From Nitrosopumilus sp. (GTDB lineage Archaea > Thermoproteota > Nitrososphaeria > Nitrososphaerales > Nitrosopumilaceae), in contig CBDBGZ010000007.1 of NCBI GenBank assembly GCA_965205425.1, forward strand, positions 53,203 to 117,202: 64,000 nucleotides of DNA, written 5' to 3'. Shown here one piece after another: positions 1-64,000 of the stretch. The notes under the pieces were generated by a model. The model saw only the letters and a list, made by a program, of their open reading frames with translations, had not been told where the DNA came from and did not search any database. Position 1 is the first letter of the stretch. The number at the start of each line of letters is the position of its first letter. The position numbers and the translations under genes are program-made.

Positions 1-356
1 TAGTAACAATACCTATAATCATTTTTGGAGCTATCACTGGCTCTGTGCTTTTTGGTTCGCTAGCCTCAATTATCTCCACTAGATTACGCTCAAGTGAAGG
101 ATTTAATGTAATTATTAACACCGTTTTTCTTTTCTTCGCTTTTGTTAGTACTGCATTTTATCCAGCTGGTGGTGCGCCTGAACCATTAAGAACCGCATTT
201 TATCTAAATCCATTAACATATCTTGTTGATGTAATTAGGGCTGGAATTTTTGGAACTATTACTGAATTTGTGATACTAGAAATGATAATCCTTGTTGCTA
301 TGGCATCTGTATTATTTGTAATTGCATCTAGACTTTTAACTAAATTAGATTTTTAG
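1..356 (+). CDS. ABC-2 type transporter permease, 3' part (runs off window start)
   Basis: Hydrophobic ORF with STAFYP...LNPLTYLVDVIR ABC-2 membrane motif. Confidence 0.8.
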   Translation, partial: VTIPIIIFGAITGSVLFGSLASIISTRLRSSEGFNVIINTVFLFFAFVSTAFYPAGGAPEPLRTAFYLNPLTYLVDVIRAGIFGTITEFVILEMIILVAMASVLFVIASRLLTKLDF

Positions 357-365
357 AATTTGAAA

Positions 366-1103
366 TTATTTTTTAAATTTTTCATACATTTCATTGATTT
401 TTTTAATCATGTTTAGATTTTCGTAGTCTATCAAATTTAAATTGGGAATTACACAATGTCCTCCAATAATTCCTGGATACATTTTAGGCCTATTACCCAA
501 ATTCTCATGAATTTCATCTGCAAATTTCCACATCTCATCAAAATCAATATCTTCTTTCTCACAAATCATTTTTGTTATTTGTGCATAATTGATCAACCAT
601 CCATAATAGGTGGTATCTACCAATATTTTTGCTAATTCTGCAGTTTTTGTTGTTGACATCCAATCTATTTTTTCAAATCTATTTTCCAAATCAATTTTTA
701 TTTTTGGTTCTATGTTTTTTTCATCTGAAGAAATAAATTTTGTATATTTTTTAATGTCATCTAAAAATCTTTTATGTACTCCACGAACTGGTGAATACAA
801 AACTGAAACTTTAGATTTTTCTTGAATAATTTTTGTAGTTCCAGGTTTTACCGTTGAATGTACTAACACAACTTTCAATCCTTCAATTTTATTGATCCAA
901 TCTACTGTAATGTCTACAAATTCTGATAATTCCCCTGGCAAACAAACATGGAGATATTCTGGATTTTCAATCTTTGCATTTTCTGAATAATTTTTGCATT
1001 TAGAAGAATCTACATCAATTCCTATACTATCAAAATTCTTTTCTTCAAGTAGATGAAATAATGTTTCTCCTACTTCCCCCATACCTAAAATAATATCAGT
1101 CAT
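366..1103 (-). CDS. UDP-glucose/GDP-mannose dehydrogenase family protein
   Basis: GMGEVG Rossmann motif, STVKPGT, AELAK, GIIGGHCV catalytic motif. Confidence 0.8.
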   Translation of the reverse strand: MTDIILGMGEVGETLFHLLEEKNFDSIGIDVDSSKCKNYSENAKIENPEYLHVCLPGELSEFVDITVDWINKIEGLKVVLVHSTVKPGTTKIIQEKSKVSVLYSPVRGVHKRFLDDIKKYTKFISSDEKNIEPKIKIDLENRFEKIDWMSTTKTAELAKILVDTTYYGWLINYAQITKMICEKEDIDFDEMWKFADEIHENLGNRPKMYPGIIGGHCVIPNLNLIDYENLNMIKKINEMYEKFKK

Positions 1104-1170
1104 TATGCCTAATTTCAGAAAAACTATCTGTGATATATTCGTGTTACAAAATCATGTTTTATTAAAAAAG

Positions 1171-1243
1171 TAGCCCGGCCCAGACTCGAACTGGGGTCAA
1201 AGGCTTCAAAGGCCTCTATGCTTGACCGCTACACTACCGGGCT
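1171..1243 (-). tRNA. tRNA-Gln (TTG)
   Basis: Reverse complement folds as cloverleaf: AGCCCGG acceptor, GAGGC-CT-TTG-AA-GCCTT anticodon arm, GTTCGAG T-loop. Confidence 0.95.
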
Positions 1244-1312
1244 GCTAAATCGAGCACTCTCATTCCCTTAATGAACTTTTTATTTGAATTTGGCTCATAA
1301 AACAAAAATCTT

Positions 1313-2341
1313 CTACTCTTTAATTATTTTAATTAATTTTTGAATAGGGTCTTCCATCTGCTTTCTAATCGTTTCTGCTCTTTTATGACTCTGATTATTG
1401 TTTGCTTCAAATTTTTTCTTTATGTATCTTGAAATTTTATTTGGATTTGTTTCTCTTTTTACTAGATATTTTTTCACTAAGAAATTTTCAATTATATTTG
1501 GAACCGCATTATAAGAAATTGTTGGAATCCCCATTAATGCAGATTCTGCAGTCATTGTTCCGCCAGATCCAATAAAAATATCTGTATTGTTTAACAAATG
1601 TTTTCCATCATATGACATTTTAACAATTTTTATACTCTTTCCAATTATTTTTTGTAAATTTTCAATTTGTTTTGTATATCTTCCTAAAACTACAATATTT
1701 TCATTTTTAAAATCCTTTCCTACTTTTTTGATTATAGGGATTATTTTACTAGATTTTGATGTATATGATGCCTCTTCTTCTTCTATCCTGATCAGAATAT
1801 TCTTTTTACTGTTACTTTTAAATGGTAATTTTGCGTCCTGATTTACTTTTCTCTGTATAGTAACAACAGCATCAATTGCTTTGTATTGAATAATGTTTTT
1901 CTCATCAATTCCATACTTTGAAAATTCCTTCTTTGATATTGCAAATGGAATTAACAATTTTTGAATTAATGGTAATGTCAATCGCATAACTGCATTTGCA
2001 TGTGGTGAATCACAAAATGCTACATGTTTTATTCTTAACCCAAAAGATATTCTTGCTGCCTCTGGAGAACAAAAACTAATAACAATATCAGGTGAAAATG
2101 CTTTAATTTTCTTAGACAGTTTTTCCATTCTGTCAATACTGGCTTTGAGTTTACTTTTTTTATCTCCTCCTCCATGCTTCCCTACAAAAACAAGGTCAAA
2201 ACCACGTATTTTGGCTAATTTTGAAACTTCTTCATAATCTCGTGAAGTACACAAAAGATCGTGTTTTTTACCTAATTTTGCAATTATTGGTTCAGAAAAC
2301 AATAATTGTTTTGGTGTTAGAATATCTATCCAGATTTTCAA
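1313..2341 (-). CDS. DUF354 family glycosyltransferase-like protein
   Basis: MKIWIDILTPKQ N-terminus and GSGGTMTAESALMGIPTIS motif. Confidence 0.8.
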   Translation of the reverse strand: MKIWIDILTPKQLLFSEPIIAKLGKKHDLLCTSRDYEEVSKLAKIRGFDLVFVGKHGGGDKKSKLKASIDRMEKLSKKIKAFSPDIVISFCSPEAARISFGLRIKHVAFCDSPHANAVMRLTLPLIQKLLIPFAISKKEFSKYGIDEKNIIQYKAIDAVVTIQRKVNQDAKLPFKSNSKKNILIRIEEEEASYTSKSSKIIPIIKKVGKDFKNENIVVLGRYTKQIENLQKIIGKSIKIVKMSYDGKHLLNNTDIFIGSGGTMTAESALMGIPTISYNAVPNIIENFLVKKYLVKRETNPNKISRYIKKKFEANNNQSHKRAETIRKQMEDPIQKLIKIIKE

Positions 2342-2404
2342 GTAATTTCCTAATTATGGTAACTTCAATAAGTTTTTCTTAGTCTAATACTAGCTGTAAA
2401 TGTA

Positions 2405-3556
2405 ATGGAGGGAGCAAAAGTAGTTGTTTATGGACTTAGTACAGAAGGATATGCTATTGCATCTCAGATGGCAATCAAAGGTGCAGATGTATACATTATA
2501 GATGAATCAACACCATCAGCAATTTCTCTCAAAGCTGAAATTGCTAAAACATATCCAAATGTTTCTTCTCTAAAAGAAGATGAACCCTTGTTAGCAATGG
2601 AACCAATAGATGTAGCAATTTCTAAAGCACAATATCTTTTCTTTACTCCAAGAATTAGAAAAACTGGACAAGACATCAAAACTGAAATTCACTCAAAGTT
2701 CAAGGATGCAGTTTCTTCAATGAAAAAGAACAGCTCTGTGATTTTTACTCTTCCTACTGGGTTTGGAGGAAATAATGAAAATATTTCATTACTTGAACAT
2801 GTTACTGGTCTTCAAACTGGAAAACATATTTCATATTTTTATTATCCATTAGAAGATCTTAATGAACAACCAAAAATCATAGGATCGTTTAATGGAAAAA
2901 AAGATTCAACATTATCTGATCTTCTTACAGTAGGTAAAAAAGAGAAAAAATTTGTTGCTATTTCATCATCTGAGCATTTTCATGCTATTGATGTTCTATC
3001 TAGATTCTCTAGTTTATGTAGTGTTTTAGAAGTGTGTAAATACGCTCAAGATGAGGTTACAAAAAATGATCTTTCATCTGATGATTTCCAAGAAATATTT
3101 TTAGACGATATGGTTAGTGGATTATTTGATTTAAAATCCTTAGGCTCTTCATTTGAAGGAGCAAATACACTGATGTATCTAATTAATGGAAGTGTTAAAG
3201 GAATTGATGGATACATCAAACGATTAATTGATGAAATTCGTTCAACATTAAAGAAAAATGATCTTAAAGCAAGTAGAACAAAGATTGCATTATCTTGGAC
3301 ACTTGATCAACATGCAATGCGTGGAGATAAAATTGAAATGTTACAAAATTTGACATCAAGACTACGTGATTACATTGGTGATGTAGAAGCTTATGAAGAT
3401 CCTAACTTTGATCTATTTCATAGTGATAAAACTACCATAGTAGTTGCATGCTCACAATCTGATTTTGAAAATATAGAAAAAACTAAACAAGATTCTGATC
3501 TAATTATTGTCAAAGCTAATCCTTTATGTGAAACAATCAATAATAGTATAAATTAG
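2405..3556 (+). CDS. Divergent nucleotide-sugar dehydrogenase-like protein
   Basis: N-terminal VVVYGLSTEG Rossmann-like motif; catalytic Cys motif not evident. Confidence 0.5.
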   Translation: MEGAKVVVYGLSTEGYAIASQMAIKGADVYIIDESTPSAISLKAEIAKTYPNVSSLKEDEPLLAMEPIDVAISKAQYLFFTPRIRKTGQDIKTEIHSKFKDAVSSMKKNSSVIFTLPTGFGGNNENISLLEHVTGLQTGKHISYFYYPLEDLNEQPKIIGSFNGKKDSTLSDLLTVGKKEKKFVAISSSEHFHAIDVLSRFSSLCSVLEVCKYAQDEVTKNDLSSDDFQEIFLDDMVSGLFDLKSLGSSFEGANTLMYLINGSVKGIDGYIKRLIDEIRSTLKKNDLKASRTKIALSWTLDQHAMRGDKIEMLQNLTSRLRDYIGDVEAYEDPNFDLFHSDKTTIVVACSQSDFENIEKTKQDSDLIIVKANPLCETINNSIN

Positions 3557-3578
3557 CTAAATTATTATTTTTGTTGGA

Positions 3579-4127
3579 TTGTCGAGCGAATCTAATTCTG
3601 ATGAAATTCCAGTTGATGTAATCTCTGAACAAGAAACTAAAAGTAATTCTCCTAAAATAGAATCTGATGTTGAAGACATATCTAAATTATTAGATTTAGA
3701 AAAACAAAAATCATCTGAATATGAAGAAAAATTAAAACTTGTATTAGCAGATTTCCAAAATCTTAGTAGGAAGACTCAAACTGATATTGAAAATGGAGTA
3801 AATACAAAAATCAATGAATTCATATTAGATTTTTTAAAAATTTATGACGATTTTGTTAGAGCAAAAGAAGTTCTTTCTGATAGCGAAATTAATTCAGAAG
3901 GCTTGGATTCTATTTTAAAAAACATGGACTCTTTATTGAAAAAATATCATATTGAACCTATAGATGCATTAGGGGAAATTTTTAATCCAAACTTCCATGA
4001 GGCTATATCAATAATTAATGAACCTGATTTGGATGATGATACAATTACAAAAGAGATCAGGAAGGGATATATTTCTCATGAGAGAGTTATAAGACCGACA
4101 CTAGTAGAAATTTCAAAAAAAGGATGA
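3579..4127 (+). CDS. grpE: Nucleotide exchange factor GrpE
   Basis: ADFQN, FNPNFHEAI, KGY...RVIRP motifs; upstream of dnaK. Confidence 0.95.
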   Translation: MSSESNSDEIPVDVISEQETKSNSPKIESDVEDISKLLDLEKQKSSEYEEKLKLVLADFQNLSRKTQTDIENGVNTKINEFILDFLKIYDDFVRAKEVLSDSEINSEGLDSILKNMDSLLKKYHIEPIDALGEIFNPNFHEAISIINEPDLDDDTITKEIRKGYISHERVIRPTLVEISKKG

Positions 4128-4136
4128 TGATAAAAT

Positions 4137-6044
4137 ATGGCTAAAATTATTGGGATTGATTTAGGAACAAGTAACTCTGCTGCAGCAGTTGTAATGGGTG
4201 GAAAACCTACAATTATTCCAGCAGCTGAAGGTGCCACTGTTGGTGGTAAAGCATTTCCGTCAGTCGTAGCTTTTTCTAAAGAAGGTGATCTTTTGGTTGG
4301 TGAGCCTGCGCGAAGACAAGCAGTAACTAATCCAGATAATACTATTGTTGCAGCTAAACGAAAAATGGGTTCAGATCATACCTTTAAAATTTTAGATAAA
4401 GAATACAAACCTCAACAAATTTCAGCATTCATTCTTCAAAAAATCAAAAAAGATGCTGAAGCATTTGTTGGAGAACAAGTTCAAAAAGCAGTAATCACTG
4501 TTCCGGCATATTTTGATGATAATCAACGTCAAGCAACTAAAGATGCTGGAACAATTGCAGGATTAGATGTTGTAAGAATAATTAATGAACCTACTGCAGC
4601 ATCTTTGGCATTTGGATTAGATAAAGCAAAAGAAGACATGAAAATTCTTGTCTTTGATTTTGGTGGTGGTACATTAGATGTAACAATTATGGAAATGGGT
4701 GGAGGTGTTTTTGAAGTTCTAAGTACCTCAGGTGATACTCAGCTTGGTGGTACAGATATGGATAAAGTATTAATTGATTACGTTGTTGACGAATTCAAGA
4801 AAAAAGAAGGTGTTGATCTTTCTCAAGATTCAACTGCAATGACTAGAATTAGAGAAGCTGCCGAAAAAGCAAAAATTGAATTATCTACTGTCATGGAAAC
4901 TGATGTTAATTTACCATTTATCTCTCATGATCCTTCATCTGGTGCAAAAAATTTAGAATTAAGAATTACAAGAGCAAAACTAGATGAATTAATTGGACCT
5001 ATTGTAGAACGATGTAAGCCTTCAGTACTCAAAGCATTAGAAGATGCAAAACTTTCAAATTCTGATATCAATAAAATTGTCATGGTTGGTGGACCAACAA
5101 GAATTCCATTAGTCAAAAAATTTGTTAGTGATCTAGTTGGTCAAGAATCTGAATCCGGCGTAGATCCTATGGAGGCTGTAGCAATGGGAGCAGCCATTCA
5201 GGCTGGAATTATTGCTGGAGATGTAAGCAGTGATATTGTCTTACTAGATGTTACTCCTCTTACATTAGGAATTGAAACTTTAGGTGGTGTTAGAGAACCA
5301 TTAATTGAAAGAAATACCACAATCCCAACCTCAAAGGGTAAAGTTTTCACAACTGCAGCTGATAATCAAACCGCAGTTACTATTCATGTTGTACAAGGTG
5401 AAAGACCTATGGCAACTGATAATGTGTCACTAGGAAGTTTTAACCTTACAGATTTACCACCTGCTCCAAGAGGTATTCCTCAAATCGAAGTAAAATTTGA
5501 CATTGATGCAAATGGAATTATCAATGTCACAGCAAAGGATCTTGGAACACAAAAAGAAGCAAAAATTACTATCGAATCTAACTCTAAACTATCTCCAGAA
5601 GAAATTGAAAAATTGAAAGAAGATGCAGAAAAATTCTCTGATGAAGATAAAATGAAGAAAGAAAAAATTGATTTAAAGAATGAAGCAGAAAGTTACATTT
5701 ACACTACAGAAAAATTAGTTAATCATGATCTTAAAGATAAAATTTCTCAAGAACAAGGTATCAAAATTACTGATGCTGTAAAAGAAGTCAAAGAAGTTTT
5801 GGATAAAGAAGCTGAAGAATTAAAACCTAAACTTGAAGCATTACAAACATTAGTAAATGAAGTTACAACCGAACTTTACAAAAATGCTTCACCCCCACCT
5901 GGTGCAGAAGGACAACAAGGTGCAGAAGGACAACAAGGTGCAGAAGGACAACAAGGTGCAGAAGGACAACAAGGTGCAGAAGGACAACAAGGTGCAGAAG
6001 AAACTTCTGAATCATCCCAAACTGATGAAACAAAAACTAACTGA
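4137..6044 (+). CDS. dnaK: Chaperone DnaK (Hsp70)
   Basis: [30 protein letters not shown] motifs. Confidence 0.99.
5901..6000 (+). repeat. 18-bp perfect tandem repeat x5.5 encoding (GAEGQQ)n in the DnaK tail
   Basis: GGTGCAGAAGGACAACAA five times plus 10 bp partial. Confidence 0.95.
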
Positions 6045-6092
6045 GATTACAATTCAATCATTTATACTGTAATTATGATAAAGGAATGATTC

Positions 6093-7154
6093 ATGGCTGC
6101 AAAACGTGACTATTATGAGGTTTTAGGTGTCTCAAAAACATCTTCACCAGATGAAGTTAAACAACAGTATAGAAAATTAGCATTAAAATTTCACCCTGAT
6201 CGAAATCAATCTGCAGAAGCAGGAGAACATTTTAAAGAAATTTCTGAAGCATATGCAGTTATTTCAGATCCTGAGAAAAAACAAATCTACGATCAGCATG
6301 GTCATGCTGGTGTAGATGGAAGATATTCTAGTGAAGATATTTTTCAAGGTGCACAGGGTGGTGGTTTTGATTCTATTTTTGAATCCATCTTTGGTCGCGG
6401 AGGTGGGGGATTTGGTTTTAATCAACAACAGCAACAAGGTTCTGATCTTCTATATGAAACTCATGTAACATTAGAAGATGTCCTTCACGGTAAAAAAGTG
6501 GAAATTAATTTACAAAAACAAATTCAATGTGATATTTGTCATGGTTCTGGTGCTAAACCTGGTACTAACAAAAAAACCTGTGGAACATGTAATGGTCAAG
6601 GGCAAGTTAGACAAACTCGAAATATGGGATTTGCATCATTTGTTACTGCTGCACCATGTTCTGCATGTAGAGGACAAGGTTCCATAATTGAAACCCCTTG
6701 TAATGAATGTAAAGGACAAGGAAAGAAAAAAGGATCGAAAACAGTAACATTTGATATTCCTCCTGGAATTGATTCAGGTGACTATACAGTTCCTAATGAA
6801 GGAAATGAGATTCCTGATGGTGTAAATGGTGATTTAATAGTTAGAGTAAGAGTTCAACCTCATTCAAAATTCAATAGAGATGGAAAAGATATTTTCTATG
6901 ATCATGATGTGTCTATGATTGATGCTGCATTAGGATGTGAAATCATTGTTCCAACTTTAGAGGGAACAGAAAAAATTAAAGTTGATTCTGGTAGTCAACC
7001 AAATACAATTATCAAACTAAAAGGAAAGGGCGTTACGCACATTAACTATAGGGGAAAAGGAGACCAATTTGTCAGAATTGTGGTTAACGTACCAAAAAAA
7101 CTCAACAAACACCAAAAAAATCTTTTAGATGAATTTAGAAAAACAAGTGACTAA
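6093..7154 (+). CDS. dnaJ: Chaperone DnaJ
   Basis: J-domain HPD motif, four CxxCxGxG repeats. Confidence 0.98.
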
Positions 7155-7155
7155 A

Positions 7156-7695
7156 ATGAAAATTGCATTGGATGTTGATGGTGTGCTTGCAGATGTAATA
7201 ATATCGTGGCTAAATTTCAGTAATTTAGTTAGACCAAAAATTGCCAAACACCAAATTACAAATTGGGAATTTTGGAAAGAATTTCAAATAGACCCTTTTG
7301 ATTTTTATGCTGAGCTTAGCACATGTTGGAAAAATTGGGTGTCAATACCTACAACAGAACCAAATCTTTCATCAATAACAAAATCTCTTTCTAGTATTGG
7401 TCAAGTTGATATTGTAACTGCTAGGGAACGTTCTACCGATTCTTTTGTCAAATCTTGGTTAGATCACCATAACATATCTTATGATAATTATGTCTCAGTA
7501 ATTGACGGTCCAATGAAAGCTGATCTAGATTATGATATATTTATTGATGATTCTCCTCTTAATGCAGAAAAATTCCTCAAAAATAATAAAAAAGTAATAT
7601 TGTATTCACAACCTTGGAATCAACATATTTCTGAAAATCAAATTCATCGAGTTTCTAATCTCTTTGAAGCAGTTAACAAAATAAAAATTATTTAA
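7156..7695 (+). CDS. HAD-superfamily 5'(3')-deoxyribonucleotidase-like protein
   Basis: IALDVDGVLAD, IVTAR, FIDDS motifs; ATG 1 bp after dnaJ stop. Confidence 0.75.
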   Translation: MKIALDVDGVLADVIISWLNFSNLVRPKIAKHQITNWEFWKEFQIDPFDFYAELSTCWKNWVSIPTTEPNLSSITKSLSSIGQVDIVTARERSTDSFVKSWLDHHNISYDNYVSVIDGPMKADLDYDIFIDDSPLNAEKFLKNNKKVILYSQPWNQHISENQIHRVSNLFEAVNKIKII

Positions 7696-7856
7696 TCTTT
7701 TTCAAATTTCCTAATGTTAACTTGATGACCATTTCTAGTATGTGAAGAATGAGTTGTGTTTATCAATTCGCCAATTTTTTCCTCACTGTAAAATTTAGTA
7801 TTGTATCGTCCTAGTACTTGTTTGCAGTTTGAACAATATACTTCTCTAAATTCCAT
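7692..7856 (-). CDS. 54-aa CxxC/His zinc-finger-like protein (below ORF-track cutoff)
   Basis: MEFREVYCSNCKQVLGRYN...THSSHTRNGHQVNIRKFEKD translated by hand. Confidence 0.65.
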   Translation of the reverse strand: MEFREVYCSNCKQVLGRYNTKFYSEEKIGELINTTHSSHTRNGHQVNIRKFEKD

Positions 7857-7934
7857 TTTATCACTTGATTAATTTTCTATAGTTGTTTTCAAGTATAATA
7901 AAGAAACTTATTCCAGATTTCAATTTTTTCCAAT

Positions 7935-8019
7935 GCGGGAGTCACCCAGCCTGGTCAACGGTGTAAGGTTCAGATCCTTATCTTCTAGGAGTTCGTGGGT
8001 TCAAATCCCACCTCCCGCA
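7935..8019 (+). tRNA. tRNA-Leu (CAG)
   Basis: GCGGGAG/CTCCCGC acceptor, TAAGG-TT-CAG-AT-CCTTA arm, long variable arm, GTTCAAA T-loop. Confidence 0.95.
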
Positions 8020-8029
8020 CTACAATCCA

Positions 8030-10082
8030 TGTTGTTGTATCCCAAAATCAGTTCGTCCCTTATTTGACATCGTATTCTTCTCCTGTCTGCTCATCAATAA
8101 CTCTTGTTCCTTTCTCTGGCATCTTTCTTGCATATGCCTTTGCAGGAGTCTCAAGATTATCCCAGTCAAGTGACATGTGTGGCTTTATGTGATTGTACCA
8201 GTGGACCAGCTCATCAATGGTGCCAAACCATTTCTGCTTTCTCTGAATCTCGCCGTGAAATCTTTCGAGCTTGCCATTGGTTTGAGGATGGTTCACTCTT
8301 GCCATGATATGCTTTATCTCTAATTTTACCAGTTCCTGCTCAAACTGGGATGCTCCTTTTCTCTTGTATTCTGATTGGTTTGCATAAAACTGGGAGCCAT
8401 GATCAGTTAGAATTGATGCAGGCCTACCGTGCTTTGCAATTGCCTCATGTAATACCACAAGTGCGTTATCTGTTGTTGCCTCTGCAAACACTCCATGAGA
8501 AACGATAAACCTTGATGCGTCATCCTGGTAGCATAAGAACCATCTGCCATCATCTAGCTTCTTCCAGTCAGTATGCCACATGGAGTTTGAATATGTCCTT
8601 TCATATCGAACCCACTTTCGTCTTCTCCTCTTCTTTGGCTGAGCTTCTGCCAACCCTTCATCTCTCATAATTTTATGTATGGTATTGTGAGGTATGTGTG
8701 TTCCAGTAGTATCAATTATTTTCTCCAAGAATACTGCAGAACACCTGAACTTTTCAAATGTAGACTGGACAGTCTGCACCATCTGCTCTGTGATTATTCC
8801 CTTTGGCCTTCCAGACTTGCCTAGGATTGGAACTGCACCAGTACGGCGATACCGTGAGTAGAGTTTCTGCATCCACCCAACAGATATCTTCATGGATGAG
8901 GCAACGTCTGCGTTCTTGGCACCGTCCTCTTTTGACTTGATTATCCAGGATATCTGGATTGGATCTAACTTTTGCATAATGCTGTGTTTCCCAACATGAC
9001 TAGTTGATCCAATTAATTTCATCACCCAAGCTTTAGATCAGAATATTCTGTATTATTCCATGAACAGAAACTGGAAAAATTACAACAAAACACTAGTTAG
9101 ACGTGGAGAAATCATGTTGTCCTTTGACGCAATGGAATCATGGAGTATGGAACTAAAAGAGATGAATCACAAAAAGGAAGGTCATCGATTTGTCTATCCT
9201 GAATCCTTCATGGAGGCACTAGGATACTGTCATCTCTATTTGCATCTTCCATTCAGACAAACAGAAGGTCTGATAAAATCACACCTCCAATCCAAAACAA
9301 AGACTCCCACATATTCTGCCATTTGGAAACGTGTCAACAAACTTGACATCAAGATGAATCCAAAACTAGGAAAAGACATTGTCATTGCAATAGACTCAAC
9401 TGGAATCAAGGTTGCAAACAGAGGTGAGTGGATGAGACAGAAATGGCAGAAGAGAAGAGGATTTCTTAAAATTCATGTGGCAGTAGATGTGAAATCTAAA
9501 CAGATCACAGGGATTGATATTACAGATGACAAGTCACATGATTCAAAACATTTCATATCGCTAGTTGAGCAATCAAAACAGTTTGGCAATGTCACTAAAA
9601 CTTTGGCTGATGGTGCATATGATACAAAGGATAATTTTTCATATCTGTATTATGATAATGATATTCTACCTGCAATTAAAACAAGAAAAAACTCATCAGT
9701 TGTAACTGATTGTTATCCTCGGAGAAAGTCCGTTTTGGCACAATTGTATAACTTGGATCTATGGAAGCTCAGCGTAAGCTATGGGGATAGATGGATTGTA
9801 GAGGGAGTATTCTCTGTATTCAAAAGAATATTTGGAGAGCATGTGACATCGCACAAGAGAGAAAACATGATTCATGAATTGAAAATGAAAGTTTGTCTGT
9901 ACAATAAAATGATTGCAATGCAATAGAATCAGAAATGATTTCAAAGCATCAAAGAGTGTTGATGGTTATTTGGGGTTGGGAAACAAAGTATTGCATAATC
10001 TTGTGATTCTTTCCTCTTTTCCAAACGTATCTTGACTTTAGTCTGGAAATAATGGGGTGAACTAATTTGAGGATAATAGACA
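8030..10082 (-). mobile_element. IS481-family element type A, copy 1 (transposase 8060-8977), interrupted by a nested IS
   Basis: rve DDE motifs WHTD, LTDHGSQF, PQTNGKLERF; imperfect TGT-terminated IRs near 8030 and 10082; 9991-10082 matches the left end of copy 2. Confidence 0.85.
8980..9990 (+). mobile_element. IS5-family element (transposase 9060-9926)
   Basis: IDSTG, LADGAYD, RWIVEGVFS motifs; 16-bp IRs TGCTGTGTTTCCCAAC / GTTGGGAAACAAAGTA; 8-bp TSD TTGCATAA. Confidence 0.9.
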
Positions 10083-11433
10083 CTTTTTTTCCTTTTTCAC
10101 ATGTTTTCTCTAATTATTGCACCCGGAATCTCTGTACTAGCTAACATATGGACTAAAAACACAAACAAGGCATTTCTCAGAAGTTCTCTTGCGATATTCG
10201 TATCTGCCGTGTTCGTTTCTGGCAGTATGCTTGGTCCTATTGGATTAACCTTTTCTCCCCAACATGCTTTTGCAGATGATATATTTGCAGAGATGAATCC
10301 TTATGAAAATATTTTACCAAATAATGTATTACCTGATCATGAATTTTTGAAAAAGAAGCTGCATAGTTCTGGGGCAAACTCAGATGCTACTGATTCAATG
10401 TATAATGATGAGAATCCCCTCAGCGAATCTGAGAAAAAGACAGTACATGAATTTCTTTTGGCGTTGTATGGGGACATCGATGTATTAAATGAACAGTCAT
10501 ATCCTACTGTAGGGGGATACTGGACTGTAGAGTTTGTTACAAAGGGAACTCATGACTTGACAGTCTCTGCAATTAATGCAACAAGCTTTGGAGCTGGATT
10601 GCCTGATGATGTAGAGTTTATCTCACTTTATGATTCTGATGGAAGTGAAATTGCACCTGAATTTATTTATGATGACTCTGGTTCTAATGCCTCTGTTGTA
10701 TTTCCGGATTATTCAAGCGATGATGTTGGTTCATTTAAGATGCTTGTACACACTCCTGGCAAACACCATCTAAAATTTGAGTTTGGTAATGATGTTGTAT
10801 ATGCAAACAACAATGCGTATCCAAGTTCTATCTTGGAAATTAACGACACTACTACAGACGGCCCAAACCTATCTGATGATGATCGCTTTGGCACCTCCAT
10901 TGCAAACATTGGTGACCTTAACGGTGACGGAGTATCCGATATCGCAGTGGTGCGTCTAGTGATGACAATAGAGGAGGTGATAGAGGCGCTGTACACATTC
11001 TGTTTATGAACACTGATGGCTCTGTAGACCAAACCATAGAAATAAACAGCTCTACTCCAAATGGCCCAGATCTATCTAATGGCGATGAATTTGGCACCTC
11101 CATTGCAAACATTGGTGACCTTAACGGTGACGGAGTATCCGATATCGCAGTAGGTGCGTCTAGTGATGACAATAGAGGAGGTGATAGAGGCGCTGTACAC
11201 ATTCTGTTTATGAACACTGATGGCTCTATAGACCAAACTAGAGAAATCAACGACTCTACTGAACCTGGACCCCGCCTATCTGATAATGTTCTCTTTGGCT
11301 TCTCCATTGCAAACATTGGTGACCTTAACGGTGACGGAGTATCTGATATTGCAGTAGGTGCATTTGCTGATGGCCCTCTAAAAGGTACAGTACATATCAT
11401 TTATTTAGATAAAGATGTGATTGTAAATGCTGT

Positions 11434-12404
11434 GGCCTTGTAGAAACCATCTGATTTTAACCCAATTGTGATACATTTTAGCTAATTTAGATCCATTAGG
11501 ATTGTATTTGCAGATTACAGTATGGTCTCATCATACGTCAAAATGTGCAAAACACTACTCAATATAATCACCAGATGCAGAATTCCCAGGTTCTTACATC
11601 CAAAATCAAATCATATCTATTCTGTTTGGACACATCTCATACTCTTGGCAATACGACAGTACGAATCAAAGAGTTATAGAAGATTTACAGAATTTTTAGA
11701 AGAATGTGTAGGAATTCAGGAATATCTTGGTTTGTCTACCATTCCACATTACACCACACTACAAAAGGCAGCTGCAAGACTGGAAGGAAATCTGTTACAT
11801 AAAATGTTGCAGGAATTCATTTTGTACAAAAAAGTCAGACTGGTTCTAGCTGGAATTGATGGTAGCGGATTCAGTTACAGTACAGCATCATACTATTATA
11901 CAAAAAGAGTACAGTTACGCAGGAATTTCCTAAAAGTTGTTGTTTGTGCTGACATGAATACACAGCTTGTTTGCTGTGTCATGACACACCACAACATGCA
12001 ACATGATAATCCTGATTTTCTGCCATTGTTGTACAAAACCAACAATATTGTTCCAGTTGATATTGTGTTAGGTGACATGGGTTTTGATGATGAGAATAAC
12101 CATGTTGGTGCAGAACAGATCAACACAGCTGCAATAATTCCAACTCGATATGGAACAGTTCCAATTTACAGAACCAGTGGAATTCATAGAAAGGAGATGA
12201 AGAGGAACTTTCCTGTACAATTGTACCATCAGAGAAACAAATCTGAAACAATCTTTTTTGTGATCAAACAGATAATGTCAGGAGATGTCACATCAAGAAA
12301 TGTTACAACTCAGGACAATGAGATGTTGTACAGGTTAATTGCATACAATGCTTACAGGATTAGAAAATTAGATTTTGTTATTTTATCATGGTTTCTACAA
12401 GGCC
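11434..12404 (+). mobile_element. IS5/IS4-like DDE element type B, copy 1
   Basis: Perfect 15-bp IRs GGCCTTGTAGAAACC; 9-bp TSD AAATGCTGT; IDGSGF, GDMGFD, RNKSETIF motifs. Confidence 0.9.
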
Positions 12405-13063
12405 AAATGCTGTATCATCTACTACTGCTAATGGTATATATGATACTGGTGATGTAGTCGATGTCACTGTATTATTTTCCGAACCTGTTACTGTTACTGG
12501 AACTCCGCAAATCACACTAGAAACTGGCAGTATTGATCGAACAGTTAGCTATACATCTGGCAGTGGTACTGATACCTTAACATTTCAATATGTTGTACAA
12601 CCCGGTGACACATCATTAGATCTTAATTACGTTAATGTAAATTCTCTAATGTTAAATGGAGGTAGCATTAACGCCTTAAAATCTCCAAATAATGGTGCAA
12701 TTTTAACATTGCCTTCTCTAGATTTTGTTTTGAAAGTTAGACCTGTAAATGCATTTGGTTCTTTAGGATTGACCAAAGATCTTATCATTGTAGACGCTCC
12801 GCCAATCTTTGACTCTGGTATAATACAAGAGGGAACAGGAGTACTCTCTGTAACATTCTCAGAGACAATAAATCCTGACAATGTTACAGTGGGCAGCTTT
12901 ACAATATCTGATACTGCAGGTAACCACATGTCTGTATCACTTGTTGATACAACACACGCCATTGATCCTGACTCTGATGACACCCTTACAATAACTCTAA
13001 CTGAGGCGCAGCGACAACAAATAATCTCTTACACCGGCAGTGATAACAATGATATCTTGCATT

Positions 13064-13508
13064 TAGACATTGCAGAAGATGCAGTAAGTGATGTTGCAGG
13101 AAACGGCATTGCAGCATCAGAGGACAATGCGATAACTACAACTGGAGATACTGCCGGCCCTGAATTTGGTTCTGCTACATTTGATGCCAACACCGGAGTC
13201 CTGGATATTACATTTAATGAGACCATAAGCAACACTGACTCTTCTTCTGTGGATCTCTCAAAGCTGTTCCTTAGTGCACCAGACACTGAGAATCAGGTGC
13301 CCCTTGCAGGTGCAACAGTTGGTACTATAGGCGACTCTGTCACACTATCTATCACCCTAACTGAAGAACAGAGAATCTCAACACTTGGCAACTCTCTTAC
13401 ACCGCAGCTAGACATTGCAGAAGATGCAGTAAGTGATGTTGCAGGAAACGGCATTGCAGCATCAGAGGACAATGCGATAACTACAACTGGAGATACTGCC
13501 GGCCCTGA
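13064..13508 (+). repeat. 100-bp exact direct repeat (13064-13163, 13409-13508) in the Ig-repeat region
   Basis: LDIAEDAVSDVAGNGIAASEDNAITTTGDTAGP encoded twice by identical DNA. Confidence 0.9.
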
Positions 13509-14408
13509 TGGCGATGCTCTCTCACCGACATCTACACAGACTGAAACATCTTCATCTAGTGGCAGCGGCAGAATTAACTTGGATGTATCTGAAGAGTCCC
13601 ACGCTGAATTCTTACACAAAGATATCGACAAATCAAATTGTGACTCTAAGGGATTTGGAATGGGTATCTCGCTTCGAATATTCAGTATAGGATATGACAG
13701 GGAAACTAGTACTGTCAATGTGGAACTACTCTCTACATGCGGACCTGCATCTGTCTCTGTCAACACTGATGCAGGTGTGCACCTTGCAGCATTATCTCTA
13801 ACATCTGAGCAGTTGCCTCAGTCCTCTGCAAATTCAACAGAGAAACAGCACCTCATATACTCTGCCATAATTAATTCTGATGCAGACTCTTTTACAGTTA
13901 TAGCAAAAGACAAACGAGACACATTTACTCAGACCATAACGCTAAGTGATGACTTTGTTGAAAAGAAATACCATCATCGTACAGGGTATACTAGCGAACA
14001 GCTAAGTTCACTTGAGAATCTAAATGCAATAGAGGATGATCCAAGACCTATAGCAGATAAGACCGTTCTAAAAAACACTGATCCTATACCTTTGTGGATA
14101 AAGTCTGATCTGGAATTGTGGAATGGAAGTCCTGCCCGTGATATATTCTTCTTTAATTCCATTGACTATCTAATTGATAACCGCTATATCGTCTATGAAG
14201 ACTGGGAAAAATCAAAAAGCCTGCGAAATCTGGATACATATCCCAAATGGCTGCTTAATGATGTAGGTAATTACCTTGATGGTAATCTCACTGATGCTGA
14301 ATTCACTGAACTCATTGAGACCCTCATAGAAGAGCGTGTTGTTAGAATTGCAGATGATGACAATGATGATGGATAGATAATCTGAGATTTGGATATAATG
14401 AATTACAA

Positions 14409-14519
14409 ATGACTCTTGATCCTGAATTTTCAAAACAAACTACAGATTTAATTCAACAAACACTAGAATTATACAAATCTGCAGGAGCTTCACCTAGAAT
14501 TGGAGAAACATGGGATTGA
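14409..14519 (+). pseudogene. Truncated small hypothetical gene joined to the interior of an IS630
   Basis: MTLDPEFSKQTTDLIQQTLELYKSAGASPRIGETWD then stop at the junction with IS630 sequence. Confidence 0.5.
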
Positions 14520-15352
14520 TGGCCTCTACGACCCCCCAAGAAGTGGTAGGCCAAGAACAATCTCCCAGACTCGAATGGATGCTATCATGTCCAAAAGCAA
14601 TGCTAACTTTGTTTACCCCCATAATGTTGCAACAAAGTATCTTTTATTCCACTGGAGTAAAATTTCACATAACCCACATCAGAAAGATAATGCACCAATA
14701 CGGCATGTCTGCAAAAACTGCACAAAAATATCACATCAACCATGCAAGTATATCTGCTGTGAGAAGCTGGCAGCAACGCATCAAAAAGAGAATTTCACGC
14801 CTAAAAAAGAAAGGATTTGTAATTGCAATGGCTGATGAAGCATTCTTTGTAAGGGATACAAAAACAGGAAAAAAGTACTGGTCACCAGTTGCCAAGAGAA
14901 TATTTCTTCCATATACAGGACGACATGAGAGTCTGGCAGTGTATGGTACAATTACAGAAAATGGTAATCAACTATTCAGAGTTTATGACAAATTCAATGC
15001 TGTAACATTTGTAGAGTACCTAAAGGAATTGCATCAGAAATGTGGCAAGATTGCAATCATTTTAGATAGAGCATCAGTTCACAAATCAAAGAAGGTAAAG
15101 GAATACCTTGCAAACAATAGAGATGTCAAACTAATCTGGTTGCCAAAGGGATCACCATACTTGAAGAACATGATAGAGCAGTGCTGGAAGATAAGCAAGT
15201 ATGCATTGTTGGTTTCAGAGTATTATGCAATGTTTACAATAATGAACAAGGCAGTGTCAAAATATTTCAGAGTGACAAAATTCAAGCTTGATGTTGCAAA
15301 TTATATCTTTAGAAATCCTGCAAAGATGTTTGCGAACTTTTGATCGTCGCTA
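14517..15352 (+). mobile_element. IS630-family element, copy 1 (5'-truncated, frameshifted)
   Basis: MADEA, ILDRASVH, LPKGSPYL..IE motifs; right end TCGCTA followed by TA; near-identical to 46240-47073. Confidence 0.85.
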
Positions 15353-15476
15353 TATGTAGGTCGTAAAGGCTACTGTTCAAATGATTGTTATTTCAAAGTA
15401 TTAGATTCTAGATTGGATGTTTGTTTTAGTAATGATTCTAGCCATACTGAACTTTTAGCAACTCTGGTCTGATCTT

Positions 15477-15668
15477 TTATTTCATTGTCTTTGCAATGTA
15501 ATCTAGTAGATTCTTTTTCTCACTGTCATATTTATCGTGATTTTTTACAAAATCTTTGATTGCTATTACAATCGAATTAGTATCCAAATTTTCCTTAGTC
15601 TTTAGAATTGTCTGTAATAGAATCTCTTTTGATGTTTCTATCTCTAATTTTCTTTGAGATACATTCAC
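15477..15668 (-). CDS. Hypothetical protein
   Basis: 63-aa ORF with plausible helical composition. Confidence 0.45.
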   Translation of the reverse strand: MNVSQRKLEIETSKEILLQTILKTKENLDTNSIVIAIKDFVKNHDKYDSEKKNLLDYIAKTMK

Positions 15669-15819
15669 AGACTATGTTTGTTTTTTAGATTTTAATATTT
15701 ACTACTGTTTATGACTTGATTTTGAATTATTATTTTAGACATTTTTGTTCCTAAATTCTCTATTTTATCATCTTGTCTTCAGTTAGTATTTAATGACAGT
15801 TTGTTATTGTAGAAAACGT

Positions 15820-16515
15820 ATGGATTCCACTGATGTTATAGACGAAGTCAACGCATTATTGAAGTTAGGTGTTGGTGATTCGTATAGACTGGAGCATATC
15901 AAACAAGCATTTATTCAAAATAAAACAATCTGGGTAACTGACGAAAACTATCTTAAAAGAATGAGAGAAAAATATCTTGTTAAACATACTTCTGAGATTG
16001 AACCTGATGCAGAAATTGTCTTTGAAAATGAACCTGAAAACAAAGAAACTATTCATTGTTGGAAATGTGGAAAAAAATGTCCGTTAGGTGCTAATTTTTG
16101 TATGGGTTGTGGAACTTCTATATTTGAAATAGGTGAAACTTCTCAATCTGACACTGATTCAAAATCTACACGTTCTAAAAATTTTACAAAATCCATTCCC
16201 TTAAAAATTCCAATACTAGTTGGAATTCCTGTTTTAATTTTGATTATTCTTGGTGCCGGATACTCTCAAGGATATTTTGATAATGCATTGGAACGTTCAT
16301 CTCCCAAATCTATCCCTGTTCCTGTAATTGAGAATGAAATAATCACTTCAGGCGAAACTGATTCTAAATGTGGTTCTGGAACTGTCTTTGATTCTGAATC
16401 CAACTCTTGCGTTTTAGGAAGTGTATCTGACACTGTAACTTCAGAAGAAACTGATTCTAAATGTGGTTCTGGAACTGTCTTTGATTCTGAATCAAACTCT
16501 TGTATTCTTGAATAA
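15820..16515 (+). CDS. Zinc-ribbon membrane protein with two C-terminal Cys repeats
   Basis: CWKC...FCMGCG ribbon, one TM helix, duplicated SKCGSGTVFDSESNSC. Confidence 0.7.
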   Translation: MDSTDVIDEVNALLKLGVGDSYRLEHIKQAFIQNKTIWVTDENYLKRMREKYLVKHTSEIEPDAEIVFENEPENKETIHCWKCGKKCPLGANFCMGCGTSIFEIGETSQSDTDSKSTRSKNFTKSIPLKIPILVGIPVLILIILGAGYSQGYFDNALERSSPKSIPVPVIENEIITSGETDSKCGSGTVFDSESNSCVLGSVSDTVTSEETDSKCGSGTVFDSESNSCILE

Positions 16516-16581
16516 ATGAAATCATATTTTTTGTTAAAATCTACCAATAATTTTTTCTATGTCTTCTTGCAGTAAGATATA

Positions 16582-16794
16582 GTGCATTGTGATAATTCCT
16601 GTAAAAAACTCAAGGCCATTAGTAATAGTCATGAGGGTGGTAGATATGAACAAGGTCAAAAACGATGCCCAAATTGTGAAGTATTCATTGTATGGGATGG
16701 ATTGTGGTGTCCTTGCTGTGGACGTTTATTGAGAACAAAACCTAGAGCTAGAAAATTAAAGCAGAGATTGGCTCTGATAAAATCTAAGAAATGA
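16582..16794 (+). CDS. Small Cys-rich zinc-binding protein
   Basis: CxxxC...RYEQGQKRCxxC...WCPCC..LRTKPR. Confidence 0.7.
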   Translation: MHCDNSCKKLKAISNSHEGGRYEQGQKRCPNCEVFIVWDGLWCPCCGRLLRTKPRARKLKQRLALIKSKK

Positions 16795-16816
16795 TTTTGT
16801 AGATTTTATATTTCTA

Positions 16817-17059
16817 TTAATTACTGCTATTTACAATTTCAGACAATTTACGGATATGTGTTGAATTGTTTTTTACTGCTCGGCTTATCGCTTTTTGCAT
16901 CTCATCTTTGTATTCTTGATGCTCTTTTTTATTTTCCTTAATCACATCACATTTTTCAATAATATCTAAATCCTTAAAATTTTTGTATTGATCATGTGTA
17001 ACATAACATGTGTAGAGTTTTTCTTCCTCTTTGAATTTGTAAATGATTTTGAATGGTAT
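16817..17059 (-). pseudogene. 80-codon frame starting at ATA (lost or non-canonical start)
   Basis: Open frame IPFKIIYKFKEEEKLYTCYVTHDQYKNF...NSSN with AGGTGA 6 nt upstream. Confidence 0.5.
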
Positions 17060-17298
17060 TCTTAATCACCTATTTTATGAACTTGTGATATTTATTCAAA
17101 TGTAATTAAGAATCAATACATGTGATTTTCATTAATTCCCATTATTGGGATAAATTTCTATGGAGTGAATCTAAATTTTAATTCATTCCGATAATGATAA
17201 TATTGTGGTACTAAAATAAAATTCAATAATGAAATCAACGAATATTGTTGCTTTGTTGGTGTTTGCTCAAATTATCATTATTTCTGCAAGTTTTGGAT

Positions 17299-17970
17299 TG
17301 GAGTGGACCCCTGTTTTTAGTACCACTTTTTGCATTATTTTACATACAGTCTGATTCATTTATGTTTTCATCTCCCATAACTCCATGAATTCATCAGGAG
17401 TAAGGTACCCTAACGCTGAATGAATCCTGGAACCATTGTAATCGATTCGTGCTTTCTCTAGAGCAACTTCGGCTTCCTGATAGTTTGCAAACTCGTACCT
17501 CCACAAGTATTCCTTCTTGAGTGTTTTGTGGAATGATTCGACATGTCCGTTTTGTTCTGGCGTGTGGTGTCAGATGAATTCGTGTCTTATTCCAAGTAGA
17601 ACAACTGCTTTTCTGAAATCTCGGCTGTTGTATTGCGAACCGTTGTCAGTTCTGAGAATCAGTTTTGTGCAATCAGGCTTTACAGTAGCTACTGCATTAA
17701 TGATGCTGTCAATTGCAGTGTTCTTTGGAGCTGCCACATCAAATGAATGCCAAATCCACCTTTTGCTAAATGCATCAATCACGTTAAAGCAGTAGCACCA
17801 TCTGTCAACCCCACACCAGACATAGGTGATGTCTGTCTGCCACAACTGGTTTGGTGCATCAGGCTTGAATAATGTTCTGGCAGATTTGATGATGTCATTT
17901 TTGGTCTTTTTAGGCTCAATCCAGCCCAATTTGTGAAATATTCTTCTGATTTGTATTCTGTTCTTCCTCA
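17299..17970 (-). mobile_element. IS3-family remnant (orfB 3' part, internal stop)
   Basis: WQTDITY, TDNGSQY, PEQNGHVESFH, RIHSALGYLTP motifs; in-frame TGA at 17570; terminus TGGAGTGGACCCC. Confidence 0.85.
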
Positions 17971-18195
17971 CATGATTCAAAATTCATTTCATGATTGGGA
18001 ACGAACTATTGGGGGTTTTGAAGAATCCGACGAAAAATTGATGAACATGTTCACATCACATCCGGCATATCTTGCATTTTATGAAACGTATCCTGATGCA
18101 AAAGAAGAGTTTCAAAATCGTAATAGAGGAAATGGAAATCTCAATGTGGGTGTAATGAATTTTGAGACCGGTGATCAAATTATTTTAGATATGTA

Positions 18196-18326
18196 TAGCG
18201 AGAAGCATATGTTCATGAACTATTTTCAAGGTGTTTCAGATTGTTTATTCGTATTTACCTTAGGTAAAATCATCTAATCTCTAGTTTTTTGATGATTTTT
18301 AGTTCACGAACTTTATCTTTTCGCTA
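18196..18326 (-). mobile_element. 131-bp MITE with IS630-type ends, copy 1
   Basis: TA on both flanks; TAGCGA...TCGCTA termini; reverse complement of 63786-63916. Confidence 0.9.
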
Positions 18327-18569
18327 TATTATGATAAATGGGATGATCGAGTTAACGTAAATGTTAGATGTAATATTATGGGTGAGGATAATAGACGTAA
18401 TGATAATTTACGTGCAGACGGACTCTGCCGAAGACTTCATCCGAAATATAGATTGTCTAAATCACATTGAAACTACTCCTCAATTAGAAATACAGCCATA
18501 ATACAAATTTTTAAAATTTATGTTGATGGTGGAGTAATTTTAGTACAAAATTAGTCTGGAAAGGTTGAA

Positions 18570-18663
18570 TGGACCGGATGGGATTTGAACCCACGACCTT
18601 TGCGGGAAATAATTCCTTACGCAGTGTGAGTGCGTCATCCAAACCAAACTAGACGACCGGTCC
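18570..18663 (-). tRNA. tRNA-Val (CAC) with 19-nt intron at position 44/45 (18599-18617)
   Basis: ACGCA-CT-CAC-AC-TGCGT arm; BHB TGCG-TAA-GGAA..TTCC-CGCA-AAG; removal restores AGGTC variable loop. Confidence 0.9.
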
Positions 18664-18756
18664 AACTCAATTAGTTTGTGGGTAGTTTTTTTGTCTTTGC
18701 TATGTGATATGTCACTATTACCTTGACCTTTTGTACTAATTCTAAAAATCTTCATC

Positions 18757-19005
18757 ATGTCATTACAAGAATTTGATGCATTAATTGATCGTATGAAATT
18801 GGCCTTTGAATATGCTGATAATTTGGGGCAATATGTAGAAGCTGCTAAAGTTTTGTTTCAAATGAATAATCAACTACCAGATGATCTTCAATTAATCTTT
18901 GAAGAATTAGATAATCCTGAAGCTGCAAAATCCTTTGTAAAACAATACAATAATGAATTAAAATCTGCAATTGTAGATTACAGACAAAGATTGATGACTG
19001 TTTAA
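18757..19005 (+). CDS. Hypothetical protein
   Basis: 82-aa ORF in the core block. Confidence 0.65.
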   Translation: MSLQEFDALIDRMKLAFEYADNLGQYVEAAKVLFQMNNQLPDDLQLIFEELDNPEAAKSFVKQYNNELKSAIVDYRQRLMTV

Positions 19006-19007
19006 TC

Positions 19008-19175
19008 CTATTTCTTAACACCGAGATTTCTGTTCTTTAATCTCAAGTATGGATTTCTGCATTTCCTACATCTTGTTGCGCCAATATCGTTTCTACATCC
19101 ACATTTGAAGCAAATTCTCATTACAAGACGTGCTTGTTGTGCAATTCGTTTCTTTTCTGGGTCTGTAACTGGCAT
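19008..19175 (-). CDS. rpl40e: 50S ribosomal protein L40e
   Basis: 55 aa by hand: ..ICFKCGCRNDIGATRCRKCRNPYLRLK.. Confidence 0.9.
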   Translation of the reverse strand: MPVTDPEKKRIAQQARLVMRICFKCGCRNDIGATRCRKCRNPYLRLKNRNLGVKK

Positions 19176-19206
19176 TTAATTTTCTCCTCAATCTCTCTCT
19201 TTTATT

Positions 19207-20124
19207 CTAATCGGATTTTTCCATCTTTCCTGCTAATAATACTGGTACTTCTGCAGGTCTTTTTGCAACTGGAATATTTGCTTTGTTAAACATTGACACT
19301 TTGGATTCTGCTGAACCATAAGTTCCCATTACAATTGCTCCTGCATGTCCCATTCTCTTCTCTTTTGGTGCTGCCCGTCCTGCAATGTAAGCTACAGTTG
19401 GTTTGTTAAATCCACTGTCAATAATTCTCTGAGCTAAAATTTCTTCAGAATCTCCGCCAATTTCTCCTACTACTACCAACCCCTCTAAATCTGGAATATC
19501 TTTTACCATTTCAAATGCATCAATTAGTCTTGTACCATTAACTGGATCTCCTCCAATACCAATTGTAATTGATTGCCCGAAACCAGAATTTGTTAGAGCA
19601 TCTGAAATTTCATAGAGTAATGTTCCACTTTTTGATAACACTGCAATTTTTCCTGCTTTGAAAGGCATAGGTGGCATAATTCCAATTTTGATTAATTCTG
19701 GAATCATAATTCCTGGTGTGTTTGGTCCAATCACTACTGCTCCTTTTTGATTTGCAAGATCTAATGTTTCCATTGTATCTCTAATTGGAACATGCTCTGG
19801 AATTGCAACAAGCAATTTGATTTCTGCATTCAATGCATCTTTTGCTGCTGAAAGAAAGAATTTTGCTGGGACAAAGATAATTGAAATTTTTGCATTTGTT
19901 GCATCTACTGCTTCTTGCATTGTGTTGTAAACTGGAACTTTATCTTCAAATTTCTGACCTCCTTTCCCTGGAGTAACTCCTGCAACTACATTGGTTCCAT
20001 ATGCTATCATTTGTTTTGCATGCAGTGAACCATATGCACCTGTAATTCCTTGAACTATAACTCCTTTATTTTCATAATCAGAATCTTCTGGTTTTCCCTT
20101 TAGTAATCCAAAAATTTCTGTCAT
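19207..20124 (-). CDS. sucD: Succinyl-CoA synthetase alpha subunit
   Basis: VQGITG, GVTPGKGG, GEIGG, RMGHAGA phospho-His motif. Confidence 0.95.
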   Translation of the reverse strand: MTEIFGLLKGKPEDSDYENKGVIVQGITGAYGSLHAKQMIAYGTNVVAGVTPGKGGQKFEDKVPVYNTMQEAVDATNAKISIIFVPAKFFLSAAKDALNAEIKLLVAIPEHVPIRDTMETLDLANQKGAVVIGPNTPGIMIPELIKIGIMPPMPFKAGKIAVLSKSGTLLYEISDALTNSGFGQSITIGIGGDPVNGTRLIDAFEMVKDIPDLEGLVVVGEIGGDSEEILAQRIIDSGFNKPTVAYIAGRAAPKEKRMGHAGAIVMGTYGSAESKVSMFNKANIPVAKRPAEVPVLLAGKMEKSD

Positions 20125-21227
20125 TTCTTTACTCCCATTACTGCTGCATTAATTGCCTCTTCTACAGAATCAAATATGTTGGTTCTAGAACCTTGAAGCA
20201 TTTCTTTTGCTTTTTCAGATTCTGTACCTTTTAGTCTTGAAAATACCGGTAAATCAATTAGATTATTTTCATATGCTTTGAGAAATGCTTCTGCAACAAC
20301 TGTTGTTTTCACAATTCCTCCATAAAGATTCACGAGAATTCCTTTCACTCTATCTAATTTACTAATCAAAGTTAATGCTTCATACACTGATTCTGTGGTT
20401 GCACCGCCCCCTACATCTAGGAAACATGCGGGTTTTCCACCATTGTCTGATAACATATCTAGTGTTGACATTACTAATCCTGCACCGTTTCCAACAACTG
20501 CGATATCTCCATCTAACTCTACAAGTGAAAATCCACTTTTCTCAGCTTGCTCTTCAATTGCTGTCTTTTCTTGGTATTTTTGCAATTCTGGATGTCGGAA
20601 ATTACTATTGTCATCTGTTACAAATTTACCATCAAGTGCCATAATGGTGTCATCCTGCATAATTGCTAATGGGTTAATTTCTACAAGTTCTGCTTCTTTT
20701 TCAATTGTAAGTTTTGATAATTTTTTTAATGTGTCAACAAATTGGTCTGCTGTGTTTCCTTCTAATTCCATCTCTTTTGCAACTTCTTTTGCAAGCTCAT
20801 CTGAAACTTCACCCAATCCTACTTCTTTGATAATTTGATTTTTTACTGATTCAATTTCAACGCCTCCTTCAGCTGATGCTATGATGGTGTAGCATCTTTT
20901 TGAACGATTCAAAAATAGTGACAGATACAATTCTTTTTTGATATCTGCCATTTTCTCAAGTAAGATTGCTCTTGCTTTTTCACCCTTTATTGTCAAGTCC
21001 ATTACTTGAGGATACTTTATCTCAAATTCATCATCATTTTGACATTTTTGAATTCCACCAGCTTTACCTCTGCCCCCAACTGGAACCTGAATTTTAATTA
21101 CAAACGGATATCCTAATTCTTTAACATGTTTTCGACCTTCTTCTATGTTAGTAGATGATATGCTGGGAAGAAGATTGATTCCATATTCTCTAAACAATTC
21201 CTTAGCCTGAAATTCTAATAATTGCAT
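20121..21227 (-). CDS. sucC: Succinyl-CoA synthetase beta subunit
   Basis: GGRGKAGG, EINPL, GNGAGL, FLDVGGGA motifs. Confidence 0.95.
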   Translation of the reverse strand: MQLLEFQAKELFREYGINLLPSISSTNIEEGRKHVKELGYPFVIKIQVPVGGRGKAGGIQKCQNDDEFEIKYPQVMDLTIKGEKARAILLEKMADIKKELYLSLFLNRSKRCYTIIASAEGGVEIESVKNQIIKEVGLGEVSDELAKEVAKEMELEGNTADQFVDTLKKLSKLTIEKEAELVEINPLAIMQDDTIMALDGKFVTDDNSNFRHPELQKYQEKTAIEEQAEKSGFSLVELDGDIAVVGNGAGLVMSTLDMLSDNGGKPACFLDVGGGATTESVYEALTLISKLDRVKGILVNLYGGIVKTTVVAEAFLKAYENNLIDLPVFSRLKGTESEKAKEMLQGSRTNIFDSVEEAINAAVMGVKK

Positions 21228-21267
21228 GCAAAAATCATGAATTTTACGGTCTTTATTAACTATGATA

Positions 21268-21597
21268 CTATTTCAATTGTTCATCAAGAAAATCTATCAT
21301 TTCCAAAAAGCGATCTTTACTTTTTCTCAATAATTCTTGAGGATACTCTTCAATTGTAAATACAAATTGTTGGTGAAAACTAGGAACTAGAATTCCTCCT
21401 GATGTTACCATCTGCTCAATAACATATCCTTTGGTGAGTGTACACACAATCTCTTCATAGGATTCTTCCTCTTCTTCTAGAGTTTGTCTGTACAGAACAA
21501 TTGGTCTGTTTGTTTTTGTAACAATGTTTGAGCCTTTTTCTAACAGATCCGACAAATGCTGAATTTGCCACGCATCAAGACTAATCTGTTTTACCAT
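21268..21597 (-). CDS. Hypothetical protein
   Basis: 109-aa ORF in the core block. Confidence 0.65.
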   Translation of the reverse strand: MVKQISLDAWQIQHLSDLLEKGSNIVTKTNRPIVLYRQTLEEEEESYEEIVCTLTKGYVIEQMVTSGGILVPSFHQQFVFTIEEYPQELLRKSKDRFLEMIDFLDEQLK

Positions 21598-21711
21598 GAT
21601 ATCAATACGTGATTTTTCTATTTAACCGTGATAAAACAACGCATCTTCACAACTTGTCGTCAATAAAGTCACTTTAATTGAGATTGTAAAATAAAGAAAA
21701 TGATTTGGCAC

Positions 21712-22296
21712 TTATGCCATATCTAGTACTCTAGAATGTTTTCCAGTGTGTGGTCTTTCACCAGAATATTTTCTTCGCATGTGTCCTGATGGTCTTCCAT
21801 AGATTAACTCTAGGAACCAAGACTCGTGCTCGATCTCTTCAGCTAGGATATCTTTTGCAATATCATATGTTACTGGATCTTTTCCAAATGTCATCTGACA
21901 AATTTTATTCCAGTTGACAATTGCACCCTGCTCTGCTTTGAGACATTTTTCTAGAATCTCTTTGTGATCTGTTGGATTTGATGGAAGCTGTAGGAATTCA
22001 CAACCTGAAATTTTGATAAATTCAGTTGCATCATTTGGGAGAATTCCTCCTAATTGGTAGATTCTCTCAAGGCATGATTCAAAGTGGCTAAGATCCTCTA
22101 ATCTTGCATCTTCAATAATTCCTTTGAGTCCTTCTCCTTCCATGCCTGTACAATGTGCTCTGAGGTTGGTAAAGTAATAGTATGCAGTAAATTCCACTGC
22201 TGCATTTTTGATTAATTCTTTTACCAATTCATCGACATCTAGGCCATTTTGTTTTAGAACGTTAATTCCAACAACGTTTGGGTTTGATTCGGACAT
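21712..22296 (-). CDS. DPS-like (DpsL) ferritin-family protein
   Basis: AAVEFTAYYY, EDLSHFE, EEIEHE ferroxidase motifs, PSGH tail. Confidence 0.85.
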   Translation of the reverse strand: MSESNPNVVGINVLKQNGLDVDELVKELIKNAAVEFTAYYYFTNLRAHCTGMEGEGLKGIIEDARLEDLSHFESCLERIYQLGGILPNDATEFIKISGCEFLQLPSNPTDHKEILEKCLKAEQGAIVNWNKICQMTFGKDPVTYDIAKDILAEEIEHESWFLELIYGRPSGHMRRKYSGERPHTGKHSRVLDMA

Positions 22297-22348
22297 TTGC
22301 TTATGGACTTTGTGATTCTAATAAAAATATTACATTCATTTTCAAAAT

Positions 22349-25300
22349 CTATTCTACAGAAATCTTGATTTTCTGGCCATCAATGTCGTCTTCTTTGTAT
22401 TCTTTACACGTTTTTTCAAAGTTGACTTGTTTTACTCTGACCAAAAATGCCAACTCTTTTGCCTTTTCTTTCATCATTTCAAGTGATTCTTCATCTAGTT
22501 CCAAAATTGATGCCACCTCTAACACATCAGTTGGTGTGTATCCTCTTTCTTTTCTAAGTGTTTGAAGTCTTCTTGCAATGTCTTTTACCAATCCTTTTGC
22601 CATCATCTCTTTGTTTCTGGCAGTTGAAATCAGTACAATGTAATTGTCTCTTTTTGCAACTGCAAAATCCTCACTTGCATCAAAGTCAATTATGAAATCT
22701 TCATTATCTAATGAAATTATTTCTCCATCAATAGTAAAATCATATTTTCCATCTTTTTGTAATGCTGAAATTATTTCTTCAGGATTTGTTTCATTAAATG
22801 TTGAAACTAGTTTTCCCATGTGCTGTTTTGCTTTTGGTCCTATTCTTTTTCTTTCTAATTCTATCACTCCTTTGACTGGTAATCCTAATTGTTTTAATTC
22901 TAAAACTTGTTCTAATCCTGACTCTGTTTCTGTTTCTGTAATGCTGAACTTTTCTACGTTAAGCTGGGATTGTAATAGTTCTGATAGGGATTCGAGTTTT
23001 ACTTTTTGACCTTTCTTCACACAAATCTGCGCTTCATTTAATGGCCATCTCCTCTTTAGCTTCCCCTTCATTCTTGCTGCAGATGATATTGATATAACAT
23101 CTTTCATTATATCAAATGATTCTTCAATCTCTTCATTGACTAGTGATTCTTGATATGATGGCCATTTGTTTAATAGTATGCTCTGCTTTCCTGAGAATAC
23201 TGTTTGATACAGATGCTCACTAGTAAATGGACAAAATGGATGAATCAAAATATCTAGTGTTTTGAGGACTTCACTTAACACTGCATAGATTGATAATCTT
23301 CTGTTCTTCTTTGCTTCATCCTCATCCCACAATTCCCCTCGTGTAATTGGAATGTAGATTTGGCTTAGATTGTTAATTATGAAATCATCAATTGCTTTTG
23401 CACCTTCATGGAATTTACATGTCTGATTTTTCTCAGTTAGTGTTTGAATTAATTTTTGAAGCTTTGATAGTAGCCAGATATCTGGATATGTAAGTAAATC
23501 GTTTTGTTTTGCCCATTCAATGGTGTTTGATTTATCAAAATTATCGTATTGACTATTTTGCTGAAAATACAGATGTAAATTGAATAGTGTATTGATTACC
23601 TGATATGGTCTTGACATGAGTTCATCAGTACTGAAACTTAGTGGCTCAATTGGACTTGCTTTCCACATAAAGTAGAATCGTATCAAATCTACTGGATATT
23701 TTTGTAATAGTTCTGCCCCTTCCAAAACATTTCCTTTACTTTTACTCATCTTTCCACCTTTCTCATCTAACACATGTCCCTGGAACAAAAATGCCTTGTA
23801 GGGCGGAGTTGCAGAGTTGTTTAAAATCACATTTTCAATTAGTAATGTATATGCCCATCCTCTAGTCTGGTCAATTCCTTCTGTGAAAAATGGTGCAGGA
23901 ATTTCATTAGAATATTCTTCATCAGTTAATGATGCATATGGTGCAGACCCACTGTTGTGCCATGTGTCTAGAACATATTCTTCTCTCTTTGTGTTGACTC
24001 CGTTACATTTTTTGCATTTTATTGTAATGTTGTCAATCCATGGTCTATGTAGTTCAAAGTCTGGACCGTCTGGTAATTTGTCAGCTGATGCTACAATATC
24101 TTTTCTTGTAAAGAACCAATTTTTCTCACCACAATCTTCACAATTCCAAACCGGTAGTGGGCATCCCCAAATCCTTTCTCTGGAAATACACCATGGGTGT
24201 CTTTCTTTGATAATTCCCAAAAATCTGTTTTTTGGCTGTTCAAAAAAATACTCTACATTTTCTGCCGCATCAATTGCTTTGTTTTCTAGTCTGTCTAATT
24301 TGTAAAACCATCCTCTTCTTGCAAGCCACACAATTGGGTGATGTGACCTCCAGCAAAGTGGGTATTTGTGCTTGATTTTACCAATTTTTACTAGGGCATT
24401 GTGCTCCTTTAGATCCTCTACAATTGGTCTGTCTGCATCTCTGACAAACATCCCTTGGTATTTTCCGGCCTTGTCTGTAAATTTCACCTCATCATTGATT
24501 GGGCTGAAAATTTTGACCTTTCTTTTATTTGCAATTTTGATATCTTCCTCTCCGTTTGCAGGTGACAGATGTACTAGTCCACTTCCGGTACTTGCATCAA
24601 CAAATGTTTCTGATACTGCAACATGATAATTTTCCAATTTTGAAATTTCATTTAACTCTGGAATTAAATCTAATAATGGATGGATGTATTTTTTTCCTTC
24701 AAACTCTGAACCTTTTGACGTTTTCTCAATGGTATATTTTTCAATTTTTAACTCAACCATTAATTCTTCTAATCTTGTTTTTCCAATCACCCATGTCTCA
24801 TTTTCCACTTTAACATATGCATATTCTTCTTCTGGTTGTAGTCCTACCATTGCATCAGTAACTAGTGTAAATGGCATTGTAGTCCATACTATCAAAAATG
24901 CATCTTCGTTGACTAGTTTTACTTTATAGTACAATGATGGATCTTTGACTTCTTCATATCCTTGATTTACTTCGGCATGACTAAGTGATGTTTGACAACT
25001 AGGACAGTATGCAATTACTGTGAAATCTTCTTCTAGAATTTTATTTTCATATGCTTTTTTAAGTACTTGCCATTCTCTTTCAATAAATTCATCTCTAAAA
25101 GTCCAATATGCTTTTTCATGATTAAATGACATTCCAAGTAAATCATCAACTTCTATCCATGTCTTGTTGAATTTCTCTACAACTTTTTTACATTCAGAGA
25201 CAATCCTCTCCACTCCAAATTCCTTGATGGCCTCAGTTTTTCCTCCTGACACTCCAAGCTCTTTTTCTACCTGCAATTCCACTGGGAGTCCTTGTGTGTC

Positions 25301-25546
25301 CCATCCTCCGTTGAATTCGATTTTTTTTCCTTGTAGTGTATTGAATCTATACCACAAATCTTTGATTACTCTACCTCTAAGATGCCCTGCGTGTGGAATA
25401 CCATTCATTGTAGGTGGTCCTTCGATAAATCGAATTTTTTCAGGTTTGTCTGATGCAAAAATCTGTTTTTCTAAATCAATGGATTTTATGTATTCTTTAA
25501 CTTGAGATTCTATTGCTTTGGCATCAAATTTGGTGGATAGTTCCAT
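22349..25546 (-). CDS. ileS: Isoleucine--tRNA ligase
   Basis: EGPP..NG.PHAGH, WCISR, EGIDQTRGW, KMSKS motifs. Confidence 0.97.
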   Translation of the reverse strand: MELSTKFDAKAIESQVKEYIKSIDLEKQIFASDKPEKIRFIEGPPTMNGIPHAGHLRGRVIKDLWYRFNTLQGKKIEFNGGWDTQGLPVELQVEKELGVSGGKTEAIKEFGVERIVSECKKVVEKFNKTWIEVDDLLGMSFNHEKAYWTFRDEFIEREWQVLKKAYENKILEEDFTVIAYCPSCQTSLSHAEVNQGYEEVKDPSLYYKVKLVNEDAFLIVWTTMPFTLVTDAMVGLQPEEEYAYVKVENETWVIGKTRLEELMVELKIEKYTIEKTSKGSEFEGKKYIHPLLDLIPELNEISKLENYHVAVSETFVDASTGSGLVHLSPANGEEDIKIANKRKVKIFSPINDEVKFTDKAGKYQGMFVRDADRPIVEDLKEHNALVKIGKIKHKYPLCWRSHHPIVWLARRGWFYKLDRLENKAIDAAENVEYFFEQPKNRFLGIIKERHPWCISRERIWGCPLPVWNCEDCGEKNWFFTRKDIVASADKLPDGPDFELHRPWIDNITIKCKKCNGVNTKREEYVLDTWHNSGSAPYASLTDEEYSNEIPAPFFTEGIDQTRGWAYTLLIENVILNNSATPPYKAFLFQGHVLDEKGGKMSKSKGNVLEGAELLQKYPVDLIRFYFMWKASPIEPLSFSTDELMSRPYQVINTLFNLHLYFQQNSQYDNFDKSNTIEWAKQNDLLTYPDIWLLSKLQKLIQTLTEKNQTCKFHEGAKAIDDFIINNLSQIYIPITRGELWDEDEAKKNRRLSIYAVLSEVLKTLDILIHPFCPFTSEHLYQTVFSGKQSILLNKWPSYQESLVNEEIEESFDIMKDVISISSAARMKGKLKRRWPLNEAQICVKKGQKVKLESLSELLQSQLNVEKFSITETETESGLEQVLELKQLGLPVKGVIELERKRIGPKAKQHMGKLVSTFNETNPEEIISALQKDGKYDFTIDGEIISLDNEDFIIDFDASEDFAVAKRDNYIVLISTARNKEMMAKGLVKDIARRLQTLRKERGYTPTDVLEVASILELDEESLEMMKEKAKELAFLVRVKQVNFEKTCKEYKEDDIDGQKIKISVE

Positions 25547-25627
25547 CTTGAATTCCGGTATGTTTGTGGCATTATAAAGCTAAATTGATTTTTTGAGACT
25601 TGGATTATATAATTAGGTAAAAGATAA

Positions 25628-26887
<1,260 letters not shown>

Positions 26888-26897
<10 letters not shown>

Positions 26898-27451
26898 GTC
26901 TGTATCATATTATCTTCAGTAACAATCCAATCTATTGGGATGTCATGTTCTGACTTTGGAATATTTTTAATAATCTGTTTTTCATATGTGAGCGAAATTG
27001 TAGTCGTTTTATTTTCAGCTAAAAATTTATCGTAAAATCCATGACCGTATCCAAGTCTAATTCCTAATGGGGATATTCCTACAGTTGGAACTAAAATCAC
27101 ATCTAGACTGTTATCTGCTGGACAGTCATCTTTAGGCTCCATAATGTCAAAACTTCCTTGTTCTAGGCTCGAAAAATCAACAATTTTTCTAAATTCCATT
27201 TTCTCTCCGATAACTTTGGGGAGAAAAACATCTTTTCCTTGACTGATTAATTCTTGAATAATATCTTGTGTGAATACCTCGCTTCCAATTGGATAGTACA
27301 CTCCGATTTTTTGAGCATTTTTGAAGGCAAAAACTTTCTTTAATTTTTTTTGTATTTTACTACTTACAATCTTCATTAAATCAAAAGATGTATTGTCTCT
27401 TTGTTCTAAAAGACGATTTCGAAGTGATTCTTTTTCAGGATTATCTTCCAA
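26888..27451 (-). CDS. 5-formyltetrahydrofolate cyclo-ligase
   Basis: RLGYGHGFYD and HD..D..VTE motifs. Confidence 0.92.
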
Positions 27452-28304
27452 TTTGACTACTCAATGATGCTGCTGTGATGGTATTTTTTAATAGCATGGC
27501 AACTGTCATGGGTCCAACTCCCCCTGGAACTGGTGTTGCAAAAGATGCTTTTTGAATGATATCTTCATAATCTGAATCACCTAATAGTTTTTCTTCAAAT
27601 CTTGAAATTGCAACATCGATAACTATTGCTCCTTCTTTGATCATATCTGATGTTAATCTGAATTTGGTTCTATCCCCCACTGCTGTAATTATGATATCAG
27701 CTGCTTGACAAAGTTTTGTCAGGTTCTTTGTTTTGGAATGGCATGTAAGTACAGTTGCATTTTTTTCTAACAGTAAATGGTATAGTGGTTTTCCAACCAA
27801 GTTGCTTCTGTTAATTAGTACGATATTTTTCCCTTCCAAATCAATTCCATGATAATCAAACATCTCCATTACCCCTGATGGCGTACATGCAACTAGTGCT
27901 GCTTTTTTCATTGCCAGCAATCCTGCATTATGTGGGGTTAGGCCATCTACATCTTTGATTGGTGATATTCTTGAGGTAGTGGCAAATTCATCTAATTGGG
28001 TTGGTAATGGTAATTGGACTAGAATTCCATGAACTGTACTGTCTGAGTTTAATTCCTCGATAATTTTTGTTAATTCTGGCTGTGTGATATTTGCATCTAG
28101 TTTGTGGTCTTTGGTTGCAATTCCAACTTCTTCACAGGCCTTGTGTTTGTTTTTGACATATGTGGCAGATGCTGGATTATCTCCAATTAACACTGTGGCT
28201 AGGCATGGATTGATGCCTTGTTTTTTTAGTTCTGCTGCTGCCTGTTTGACTCTATCTTTAACTGATTGAGCAATAATCTTCCCATCAATTCTAACTCCTG
28301 TCAT
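27441..28304 (-). CDS. folD: Methylene-THF dehydrogenase/cyclohydrolase
   Basis: GILVQLPLP, KDVDG, TPVPGGVGPMTVAML motifs. Confidence 0.96.
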   Translation of the reverse strand: MTGVRIDGKIIAQSVKDRVKQAAAELKKQGINPCLATVLIGDNPASATYVKNKHKACEEVGIATKDHKLDANITQPELTKIIEELNSDSTVHGILVQLPLPTQLDEFATTSRISPIKDVDGLTPHNAGLLAMKKAALVACTPSGVMEMFDYHGIDLEGKNIVLINRSNLVGKPLYHLLLEKNATVLTCHSKTKNLTKLCQAADIIITAVGDRTKFRLTSDMIKEGAIVIDVAISRFEEKLLGDSDYEDIIQKASFATPVPGGVGPMTVAMLLKNTITAASLSSQIGR

Positions 28305-28397
28305 GACTCTGTTTTTGATTTGTAGATATTTAATTCTTGGAATTTTTTGATGAAAATCTGGGAAAAGAAATTAAATGGTTATTTTTCTAGTCATATC

Positions 28398-28682
28398 ATG
28401 TTTGTAATGATTGCCGATATCACTATCAAAGAGGGAGCCGAAGAGGACTTCAAATCTTGGTTTGCAGAATCAAACAAAGTACTATGTAACTTTCCTGGAT
28501 TCATTTCAAGAAAATTCCTAAAATCTTCTGATGGCAGTTATCGAATTCTAGTAGAGCATGAAAGTAAAGAGACCTTTGTCAAAATGCATCAAAGTCCTGA
28601 ACATGAAAAAGTTCATCCAACTGGGCATTCTTTTATGAGTTCAGATCCTCAGAGAAAAACATACACTGTAGCTGCTGAGTGA
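28398..28682 (+). CDS. Antibiotic-biosynthesis monooxygenase family protein
   Basis: PGFISR..ES.E.F...H.S.EH pattern. Confidence 0.7.
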   Translation: MFVMIADITIKEGAEEDFKSWFAESNKVLCNFPGFISRKFLKSSDGSYRILVEHESKETFVKMHQSPEHEKVHPTGHSFMSSDPQRKTYTVAAE

Positions 28683-28999
28683 TATTGAAGCTAGATTATG
28701 ATTTAGATGCATATCTTGAGAAAATAAAAAATAGTAATTCATATTTTCATACTTTTATCAACAAATCTAGTTTAGCTACTGGAGTACTGGTTTTAAAACC
28801 TGGAGAGGAAGATACACAAACTCCTCATGATAGTGATGAGGTATATTATGTGATTTCAGGTAATGGCTTTTTGAAAATCAAAGACAAAGATTACAAGATT
28901 TCAAAAGGTAAACTGTTCTTTGTAGCAAAAGATGTCGGGCACTATTTTCATGGAAATACAAAAGAATTACAGGTCTTGTATTTTTTTGGGTGGTCCTGA
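28679..28999 (+). CDS. Cupin domain protein
   Basis: QTPHDSDEVYYVISG..H.F; possible extra G at the 3' end (FFGWS versus FFGGPDS). Confidence 0.8.
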   Translation: MILKLDYDLDAYLEKIKNSNSYFHTFINKSSLATGVLVLKPGEEDTQTPHDSDEVYYVISGNGFLKIKDKDYKISKGKLFFVAKDVGHYFHGNTKELQVLYFFGWS

Positions 29000-29002
29000 T
29001 TC

Positions 29003-29620
29003 TTAACTGATTATTGTCCTTCTTCCTGAAACTTTGATTTTCTTTCTTGCAAAAAGATTGACAGCTTCAGGATAAATTCTATGTTCTTCTTTTAATATTC
29101 TTTTTGATAGTGATTGTTCTGTATCTTTTTCACTGACTTTGACTGTTGCCTGAATTATTACAGGACCTGTATCCATTCCTGCATCTACAAAGTGTACTGT
29201 ACATCCTGAATATTTGGCACCATATTCTATTGCTTGTTTCTGTGAATCCAATCCTGGAAATGCTGGAAGTAATGCTGGATGAATATTGATTATTTTATTT
29301 TTGTATTTTTTTACAAATTCTGGACTGATAATTCTCATAAATCCTGCCAGACATACTAGGCCATTTTTTGGAGTAACCCCGTACTTTGCTAGTATGGCAA
29401 TTATTTTTTTGTCATATTCTGCTCTGGTTCCTTTGAAGCCTTTGCTTTCAATTATTTCTATGTTGACTCCTAGTTTTTGAGCAATTCTTAATCCCTTGAC
29501 ATCTGGTTTGTTTGAGATTACTATTGCTGGATTAATTGGGATCTTTTTTTTCTTTATTGTCTTTAGGATTGATTCCATGTTACTTCCCCTGCCTGAGATT
29601 AAAATTCCTAGATTTAGCAA
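29003..29620 (-). CDS. purN: Phosphoribosylglycinamide formyltransferase
   Basis: SGRGSN, LAGFMRI, NIHPALLP, GCTVHFV motifs. Confidence 0.96.
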   Translation of the reverse strand: MLNLGILISGRGSNMESILKTIKKKKIPINPAIVISNKPDVKGLRIAQKLGVNIEIIESKGFKGTRAEYDKKIIAILAKYGVTPKNGLVCLAGFMRIISPEFVKKYKNKIINIHPALLPAFPGLDSQKQAIEYGAKYSGCTVHFVDAGMDTGPVIIQATVKVSEKDTEQSLSKRILKEEHRIYPEAVNLFARKKIKVSGRRTIIS

Positions 29621-29840
29621 CTAATTGTTGATGAACAAGCCTGCAATTAATTCTAACTGTGATTGAATCGACTGGATTTTGTAGATTAACTCTGTTTTTT
29701 TGACATTTGAGACTTTGTATTGTTTGTGAGAATGAGATTAGATTCAGGTGATTGGGTATATGCTGCCCCTAGATTATTATGGAATAATTTTCAATAATTC
29801 TAGATGGACTTTGTATCCTTTGCAAAAACAATTCACATGG

Positions 29841-30879
29841 ATAATTCTTGTTCCTTTCTCTGACATCTTTCTTGCATATGCCTTTACAGGGGTCTCAAGA
29901 TTATCCCAGTCAAGTGACATGTGTGGCTTTATGTGATTGTACCAGTGGACCAGCTCATCAATGGTGCCAAACCATTTCTGCTTTCTCTGAATCTCGCCGT
30001 GAAATCTTTCTAACTTTCCATTTGTCTGTGGATGATTCACTCTTGCCATGATATGTTTTATTCCAAGTCTAACCAGTTCTTGCTCAAACTGTGATGCTCC
30101 TTTTCTCTTGTATTCTGATTGGTTTGCATAAAACTGGGAGCCATGATCAGTTAGAATTGATGCAGGCCTACCGTGCTTTGCAATTGCCTCATGTAATACC
30201 ACAAGTGCGTTATCTGTTGTTGCCTCTGCAAACACTCCATGAGAAACGATAAACCTTGATGCGTCATCCTGGTAGCATAAGAACCATCTGCCATCATCTA
30301 GCTTCTTCCAGTCAGTATGCCACATGGAGTTTGAATATGTCCTCTCGTATCTAACCCACTTTCGTCTTCTCCTCTTCTTTGGCTGAGCTTCTGCCAACCC
30401 TTCATCTCTCATAATTTTATGTATGGTATTGTGAGGTATGTGTGAGAACACCTCGTGGATTTATTTTTCAAACAAGAACTCATAATTTTATGTATGGTAT
30501 TGTGAGGTATGTGTGTTCCAGTAGTATCAATTATTTTCTCCAAGAATACTGCAGAACACCTGAACTTTTCAAATGTAGACTGGACAGTCTGCACCATCTG
30601 CTCTGTGATTATTCCCTTTGGCCTTCCAGGCTTGCCTAGAATCGGAACTGCACCAGTACGGCGATACCGTGAGTAGAGTTTCTGCACCCACCGAACAGAT
30701 ATCTTCATGGATGAGGCTACGTCTGCGTTCTTGGCACCAATCCTCTTTTGACTTGATTATCCAGGATATCTGGATTGGATCTAACTTTTGCATAATCTTG
30801 TGATTCTTTCCTCTTTTCCAAACGTATCTTGACTTTAGTCTGGAAATAATGGGGTGAACTAATTTGAGGATAATAGACA
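29841..30879 (-). mobile_element. IS481-family element type A, copy 2 (3'-truncated, inactivated)
   Basis: Near-identical to copy 1; extra base near 30739; 71-bp insertion/duplication at 30445-30515. Confidence 0.88.
30408..30515. repeat. 37-bp exact direct repeat enclosing a 34-bp unique insert
   Basis: CTCATAATTTTATGTATGGTATTGTGAGGTATGTGTG at 30408-30444 and 30479-30515; single in IS copy 1. Confidence 0.92.
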
Positions 30880-30892
30880 GAACCCCCATTTC

Positions 30893-31918
30893 GGGTGTGT
30901 CCTAAAAGTAGACAAATATAACAATTTTATTCAATTCTGTAACATATTGATCGCATGGAATCACAACAACTATGCAAAACAAATCAAAAAGAGACTGGCA
31001 AGTATATGGCACATATCGCAAGGATGAGGAGATTCTATTCTTGGAAAAAGTAAAGAAGACAGTTTGGAGTATGGATACACCATGGGAACCAAAGACAGGC
31101 GGACGTCCTGCATTTCCAACAAAAGCAAAGATAATGTGTGCAATGCTAAAGGTAAAGTTTGGATTGGATTATCGTTCCATGGAGTCCCACTTGAGATCAA
31201 GGCCGGATCTGTTGGAAATAATGGAGCTCAAAAAAGCACCAAGCAAGACTGTCATTAATGACAGTCTAAAAAGAATTCCAATGCCTTATTTGAAAAAGGT
31301 AAACGCAAAACTCACAGAACCAATCAAAAAAAAGACATAGCTCCTGACAGTTCAGGATTTGGTACCAAAAGATGTGAGGCTTGGTTTGACATCAAGACAA
31401 ACACGCACAAATCCAAGAAATTATATCTAAAACTGCACATCCTAATTGCAATACAGTCCATGGCAATAGTATCTTTTGACATTACTAAAGGAACTCGTGG
31501 TGATGCACCAATTCTCAAAAAACTAATCAAAGACATTCCAAAGGGAATTGGTGATTTTTGTGCAGATCCTGCATATTTGTCACGAGACATTTGCAATATG
31601 GTAGCTACTCTGCAAAAGATACCATACATCAAACCAAAGAAGAACACAGTTAGAAATCCCAAAGGCTCTGCATCATGGAAAAAAATGATAACATTATTCC
31701 AGGACAATCAAGATGAATTTGACAGACATTATCACAAGAGGTCACTTGTTGAATCAGTATTTGCAGTACTCAAAAGAATCTTTGGAAATAGCTTGTCATC
31801 AAAAAACAAGTTGGTTCAAAGAAAAGAGTTGGCGTTGCGTGTAATTTGTTACAACATACGAGTTGTTAATTTGATGGGGGTTACAAAACATGTTAGAGGA
31901 TAGTTTTAGGACACACCC
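30893..31918 (+). mobile_element. IS5-family element type C, two ORFs joined by a -1 frameshift
   Basis: 15-bp IRs GGGTGTGTCCTAAAA; 9-bp TSD CCCCATTTC; A8G slippery run; DSSG, ADPAY, RSLVESVF motifs. Confidence 0.9.
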
Positions 31919-32019
31919 CCCCATTTCAATATATTTAATAATGCCAATTCATTCAGGTTTGTGAATAGAATATGGGGGGGGGGCTTGATTAATCTTGATT
32001 GTATTGTGTGGGGTAATTA

Positions 32020-35000
32020 TTGTTGAATAGATTCAATCTTTCATTATTGTCTGTAATTTTGGTATTAGGTGTTGCATCTGTAGTTCCAATACAAGATGCA
32101 TTTGCAGCTACTCCTGCACGTACTGTAGATACCGTATCTGATCCTTCAGATACTTTTAATATTGTATCTCTAACCGTTAGTGCACTTACCACAAGTGGTG
32201 CAGATGATATATTTGAAGAGATGAATCTTGATGAAAATGACCTTCTTTTCCCAAATGCTGTTTTATCTGATGATGATCATGAATTTTTGAAAAAGAAGCT
32301 ACTGCATAGCTCTTGGGCAAACTCCAATACTATTGATTCACTGTACAATAATAATGATAATAATGAGAACCCTCTCAGTGAATCTGAGAAAAAGACAGTA
32401 CATGAATTTCTTTTGGCGTTGCATGGGGATATCGATGTATTAAATGAACAGTCATATCCTACTGTAGGGGGATACTGGACTGTAGAGTTTGTTACAAAGG
32501 GAACTCATGACTTGATAGTCTCTGCAATTAATGCAACAAGCTTTGGAGCTGGATTGCCTGATGATGTAGAGTTTATCTCACTTTATGATTCTGATGGAAG
32601 TGAAATTGCACCTGAATTTATTTATGATGACTCTGGTTCTAATGCCTCTGTTGTATTTCCGGATTATTCAAACGATGATGTTGGCTCATTTAAGATGCTT
32701 GTACACACTCCTGGCAAACACCATCTAAAATTTGAGTTTGGTAATGATGTTGCATATGCAAACAACAATGCGTATCCGAATTCTACTATAGAAATAAACG
32801 ATTCTACTTTCAACGGCCCAGAACTCTCTAACTCTGATCAATTCGGTTCCTCCATTGTAAACATTGGTGACCTCAACGGTGACGGTACATCTGATATTGC
32901 AGTAGGTGCGCCAGGTGATGATGATGGAGGTGGTAGTAGTGGCGCCATACACATCTTGTTTATGAATGATGACGGCTCTGTAAGCCAAACCATAGAAATA
33001 AACAGCTCTACTCAAAATGGCCCAGAACTATCTAATGGTGACTCCTTTGGCGCATCCATTACAAACATCGGTGACCTCAACGGCGATGGAGTACTAGATA
33101 TTGCAGTAGGTGCGCCAGGTGATGATGATGGAGGAACTAACAGAGGCGCTGTACACATCTTGTTTATGAATGATGACGGCTCTGTAACTAATACAATAGA
33201 AATAAACGATTCTACTCAAAATGGCCCAGAACTATCTAATGGTGACTCCTTTGGCGTATCCATTACAAACATCGGTGACCTCAACGGCGATGGAGTACTA
33301 GATATCGCAGTAGGTGCAACATTCGATGATGATGGAGGAACTAACAGTGGCGCCATACACATCTTGTTTATGAATGATGACGGCTCTGTAACTAATACAA
33401 TAGAAATAAACGATTCTACTCAAAATGGCCCAGAGCTTGAAACTGCCGACCTCTTTGGTTCCTCCATTGCAAACATCGGTGACCTCAACGGCGATGGAGT
33501 ACTAGATATTGCAGTAGGTGCGCAAAGTGATGATGATGGAGGAACTAACAGAGGCGCTGTACACATCTTGTTTATGAATGATGACGGCTCTGTAACTAAT
33601 ACAATAGAAATAAACGATTCTACTCAAAATGGCCCAGAACTATCTAATGGTGACTTCTTTGGCTCCTCCATTGCAAACATTGGTGACCTCAACAATGACG
33701 GTACACCTGATATTGCAGTAGATGCGCATGGTAATGATGATGGAGGAACTAACAGAGGCGCCATACACATCTTGTTTATGAATGATGACGGCTCTGTAAG
33801 CCAAACCATAGAAATAAACGACTCTACTGAACCTGGACCCCGCCTATCTGATAATGTTCTCTTTGGCTTCTCCATTGCAAACATTGGTGACCTCAACGGC
33901 GATGGAGTACTAGATATTGCAGTAGGTGCGCCAGATGATAGCACTGGAGGAACTAACAGAGGCGCCGTACACATCATTTATCTAAGTACTGCAGTTTCTC
34001 ATAGTGGCACTATAGAACAAACCATAGAAATAAACGATTCTACTCCAAATGGCCCAGATCTATCTCAAAATGACATCTTTGGCGTATCCATTGTAAACAT
34101 TGGTGACCTCAACGGTGACGGTACATCTGATATTGCAGTAGGTGCGCAAAGTGATGATGATGGAGGAACTAACAGAGGCGCCATACACATCTTGTTTATG
34201 AATGATGACGGCTCTGTAACTAATACAATAGAAATAAACGATTCTACTCCAAATGGCCCAAGCCTAGATGATGGTGACAATTTTGGTTCCTCCATTACAA
34301 ACATTGGTGACCTCAACGGCGATGGAGTACTAGATATTGCAGTAGGTGCGCCAAATGATGACAACGGCGATACCTCCACTAATCCTGATTTTGGCGCCAT
34401 ACACATCATGCTTATGAATGATGACGGCTCTGTAAGCCAAACCATAGAAATAAACGATTCTACTCAAAATGGCCCAGAGCTTGAAACTGCCGACCTCTTT
34501 GGCTCCTCCATTGTAAACATTGGTGACCTCAACGGCGATGGAGTACTAGATATTGCAGTAGGTGCAACAGGTGATGATGATGGAGGTGGTAGTAGTGGCG
34601 CCATACACATCATGCTTATGAATGATGACGGCTCTGTAAGCCAAACCATAGAAATAAACGATTCTACTCCAAATGGCCCAGAGCTTGAAACTGCCGACCT
34701 CTTTGGCTCCTCCATTGTAAACATTGGTGACCTCAACGGCGATGGAGTACTAGATATTGCAGTAGGTGCAACAGGTGATGATGGTGGAGGAACTGACAGA
34801 GGCGCCATACACATCATGCTTATGAATGATGACGGCTCTGTAACTAATACAATAGAAATAAACGATTCTACTCCAAATGGCCCAAGCCTAGATGATGGTG
34901 ACAATTTTGGTATCTCCATTGCAGGCATTGTTAATCTTGACAGTGACCGCGTATCACATATTGCAGTAGGTGCAAAATTTGGAGATGATGCGGGAAGAGG

Positions 35001-38000
35001 CAACATACACATCTTGTTTATGAATGATGACGGCTCTGTAAGCCAAACTAGAGAAATTAACAATTCAAACACTCCTAGCCTAGATATCACTGGCCCTACC
35101 CTCTTTGGCCGCTCCATTGCACCCATTGGTGACCACAACGGCGATGGTACACCTGATATTGCAGTAGGTGAATCAAACCATTTCTCACCACACAATGGCG
35201 GCGTCATACACATTATTTATTTGGATAAAAGCGTGGTTGTAAATACGGTATCCTCCACTACTGCCGATGGCGAATATGATACTGGAGCTCTAGTCGATAT
35301 TACCATAGTATTTTCTGAACCTGTCACTGTTACTGGAACTCCGCAAATCACACTAGAAACTGGTGATAATGACCGAACAGCTGACTATACATCTGGTAGC
35401 GGCACTGATACCTTGACATTCCAATATGCCGTACAGTCCGGTGACGTATCACCAGATCTTAATTATGTTGATGTAAATTCTCTAATGCTAAATGGTGGCA
35501 CTATTACCTCAGTTGACTCTCAAAGTAACAGGGCAGTTTTAACGTTGCCTCCTCCAGATCTTGTTTTAAAAGTTACTCCTGAAAATGCATTTGGTTCTTT
35601 GGGAAATTTCAAGGATCTTGCCATTATCAGTGGCGCACCTCCAACCTTTGAATCAGCTACACTGCAAGAGGACATAGGTTTACTCTCTGTAACTTTCTCA
35701 AAGGAGCTAGACTCAGACTCCGATACTGTTGCATTGGATGGATTTACAATAACTGATGATTTGCCTGAAGGTATTGAGGTACGCCTGTCTGTATTCCTTG
35801 ATGGTGCAACACATGCCATTGACCCTGGCTCTCCTAATACCATTGCAATAACTCTAACTGAGATGCAGCGACAGCAAGTAGTAGCTTATACCAGTACTAA
35901 TACTGGTAGTAACTTGCATCTGGACATTGCAGCAGGTGCCATACAGGACACTTTAGAAAATGACATTGCAGCTTCTGAGGATAATCCCATTACAAGTATA
36001 AGTGACGCTGTGGCACCAACCTTTGTCTCAGGTATGATACAAGAGGGCACAGGCGTCCTCTCTGTAACCTTCTCAGAGGCAATTGACCCTAGTAATATCA
36101 TGGTGGATAGCTTTACAATAACTGATACTATAACCAGCAACGCATTACCGCCAGTATCCCTTGCAGGTCTAGCGCCCGCCATTGATTCTGGCTCTCCTGA
36201 CACCATTAAAATAACCCTGACTGAGGCACAGCGACAGCAAGTAATAGGCTACACCGGCACTAATGATGAATTGCATCTTGACATTGCAGCAGGTGCCGTA
36301 CGAGACATTGCACAAAATAACATTGCATCCTCTGTGGATAACGAGATTACAATGGTTGATGATACAATTCAGCCAACCTTTGTCTCAGGTATGATACAAG
36401 AGGGCACAGGCGTCCTCTCTGTAACCTTCTCAGAGACAATTGACCCTAGTAATATCATGGTGGATAGCTTTACAATAACTGATACCATATCTAGCAACGC
36501 ATTACCACCAGTATCCCTTGCAGGTCTAGCGCCCGCCATTGATTCTGGCTCTCCTGACACCATTAAAATAACCCTGACTGAGGCACAGCGACAGCAAGTA
36601 ATAGGCTACACCGGCACTAATGATGAATTGCATCTTGACATTGCAGCAGGTGCCGTACGAGACACTGCACAAAATGACATTGAAGCTTCTGAGGATAATC
36701 CCATTACAAGTATAAGTGACGCTGTGGCACCAACCTTTGTCTCAGGTATGATACAAGAGGGCACAGGCGTCCTCTCTGTAACCTTCTCAGAGGCAATTGA
36801 CCCTAGTAATATCATGGTGGATAGCTTTACAATAACTGATACCATATCTAGCAACGCATTACCACCAGTATCCCTTGCAGGTCTAGCGCCCGCCATTGAT
36901 TCTGGCTCTCCTGACACCATTAAAATAACCCTGACTGAGGCACAGCGACAGCAAGTAATAGGCTACACCGGCACTAATGATGAATTGCATCTTGACATTG
37001 CAGCAGGTGCCGTACGAGACATTGCACAAAATAACATTGCATCCTCTGTGGATAACGAGATTACAATGGTTGATGATACAATTCAGCCAACCTTTGTCTC
37101 AGGTATGATACAAGAGGGCACAGGCGTCCTCTCTGTAACCTTCTCAGAGGCAATTGACCCTAGTAATATCATGGTGGATAGCTTTACAATAACTGATACC
37201 ATATCTAGCAACGCATTACCACCAGTATCCCTTGCAGGTCTAGCGCCCGCCATTGATTCTGGCTCTCCTGACACCATTAAAATAACCCTGACTGAGGCAC
37301 AGCGACAGCAAGTAATAGGCTACACCGGCACTAATGATGAATTGCATCTTGACATTGCAGCAGGTGCCGTACGAGACACTGCACAAAATGACATTGCATC
37401 CTCTGTGGATAACGAGATTACAATGGTTGATGATACAATTCTGCCAACCTTTGACTCTGGTGTGATAGACGTGGGTACAGGCATCCTCTCTGTAACCTTC
37501 TCAGAGACAATTGACCCTAGTCATATCACAGTTGGCGGATTTACAATATCTGATATCATAGATAACAGCCTGTCCGTATCCCTTGCAGGTGCAACGCCCG
37601 CCGTTGACCCTGGTTCCCCTGATACCATTACAATAACTCTGACTGGGCAACAGTATGAAGAAATAATATCTTATATCCGTAATAGTAATAATGATGAATT
37701 GCATCTTGACATTGCAGCAGGTGCCGTACGAGACACTGCACAAAATGACATTGAAGCTTCTGAAGATAACCCCATTACTCGTACTGGTACTCTTCCCAGA
37801 ATACCCTCTGGCGGTGGTAGCAGCGGTGATAATACCCCTCCATCTGTTTATGTTGGATTTGATTCAGATGAATTCCCATTAAAGTATGACGGGGTAAACT
37901 ATCAATCCCACCAATTTGAAACCATTCATACTGCAATGATTGAAACTGGAGAAGAGTTTGAAACAACTTTGACACTTTATGACAATAGTGGTCCAAGAAA

Positions 38001-39360
38001 CATACAACATGTTGAAATGTATGTAAATCAGTTTGGCCCACAAATACTAAATGATTTAACTGAAACTATTGTAATTTATGATGAACAGTCAGGATTAGAA
38101 ATAATTGATCCATATGATTTGATAACAACTGCTAATGTAATCCCATCCATATCTGGAAACAAGGCCGTATATGAGATTATGATAGTCTTTGAAGATGAGA
38201 TTCCTCAATCTGATATAATATTGCGAGTTTGGGATACTCAACGAAATCAAGCGAAATTCCATTTACATGATACACTAATTGTTGAACTATCTAATCGGCC
38301 AAGTGGTATCATTTCATCTGAATCTACATCCGGATCCTCTGAATCTACATCCGGATCCTCTGAATCTGCATCCCAATCATCTGGATCAACTACATCTGAA
38401 TCTGCATCTGAATCTGCATCTGAATCTACATCTGAATCTGCATCTGAATCTGCATCCCAAACAACTACCTCTAGCACTGAATCTGTAATTGTAACTGATA
38501 ATTGGACTGATACACAACTATCTGTTCTAAAGAAGTGGGGTGGATTTGATACTGAAACTGCATCTGATGCTGATGTGCTGTCTGAATTTGGAGTAAAGGG
38601 TGTAAAAATCCCAGCATATGTATCTGATGTAACTAAATGGATCTTAAATGACGAAATTACTCCCAAAGAGTTTGTTAATCTGTTACAGTATCTAAAGAGT
38701 ATGGGTATGTTATCTGACGTTGATCAGACTGGCTCTTTCCCTGTAAATACTCAAGATGATCTTGAAGAATTTGTTGCAGATTCCTCACTCATGGATGAAC
38801 GACTCAAGTTTGAGTTTGATGAATCTACACTTAACTCCAAAGCTGATCTTGGTGATTTAGAAGACAAACTTAGAATTCTAAGAGCACTTGGAAATAATGA
38901 AATCATTCAGTCTGAACTTGAAAATTCTAATGCCGAGTTTGATGCATTAGATGATGCTGACTATGTAATTGACCAAAGAAACTCTGCATGGCTACGTAAC
39001 CCTTCTACTGTAACTCCATTTATGGAAAGTTTGATGACTAATGATTCTGCTTTAATTGCAAAGGCCATAATTGAAAATGATGTTGATTCTATCGTACCCA
39101 TAACTTCTATTGTAATCACAAACGCATATGGCGTGAATATTGTAATCACTGAAAAAACTCATGATTACAAACAAAGTGATGAACAGTGGTGGGGTGAAAC
39201 AAAATCTGATGGTGCTTACATAATGTCTGGCTCTGGCAGTGAAGAATATGGTGGATTGTACACTTCTGAGGCCTCTACTGTCATTACTGATAGCCAAGGA
39301 GACTTTATTGGAATAATAAAAGCAACTGTTAACTTTGAAAAGGCTCTTCTTTCAAATTAA
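32020..39360 (+). CDS. Giant secreted surface protein: 12 FG-GAP-like repeats, Ig-like repeats, Ser-rich linker, C-terminal Cache/PDC-like domain
   Basis: Signal peptide ..DAFA; 12 IGDxNxDG-type units; six ~119-aa PTF..G.LSVTFS units; TNAYG.N..DY.Q.DE.WW..G.FIGIIK tail. Confidence 0.85.
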   Translation: MLNRFNLSLLSVILVLGVASVVPIQDAFAATPARTVDTVSDPSDTFNIVSLTVSALTTSGADDIFEEMNLDENDLLFPNAVLSDDDHEFLKKKLLHSSWANSNTIDSLYNNNDNNENPLSESEKKTVHEFLLALHGDIDVLNEQSYPTVGGYWTVEFVTKGTHDLIVSAINATSFGAGLPDDVEFISLYDSDGSEIAPEFIYDDSGSNASVVFPDYSNDDVGSFKMLVHTPGKHHLKFEFGNDVAYANNNAYPNSTIEINDSTFNGPELSNSDQFGSSIVNIGDLNGDGTSDIAVGAPGDDDGGGSSGAIHILFMNDDGSVSQTIEINSSTQNGPELSNGDSFGASITNIGDLNGDGVLDIAVGAPGDDDGGTNRGAVHILFMNDDGSVTNTIEINDSTQNGPELSNGDSFGVSITNIGDLNGDGVLDIAVGATFDDDGGTNSGAIHILFMNDDGSVTNTIEINDSTQNGPELETADLFGSSIANIGDLNGDGVLDIAVGAQSDDDGGTNRGAVHILFMNDDGSVTNTIEINDSTQNGPELSNGDFFGSSIANIGDLNNDGTPDIAVDAHGNDDGGTNRGAIHILFMNDDGSVSQTIEINDSTEPGPRLSDNVLFGFSIANIGDLNGDGVLDIAVGAPDDSTGGTNRGAVHIIYLSTAVSHSGTIEQTIEINDSTPNGPDLSQNDIFGVSIVNIGDLNGDGTSDIAVGAQSDDDGGTNRGAIHILFMNDDGSVTNTIEINDSTPNGPSLDDGDNFGSSITNIGDLNGDGVLDIAVGAPNDDNGDTSTNPDFGAIHIMLMNDDGSVSQTIEINDSTQNGPELETADLFGSSIVNIGDLNGDGVLDIAVGATGDDDGGGSSGAIHIMLMNDDGSVSQTIEINDSTPNGPELETADLFGSSIVNIGDLNGDGVLDIAVGATGDDGGGTDRGAIHIMLMNDDGSVTNTIEINDSTPNGPSLDDGDNFGISIAGIVNLDSDRVSHIAVGAKFGDDAGRGNIHILFMNDDGSVSQTREINNSNTPSLDITGPTLFGRSIAPIGDHNGDGTPDIAVGESNHFSPHNGGVIHIIYLDKSVVVNTVSSTTADGEYDTGALVDITIVFSEPVTVTGTPQITLETGDNDRTADYTSGSGTDTLTFQYAVQSGDVSPDLNYVDVNSLMLNGGTITSVDSQSNRAVLTLPPPDLVLKVTPENAFGSLGNFKDLAIISGAPPTFESATLQEDIGLLSVTFSKELDSDSDTVALDGFTITDDLPEGIEVRLSVFLDGATHAIDPGSPNTIAITLTEMQRQQVVAYTSTNTGSNLHLDIAAGAIQDTLENDIAASEDNPITSISDAVAPTFVSGMIQEGTGVLSVTFSEAIDPSNIMVDSFTITDTITSNALPPVSLAGLAPAIDSGSPDTIKITLTEAQRQQVIGYTGTNDELHLDIAAGAVRDIAQNNIASSVDNEITMVDDTIQPTFVSGMIQEGTGVLSVTFSETIDPSNIMVDSFTITDTISSNALPPVSLAGLAPAIDSGSPDTIKITLTEAQRQQVIGYTGTNDELHLDIAAGAVRDTAQNDIEASEDNPITSISDAVAPTFVSGMIQEGTGVLSVTFSEAIDPSNIMVDSFTITDTISSNALPPVSLAGLAPAIDSGSPDTIKITLTEAQRQQVIGYTGTNDELHLDIAAGAVRDIAQNNIASSVDNEITMVDDTIQPTFVSGMIQEGTGVLSVTFSEAIDPSNIMVDSFTITDTISSNALPPVSLAGLAPAIDSGSPDTIKITLTEAQRQQVIGYTGTNDELHLDIAAGAVRDTAQNDIASSVDNEITMVDDTILPTFDSGVIDVGTGILSVTFSETIDPSHITVGGFTISDIIDNSLSVSLAGATPAVDPGSPDTITITLTGQQYEEIISYIRNSNNDELHLDIAAGAVRDTAQNDIEASEDNPITRTGTLPRIPSGGGSSGDNTPPSVYVGFDSDEFPLKYDGVNYQSHQFETIHTAMIETGEEFETTLTLYDNSGPRNIQHVEMYVNQFGPQILNDLTETIVIYDEQSGLEIIDPYDLITTANVIPSISGNKAVYEIMIVFEDEIPQSDIILRVWDTQRNQAKFHLHDTLIVELSNRPSGIISSESTSGSSESTSGSSESASQSSGSTTSESASESASESTSESASESASQTTTSSTESVIVTDNWTDTQLSVLKKWGGFDTETASDADVLSEFGVKGVKIPAYVSDVTKWILNDEITPKEFVNLLQYLKSMGMLSDVDQTGSFPVNTQDDLEEFVADSSLMDERLKFEFDESTLNSKADLGDLEDKLRILRALGNNEIIQSELENSNAEFDALDDADYVIDQRNSAWLRNPSTVTPFMESLMTNDSALIAKAIIENDVDSIVPITSIVITNAYGVNIVITEKTHDYKQSDEQWWGETKSDGAYIMSGSGSEEYGGLYTSEASTVITDSQGDFIGIIKATVNFEKALLSN
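36016..37443 (+). repeat. Four near-identical 357-bp tandem units (Ig-like domains)
   Basis: CCAACCTTTGTCTCAGGTATGATACAAGAGG recurs at 357-bp spacing. Confidence 0.9.
38317..38458 (+). repeat. Short tandem repeats encoding an SES(T/A) Ser-rich linker
   Basis: TCTGAATCT(G/A)CA 12-mers and 21-mers. Confidence 0.85.
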
Positions 39361-39393
39361 TTTTAATATTATCTTACCTGTCTAAGTAATTAC

Positions 39394-41511
39394 ATGGATA
39401 ATCCATCTTCAAAATTCTGGCTGTTTCTTGTTTTTGGTTTATTTCTTGTTTTAGTTGGTGCTATTTCAGATGATGTTCTTGCTGCAGAAAAAACAATCAC
39501 CTCAAAAAGTATATCCTATGAGACTACAGCAATAATTGAATTTACCAATAATGGTGAAGATGACATACACACAATAGTTATCTCAGTTAGTGATACTGTA
39601 TTTACCTCGTTTAAGCCCCAAAATGATTGGACATCTCCTATAGCTTCTGCAAAATCAATAACTTTTGTGACTTTTGATCCACTAAAAAATAATGAAACTG
39701 TCAAGTTTGGCATAAAAACTGAGACAGTAAATCCATTTCTCCAATGGAAGGCATTTGATAAAGACAAAATTTTGTTAGAGACTGGTATTGCATTGTCTGA
39801 AGACATTCCCTCTTTTCTAAATCCAATCAAACAAAAATCTGCTGATGATCCTGTAATTCTTTCTAATTCTACTTTTAAAATTGTCCCGGCTAATCCTTAT
39901 CCTGGTGCCACTATTCGTGTAACTGGTGATGATTTTGCCCCCAATTCGAGTTTAACTTTATTTTCAGTTGGGGAAAGATCCAAATCTTTTGTAACTGACG
40001 AAAATGGATTTTTTATGTTTACTATGAAAATCCCTGAAGATCAAAAACCAGAAAAAGTAAATTTCATTTTAAAAGATGATCTAAGAACTCAAAAAACACT
40101 TGGTGTTTTAATATCTAAAATAGAATCAGAACCTTTGCGTAATTTTGAATTTGTTGTTTCTGATATTGAAAGCAAATTTGATAGGAACGAATCTGTTGAA
40201 TTTTCAGGAATTGCAAATCCTGATTCCCCTGTTCTGATAAAAATTATGGATTCTGAAAATAATCCTTTTTCAACTGACGTACAAAATCCTGATTCTAATG
40301 GTGATTGGTCTGCAGAATTCTCTTTTTTACCTACTACACCTACAGGAATATATTCTGCTGAAATCACTGATGGAGAAAACACTATCACAAAATATTGGAA
40401 TCTTGTCACATCTAAACAATTACAGGTTGTTGCAACAAAACCTTTGTTTAAATCTGATGAGTTTATGACATTTCGTGGAACAGCTGTACCAAATGAACCA
40501 ATCTATTTGACTTTAGTTGATCCTCAAGGAAATTCTGTTTTATCTCAAAACTTTATTGTGCACACATCTGGTTTTTTTGAAATTAAATATCCTACAACTT
40601 CTCTAAATCTGGATGGGACCTATGTTTTTTATGCATTTCAAAATTCTGAAACTGATTTTATTTTTGTAGGTCTAAATGATTATCCACAAAAAATTATCTC
40701 TGCGCAACTAAATAATGTAAATTATGTTAATGATGATGTAGCGATACTTGGAATAACTGGTGATAATTTTCAAGATTTGACTTTGTCAATCATTGATGCA
40801 AATGATCGTGAACAATTTACCGATAAAATAGAACTTGATCCTAATGGTAAAAGAAACTATTCTCTAAATCTATCTTCCTTTTCTCCAGGATTGTACACTG
40901 CATTAGTTTCTATGGCTAGCTTACAGGCTTCTGATGAATTTACTGTGGACCTGAAATCCAGTCACATTCCCATTAATTTAAGCATGGTAAAAACAATGTA
41001 TTATCCTGGAGATTTCATATCTGTTACAGGTACTTCTCAACCTCTTACAAAAATTCATTTATTTTTAGTTGATCCTGATGGTGCAATAATTAATGAAAAA
41101 GATACGTTTATTGATGAAAATGGAAATATGATTACTACTCATTTTTTGATTCCCTATGATGAGTTATTTGGAAAATGGATTATTACAGTTGAAAGCGGTC
41201 TAAATTCTGAGAATTTTGAATTTCAAGTTAATTCTTTAGATGATGAAGGATTTGTTATACGTGTAACTGACATAATTTCTTCAGCTGTTGGAAAATTCGT
41301 TATAATAGAAGGTGTGGTACCTGAAGAACAAACTGTTCGTATTACTATTGATGATCCTGATGGTATTACTGTATATGAAACAACTATTGACACTACAGAT
41401 ACTGGGGAATTTGATTTGTTATGGACTGCTCCTTCTGATGCTGTTGGTACTTATTCTGTAACTGTTACAGATATCTATACAAAAGCAATTAGTACTGTAA
41501 TCGAGTTTTAA
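39394..41511 (+). CDS. Secreted multi-Ig-like domain protein
   Basis: Signal peptide; repeated DPxG..G.F/Y beta-sandwich modules. Confidence 0.7.
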   Translation: MDNPSSKFWLFLVFGLFLVLVGAISDDVLAAEKTITSKSISYETTAIIEFTNNGEDDIHTIVISVSDTVFTSFKPQNDWTSPIASAKSITFVTFDPLKNNETVKFGIKTETVNPFLQWKAFDKDKILLETGIALSEDIPSFLNPIKQKSADDPVILSNSTFKIVPANPYPGATIRVTGDDFAPNSSLTLFSVGERSKSFVTDENGFFMFTMKIPEDQKPEKVNFILKDDLRTQKTLGVLISKIESEPLRNFEFVVSDIESKFDRNESVEFSGIANPDSPVLIKIMDSENNPFSTDVQNPDSNGDWSAEFSFLPTTPTGIYSAEITDGENTITKYWNLVTSKQLQVVATKPLFKSDEFMTFRGTAVPNEPIYLTLVDPQGNSVLSQNFIVHTSGFFEIKYPTTSLNLDGTYVFYAFQNSETDFIFVGLNDYPQKIISAQLNNVNYVNDDVAILGITGDNFQDLTLSIIDANDREQFTDKIELDPNGKRNYSLNLSSFSPGLYTALVSMASLQASDEFTVDLKSSHIPINLSMVKTMYYPGDFISVTGTSQPLTKIHLFLVDPDGAIINEKDTFIDENGNMITTHFLIPYDELFGKWIITVESGLNSENFEFQVNSLDDEGFVIRVTDIISSAVGKFVIIEGVVPEEQTVRITIDDPDGITVYETTIDTTDTGEFDLLWTAPSDAVGTYSVTVTDIYTKAISTVIEF

Positions 41512-41640
41512 TTTTATATGAAGTAACCTTTGCCAACTATTTGTAAATTTAAATTAGTTTGATTTATGGTTTGTATTGTTCAAACTTTTAATTTATATCA
41601 AATCCATTTTCTTTCATTCTTATTGTCTAAACAAGTTAGA

Positions 41641-42603
41641 ATGACAAAAAATGGAATTTTATGTGAGATAAATAACAAACGTGTTTGTTTAGATCCTAAA
41701 AATGGAGATACAACTGGAATCAATTTCGTATCTCATGCACACTCTGATCATCTTCCTTCAAAAAATGGTGGTACCATTTTATCTTCCATTGAGACAAATG
41801 AAATTGCTAATCTACGTGGATTTAAAATGGAAAATCATGTGGATTCTCTTAGTGATTTCTCTTTAATTGACAGTGGTCATATTTTAGGTGCCAAAGGATT
41901 ACTCTTTGATGATATTTTCTATACTGGGGATATCTGTACTCGTAATCGTGGGTTTCTAAAGGGTGCAAATATTCCTAAATGTAAAACCCTAATAACTGAA
42001 TGTACATTTGGTTTACCTGAATTTGTATTTCCAAAATTAGATGATATTCTAAAACAAGTAAATGAACTAATTTCTGAACTTTATGGAAAAGGTATTCCTG
42101 TAATTTTGATGGGATATCAGCTAGGTAAGGCTCAAACTATAACTCAATTTTTTGGTCATTGGGGTCCATTATATCTTCATGATTCTGTAAAAGATATGAA
42201 TTCATTACATCAAAAATTTGGAGTGCCATTGCAAGATGGAATTGGACATGCTGAAGCTGAACAAAATGGTTTGCTAGAAAAAAAACCTTGGTTAATGGTT
42301 GCACCAATGTTGTCTAGTAAAAATAAATTTATTCAAGACATGAAATCAAAATACGGTGCTGTAACAATTGGGTTTAGTGGATGGGCACAATCAACAAAAT
42401 TTTCTTTTGGTAGACGAACAGATTACTCATTTCCCATGAGTGATCACTGTGATTATGACGAATTAATTAATCTAGTGATGCAATCTGGAGCAGAACAAGT
42501 TTACACTATACATGGATTTGTAGATGAATTTGCCGAAGATTTGAGAAAAAGGGGAATTAATGCACAACCATTGTTGGAAAATTCTTTAGATGATTTTACT
42601 TAG
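41641..42603 (+). CDS. Metallo-beta-lactamase/beta-CASP fold nuclease
   Basis: SHAHSDH, GHILGA, YTGD, ECTFG, SDHCD, HG motifs. Confidence 0.88.
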   Translation: MTKNGILCEINNKRVCLDPKNGDTTGINFVSHAHSDHLPSKNGGTILSSIETNEIANLRGFKMENHVDSLSDFSLIDSGHILGAKGLLFDDIFYTGDICTRNRGFLKGANIPKCKTLITECTFGLPEFVFPKLDDILKQVNELISELYGKGIPVILMGYQLGKAQTITQFFGHWGPLYLHDSVKDMNSLHQKFGVPLQDGIGHAEAEQNGLLEKKPWLMVAPMLSSKNKFIQDMKSKYGAVTIGFSGWAQSTKFSFGRRTDYSFPMSDHCDYDELINLVMQSGAEQVYTIHGFVDEFAEDLRKRGINAQPLLENSLDDFT

Positions 42604-42832
42604 TAAATTCATTACATTGACAATTTTCAACTAGACAAGTTTCTGAATTCCTAATATGATCATGTGAGAAATGTTTACAATTTTCATTTTTACATACTCT
42701 TCGTTGTGCTTCTTTTTGCACTACTGATTGGGCAATCTCGTTTGCTTTGTCCTTTGAATACCCTTTTTTATCAATATAGAAATGAACAACTCTGTTGTAA
42801 AGTATTTCTGGATTGAATTGTTTTTCTAGCAT
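42596..42832 (-). CDS. Small Cys/His-rich hypothetical protein
   Basis: C....CKH...H......C....C.C..F pattern. Confidence 0.65.
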   Translation of the reverse strand: MLEKQFNPEILYNRVVHFYIDKKGYSKDKANEIAQSVVQKEAQRRVCKNENCKHFSHDHIRNSETCLVENCQCNEFTK

Positions 42833-43058
42833 GGGGTTATCTGGTTAAAATAGCGCTTTGCTGTATAAAAACAGCATGCAAAGGAGCAGGCTTGTAATTA
42901 TAATACTTTGAACTTCTAAATAAATAATTTTGGATCTTAGCCTCAGTAGGCATGATTAATTTCTGAAAGCCTCGACACTTACCAGCAATAAGATTTGTAG
43001 CCATGCCTCGCTAACTTACCAGTTCCACCGTTAAGATAAGTTGAAACCATTGTAGAGT

Positions 43059-44134
43059 AGACCTCTTGCGTAATTACAAACAAAATCTTATCTTTCATTG
43101 AATTTAATTTCAAATAATTTCTAATCTTATGGAATCACAACAAACTCTTGCTTCCATCTTGTCTTGAAATTTACAATTCCACATACGATGTCACTTATTG
43201 CATCATATCTGCACAATCTATTCCTAAATGTCTCAGAATTAATCCTAAACTTTTTGATTTGAGAGATAATATGTTCTACTTTTATTCGGATTCTTGACTG
43301 TATCTTGTTCCATTCCTTTTGATGTATGGTCAGTTTTTTTCCTTTCTTTTTCTTGTATGGTAGAATGCTTGTCTGTTCTGGAAAATCTTTTTCCACTCCC
43401 AAATACCCAAGGTCATAAAATATCATCACATCTTCGTGTAGTGCAGGATACTTTATTTTCAGTATGGCATAATCATGTTTTTTACCTGGAGAATGTGGGG
43501 GTTTGTGGATTATCTCACCTTTCTGGTTTACGGTGTTTGGTTTTTTATTGTGTGTTTTTTTGCCTGAATAGTGAGTCTTTCTTTTCTTTTTGTTCTGGGG
43601 TCTTGGGATTGGTTGTTCAGTACCATCAGTCATTGCAATCAATTCTGGAAAGAACAGTTGGAGTTGCTGTACATCATTTATTTTTTTAGGATCAGAGTAT
43701 AGTTTTGCAGGAATAGGAACTGTTTTTCTTACTGCAGGCTCTAAATACCTGATGTTTCTGTAGACGTTGCTCTGGTCTAATCCAAACAGATATCCTGTCA
43801 ATTCACATGTCAGGTACATCCGATAGTAAACAAACAACATTACAAGCTGGTCTTCAAGACTCAAATCAAACTTTCGCCCAGCTCCGATACTTCTTTTTCT
43901 CTTTGCTTTGGATAATCTCTTCTTTTCTTCTATACGGTGATTCTTTCTGACGTCTCTTAGAATCACATCAAACTGTTACCTAGTCACTCCAGTAAAAGAG
44001 AGAAGTGATTTTGGCTTTTTTGAGAGTTGTTTGTATGTTAACATGAAATGTGTTAAGGTTGTTCTTAGCTTTGGATCTTGCTGTGAAGGAATTTGTGTAA
44101 TATGGTAAAATATGTCTAATTACGCAAGAGGTCT
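43059..44134 (-). mobile_element. IS5-family (ISL2-like) element type D, copy 1, inactivated
   Basis: 18-bp IRs AGACCTCTTGCGTAATTA; 3-bp TSD AGT; DGTE, DLGY, RIKVEH motifs; CAA to TAA near 43977. Confidence 0.88.
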
Positions 44135-44489
44135 AGTATTTACAAATCCTTTACCAAACAGTACAATTACTGAAAGACGGCCACAAATTCGTGGCACTTC
44201 TAAGGATACTGCATTTGTTAGAATTATGATCGATGATCTTCAAATTGGTACAGGAACCTCTGTAAATCCAGTTGGCACATTTCAGAGAGGCTGGAATGCA
44301 TCTCCAGGTGTAGGTGTTGAGTTGCCAGATGGTGATCATACAGTTCAGGCCTTTGATGAAGAGGATAATGTGATAGATTCAGCATCCTTTACTGTAGTTG
44401 TTGATGGAAATCCACCTCCAATGCCATTTTTGTTTGAAGATGGAAGATCATTTTTGCTTGAAGACGGCAGACAGTTTGTGCTAGAATAG
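44112..44489 (+). CDS. Ig-like domain ORF with C-terminal repeated EDGR motif; start codon lies inside the IS end
   Basis: RPQIRGT..LPDGDHTVQA; ends FLFEDGRSFLLEDGRQFVLE. Confidence 0.5.
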   Translation: MSNYARGLVFTNPLPNSTITERRPQIRGTSKDTAFVRIMIDDLQIGTGTSVNPVGTFQRGWNASPGVGVELPDGDHTVQAFDEEDNVIDSASFTVVVDGNPPPMPFLFEDGRSFLLEDGRQFVLE

Positions 44490-44513
44490 ATCGCCACTCT
44501 TTTAATCTAATAA

Positions 44514-45437
44514 TTGATCAAAATTTTAATAACATTGATAAAGAAATCAATATCATTCTTGGCATTGCTAATGTTAATCCCTATGGGAATGACCAATGCA
44601 ATTGCTCAAGAAACACCAGGACAAATAACATCATACACACTAGAAGAAATAGAACACTCTTTTGCTGTAATGGAAGAATATGTCATTTATAATGAAAACA
44701 AAAACATCACATTTGATATCATAAATGCAACAGCAAACCATGATTCAACACAATTAGATATTGACATTGCACTAGACTTTGCAATACATAATAATGATAT
44801 TATGGATGCAGTTGTTGGTCCTACAGGTCAAGTCAACGAATTAGGCGACATAGAACTACAAATAGCATTACAAGAACTTGTAAATGGAAAATTCAGAGCT
44901 CTATTTGAAGGTGAACAAGGTCCAGTTGGAAGTGTAAATGAAATTACATTTACAACATATGATTATTCACATGTTTCTATAATCTCTGCATTTGGAATAT
45001 CTGAATATTCTGACATCTATGAAATACGACACAGACCATCATCATCTAGTTCATCATTACTAGCTTGTGGTGGTAGTACATCTAATCCTCATCCTTGGAA
45101 TTCTGCTACAATATATCCTTCTAGAAATCAAGATGCCTTTGATAACTATGCTGATGCTAGATCATGGGCTTTCTCTAATGGATATCACATTGTATCTGCT
45201 TATGCTACAGATCATTTTATCTATGATTTTGCAAAAACTGATACAAGTGCTCCAAGTGGTTGTAATTCAGGTGAGTTTAGAGAACAAGCTGTGATGACTG
45301 TAAAAAACAGTGGTGCCAAGTTTAACATGCAACATGATGAGCCTAATCCAGAACTGCTAAACTATAGTTGGCCAAAGTTGTGGTGGGGTCCTTATGTTGC
45401 CTGGTGGCATGATACAGATGGTGAAACCAAACCTTAA
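44514..45437 (+). CDS. Secreted hypothetical protein with Trp-rich C-terminus
   Basis: Signal peptide ..NAIA; Ser linker; EPNPE..SWPKLWWGPYVAWWH. Confidence 0.7.
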   Translation: MIKILITLIKKSISFLALLMLIPMGMTNAIAQETPGQITSYTLEEIEHSFAVMEEYVIYNENKNITFDIINATANHDSTQLDIDIALDFAIHNNDIMDAVVGPTGQVNELGDIELQIALQELVNGKFRALFEGEQGPVGSVNEITFTTYDYSHVSIISAFGISEYSDIYEIRHRPSSSSSSLLACGGSTSNPHPWNSATIYPSRNQDAFDNYADARSWAFSNGYHIVSAYATDHFIYDFAKTDTSAPSGCNSGEFREQAVMTVKNSGAKFNMQHDEPNPELLNYSWPKLWWGPYVAWWHDTDGETKP

Positions 45438-45675
45438 CCTTCTTTTTTCTTTTTTGTCTTATAAAATCTATATCGCAATTCCCGTTATTTGCTTACTTGT
45501 AATTTTTTTCATTGTGTTTTTTTCATTTTTTACTCATAGTATAGATAATCTTTTAAAATATGGTCAATGGAAGAATCCATGTGTGAATGTTGATTTATAC
45601 AAAAAAGCAGATCGTATGGATATGATTTTTTATAATGAAAAATTTGATTGTTATTCTACAAAACAATCGGATTAA
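45394..45675 (+). CDS. Small membrane protein
   Basis: One strong TM segment; overlaps the upstream stop. Confidence 0.5.
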   Translation: MLPGGMIQMVKPNLNLLFSFLSYKIYIAIPVICLLVIFFIVFFSFFTHSIDNLLKYGQWKNPCVNVDLYKKADRMDMIFYNEKFDCYSTKQSD

Positions 45676-45691
45676 TAGATCGCAATAACAA

Positions 45692-45990
45692 GGGTGTGTC
45701 CTAAAACTATCCTCTAACATGTTTTGTAACCCCCATCAAATTAACAACTCGTATGTTGTAACAAATTACACGCAACGCCAACTCTTTTCTTTGAACCAAC
45801 TTGTTTTTTGATGACAAGCTATTTCCAAAGATTCTTTTGAGTACTGCAAATACTGATTCAACAAGTGACCTCTTGTGATAATGTCTGTCAAATTCATCTT
45901 GATTGTCCTGGAATAATGTTATCATTTTTTTCCATGATGCAGAGCCTTTGGGATTTCTAACTGTGTTCTTCTTTGGTTTGATGTATGGTA
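45692..45990 (-). mobile_element. IS5-family element type C, 3' remnant
   Basis: Reverse complement of about 31620-31918; cut at a TA by IS630. Confidence 0.9.
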
Positions 45991-47073
45991 TAGCGAAAAG
46001 ATAAAGTTCGTGAACTAAATTATTCCAAAACAAAAAACTTTTTGATCACTATGTATGGTAAAATTTGATGAACAAGTTAGAATCACTTGAAAGCAGCATA
46101 CAAAAAAAACTCCAAGGTTGCAGTAAGGATGCTTGCAGTGTTGATGATTCTAAAGGATGGAAAGGACATACAGTGCACTGCAAAGACACTGCATCGCTGT
46201 ACAAGCTGGGTGAGAAAATGGACGAGTCGTTTTGAGATAGATGGCCTCTACGACCACCCAAGAAGTGGTAGGCCAAGAACAATCTCCCAGACTCGAATGG
46301 ATGCTATCATGTCAAAAGCAATGCTAACTTTGTTTACCCCCATAATGTTGCAACAAAGTATCTTTTATTCCACTGGAGTAAAATTTCACATAACCCACAT
46401 CAGAAAGATAATGCACTAATACGGCATGTCTGCAAAAACTGCACAAAAATATCACATCAACCATGCAAGTATATCTGCTGTGAGAAGCTGGCAACAACGC
46501 ACCAAAAAGAGAATTTCACGCCTAAAAAAGAAAGGATTTGTCATTGCAATGGCTGATGAAGCATTCTTTGTAAGGGATACAAAAACAGGAAAAAAGTACT
46601 GGTCACCAGTTGCCAAGAGAATATTTCTTCCATATACAGGACGACATGAGAGTCTGGCAGTGTATGGTACAATTACAGAAAATGGTAATCAACTATTCAG
46701 AGTTTATGACAAATTCAATGCTGTAACATTTGTAGAGTACCTAAAGGAATTGCATCAGAAATGTGGCAAGATTGCAATCATTTTAGATAGAGCATCAGTT
46801 CACAAATCAAAGAAGGTAAAGGAATACCTTGCAGATAACAGAGATGTCAAACTAATCTGGTTGCCAAAGGGATCACCATACTTGAAGAACATGATAGAGC
46901 AGTGCTGGAAGATAAGCAAATATGCGTTGTTGGTATCAGAATATTATGCAATCTTTACAATAATGAATGATGCAGTGTCCGAATATTTCAGAGTGACAAA
47001 ATTCAAGCTTGATGTTGCAAATTATATCTTTAGAAATCCTGCAAAGATGTTTGCGAACTTTTGATCGTCGCTA
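45991..47073 (+). mobile_element. IS630-family element, copy 2 (both ends, internal stop)
   Basis: TA flanks; TAGCGA...TCGCTA ends; CAA to TAA at 46417. Confidence 0.9.
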
Positions 47074-47410
47074 TATTCATGAAATGAGACATACAGTTAT
47101 GGAATATTTTAGAACGCACAAATTTAATTTGAATATGTATCAGTATTTTGCAAGAACAGTAAATTGAAAAGACTTATGATCTGGGGTATAGTGCAATTTG
47201 TGACAATCCCAAAATCAGACTAAGAAAAATTATAGCAACTACTCTTGTTTTCATACTCTTTACTAAATTCATTATTTGGTTTAAAGAATTCTTTAACAGA
47301 ACAATAAACTTTTCATTTCAGACATTTTCACCAAAAAAAACTGTATAGACACGTTGTTTTACATAGAAACTATTGCAATTATTTATATCTGATTTTGACT
47401 ATTGTATTAC

Positions 47411-47836
47411 ATGAGCAAAGCACTCTTTCCAGGTATTCTGTTATCTTTTCTAGCAGTTGTTATGGTGTTTGGAACTGTTGCTCCTGCCTTTGCAGACTCT
47501 GATGGCAAATCCTACAAAAGATGGGTTGTACCAATTGGCGAGGCCGAAGGAACAATAGAAATTTCTGAGAACACCAACATTGATGATGTTAGAGATCTTG
47601 CAATTTCAGAAGAGCAAGTAAGAGAAGGATATGATGTTGACAAAGCTAAACTCAAAAAGGCTGTAAATGACTCAGGTCAGTATTTCCTCGTGTGGAAACT
47701 AGTTGGCTATACAGATGATAATACAAAGATAAAGTATATTCTTGATGCAGGAACAGGAGAACAACTAACTGAACCAATTATCAAAGAAAAGGGTTCATGC
47801 GGTGACAAAAAATCTTACAGTGAAAAAAACGCATAA
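47411..47836 (+). CDS. Secreted hypothetical protein (possibly PepSY-like)
   Basis: Signal peptide ..PAFA; ILDAGTGEQL motif. Confidence 0.6.
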   Translation: MSKALFPGILLSFLAVVMVFGTVAPAFADSDGKSYKRWVVPIGEAEGTIEISENTNIDDVRDLAISEEQVREGYDVDKAKLKKAVNDSGQYFLVWKLVGYTDDNTKIKYILDAGTGEQLTEPIIKEKGSCGDKKSYSEKNA

Positions 47837-47855
47837 ACAATTTTTCTGATTTGAA

Positions 47856-48218
47856 ATGAATAAACTAGACGTTCTATTTTATGCAGCAGCAACAACTGCA
47901 ATTGCAGGAATAATACATGTTGTTTTAGGATATGATTCTAGTAGAATCAACACACAGATCTTATTTCTTGTTGGCGGTGCAGCACAAATCTTTTGGGCCG
48001 TTCCAATGGCAAGAAAATGAGGACCTGTACGGTATAGTGTAGGTCTTGGAGGAACAATTATCTTTATTCTAATTTGGGTAATAACTAGAATTCCTGATAA
48101 TTTCATCACTGGAAGAGGTGGACGAATAAGCGACAATGGAATTCTAACTGAAGTATTCCAAATTGCTTTTGTTGGAATTGTTATTGCAATTATGGTATTG
48201 ATTAGTAAAAAAACCTGA
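47856..48218 (+). pseudogene. Four-TM membrane protein with in-frame TGA at 48018
   Basis: MNKLDVLFYAAATTAIAGIIH..ARK*GPVRY..ITRIPDNFITGRGG..; one frame throughout. Confidence 0.7.
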
Positions 48219-48539
48219 TCGCAAATCACAAAAAATTACAATTTTACATTGATGAAAATTGATTTTTCTGGTTTTTCGCCAGTCACACCAATCCAGAATT
48301 TTCCGATCTAGAATTGTTTTTCTAGCAATACTGTTTTTTCCTATTCCCTCTTCTAAAACTTGATCCTTCATGGCAGTCACATTTACAAGATTTATCATTA
48401 CAAAATCCATCATTATTTTTTATCATGTACTAATTAGACGAGACATGGGCATAACTAATTCTAATTTTTGAGTCAATTCTCAAATTATTCAAATAGAAAA
48501 AGCTAAGGATCTTATCATGTTTTGTTCATTGGAATGTCA

Positions 48540-49406
48540 AAACAAATGAAAATCCCTAGGGCAAGATTCTATCGGAATCATTTCTTATTGGCGTGTTACA
48601 TTTGGTGGGAATGTTGTCTTTGTATGAGGAAGTATTCAGATCGGGTAGACCATACGTGTATCCAACCATCCAGATGGTGCAACTGTTCATCATAAAGTCA
48701 TGGATGAGAATTCCAAGCAACAATACATTACATTATTTTCTTTTGACTAAAGGTATCAATGATAAATTGCTCAAGGTTTGCAGACTAACTCAAATTCCAA
48801 ACAGAAGAACCATTGACAGGAGATTCCAAGTTCTGCCAATTGGTGATATAATCAGTAATATGGGAAGTCTGTTTGTATCAGAGAAACTAGTCGATGACAT
48901 ATCTGCATCAGTGGATAGTTCCATGCTAAAAGCTGCAGGTCCAGTATGGCACAAATCAGATATGAAAAAGAATAGAATTCCAATCTCAGGAATTGACACA
49001 GATGCAAAATGGGGTTTTTCAAAATCAAAGGGTTGGGTATTTGGGTACAAACTGCATATGAGTTGTAGTACTGGCAAACTGGTTGTTCCACTATCTGCTG
49101 ATGTCTCAACTGCAAATGTTTCTGATGGTAAAATGTATGAAACGTTAGTCAAACCACTTGCAGGACTGGTTGGGAATATTTTATGTGATCCAGCATATGA
49201 TGATAAATCATTATATCAGTTTAGTGATCAGAGACATTTGAGATTGATTTGTCCTATCAAAATATATCCATCAACACCACCAGAGCGAATCAAACTTGCA
49301 GATTTTTATAATTCTGTAATTGGTCAAGAGTTATACTCACAAAGAAAAGTTTCAATTGAACCTTTATTTGAAATATTCAAAGATACGTTCAACATTAGAA
49401 CTGTAC
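48540..49406 (+). mobile_element. DDE (IS4/IS5/IS982-like) transposase remnant, truncated by type B IS
   Basis: VDSS, DTDAKWG..GYKLH, CDPAYD, RKVSIEPLF motifs; left boundary uncertain. Confidence 0.75.
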
Positions 49407-50380
49407 GGCCTTGTAGAAACCATCTGATTTTAACCCAATTGTGATACATTTTAGCTAATTTAGATCCATTAGGATTGTATTTGCAGATTACAGTATGGTC
49501 TCATCATACGTCAAAATGTGCAAAACACTACTCAATATAATCACCAGATGCAGAATTCCCAGGTTCTTACATCCAAAATCAAATCATATCTATTCTGTTT
49601 GGACACATCTCATACTCTTGGCAATACGACAGTACGAATCAAAGAGTTATAGAAGATTTACAGAATTTTTAGAAGAATGTGTAGGAATTCAGGAATATCT
49701 TGGTTTGTCTACCATTCCACATTACACCACACTACAAAAGGCAGCTGCAAGACTGGAAGGAAATCTGTTACATAAAATGTTGCAGGAATTCATTTTGTAC
49801 AAAAAAGTCAGACTGGTTCTAGCTGGAATTGATGGTAGCGGATTCAGTTACAGTACAGCATCATACTATTATACAAAAAGAGTACAGTTACGCAGGAATT
49901 TCCTAAAAGTTGTTGTTTGTGCTGACATGAATACACAGCTTGTTTGCTGTGTCATGACACACCACAACATGCAACATGATAATCCTGATTTTCTGCCATT
50001 GTTGTACAAAACCAACAATATTGTTCCAGTTGATATTGTGTTAGGTGACATGGGTTTTGATGATGAGAATAACCATGTCGGTGCAGAACAGATCAACACA
50101 GCTGCAATAATTCCAACTCGATATGGAACAGTTCCAATTTACAGAACCAGCGGAATTCACAGAAAGGAGATGAAGAGGAACTTTCCTGTACAATTGTACC
50201 ATCAGAGAAACAAATCTGAAACAATCTTTTTTGTGATCAAACAGATAATGTCAGGAGATGTCACATCAAGAAATGCTACAACTCAGGACAATGAGATGAT
50301 GTTGTACAGGTTAATTGCATACAATGCTTACAGGATTAGAAAATTAGATTTTGTTATTTTATTATGGTTTCTACAAGGCC
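49407..50380 (+). mobile_element. IS5/IS4-like DDE element type B, copy 2
   Basis: Same IRs; near-identical to 11434-12404 plus 3 bp; no TSD. Confidence 0.9.
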
Positions 50381-50625
50381 AAAAATTTCATATCTTTATC
50401 ATTTTTCATCTCCTCTTGTTTTATTGCATACCATTCAGTAAATTCTGGAATGGCATGGAATTCTTTTTGCATGACCAAAGTGATATTTCTTGCTAGTGAA
50501 ATGAATGAATTAAGATTTGCAAGGAATAGATTTGGTTTTTCTTTTGGGGATTTATTCATCTGATTATACATGTGCATGGTTTCTATCAATCTCTGTATTG
50601 TTGCACCCATAGTATTTCCATCCAA
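50381..50625 (-). pseudogene. Hypothetical gene 3'-truncated by IS
   Basis: ANLNSFISLARNITLVMQKEF..EWY..DMKF runs into the IS IR. Confidence 0.55.
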
Positions 50626-50693
50626 GTTACTCTAAATATCAGATTCTATGGTGTCTTCGGTTGTTTTTTTTGTGTTGATTCTCGGTTGATAAA

Positions 50694-50930
50694 TTAAGTT
50701 GTAGGGTGATTATCCTTTTGTTCTTTGCATTCTTTTAGTTTTTGCTGTAATTCTAAAATATATGATGCAACATATTTTGCTTGTTCATCATTTTCTATAT
50801 TTTTTATCGCATCAATCATAATTCGCAGTCGCTCTTCTTTTGAGACAATTCCACAAATCATCTCCATGTTTGGTGTCTTAATGTGTCTGGTAATTTTTTC
50901 AAACTTTTCAGAATCTGGTTTGGACTTCAT
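50694..50930 (-). CDS. Hypothetical protein
   Basis: 78-aa ATG ORF. Confidence 0.5.
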   Translation of the reverse strand: MKSKPDSEKFEKITRHIKTPNMEMICGIVSKEERLRIMIDAIKNIENDEQAKYVASYILELQQKLKECKEQKDNHPTT

Positions 50931-50950
50931 AATAAAAAAAGAGGATAGGG

Positions 50951-51658
50951 TTATAGAATGTGTTGTTTAGACATTGGCCAAGAAAGACTGCTCTCGTAGT
51001 AACCAGTTGTTTTAAAGTACCACCATTCGCCTTGATCAAATGTATCACCAGGACAAATGAACATGTTTGTGCCGTAACTGCTTACAGAGAAATACCCATA
51101 GCATCCTTCTTGAGTATTCCATATGTTGTCTGCATAGATCTTTAGTTGATCATTCCAATCTTGATCAATACAATTTGGAAATGATCCAGTACTTATTGGA
51201 TTGGCATAGTTATGGGTCAGATAAAACCTGTCATTACCATAAACTACATAGCCGTGTGCACTTGCAGCCTCACTATTCTGATCACAACCAGTACGACTGC
51301 TAGTAATGCTGATTGTTCCATATGAACTTGAAGAGAAAGAAGATACACTAGCATCTTCATCTAATGTACTTTCAGCAGTAACTATGGCATCACCATTATT
51401 GTATTTGTCATTTATTTTCATTGCTTTTGCAATAATTTTTGTCTGGATCTCTTTCCATTTGGATATTTTTTTCTCATTAGAAGAATTGTCAATTTTTGTC
51501 TGGAGTTTCTCATAACGATTCTTTAATGCGTCAAGTTTCTTCTGATCCTGTACTTCTATGTCTTCTTCTGCTACTGCAAAATCCATTGCACTAAATGGAA
51601 GAATCATTGCGGCAATAATTCCTGCAAACAAAAGTGTCTTGATGTCTTTTGAAGTCAT
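50951..51658 (-). CDS. Secreted hypothetical protein
   Basis: KTLLFAGIIAAMILPFSAMDFAVAE signal, coiled coil, Cys-containing C-terminal domain. Confidence 0.7.
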   Translation of the reverse strand: MTSKDIKTLLFAGIIAAMILPFSAMDFAVAEEDIEVQDQKKLDALKNRYEKLQTKIDNSSNEKKISKWKEIQTKIIAKAMKINDKYNNGDAIVTAESTLDEDASVSSFSSSSYGTISITSSRTGCDQNSEAASAHGYVVYGNDRFYLTHNYANPISTGSFPNCIDQDWNDQLKIYADNIWNTQEGCYGYFSVSSYGTNMFICPGDTFDQGEWWYFKTTGYYESSLSWPMSKQHIL

Positions 51659-51734
51659 TATTTCTTTTTTCTTTATCATTGTCGACTGGAAATATGGCAA
51701 CAATATAAAGAATGCCAAACATACAAAATTCGTA

Positions 51735-51898
51735 TTTCAGTCCAAAATTCCTTGCGATAAGCTTCTGAATATGAGTGCAGTCCGTCAGTGATGATTACTT
51801 TTGGTTTGGTCCCAGTAACTTTTTTTCCCATTCTAAAAAGATGAGATGCATCTGCACCTTCCTTTTTGTTTAAAACTTCTTGTGCTATCCAGAAACAA
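51735..51898 (-). mobile_element. IS6-like transposase fragment
   Basis: FWIAQEV..KPKVIITDGLHSY motif; boundaries approximate. Confidence 0.65.
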
Positions 51899-52940
51899 TG
51901 TTCTTTCCAGAAATTATTTCGTGTCACTTTCATGAGTAATTCCTCCATAGAATGCTTGGGTCTATGAGTATTTCGTTTGTTATCATCTTGGAGTGATACG
52001 CATCAGATGGTGTCTCCATGTTATCCAAGTCTAGTGCGCCATGAACTCTAATGTGATTGTACCAATGCATAAACTGCTCCACTGACTCAAAGTATTCTAT
52101 TTTACACTCAAAGATATCCCAGAACTTTTCTAGCTTACCATTTGTTTGTGGATGTCTCACTCTTGTACGAGAGTGCTTTACGTGATGTCTCATTAGTTGC
52201 TGCTCAAAGTCTACTGGCTTGTTATGATCAAGAGTATTGACATTTGATGTGAACTGTTTTCCATTATCAGATAGTACAGATGCTGGTCTACCGTGATTCT
52301 TTATTGCATCAGATAGTACTTCAGAAGAATTCACAGATGTTGCCTCATCATACACTCCGAAACCCGTGATAAATCGTGAGGCATCATCTTCAAATGCAAT
52401 TAGTTGTTTTCCTGCCCAGCGTGAATCATGTATTGTGTGCCAGTCAGTATGCCACAGTGAATTTGAATATTCACGTTCATACCTGATCCACTTTCTTCTC
52501 ATCTTTTTCCGTGGTTGCTCAACTGATAATCCTTCATCTAGCATAATCTTGTGGATGCGATTGTGGTTTATCTTGGTATTGTACAATTTTGATATGATTT
52601 TCTCAAGGTATAGTGCGTTTGTATGAAATTTTTCTTGAACTTGTTTGACTAGCTCTATCTCGTGTACAGTGACTGGCTTTTTTGGACGCCCTGGTCTTTT
52701 GAGTGTGGGAATCTTTTTGGTTTTTTTGTACTGAGAGTAGACTTGTTGTACTCTTCTAGGCGTTATCTTGAGGATTACTGAAATATCTAAATTCTTGACT
52801 TTTTCATTTTTAGATTGTATAATCCACCTGATCTTATTCTCATCTAACTTTACCATAGGTATGCCACGATACCCACGCATACGATAGTATGGGAATGATG
52901 CTCTCCTAGTTAAGGGGTGAAATAATTTCCGGAAAAGATA
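51899..52940 (-). mobile_element. IS481-family element type B, copy 1 (transposase 51930-52880)
   Basis: WHTD, SDNGKQF, PQTNGKLE motifs; imperfect IRs; 1042 bp; no TSD. Confidence 0.92.
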
Positions 52941-52991
52941 TCAGCCTAAATAATGCGTATTCATTAAATACGGCAATTTTTTACAAACATT

Positions 52992-53129
52992 ATGTCAAAT
53001 CAAAAATGCGTATCATGCGGAATTGGTTTCTTTTCCCCAACGGGTTCAGACAAATGTTCCAAATGTGCAGGAACAGAATCCCAAGGACATGAAGGTCATG
53101 ATTCCTGTGGTTGTGGACACAGCCATTAA
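52992..53129 (+). CDS. 45-aa Cys/His-rich metal-binding peptide
   Basis: MSNQKCVSCGIGFFSPTGSDKCSKCAGTESQGHEGHDSCGCGHSH translated by hand. Confidence 0.65.
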   Translation: MSNQKCVSCGIGFFSPTGSDKCSKCAGTESQGHEGHDSCGCGHSH

Positions 53130-53178
53130 TTCTTTTTTTCTATAGCATGCATATATTGAACATGAGGTGATTAAATTC

Positions 53179-53691
53179 ATGACAAAGACATCATCAGAAA
53201 TGAAAGACTTGGTTGAAGATTTTATCAAAGTTACCAACATCAAATACGAGGATCAAACTGAAAAAATTCAAGAAAAAAGCAAGGTTATTGACTGGCAATT
53301 TCACGTGGGAACAAATGTCATAGTTAGTAAGAACACAAACAGATCGGATAGAATTCATGTAAATGTAAACATGCGTTTTCCACCTCAAGATTCAAAATTA
53401 TTGGTGATGAAAAACCCATCATTTTCTAAAGCAATTATGGAGATAAGTGAAATTTGTACTACATGTAATGTGGGTCATCAATGGATTAAAGATGGAGAGA
53501 ATATCGCAGGTTTGGCAGTATTCTCCCACGTAGATGAGCAAGTTCTAGATAGAGTATCATTTCATAATACTTGGGATAATGTTGCCAGAGTTTCAGGACA
53601 TGTTCAAAAAATCTTACGTTCTAATTTCAGTGGACTTTCAACCCAAAATAACACCACAGATGCAACAATTGACAAGTCGATGTATGGCTAA
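53179..53691 (+). CDS. Hypothetical protein (possibly DUF2299-like)
   Basis: GAGGTGA upstream; C-terminal ..SMYG. Confidence 0.6.
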   Translation: MTKTSSEMKDLVEDFIKVTNIKYEDQTEKIQEKSKVIDWQFHVGTNVIVSKNTNRSDRIHVNVNMRFPPQDSKLLVMKNPSFSKAIMEISEICTTCNVGHQWIKDGENIAGLAVFSHVDEQVLDRVSFHNTWDNVARVSGHVQKILRSNFSGLSTQNNTTDATIDKSMYG

Positions 53692-53712
53692 ACAAGAGAC
53701 AACATATACAAA

Positions 53713-54793
53713 AGACCTCTTGCGTAATTAGACATATTTTACCATATTACACAAATTCCTTCACAGCAAGATCCAAAGCTAAGAACAACCTAACGCATTT
53801 CATGTTAACATACAAGCAACTCTCAAAAAAGCCAAGATCACTTCTCTCTTTTACTGGAGTGACTAGGCAACAGTTTGATGTGATTCTAAAGGATGTCAGA
53901 AAGAATCACCGTATAGAAGAAAAGAAGAGATTATCCAAAGCAAAGAGAAAAAGAAGTATCGGAGCTGGGCGAAAGTTTGATTTGAGTCTTGAAGACCAGC
54001 TTGTAATGTTGTTTGTTTACTATCGGATGTACCTGACATGTGAATTGACAGGATATCTGTTTGGATTAGACCAGAGCAACGTCTACAGAAACATCAGGTA
54101 TTTAGAGCCTGCAGTGAGAAAAACAGTTCCTATTCCTGCAAAACTATACTCTGATTCTAAAAAAATAAATGATGTACAGCAACTCCAACTGTTCTTTCCA
54201 GAATTGATTGCAATGACTGATGGTACTGAACAACCAATCCCAAGACCCCAGAACAAAAAGAAAAGAAAGACTCACTATTCAGGCAAAAAGAAAAAACACA
54301 CAATAAAAAACCAAATCACCATAAACCAGAAAGGTGAGATAATCCACAAACCCCATGGTAGAATGCTGATTTGATCTTCAAAATCTTTTTCCACTCCCAA
54401 ATACCCAAGGTCATAAAATATCATCACATCTTCGTGTAGTGTAGGATACTTTATTTTCAGTATGGCATAATCATGTTTTTTACCTGGAGAATGATACAAG
54501 AAAAAGAAAGGAAAAAAACTGACCATACATCAAAAGGAATGGAACAAGATACAGTCAAGAATCCGAATAAAAGTAGAACATATTATCTCTCAAATCAAAA
54601 AGTTTAGGATTAATTCTGAGACATTTAGGAATAGATTGTGCAGATATGATGCAATAAGTAACATCGTATGTGGAATTGTGAATTTCAAGACAAGATGGAA
54701 GCAAGAGTTTGTTGTGATTCCATAAGATTAGAAATTATTTGAAATTAAATTCAATGAAAGATAAGATTTTGTTTGTAATTACGCAAGAGGTCT
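53713..54793 (+). mobile_element. IS5-family element type D, copy 2, with internal inversion
   Basis: Same IRs as 43059-44134; 54356-54493 inverted; no TSD. Confidence 0.88.
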
Positions 54794-54803
54794 AGTAGAG
54801 ACA

Positions 54804-55460
54804 ATGGAGGTAAATTATTTTCAAAACCCTAATGGATATTTGGCAAAGCCTGCTGCAGATGGAGAATTTCCTGCAGTCATAATGATTCATGAATGGTGGG
54901 GATTAAATGAAAATATTCATGACATGGCAGAAAAACTAGCTTCTCATGGATACATTGTGTTTGCAGTTGACTTGTATGGTGGACAAGTGGCCACAACTTC
55001 AGATGAAGCACGTGAGCTAAGAAGTTCATTTGAGGAACAGTATTGGATTGAAAACATGAATGTTGCAACAAAATATCTTCAAGAACAGTATTCACCTGAA
55101 AAGATTGGTTCAATTGGATGGTGTTTTGGTGGACAGCAATCACTCAACCTTGCATTAAACAATGAAGATATGGATGCCACTGCAATCTATTATGGAAGAC
55201 TAGTCACAGAACCTGAAACATTATCATCAATTGATTGGCCAATACTAGGTATTTTTGCAGAGCTTGACCAAGGGATCCCTCCTGAACAAGTAAATGAGTT
55301 TGAATCTGCATTAAACGAAGTTGGCATTACTAATAACATTCACATCTATCCAGGAGTAGATCATGCGTTTGCAAACCCATCAGATGAGAGATATGCTCCT
55401 GAAGCTACAATGGATGCATGGCAAAAGACAATAGAATTTTTTGAAGAGAATCTAAAATAA
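54804..55460 (+). CDS. Dienelactone hydrolase family protein (N-terminus possibly clipped by IS)
   Basis: IHEWWGLN, GWCFGG, YPGVDHAFAN motifs. Confidence 0.92.
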   Translation: MEVNYFQNPNGYLAKPAADGEFPAVIMIHEWWGLNENIHDMAEKLASHGYIVFAVDLYGGQVATTSDEARELRSSFEEQYWIENMNVATKYLQEQYSPEKIGSIGWCFGGQQSLNLALNNEDMDATAIYYGRLVTEPETLSSIDWPILGIFAELDQGIPPEQVNEFESALNEVGITNNIHIYPGVDHAFANPSDERYAPEATMDAWQKTIEFFEENLK

Positions 55461-55647
55461 TATGTTAAAAATTGGGTTTGAATCCGTAAAGATTTGAACT
55501 AATTTTGGGCAATACCAGTGGCGGCATCAAACTAATTTCACAAAACTCGCCCCCGGTATTTGAAAAATCAATCATAGTAAAATTATGGACCACAGGCCAA
55601 CTCTTTTCAATTGAAAGTTTGGCCATGCATTAAAACCACAACAAAAG

Positions 55648-55754
55648 TGTCGTGAATCTGTCGTGTTTTTGTCGTGTTTTGCAAAAATTTGTGCCTAAAA
55701 ATACGACACAACAACAGAAAACCTATAGCTTTTTTGTCGTGTCGTGTTGTCGTG
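55648..55754. repeat. Cluster of TGTCGTG motifs (iteron-like)
   Basis: Direct copies at 55648, 55659, 55670, 55735, 55740, 55748; inverted variant at 55702. Confidence 0.8.
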
Positions 55755-56008
55755 ACGTATTGTTTTTGTGGATGACCCCCTATCACTAAATGGTGTTAAA
55801 CCATTAGTATTCACAATCAGTTTACGCGCATATAGAAGATTGTACCAATATGATAAATCCCTATGACTATTTTTACAAAAGAGATTATAGATAATCAGTA
55901 AAAACAATAGCCCCTTCCTTTACGCGTAAATTTGTGACAGTGACTAAAGATGTGACATGGTGTGTTTTGTTGGAATTTAATTATAACAAAGTGTATCCAT
56001 TCTAAAAC

Positions 56009-56227
56009 ATGTCAAGAAAAGATTTCAACAATCAAGCAATTCTAAAACGTCTTGTAGATGTCAAAGCAGAATGCAAAAGATGTCATAAAACTGCTCATCA
56101 GACCCAATTGAATCTACATCACAAAGATGGAGATTCAAGCAATGACGACTGGACAAACATGGTAATCTATTGCAATGCATGTCACAATGATGTAGAAGAT
56201 ACCATCCCACAACATCGTGACGAATAG
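56009..56227 (+). CDS. Small HNH endonuclease
   Basis: CxxC..LHHKDGD..N....N....CxxCH. Confidence 0.85.
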   Translation: MSRKDFNNQAILKRLVDVKAECKRCHKTAHQTQLNLHHKDGDSSNDDWTNMVIYCNACHNDVEDTIPQHRDE

Positions 56228-56273
56228 ACTTGAATAAAAGAAACCATTACAATGTAAAAATTTTGGATTATAT

Positions 56274-56435
56274 TTACTGTTTTAAATCATCATCGTCATC
56301 ATCATCATCGTCATCATCATCATCGTCATCAAAAATATCATTCAGATGTTTATTTCTATAATTCCATAACCATACTGTCATTAGGATTGATGGCCCTCCC
56401 CAAATAAACATCCAAAAATGCCTATCATCATTCAT
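56274..56435 (-). CDS. 53-aa peptide with hydrophobic segment and Asp15 tail
   Basis: MNDDRHFWMFIWGGPSILMTVWLWNYRNKHLNDIF-D15-LKQ translated by hand. Confidence 0.5.
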   Translation of the reverse strand: MNDDRHFWMFIWGGPSILMTVWLWNYRNKHLNDIFDDDDDDDDDDDDDDDLKQ

Positions 56436-56500
56436 AGATTGTACTGAAAATGAAATTATACTGCTATTATTACTAAGTAAAAGCTAAATCTTGTTTGAAA

Positions 56501-56845
56501 TTATGTTTTCTTTCTTTCTAGACTGACTTTCTTCTTGTTTTTTCGTGGAAGATGCTGAGTTATCAAAATGTTTCCACCCATCCAAAATAAAAATATCATA
56601 AAACCAAACTCCATTGTTATCAATGATAGATTATGTTCATAATCAAAAGTACTAGGATAATCGTTTAAAATCTCATATGTGTAAAGTTGGTTCATTCCTT
56701 TAGCAAATTCTATTCCTGACAGAATTCCTAAAAAAATTATCACACATGAAAAAATTGTCAAAGTTATGGTCTCTATTTTTTTATTTTTTTTCATATTATC
56801 TTCATAATACAGACTAGCAATAGTCGTTATAGTCCTTTTGTACAT
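56501..56845 (-). CDS. Two-TM membrane protein
   Basis: Two hydrophobic helices and basic tail. Confidence 0.55.
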   Translation of the reverse strand: MYKRTITTIASLYYEDNMKKNKKIETITLTIFSCVIIFLGILSGIEFAKGMNQLYTYEILNDYPSTFDYEHNLSLITMEFGFMIFLFWMGGNILITQHLPRKNKKKVSLERKKT

Positions 56846-56886
56846 GGAAAGTTAGATTTTTTATAACTCAAACATTATTTTTAATA

Positions 56887-57468
56887 TTATTTACTTCCTG
56901 ATTTTGATTGTGCAGATTTTATTGCATTGATCAATTCTATTTTGTATTCTTCTCGTCCGGGAACATTATTGTTTTTCCCCATTTCAATAAGACGATTTTT
57001 TTCTTGTTCCAATATCCCAATTTCATCTAACTGATTTTTCTTCCATACTAAAGCACGGTATATTGCCATAGGAACAGAATCTAGAATTTCTTTTTTCTTA
57101 AATAATTTTGAAAAAATCATTAGTTCTCTAATATATCGACTACTTCTTCCAAAGTCATGTTCTAATGCTACAGAATAATTTGTAATAGTAAAATCATTTT
57201 TTATATCAGAATCAAACTTTTGAAATAATTTACCTAATTTCCAACATGTCAAGCTAGACATATTTTTGGTTCGAGTTTTACTCAAATTAGTTCCAAAAAA
57301 TAATTTTTCAGCTTCTTTTACAAGTTCAAAATATTTTTTTTTAAATTCTTGAATTTTTTCTTGTGCATTTTCTACCTCGTTGTAATCATATACATCAATC
57401 ATTACATCAACTGCACTTTTTCCACTAGGAGATGTTAATTCTACAATTTTTATAGGAATTTTTGCCAC
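56887..57468 (-). CDS. Helical protein resembling the DUF1016/YhcG N-terminal domain
   Basis: WKLGKLF..ALEHDFGRSSRYIRELMIFSKLF pattern; GTG start 1 nt after upstream stop, GGAG before it. Confidence 0.5.
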   Translation of the reverse strand: MAKIPIKIVELTSPSGKSAVDVMIDVYDYNEVENAQEKIQEFKKKYFELVKEAEKLFFGTNLSKTRTKNMSSLTCWKLGKLFQKFDSDIKNDFTITNYSVALEHDFGRSSRYIRELMIFSKLFKKKEILDSVPMAIYRALVWKKNQLDEIGILEQEKNRLIEMGKNNNVPGREEYKIELINAIKSAQSKSGSK

Positions 57469-57469
57469 A

Positions 57470-58999
57470 TCATCCACTCCAAGTTTTGTGAAGTAAATCT
57501 CGATACACATTTAGAGTCTTTGTAGGATCCCAGTTTTCTTTTATTTCATCATTTTTGAATTTGATTAATGCCTCAATCAAAACTCTATGAATGTTGAATT
57601 TTTCAAATTTCCCAAATCGGTCAGATCTTTGCATTGTGATATAGAATGGATGAAGTACATTGATGCAAACTGCTCCTTGACTAAGATCAACCCATGCTTC
57701 CTCTTTTTCATCAGGAAATTCTTCTGTAGGTATGATGCGAATGCCTTTAGATTTTCTTTCTTTTAATTTTCCTGCCGTATCTCCATCTTCATCTTCAACA
57801 TGCCCCGTACCATCTCCAGTTCCTGGTTCTTTGCCTGGACCTGCTTTGACAGTTTTTGTTCCATCTCCAAGGGCATCCCCTGGGACTTCTGAAATGGCTA
57901 TATCTCCAGCATCATCAGGACCTGTAACCATTCTTTTTCTTGGATTCAAAAATGGGTTAAGATCTTTGAAATCTTTTGTTTTTAGTAATCTGTCTAATTC
58001 TTGAGTGAATTCATTAACAATTTCAGTTGTCTGAACTTTTGAAGTATTATCTTTTGTAGTTAATCCTTGTTCCTTAAGAAAATCAACAAAGAATTTCTGG
58101 GTTGCCTGTCTAGTTTGATTTGTTTCCCAATTATTTATAAAACTCTCTTTATCTGTTCTAATATGCTTTGCAAGATGGCTTACATCAACTAAACAAAAAA
58201 CGTTATTCCAAACTCCATCTCTAAGTTGAATTGGTTGTGAAATTGTTTCATTGAGTATTCTTTTTCCATGAACTGAATATACTATGTGGCGCCCTTGTTC
58301 TGGAATTTCATTACGTGAAACCCAACAGTAACAGTCAATTTTCTTTTTTTTCCAGATAAAGGATTTTTTAAATTTTTCTTTAGGATCAAAGGGTTCAATT
58401 TTTATTCCATCAATAATTACAGTAAATTGTTTTTTTAATAATGCAAAGTTCCACCAAAATTGGACTATGTGAGACAGTCTTTCTTTACAGTATGCATAAC
58501 CATGTTCATTTAATCTAACTCGATATGTTGTTCCATACTTGTGCTTGTAATTATTTCCAAAAATTTTAGAAAGATCATCAATTTCTTCCATGCCTACATC
58601 ATCTTCTGTCCTAAGCATACGGGAAGCCATAAAATTTGATTTTCCATCTCCTGTGATGGCAAATATTTCCCCACCGAGTGTTGAAGCTAGGAAAACTTTT
58701 GCACCTACTCCTGCAAATCCAATCCCTCCTCCTTTTGCTTTAACCGACGATGCAATGACATGATATTTTTTAAATTGTTGTTTAGTCATAGGTGTGCCAT
58801 TATTGTGAAAATTGATGTAACCGCCAAAACTAGTTTTTTCTAAAGTAATCTCTATTGTGGGATTTTTTATTTTATCTTCCAAAAATACATCTTGAGCATT
58901 TGCAAATGCTTCACACAGAAGAATGTCTTCATCTTTAAAATGATACATATCAAGAAGATCTTTTAAAACATGTACTCGGTCTACTTCTAATGATTTCAA
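57470..58999 (-). CDS. MORC/GHKL-family ATPase
   Basis: EAFANAQD, NNGTPM, GIGFAGVGAK, GTT boxes; C-terminal INVLHPFY. Confidence 0.8.
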   Translation of the reverse strand: MKSLEVDRVHVLKDLLDMYHFKDEDILLCEAFANAQDVFLEDKIKNPTIEITLEKTSFGGYINFHNNGTPMTKQQFKKYHVIASSVKAKGGGIGFAGVGAKVFLASTLGGEIFAITGDGKSNFMASRMLRTEDDVGMEEIDDLSKIFGNNYKHKYGTTYRVRLNEHGYAYCKERLSHIVQFWWNFALLKKQFTVIIDGIKIEPFDPKEKFKKSFIWKKKKIDCYCWVSRNEIPEQGRHIVYSVHGKRILNETISQPIQLRDGVWNNVFCLVDVSHLAKHIRTDKESFINNWETNQTRQATQKFFVDFLKEQGLTTKDNTSKVQTTEIVNEFTQELDRLLKTKDFKDLNPFLNPRKRMVTGPDDAGDIAISEVPGDALGDGTKTVKAGPGKEPGTGDGTGHVEDEDGDTAGKLKERKSKGIRIIPTEEFPDEKEEAWVDLSQGAVCINVLHPFYITMQRSDRFGKFEKFNIHRVLIEALIKFKNDEIKENWDPTKTLNVYRDLLHKTWSG

Positions 59000-60234
59000 A
59001 AGTTTGGTAGCCTCCCAGGTCTTGTAATTACATAATATTCACATCTATCCCACAAATGACTCAAACTTCGTTCCTGAGATATGATTGGATTATTTAGAAA
59101 GTCAGGATTAAAGAGATATTCAAGATCATCAAAGAGCTGTTTCCATGGAATTTTCTTATTAGTATACATAGGAGCTTTCTTTCCATCTTTAGATGTAATA
59201 TCAAAGTCTCGGTCACGTAATCTATTTGCGATTAATTTGCACAAAATTTCAAAAATATGTCGTTTACAGAGATTCATTGCAGCATCAATATTTACAGATT
59301 CACCTGACTCCATCCAAGGTTTAATGTGTGATGTAATCAATAATTCAAAAAAGGTTGTAACATTTTGTAATTCTAAATGTCTGTAATCTGTTTCTTGTTT
59401 CATTTCTTCATTAGAGATTGGAATTGTTCTAACTAGATGAGTTAAGCCATAAAACGCATTTTTGGATGTAAGTAATGGAAATTCAAGATTTCCTTGATGT
59501 TGTTTGAATTGTTCCACAATGTTGGAAATTTTAGTTTTAGGAACTTGTGCATCTGAAATGAATTTGTATTGGTTAACTAGAGAATCAGGATTATTTTTAA
59601 TTTTATCAAGAAGAATTGCAATGATAATTTCTTTAGTTTTTAATTTTTGTAATTTTTCTTTGGTGCTCAAATTTTTAGCCATATACATATCATTAATGAT
59701 TTCAGATTCTGAAGGTTCTCTTTTTAGTTCATTTTTCAATTTCTTTTTGATTTCATTAAATTGATCATTTAGAGAACCATATCTTCTACCAGCTGGTGGA
59801 TCTTTTCTAGCCTCATTTGACATGTATCCTAGAGTCAATCTTTCATCAGGTTGTAATTCCAAGTAAATTTTGGCAGGAGCTTTTTCAATTCCTAGTTCAC
59901 GTAAAACATGATATCGATGTTGTCCTGCTAGTAAGAGATACTGGTTATTACCTAAATCCTCTACAGTTAATGGTTCGATTAGTCCTTCAGCGTTAACTTG
60001 GGGCTCTAATCGTTTTAGTAAGCTAACATCTTTTTCACGAACAACAATTTTTTGATCTATTTTAATTTGAGATAATTCAATCTCATTTAGATAGAAATAT
60101 CTCAATCTATCTTGTTTTTCAAGCACTCTATCTACAAAAATCTCAGATTTTAGACTTTGAAATTGTGACAATCTTTGCAAATCCTCTTTTTGTTTTTTAT
60201 CTAAATATGATACATTTTGTGTCTCATTTACCAT
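58996..60234 (-). CDS. ParB/Srx N-terminal domain protein
   Basis: [25 protein letters not shown]; long uncharacterised helical C-terminus. Confidence 0.8.
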
Positions 60235-60446
60235 GACTTTGTCTCCTTAGAAAAAGAATATTTTGACTGGAATTTGTTACTTTTTTTCTGATTACACTTT
60301 GCACAAAGTACTTGTAGATTTCCCAAAATGTCAGAACCTCCTTTAGATTTTGGATAAATGTGATCGATTTGTAAATTATTTGCAGTTCCACATTGGATGC
60401 ATTTTGAATTTAATGCAAATACTTGCCTTCTAATATCTAATTTCAT
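60228..60446 (-). CDS. Stand-alone HNH endonuclease
   Basis: [18 protein letters not shown]....[12 protein letters not shown]. Confidence 0.92.
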
Positions 60447-62122
60447 GATTGAATCTCCAACACAAATTTAAGAACTTGTCTTTTACTTCCATTAACATCT
60501 TGTTCTTCTTTCCAATAGTGTTTGACATATCTTACTTTACCCACAAATGAATAGATGTTATCTAAAGAACCTCTTTTTCTTACTCCTTGCTCCTGATGCA
60601 TTTCTTTAAAAAACAACATTGGGGTATTTTCTGAATTTGCAATTTTGTAATTCCCTTTAGAGATAGTTTGATCACCCCTTTGCCCCTCACCTATAAATTT
60701 TATCAGATGTGCATCCTCATCAACATCATCCTCATATTGGTTAGAAAAAGTACTACAAAGAATTAAGATATTATTCTTTTTTGAATGCCTGATTCCTCCC
60801 ATGTTGCCAACACCAAATCTTTCTACTAATTCATCATTTGTAATATTTTGATCTCTTTGAATAATATCTATTTTTTTTAATTCATAATGTTTGATTGCTA
60901 GTCCATTTTCTTGTGGTTTAAATTCTAAAAATTTCTCAGATTCAGATATAGTTTTATTAGTTTTCTCTTCAATTATTGATTTCTTTTCAATATTTTCAGA
61001 GATTTTATTTTCTTCAACAGAACTTAATTCTTTTTTCCCATTCCTACATTTTCTACAATAAGATTGAGGTTTTTTGCTTTGAAGATTATTTGGATCAGAT
61101 AGTCTAAATCCAAAATATTTTTCAACTTTATTATCAAATTCAATTCCAGGTGATCCTTCTATTTTTGTTTCATGACATTTTGGACATTCTTTTACAATTT
61201 TAGACGTTGTTTCTACAGGGGGTATATTTTTAACAAAATTTTTAATTTTTTGTACCTTTGATGAACTTTTGATATTTGCATCAGACCATTCAATGTTACC
61301 CATATTGTTGGCATTTGGAAACTCATTTTCTGGAATATTGTGCTCTTTATTGTAGGTGGTAATTGCATTTACAAGATACTCAATTAATTCAATTCTTTGG
61401 AAATCTGCTAATTTTACATTTAATGTGTAATAAGGCAATCCAAAGTATTCTCCATCAGATGTCGCTAGTTCATGTTTTAGCAAGACATCATAAACTGAAA
61501 CTTTCAAATAATTTTTTACAGTTTCAAGATCTGCGGTATTTTTGTTATTAAAATAAGCTAATGACTCTGCAATGGCTCCCTTGTGTAATCTCCCACATTC
61601 TAATAATTCTTTTAACATTACATATTGATAATTGGCCTGAGGTTTGATTCCAGATTCAAAAAATTCTTTTAATTCATGATATGTTTTTACTGATTCATCA
61701 ATTTCTTCATAAATTGGTGTTGATTTTTTAGTCTCATCTGATTCTTCAACAATTCGTTGTTTTGTAGAGTCTTCTAACCACCAATTTTCATCGTCTGATT
61801 TTTTTGAGGAGTTTGTTTCTAATGAATCATCATTATCGGTTGAACTTTGGTTGCTCTCAGATTTTGTCAAACTTTTTACTTGTTCCAAATACTTTTCTTT
61901 GAATGTGCCCTTTCTAGGTCTAGTTCTTACTCGAATACTACAACAACTACAAAAAAGACCATCTCTAACTCCTTCAGGTGTAACAAAAATATCACAAACA
62001 TTACATCTGGAATTACCTGATGAGTAAAAACTGCCACTTTGCGGTCTTTTTGCTTTGAAATTAAGACATTTTCCTGTACATCTACTTTTAGAAATATTAT
62101 TCATACCGTCATAACCTCTCAC
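60443..62122 (-). CDS. Multidomain protein: Cys-rich Zn finger, helical domain, second Zn finger, C-terminal SRA-like domain
   Basis: N-terminus resembles 16582-16794; [49 protein letters not shown]...GN..YSFVG. Confidence 0.7.
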
Positions 62123-62179
62123 ACCATTACTTTTTTGTATATCTGGGTTTTTTTGTTTTCGATCATATTATCTGTTCTC

Positions 62180-62210
62180 ATATAGAACATATAGTGTGTT
62201 CTATATTTAA
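62180..62210 (-). promoter_or_regulatory. TATA box with adjoining palindrome upstream of the five-gene operon
   Basis: TTTAAATA on - strand (62203-62210); ATATAGAACA-N7-TGTTCTATAT (62180-62206). Confidence 0.6.
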
Positions 62211-62233
62211 AGATTAGCTGATCTGCCCCAGAT

Positions 62234-63275
62234 TGTTCTTTCCAGAAATTATTTCGTGTCACTTTCATGAGTAATTCCTCCATAGAATGCTTGGGTCTAT
62301 GAGTATTTCGTTTGTTATCATCTTGGAGTGATACGCATCAGATGGTGTCTCCATGTTATCCAAGTCTAGTGCGCCATGAACTCTAATGTGATTGTACCAA
62401 TGCATAAACTGCTCCACTGACTCAAAGTATTCTATTTTACACTCAAAGATATCCCAGAACTTTTCTAGCTTACCATTTGTTTGTGGATGTCTCACTCTTG
62501 TACGAGAGTGCTTTACGTGATGTCTCATTAGTTGCTGCTCAAAGTCTACTGGCTTGTTATGATCAAGAGTATTGACATTTGATGTGAACTGTTTTCCATT
62601 ATCAGATAGTACGGATGCTGGTCTACCGTGATTCTTTATTGCATCAGATAGTACTGCAGAAGAATTCACAGATGTTGCCTCATCATACACTCCGAAACCC
62701 GTGATAAATCGTGAGGCATCATCTTCAAATGCAATTAGTTGTTTTCCTGCCCAGCGTGAATCATGTATTGTGTGCCAGTCAGTATGCCACAGTGAATTTG
62801 AATATTCACGTTCATACCTGATCCACTTTCTTCTCATCTTTTTCCGTGGTTGCTCAACTGATAATCCTTCATCTAGCATAATCTTGTGGATGCGATTGTG
62901 GTTTATCTTGGTATTGTACAATTTTGATATGATTTTCTCAAGGTATAGTGCGTTTGTATGAAATTTTTCTTGAACTTGTTTGACTAGCTCTATCTCGTGT
63001 ACAGTGACTGGCTTTTTTGGACGCCCTGGTCTTTTGAGTGTGGGAATCTTTTTGGTTTTTTTGTACTGAGAGTAGACTTGTTGTACTCTTCTAGGCGTTA
63101 TCTTGAGGATTACTGAAATATCTAAATTCTTGACTTTTTCATTTTTAGATTGTATAATCCACCTGATCTTATTCTCATCTAACTTTACCATAGGTATGCC
63201 ACGATACCCACGCATACGATAGTATGGGAATGATGCTCTCCTAGTTAAGGGGTGAAATAATTTCCGGAAAAGATA
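62234..63275 (-). mobile_element. IS481-family element type B, copy 2 (transposase 62265-63215)
   Basis: 1042 bp, two substitutions seen versus copy 1; 15-bp TSD TGATCTGCCCCAGAT. Confidence 0.93.
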
Positions 63276-63440
63276 TGATCTGCCCCAGATCAGCGGATTA
63301 AATCATGCCTAAATTTCCACAAAATATGAAATCAAAACTTTTTGCGATCACAAATGATGATGATTATTTCAAACGGGACATCTTTTAGTATTCCTCTAAG
63401 GAGTATTTTCCTTTTTCTAAATTTTGGTAAATCTCAGAAA

Positions 63441-63695
63441 TTAACTACTGAAAACAGTAATGTTTGTTCTGACATCCACACCAATTTCTCTTAATTGATC
63501 TAAAATGCCCGAATTTCTTAAAATCGCATTTGCTTGATTTTGTTTTTCTCTAATTTCTTCTACGACGTCTTGTGGGATTTCATCTTCAGATATAGTACTT
63601 TTTTCATAAGAATCAGATGGTTCAGATAATCTAAGAGTTACATCGTCTAATTGGTCTATGTTATTTGAAACCCCAGAATTATTGATGAGTTCCAA
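63441..63695 (-). CDS. Hypothetical protein, probably a 3' remnant
   Basis: TTG-start ORF just downstream of a MITE insertion. Confidence 0.4.
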   Translation of the reverse strand: MELINNSGVSNNIDQLDDVTLRLSEPSDSYEKSTISEDEIPQDVVEEIREKQNQANAILRNSGILDQLREIGVDVRTNITVFSS

Positions 63696-63785
63696 CCCAT
63701 TCTGAATTTATATCTCCTATCAGAAATTATATCTTCGGTTCCACATTTTGGACACTAATGATTCTGAATGTTTTTCTTGATCATA

Positions 63786-63916
63786 TAGCGAAAAGATAAA
63801 GTTCGTGAACTAAAAATCATCAAAAAACTAGAGATTAGATGATTTTACCTAAGGTAAATACGAATAAACAATCTGAAACACCTTGAAAATAGTTCATGAA
63901 CATATGCTTCTCGCTA
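63786..63916 (+). mobile_element. 131-bp MITE, copy 2
   Basis: TA flanks; reverse complement of 18196-18326. Confidence 0.9.
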
Positions 63917-64000
63917 TATAAGGTGGTAGAATTTTTTGCTGAATTACCACAATTAGAGCAACAGTATTTTTCAGAATTGGACATGCCGTATATTCACAAA

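Follow-up and report, generated by a model that had tools for sequence, protein, structure and literature searches.

Type IV restriction enzymes of the ScoMcrA/SprMcrA/TagI type are built of a winged helix, an SRA domain and an HNH nuclease domain, in this order. Such wHTH+SAD(SRA)+HNH enzymes, in which the sulfur-binding domain (SBD) is the wHTH, are described in the pertinent section of PMC10853773, where DndB is also presented as a negative transcriptional regulator, and according to that section and the corresponding one of PMC7461809 the fused enzymes act alone. GHKL ATPases of the MORC/paraMORC kind are encoded in restriction-modification operons, as set out in the relevant part of the work of Iyer, Abhiman and Aravind (2008, PMC2292703), the main text of which does not contain the word ParB. 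The Menshen system (NsnABC; PMC12065111) pairs a ParB-DUF262 protein with an ABC ATPase, and the preprint on Tiamat (10.64898/2026.09.30.754977) describes this antiphage GHL ATPase-DNase (TmtA) as one large protein.

A block of five genes found in the window, i.e., in the whole analysed stretch of 64,000 nt of DNA of the ammonia-oxidising archaeon Nitrosopumilus sp., probably constitutes a restriction-like system that depends on DNA modification, is controlled by a ParB-like autorepressor and has no name so far; the block is widely conserved and occurs in marine and lake Nitrosopumilales. The five open reading frames, all on the minus strand, as are the other operon features given below, were confirmed at the positions proposed in an earlier note on this DNA and form one operon. 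The predicted products are a modified-DNA reader with a Zn-ribbon, a winged helix, another Zn-ribbon and an SRA domain (g1, 60443-62122, GTG start, 559 aa), a stand-alone HNH nuclease (g2, 60228-60446, 72 aa), a ParB-like protein proposed to be an NTP-binding, operator-binding regulator (g3, 58996-60234, 412 aa), a GHKL ATPase (g4, 57470-58999, TTG start, 509 aa), and a small helical protein of DNA-binding type (g5, 56887-57510 from an ATG or 56887-57468 from a GTG). Overlaps amount to 4 nt for g1/g2, 7 nt for g2/g3 and 4 nt for g3/g4; the stop codon of g4 occupies 57470-57472, and the GTG of g5 at 57468, where its homology to relatives starts, comes one base after. The coordinates, the junctions and the order kept in relatives bear out the view of the earlier note that these co-oriented, overlapping or abutting genes make up one unit, and, as the note also held, neither a methyltransferase gene nor a dnd gene is present inside the five-gene unit.

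Comparisons of the predicted model of g1 indicate a winged helix and SRA reader of base-flipping type, and the domain order of g1 and g2 taken together is that of ScoMcrA/SprMcrA/TagI-type enzymes. The SRA domain (aa 419-559; 60446-60868), recognised with VIA and Foldseek, is closest to that of ScoMcrA (5zmm_A; Z 13.6, rmsd 2.7, 125 aligned) and is also matched by VIA to the SRA of SUVH5 (Z 13.5) and to LpnPI, TagI, AspBHI, MspJI and UHRF1; Foldseek returned 48 matches at E<=0.001, the best being 5zmn_A (1.8e-6). The winged helix (aa 143-260; 61343-61696), delimited by VIA comparison of the model and by family alignment, is the most conserved part of the g1 family, with N164, Y165 and Q166 invariant in the alignment. 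VIA relates it to the ORC/Cdc6 winged helix (Z 8.6 and 8.3), the ScoMcrA sulfur-binding domain 5zmo_A (Z 7.1, rmsd 3.1, 104 aligned) and the SprMcrA SBD (Z 6.8). In contrast to the ScoMcrA/SprMcrA/TagI-type enzymes, g1 adds two Zn-ribbons, of which the N-terminal one (aa 15-61; 61940-62080) has nearly invariant Cys 15, 19, 40, 43, 58, 60 and 61 in the family alignment and the second (aa 311-365; 61028-61192) has the pattern CPKC...CRKC in that alignment and matches phrog_34160 (9.1e-6). An EVE domain is further added in 13 of the 20 aligned family members, the window g1 being without this insert. The proposed ZnF/SRA-like reader is thus recovered, and so is the HNH assignment of g2 (Pfam HNH_5, 6.4e-14; NCBIfam IscB HNH region, 5.5e-14; IscB/Cas9-type HNH in PDB, 2.6e-7, with CxxC...DH...N...CxxC kept). 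Judging from its sequence, g2 is the HNH nuclease that matches the g1 reader, encoded here as a separate 72-aa protein, and, again in contrast to the ScoMcrA-type enzymes, reader and HNH share an operon with the ParB-like, GHKL and g5 genes.

Of the designation of g4 as a MORC ATPase, only the GHKL fold stands. An N-terminal domain with a predicted Bergerat fold and a conserved C-terminal domain are joined in the protein by a linker rich in Gly, Asp and Pro (~aa 370-430); E30, N34, D37 and a glycine loop are invariant in family alignments, and the profile matches in PDB include TRAP1/Hsp90, Topo VI-B, MutL and MORC3. Distant relatives of g4 carry PF13589, and its Atlas clusters carry HATPase_c_3. 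Its best sequence matches are Hsp90/TRAP1-type N-domains, and an S5 domain was not demonstrated. With the MORC/paraMORC proteins, as portrayed in the part of PMC2292703 concerned, g4 shares a size of ~500 aa, genetic association with HNH nucleases (and, in distant relatives, methylases) and a sporadic distribution: it occurs in 10 of 301 genomes of the family and in 7 of 27 genera. However, the superfamily II helicase named in that part is absent from this operon, g4 has a constant small partner in g5, and the motif II Asp, the canonical adenine contact, is replaced in the g4 clade by Asn (in the window protein and 39 of 63 family members), so that ATP binding by g4 is not assured. The likeness to Tiamat lies in a GHKL-type ATPase in defence, g4 matching a sacsin-type N-domain model weakly (NCBIfam, 1.3e-4); unlike Tiamat, the present locus is a multi-gene operon, g4 has no NOV_C nuclease domain, and the window g4 gave no match to TmtA at E<=0.1 (PADLOC).

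The suggestion that g5 is DUF1016N-like had to be rejected. The protein has no Pfam match, and its confidently predicted model (pLDDT 92.2) most resembles the DNA-binding domains of ParB-type proteins (VIA: Spo0J, Z 7.5; ParB DNA-binding domain, Z 7.4; KorB DNA-binding domain, Z 6.2; Foldseek: Noc DNA-binding domain, prob 0.91).

The ParB-like domain attributed to g3 was confirmed: ParB_N scores above the Pfam cut-off (29.5 vs. 26.3 bits) and is found in 19/19 family members, and the g3 profile matches Noc (2.8e-9) as well as Spo0J and ParB-CDP structures over aa 68-175. Residues G104, H106, R107, N140, E141 and R143 are invariant in the family, and Q105 nearly so. We consider a role of g3 as a regulator that binds operators more probable than one as a nuclease. 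KorB, a ParB-superfamily operon regulator, is a CTP switch, as titles of PDB entries also indicate. Like it and DndB/DpdB, g3 would have a ParB fold, carry an NTP-site motif and be encoded at the head of a module for defence or modification, and palindromic operators, to which g3 presumably binds, are present at the promoter; g3 differs from DndB in having neither a Pfam DndB match nor BLAST similarity to the DndB-like protein of the distant locus L010. To Menshen (PMC12065111) the operon is similar in combining a ParB-superfamily protein that has a DNA-binding domain, an ATPase and nuclease effectors, and in strongly polymorphic modules, but here the ParB_N protein accompanies a GHKL ATPase, and none of the PADLOC Nsn models matched. 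In PADLOC-DB v2.0.0, no model matches g3, g4 or g5 and no named system was found, in agreement with the earlier opinion that the combination is not a named system.

Two conserved palindromic operators surround the TATA box of the operon promoter (TTTAAATA, 62204-62211; conserved in L091 and L094, TTTATATA in L134). Candidate operator O2 (TGTTCT-N5-AGAACA, 62173-62189) lies downstream of the TATA box and upstream of the ancestral start codon, is found at the same place in 12 related loci, and occurs once in the 2.2-Mb genome. In the 1.39 Mb searched, operator palindromes were matched 23 times vs. 2.6 in shuffles, and 22 of these matches are in g3-bearing operons, at the promoter in loci with paired sites. 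The ancestral O1 is intact in L091. In the window it is interrupted by an IS element (62234-63275) encoding an rve transposase of 316 aa (9.5e-15) and flanked by a 15-bp target duplication, the promoter-side copy of which (62219-62233) equals 15/17 nt of O1; the intact palindrome TGATCT-N5-AGATCA (63276-63292) is cut off from the promoter by the IS. This element is 99.8% identical to a copy at 51899-52941 (two 1043-bp copies) and matches NCBIfam IS481 (4.5e-47), but with 160.9 bits it remains below the cut-off of 224. Comparison with relatives places the ancestral g1 start at the ATG 62164-62166. An A-tract of seven residues in the window (A7, 62148-62154) corresponds to A8 in the closest relatives, L091 and L094, and this 1-nt deletion puts the conserved ATG out of frame, in a mini-ORF of 15 codons (62119-62166, stop 62119-62121) that overlaps the GTG at 62122. 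All recognised g1 domains lie downstream of the deletion and are intact; hence the earlier claim that all five frames are intact holds for these domains and not for the 5' end of g1. With the IS in O1 and the frameshift, the window copy may be partly disabled, and, being also without the EVE insert and a sixth nuclease gene, it is a reduced variant.

The five-gene block recurs far beyond chance, with the same order in 14 of the 28 related loci that have at least 2300 nt upstream and at least 400 nt downstream of g4; the anticipated co-occurrence of these genes elsewhere was thereby found. In close loci g5 directly follows g4 (47/49), and g3 precedes g4 in 39/57 loci. While the unit has five genes in the window, it is larger in most relatives: a gene for a Cas4-like PD-(D/E)XK nuclease, absent from the window, follows g5 in 16/23 g3-bearing loci and in 0/14 g3-less ones, and a PIN gene is sometimes present upstream of g1. 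The GHKL and g5 genes are an older two-gene core, which recurs in distant archaea and bacteria (28/73 loci L008-L080, HMM). It is found beside type IIG restriction-methylases (L015, L024, L027), downstream of DndB/DpdB-like proteins (L010, L014) and next to OLD/GajA (L002), SNF2-PLD (L005, L139), TIR (L017) or Dsr1-like (L101) genes; many pairs stand alone among housekeeping genes with a nearby nuclease absent. The operon has evolved as a mosaic: in 120 pairs of operons, g3 shows a median identity of 78%, g4 one of 50% and g5 one of 47%, the Spearman coefficient is 0.02 for g3 vs. g4 and 0.43 for g4 vs. g5, and g2 tracks g3, whereas g4-g5 swap as a cassette.

Most likely, the operon encodes a hitherto undescribed kind of system against viruses or plasmids, whose target is most likely invading DNA with a modified base. 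The g1 protein would recognise foreign DNA by its modified cytosine or by some other modified base, and g5 would bring to this DNA a g4 dimer, which could act as an ATP-gated clamp or looping device coupling recognition to HNH cleavage, in line with what has been proposed for the MORC/paraMORC ATPases of restriction systems; in most relatives the Cas4-like nuclease would also cleave. By binding the two operators as an NTP-dependent autorepressor, like DndB and KorB in their own systems, g3 may keep a toxic module tightly controlled. In four loci (L001, L090, L115 and L129) g1 lies immediately before g4-g5 with neither HNH nor ParB, which points to a reader-ATPase link independent of both. Counting against this explanation are the motif II Asn of g4, the many lone g4-g5 pairs, the possible partial disablement of the window copy, the casposon-type genes beside some relatives and the C5 DNA methyltransferase of the host, intact and in three identical copies: a nuclease that depends on 5mC as such would endanger the host, and a simple "5mC = foreign" rule would need some further specificity in order to hold.

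It is rather unlikely that one promoter serves two independent systems, a split ScoMcrA/TagI-type enzyme (g1+g2) and GHKL+g5 (with the Cas4-like nuclease where present), g3 regulating both and reader and ATPase being physically uncoupled. The autonomy of the fused wHTH-SRA-HNH enzymes in the cited sections of PMC10853773 and PMC7461809, the occurrence of g4-g5 alone in 11 of the 28 sufficiently flanked loci, as well as widely across other phyla, and the exchange of this pair while g2 tracks g3 would fit such an arrangement; however, tight overlaps extend along the whole series of five genes, and the presence in the four loci of a g1-type reader without its own nuclease beside g4-g5 suggests that the reader works with g4-g5. 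Still less probable is that the block serves an integrated mobile element, casposon-like or other, for maintenance, partition or silencing, by means of an ATPase, a DNA-binding adaptor and a ParB-like protein whose site would be a parS-like palindrome, with the SRA+HNH pair directed against competing elements or serving for addiction. The ParB gene is the most conserved of the operon, the palindromes are ParB-site-like in form, an integrase is present in L101, and the relevant part of PMC6563490 describes the nuclease cargo of family 1 casposons in these archaea as variable. Against this, the palindromes are found only at the operon's own promoter, the genome has no Cas1 or protein-primed PolB above cut-off, g4 relatives are absent from 50,697 phage records, 72,556 plasmid records and IMG/VR contigs, and g4-g5 also adjoins chromosomal housekeeping and restriction-modification genes. 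Casposon-type neighbours of related loci, i.e., protein-primed PolB with small genes upstream in L091 and L094 and a Cas1 fragment in L103, also fit a role for the mobile element itself.

We give the least credence, and very little, to a system that reads cytosine methylation of the host or a provirus and represses or compacts this DNA instead of cutting it, which would parallel, in a prokaryote, the eukaryotic combination of SRA reader and MORC ATPase. Such a role would agree with the host methyltransferase, with the persistence of the SRA reader-GHKL linkage in the four HNH-less loci and with the derivation of MORCs from prokaryotic restriction-system ATPases considered in the part of PMC2292703 cited, but HNH is intact in the window and in 20/22 g3-bearing loci (among 35 loci with at least 1500 nt upstream of g4), the Cas4-like nuclease is frequent in such loci, and MORC membership of g4 is without support from Pfam or the best profile matches (Hsp90/TRAP1-type).

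The DNA surrounding the operon, described earlier as much decayed, is IS-rich and partly decayed, with DDE transposases at 43127-43966, 46426-47064, 48593-49444 and 49495-50496 and a truncated one at 53802-54374.

Results of our analysis indicate that the five-gene operon on the minus strand of the window is best read as a modification-dependent restriction-like system. All ORFs described in the earlier note are present: they encode a modified-DNA reader (g1, 60443-62122), an HNH protein (g2, 60228-60446), a ParB-like protein (g3, 58996-60234), a GHKL ATPase (g4, 57470-58999) and a small protein of DNA-binding type (g5, 56887-57468), with overlaps of 4 nt between g1 and g2, 7 nt between g2 and g3, and 4 nt between g3 and g4. 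The GTG codon of g5, at 57468, lies one base past the g4 stop codon, and it is there that the homology of g5 to its relatives starts. Neither a methyltransferase nor a dnd gene was detected within the five-gene unit with the use of Pfam and PADLOC, and the surrounding DNA is partly decayed, both as noted before; it is also rich in insertion sequences (IS).

The model of g1, which was built on 20 relatives (mean pLDDT 71, with 80-90 in the domains), divides the protein into four parts: it starts with a Zn-ribbon, which is followed by a winged helix (aa 143-260) and another Zn-ribbon, and it ends with an SRA domain (aa 419-559). The SRA (SAD) fold, suspected previously in this protein, was recovered both in comparisons with ScoMcrA (5zmm_A; VIA Z 13.6, rmsd 2.7, 125 aligned) and SUVH5 (3q0b_X; VIA Z 13.5) and by Foldseek (48 matches at E<=0.001; best E 1.8e-6); LpnPI, TagI, AspBHI, MspJI, and UHRF1 match it too. 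The winged helix resembles the winged helices of ORC/Cdc6 (Z 8.6 and 8.3); at the level of the fold, it also matches the sulfur-binding domains of ScoMcrA and SprMcrA (Z 7.1 and 6.8). In 13 of the 20 aligned g1 relatives, an additional EVE domain separates the winged helix from the second Zn-ribbon (profile match to PH1033, 2.5e-12); it is absent from g1 of the window and of its closest relative, locus L091. Searches of PDB with the single sequences of g1 and g4 gave nothing useful.

The 72-aa product of g2 is an HNH protein, as had been claimed (Pfam HNH_5, 6.4e-14), and in the alignment to the HNH domain of IscB its DH, N, and both CxxC pairs are kept, with catalytic and zinc residues in place. 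While enzymes of the ScoMcrA/TagI type carry the reader and the HNH domain on one polypeptide, g1 and g2 are two proteins, encoded by separate ORFs in the window and in all 21 g2-bearing relatives. Together they are a split, Zn-ribbon-decorated version of the wHTH-SRA-HNH enzymes, which have been described (PMC10853773; PMC6224610; PMC7461809).

The genome from which the window derives encodes a C5 cytosine DNA methyltransferase in three identical intact genes (Pfam 1.4e-75; G000 C8:11738-12772, C8:207910-208944, and C9:9906-10940, our loci L162-L164), and therefore the reader cannot simply take 5mC as foreign. The triplication reflects either a segment repeated in the genome or a duplication made in the assembly. 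The methyltransferase genes adjoin a response-regulator gene and a histidine-kinase-type gene.

In the case of g4, all 63 relatives share, without variation, the motifs of the GHKL (Bergerat) ATPases, namely, E30, N34, D37, and the GIGFAGVGAK loop. The earlier designation of this protein as a MORC ATPase thus holds with regard to the GHKL ATPase, and strict MORC membership is at most putative: the best matches of the g4 profile in PDB are N-domains of TRAP1/Hsp90 (6.3e-4), Topo VI-B and MutL match too, MORC3 appears at 0.038, and Pfam gives no Morc6_S5 match at E<=0.1. The Morc6_S5 domain is present in 27% of the members of one look-alike Atlas cluster, and distant g4 relatives carry PF13589. 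The motif II Asp66 is replaced with Asn in 39 of the 63 sequences of the g4 family alignment (A4), including that of the window (codon 58802-58804), and the remaining 24 have the canonical Asp. The bearers of Asn66 all belong to a Nitrosopumilales-type clade, have Pro in place of the second Gly of DxGxG and, in ten cases, Asp at the next position; distant relatives retain the canonical DNGxGM. In Hsp90, the replacement of Asp with Asn at this adenine-contacting position abolishes ATP binding. The paraMORC systems (Iyer et al. 2008) comprise a superfamily II helicase, a methylase and/or a restriction nuclease. The window operon has the HNH protein and neither helicase nor methylase; type IIG methylases and SNF2-PLD proteins are neighbours of distant g4-g5 pairs. 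The presence of GHKL ATPases in restriction systems is a known theme, which g4 follows, but it could be placed in neither MORC nor a paraMORC family.

The assignment of g5 as DUF1016N-like did not find support: there is no Pfam match at E<=0.1, and the fold search leads to ParB-type DNA-binding domains. The predicted structure of g5 (pLDDT 92.2, pTM 0.85) has a helical body that is closest to the DNA-binding domains of Spo0J (VIA Z 7.5), ParB (7.4), and KorB (6.2), and the DNA-binding domain of Noc was matched by Foldseek with a probability of 0.91, with no Foldseek match at E<=0.001. As these scores are middling, the agreement of the two programs provides a fold-level lead. DUF1016 structures are absent from the g5 fold matches listed, a listing that does not exclude such likeness. 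Pfam and other family libraries gave no family match, and the g5 profile matched nothing in PDB at E<=10. Protein g5 belongs to a small family, with 206 of 1.84 billion representatives matching at E<=1e-3, and no fusion was seen among the best 150 of them, as each is of at most 293 aa. A prediction of the g4 and g5 complex, run without controls, gave a median score of 0.25 against a mark of 0.32, which is evidence neither way. In one related locus (L089), g5 occurs in tandem (5665-6231 and 6224-6778), the copies being 45% and 57% identical to g5 of the window.

The ParB-like nature of g3 was confirmed by a Pfam match to the ParB N-terminal domain (29.5 bits vs. the threshold of 26.3), which is found in 19 of 19 relatives as well. 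Over aa 68-175, the g3 profile matches Noc (2.8e-9), as well as structures of Spo0J and of ParB proteins that bind CTP. In the boxes of the NTP site, which align to those of ParB, residues G104, H106, R107, N140, E141, and R143 are invariant and Q105 nearly so; conservation extends to the GxxR arginine and, in the box that follows, to both Asn and Arg, and Gln replaces the acidic residue of the GERR box. The other 240 residues of g3 gave no profile match. The possibility that g3 is a member of the DndB family was considered and rejected, with no Pfam DndB match at E<=0.1, no PADLOC DndB/DpdB match, and no BLAST similarity to the DndB-like protein of the distant locus L010. The g3 family is narrow: it comprises 106 clusters, almost all of them with an identity of 52% or more.

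The g1 promoter region contains a TATA box, TTTAAATA (62204-62211), which is common to the window and loci L091 and L094. Two 17-bp palindromes flank it in all three: O1 upstream, and O2 (62173-62189) between the TATA box and the conserved ATGATC start. The pattern TGTTC-N7-GAACA or TGATC-N7-GATCA has 23 matches in 1.39 Mb of the fetched loci, as compared to 2.6 in shuffled sequences; 22 of them lie inside 12 g3-bearing operons, in ten of which they are paired 45-47 bp apart. The O2 sequence occurs once in the 2.2-Mb genome. As these operators remain constant despite less than 50% identity of g1, g4, and g5, and are absent from loci lacking g3, the most likely candidate for their binding, judging from sequence, is g3.

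In the window, O1 is interrupted by an IS (62234-63275) flanked by a 15-bp direct duplication (62219-62233 and 63276-63290), with the result that O1 is intact on the side away from the promoter and only 15 of its 17 nt are retained beside the TATA box. Beyond the IS, short stretches survive from the gene upstream in L091 and L094 and from their intergenic region, and the contig ends together with the window about 1.9 kb upstream of g1. The transposase matches the NCBIfam IS481 model with E 4.5e-47, although its score of 160.9 bits is below the cut-off of 224, and it has an rve core (9.5e-15). A second copy of this rve-type IS (51899-52941), 99.8% identical over the 1043 bp of each, lies 10.3 kb away in the same orientation, which might suggest a composite transposon carrying the operon. 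This was ruled out, as the copy beside the operon was simply inserted there, making a 15-bp duplication of its own, and no matching duplication surrounds the other copy; the flanks of the latter may have been rearranged. An end of the IS inserted in O1 resembles an operator half-site.

The A-tract at the 5' end of g1 (62148-62154) has seven residues in the window and eight in L091 and L094, its two closest relatives. In consequence, the ancestral ATG is out of frame and starts an ORF of only 15 codons, which terminates at the GTG of g1. This could be either decay or an on/off switch of slippage type. The copy of the operon in the window is somewhat reduced and may be down-regulated.

The five-gene combination recurs elsewhere. 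Relatives of g4 were gathered from genome contigs (117 of 132 candidates) and metagenome contigs (333 of 352), and the best 80 of each were kept. Gene arrangements were counted in the 61 loci with g4 at least 35% identical over 200 aa, with one duplicate contig left out and near-identical pairs (L087/88, L100/101, L107/108, and L127/128) retained. Where the contig leaves room, g5 immediately follows g4 in 47 of 49 loci and g3 immediately precedes it in 39 of 57. All five genes occur in the order of the window in 14 of the 28 loci with at least 2300 nt upstream and at least 400 nt downstream; among the others, two have g1 and g3 without the HNH gene (L103 and L114), one has g1 immediately before g4 (L001, an arrangement seen also on the shorter contigs L090, L115, and L129), and 11 lack both g1 and g3 upstream (ten with g4-g5 alone, and L007 with a truncated g4 and no g5). 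A sixth gene after g5, encoding a Cas4-like PD-(D/E)XK nuclease of about 223 aa, is present in 16 of 23 loci with g3, as compared to none of 14 without it, and is absent from the window operon. In L109, a gene of a PIN-domain protein (Pfam PIN, 2.2e-5) is located before g1; L089 and L082 have homologues of it, 81-85% identical, in the same position.

Downstream of g5 in the window, nucleotide homology to relatives starts again about 910 bp past this gene (55901-55975 vs. L091:10852-10926 and L094:8995-9049). A remnant of the Cas4-like gene is not claimed, as the sole match found there is of 28 aa with E 0.045. The segment occupying the place of the Cas4-like gene of L091 and L094 contains an ORF for a hydrophobic 114-aa protein (56501-56845), with a relative in none of the fetched loci. 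About 650 bp past g5, and convergent with the operon, is a gene of a second stand-alone HNH protein of 72 aa (56009-56227, plus strand; Pfam HNH 1.4e-4, PADLOC ZorE-type HNH region 1.2e-5).

The pattern of sequence identities indicates that the operon is modular. When 16 operons were compared in 120 pairs, g3 had a median identity of 78%, g2 of 64%, g4 of 50%, and g5 of 47%; identities of g3 and g4 are uncorrelated (Spearman 0.02), while those of g4 and g5 give 0.43, and in some pairs g3 is 90-92% identical while g4 is 42-45% identical. The closest relative of the window g4 is that of L081 (92%), whose g1 is just 44% identical, whereas the closest relative of the window g1 is that of L091 (82%); the modules have therefore been exchanged. 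Protein g4 is encoded in ten of the 301 genomes of the family and in seven of its 27 genera, and no relatives of it were found in phage records, plasmid records, or IMG/VR contigs.

The g4-g5 pair extends beyond these relatives. With the use of HMMs, a g5-like ORF was detected immediately after a g4-like ORF in 28 of 73 more distant loci (L008-L080), from Bathyarchaeia, Micrarchaeota, Thermoplasmata, Halobacteriota, Planctomycetota, Chloroflexota, and others. We analyzed 62 neighbours of this core, chosen from the 227 listed, and a further 27 with PADLOC. Its immediate partners include type IIG restriction-methylases (L015, L024, and L027) and ParB-family proteins similar to DndB/DpdB (L010 and L014), and in the bacterial loci L064, L070, and L078 g5 is followed by a recurrent partner that contains a sigma-70 region 4 HTH and is about 490-590 aa long. 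Genes of OLD/GajA, SNF2-PLD, TIR, NurA-HerA, and Dsr1-like proteins are also found near the core, and many other g4-g5 pairs lie amid housekeeping genes. PADLOC gave no convincing match among the g4 and g5 proteins tested. A core of a GHKL protein and a small protein resembling ParB DNA-binding domains at the fold level is found in archaea and bacteria alike, and none of the models of the defence library searched here corresponds to it.

Of known systems, Menshen is analogous in logic, with components including ParB-DUF262 and an ABC ATPase (NsnB) (PMC12065111) and the effector NsnC, whereas the ATPase of the window operon is of the GHKL type; none of the five window proteins has a PADLOC Nsn match. 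The TmtA ATPase of Tiamat, described in a preprint, carries a NOV_C nuclease domain and is a GHL protein distinct from g4; PADLOC gives no TmtA match for g4 of the window at E<=0.1, and two distant g4 relatives match TmtA in the N-terminal ATPase motif only (3.8e-4). The literature searched contains no description of a GHKL-ParB defence system, although such neighbourhoods may be listed in supplements.

The system may in some relatives be cargo of family 1 casposon-like elements. Genes of protein-primed PolB and small genes are located upstream of the operon in L091 and L094 only, a Cas1 fragment is beside it in L103 only, and an integrase gene in L101; the casposon-type segments are L091:976-3734, L094:101-2106, and L103:2659-3345. 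Family 1 casposons of these archaea have been described to carry variable nuclease cargo (PMC6563490). The genome of the window has no Cas1 and no PF03175 (protein-primed PolB) above the cut-off. The surroundings of L101 are a defence-island setting. A Dsr1-like protein of 1074 aa (9432-12656; PADLOC 5.4e-39) is encoded there immediately after the operon, and the integrase gene is upstream.

Folds, motifs, gene order, operators, and distribution are established directly, and all activities and contacts of the proposed restriction-like system are inferred. In such a system, g1 would read a DNA modification, g2 would cut, in most relatives alongside the Cas4-like nuclease, and g4 with g5 would provide an ATP-gated DNA clamp or looping step, by analogy to the MORC/paraMORC ATPases of restriction operons, for which a clamp or looping role has been proposed (PMC2292703). 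Protein g3 would repress the operon via O1 and O2; DndB has been reported as a regulator of dnd genes in such a manner (PMC10853773). A bolder reading, which we regard as improbable, would combine the SRA (and EVE) reader with the GHKL ATPase in one machine, in which a modified base loads an NTP-gated clamp, composed of a g4 dimer and g5 and switched by g3, on foreign or methylated DNA, leading to compaction or silencing with cleavage being optional. It would make the operon an archaeal forerunner of the eukaryotic SRA-reader/MORC pairing, and the Asn-for-Asp replacement in g4 would mark a changed use of the nucleotide.

Read as a restriction-like system, the operon unites components that tend to be investigated separately: a type IV reader with its nuclease, a clamp ATPase of the GHKL type, and a switch protein with a ParB fold. 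Its pairing of an SRA reader with a GHKL ATPase is relevant to the proposal that MORC silencing in eukaryotes arose from restriction systems of prokaryotes. Ammonia-oxidising archaea are among the most abundant microbes of the ocean, and to our knowledge their defence systems are almost unstudied; the operon is a concrete, conserved, and modular defence candidate for them, and its conserved double operator offers a direct experimental handle on regulation.

The IS-rich neighbourhood of the operon contains DDE transposase genes, of which four lie within 43-50.5 kb of the window and a truncated one at 53802-54374. Upstream of the IS-rich region, at 32020-41511, is the gene of a 2446-aa protein with many FG-GAP repeats, followed by that of a 705-aa protein with an MG2 domain (alpha-2-macroglobulin-like).
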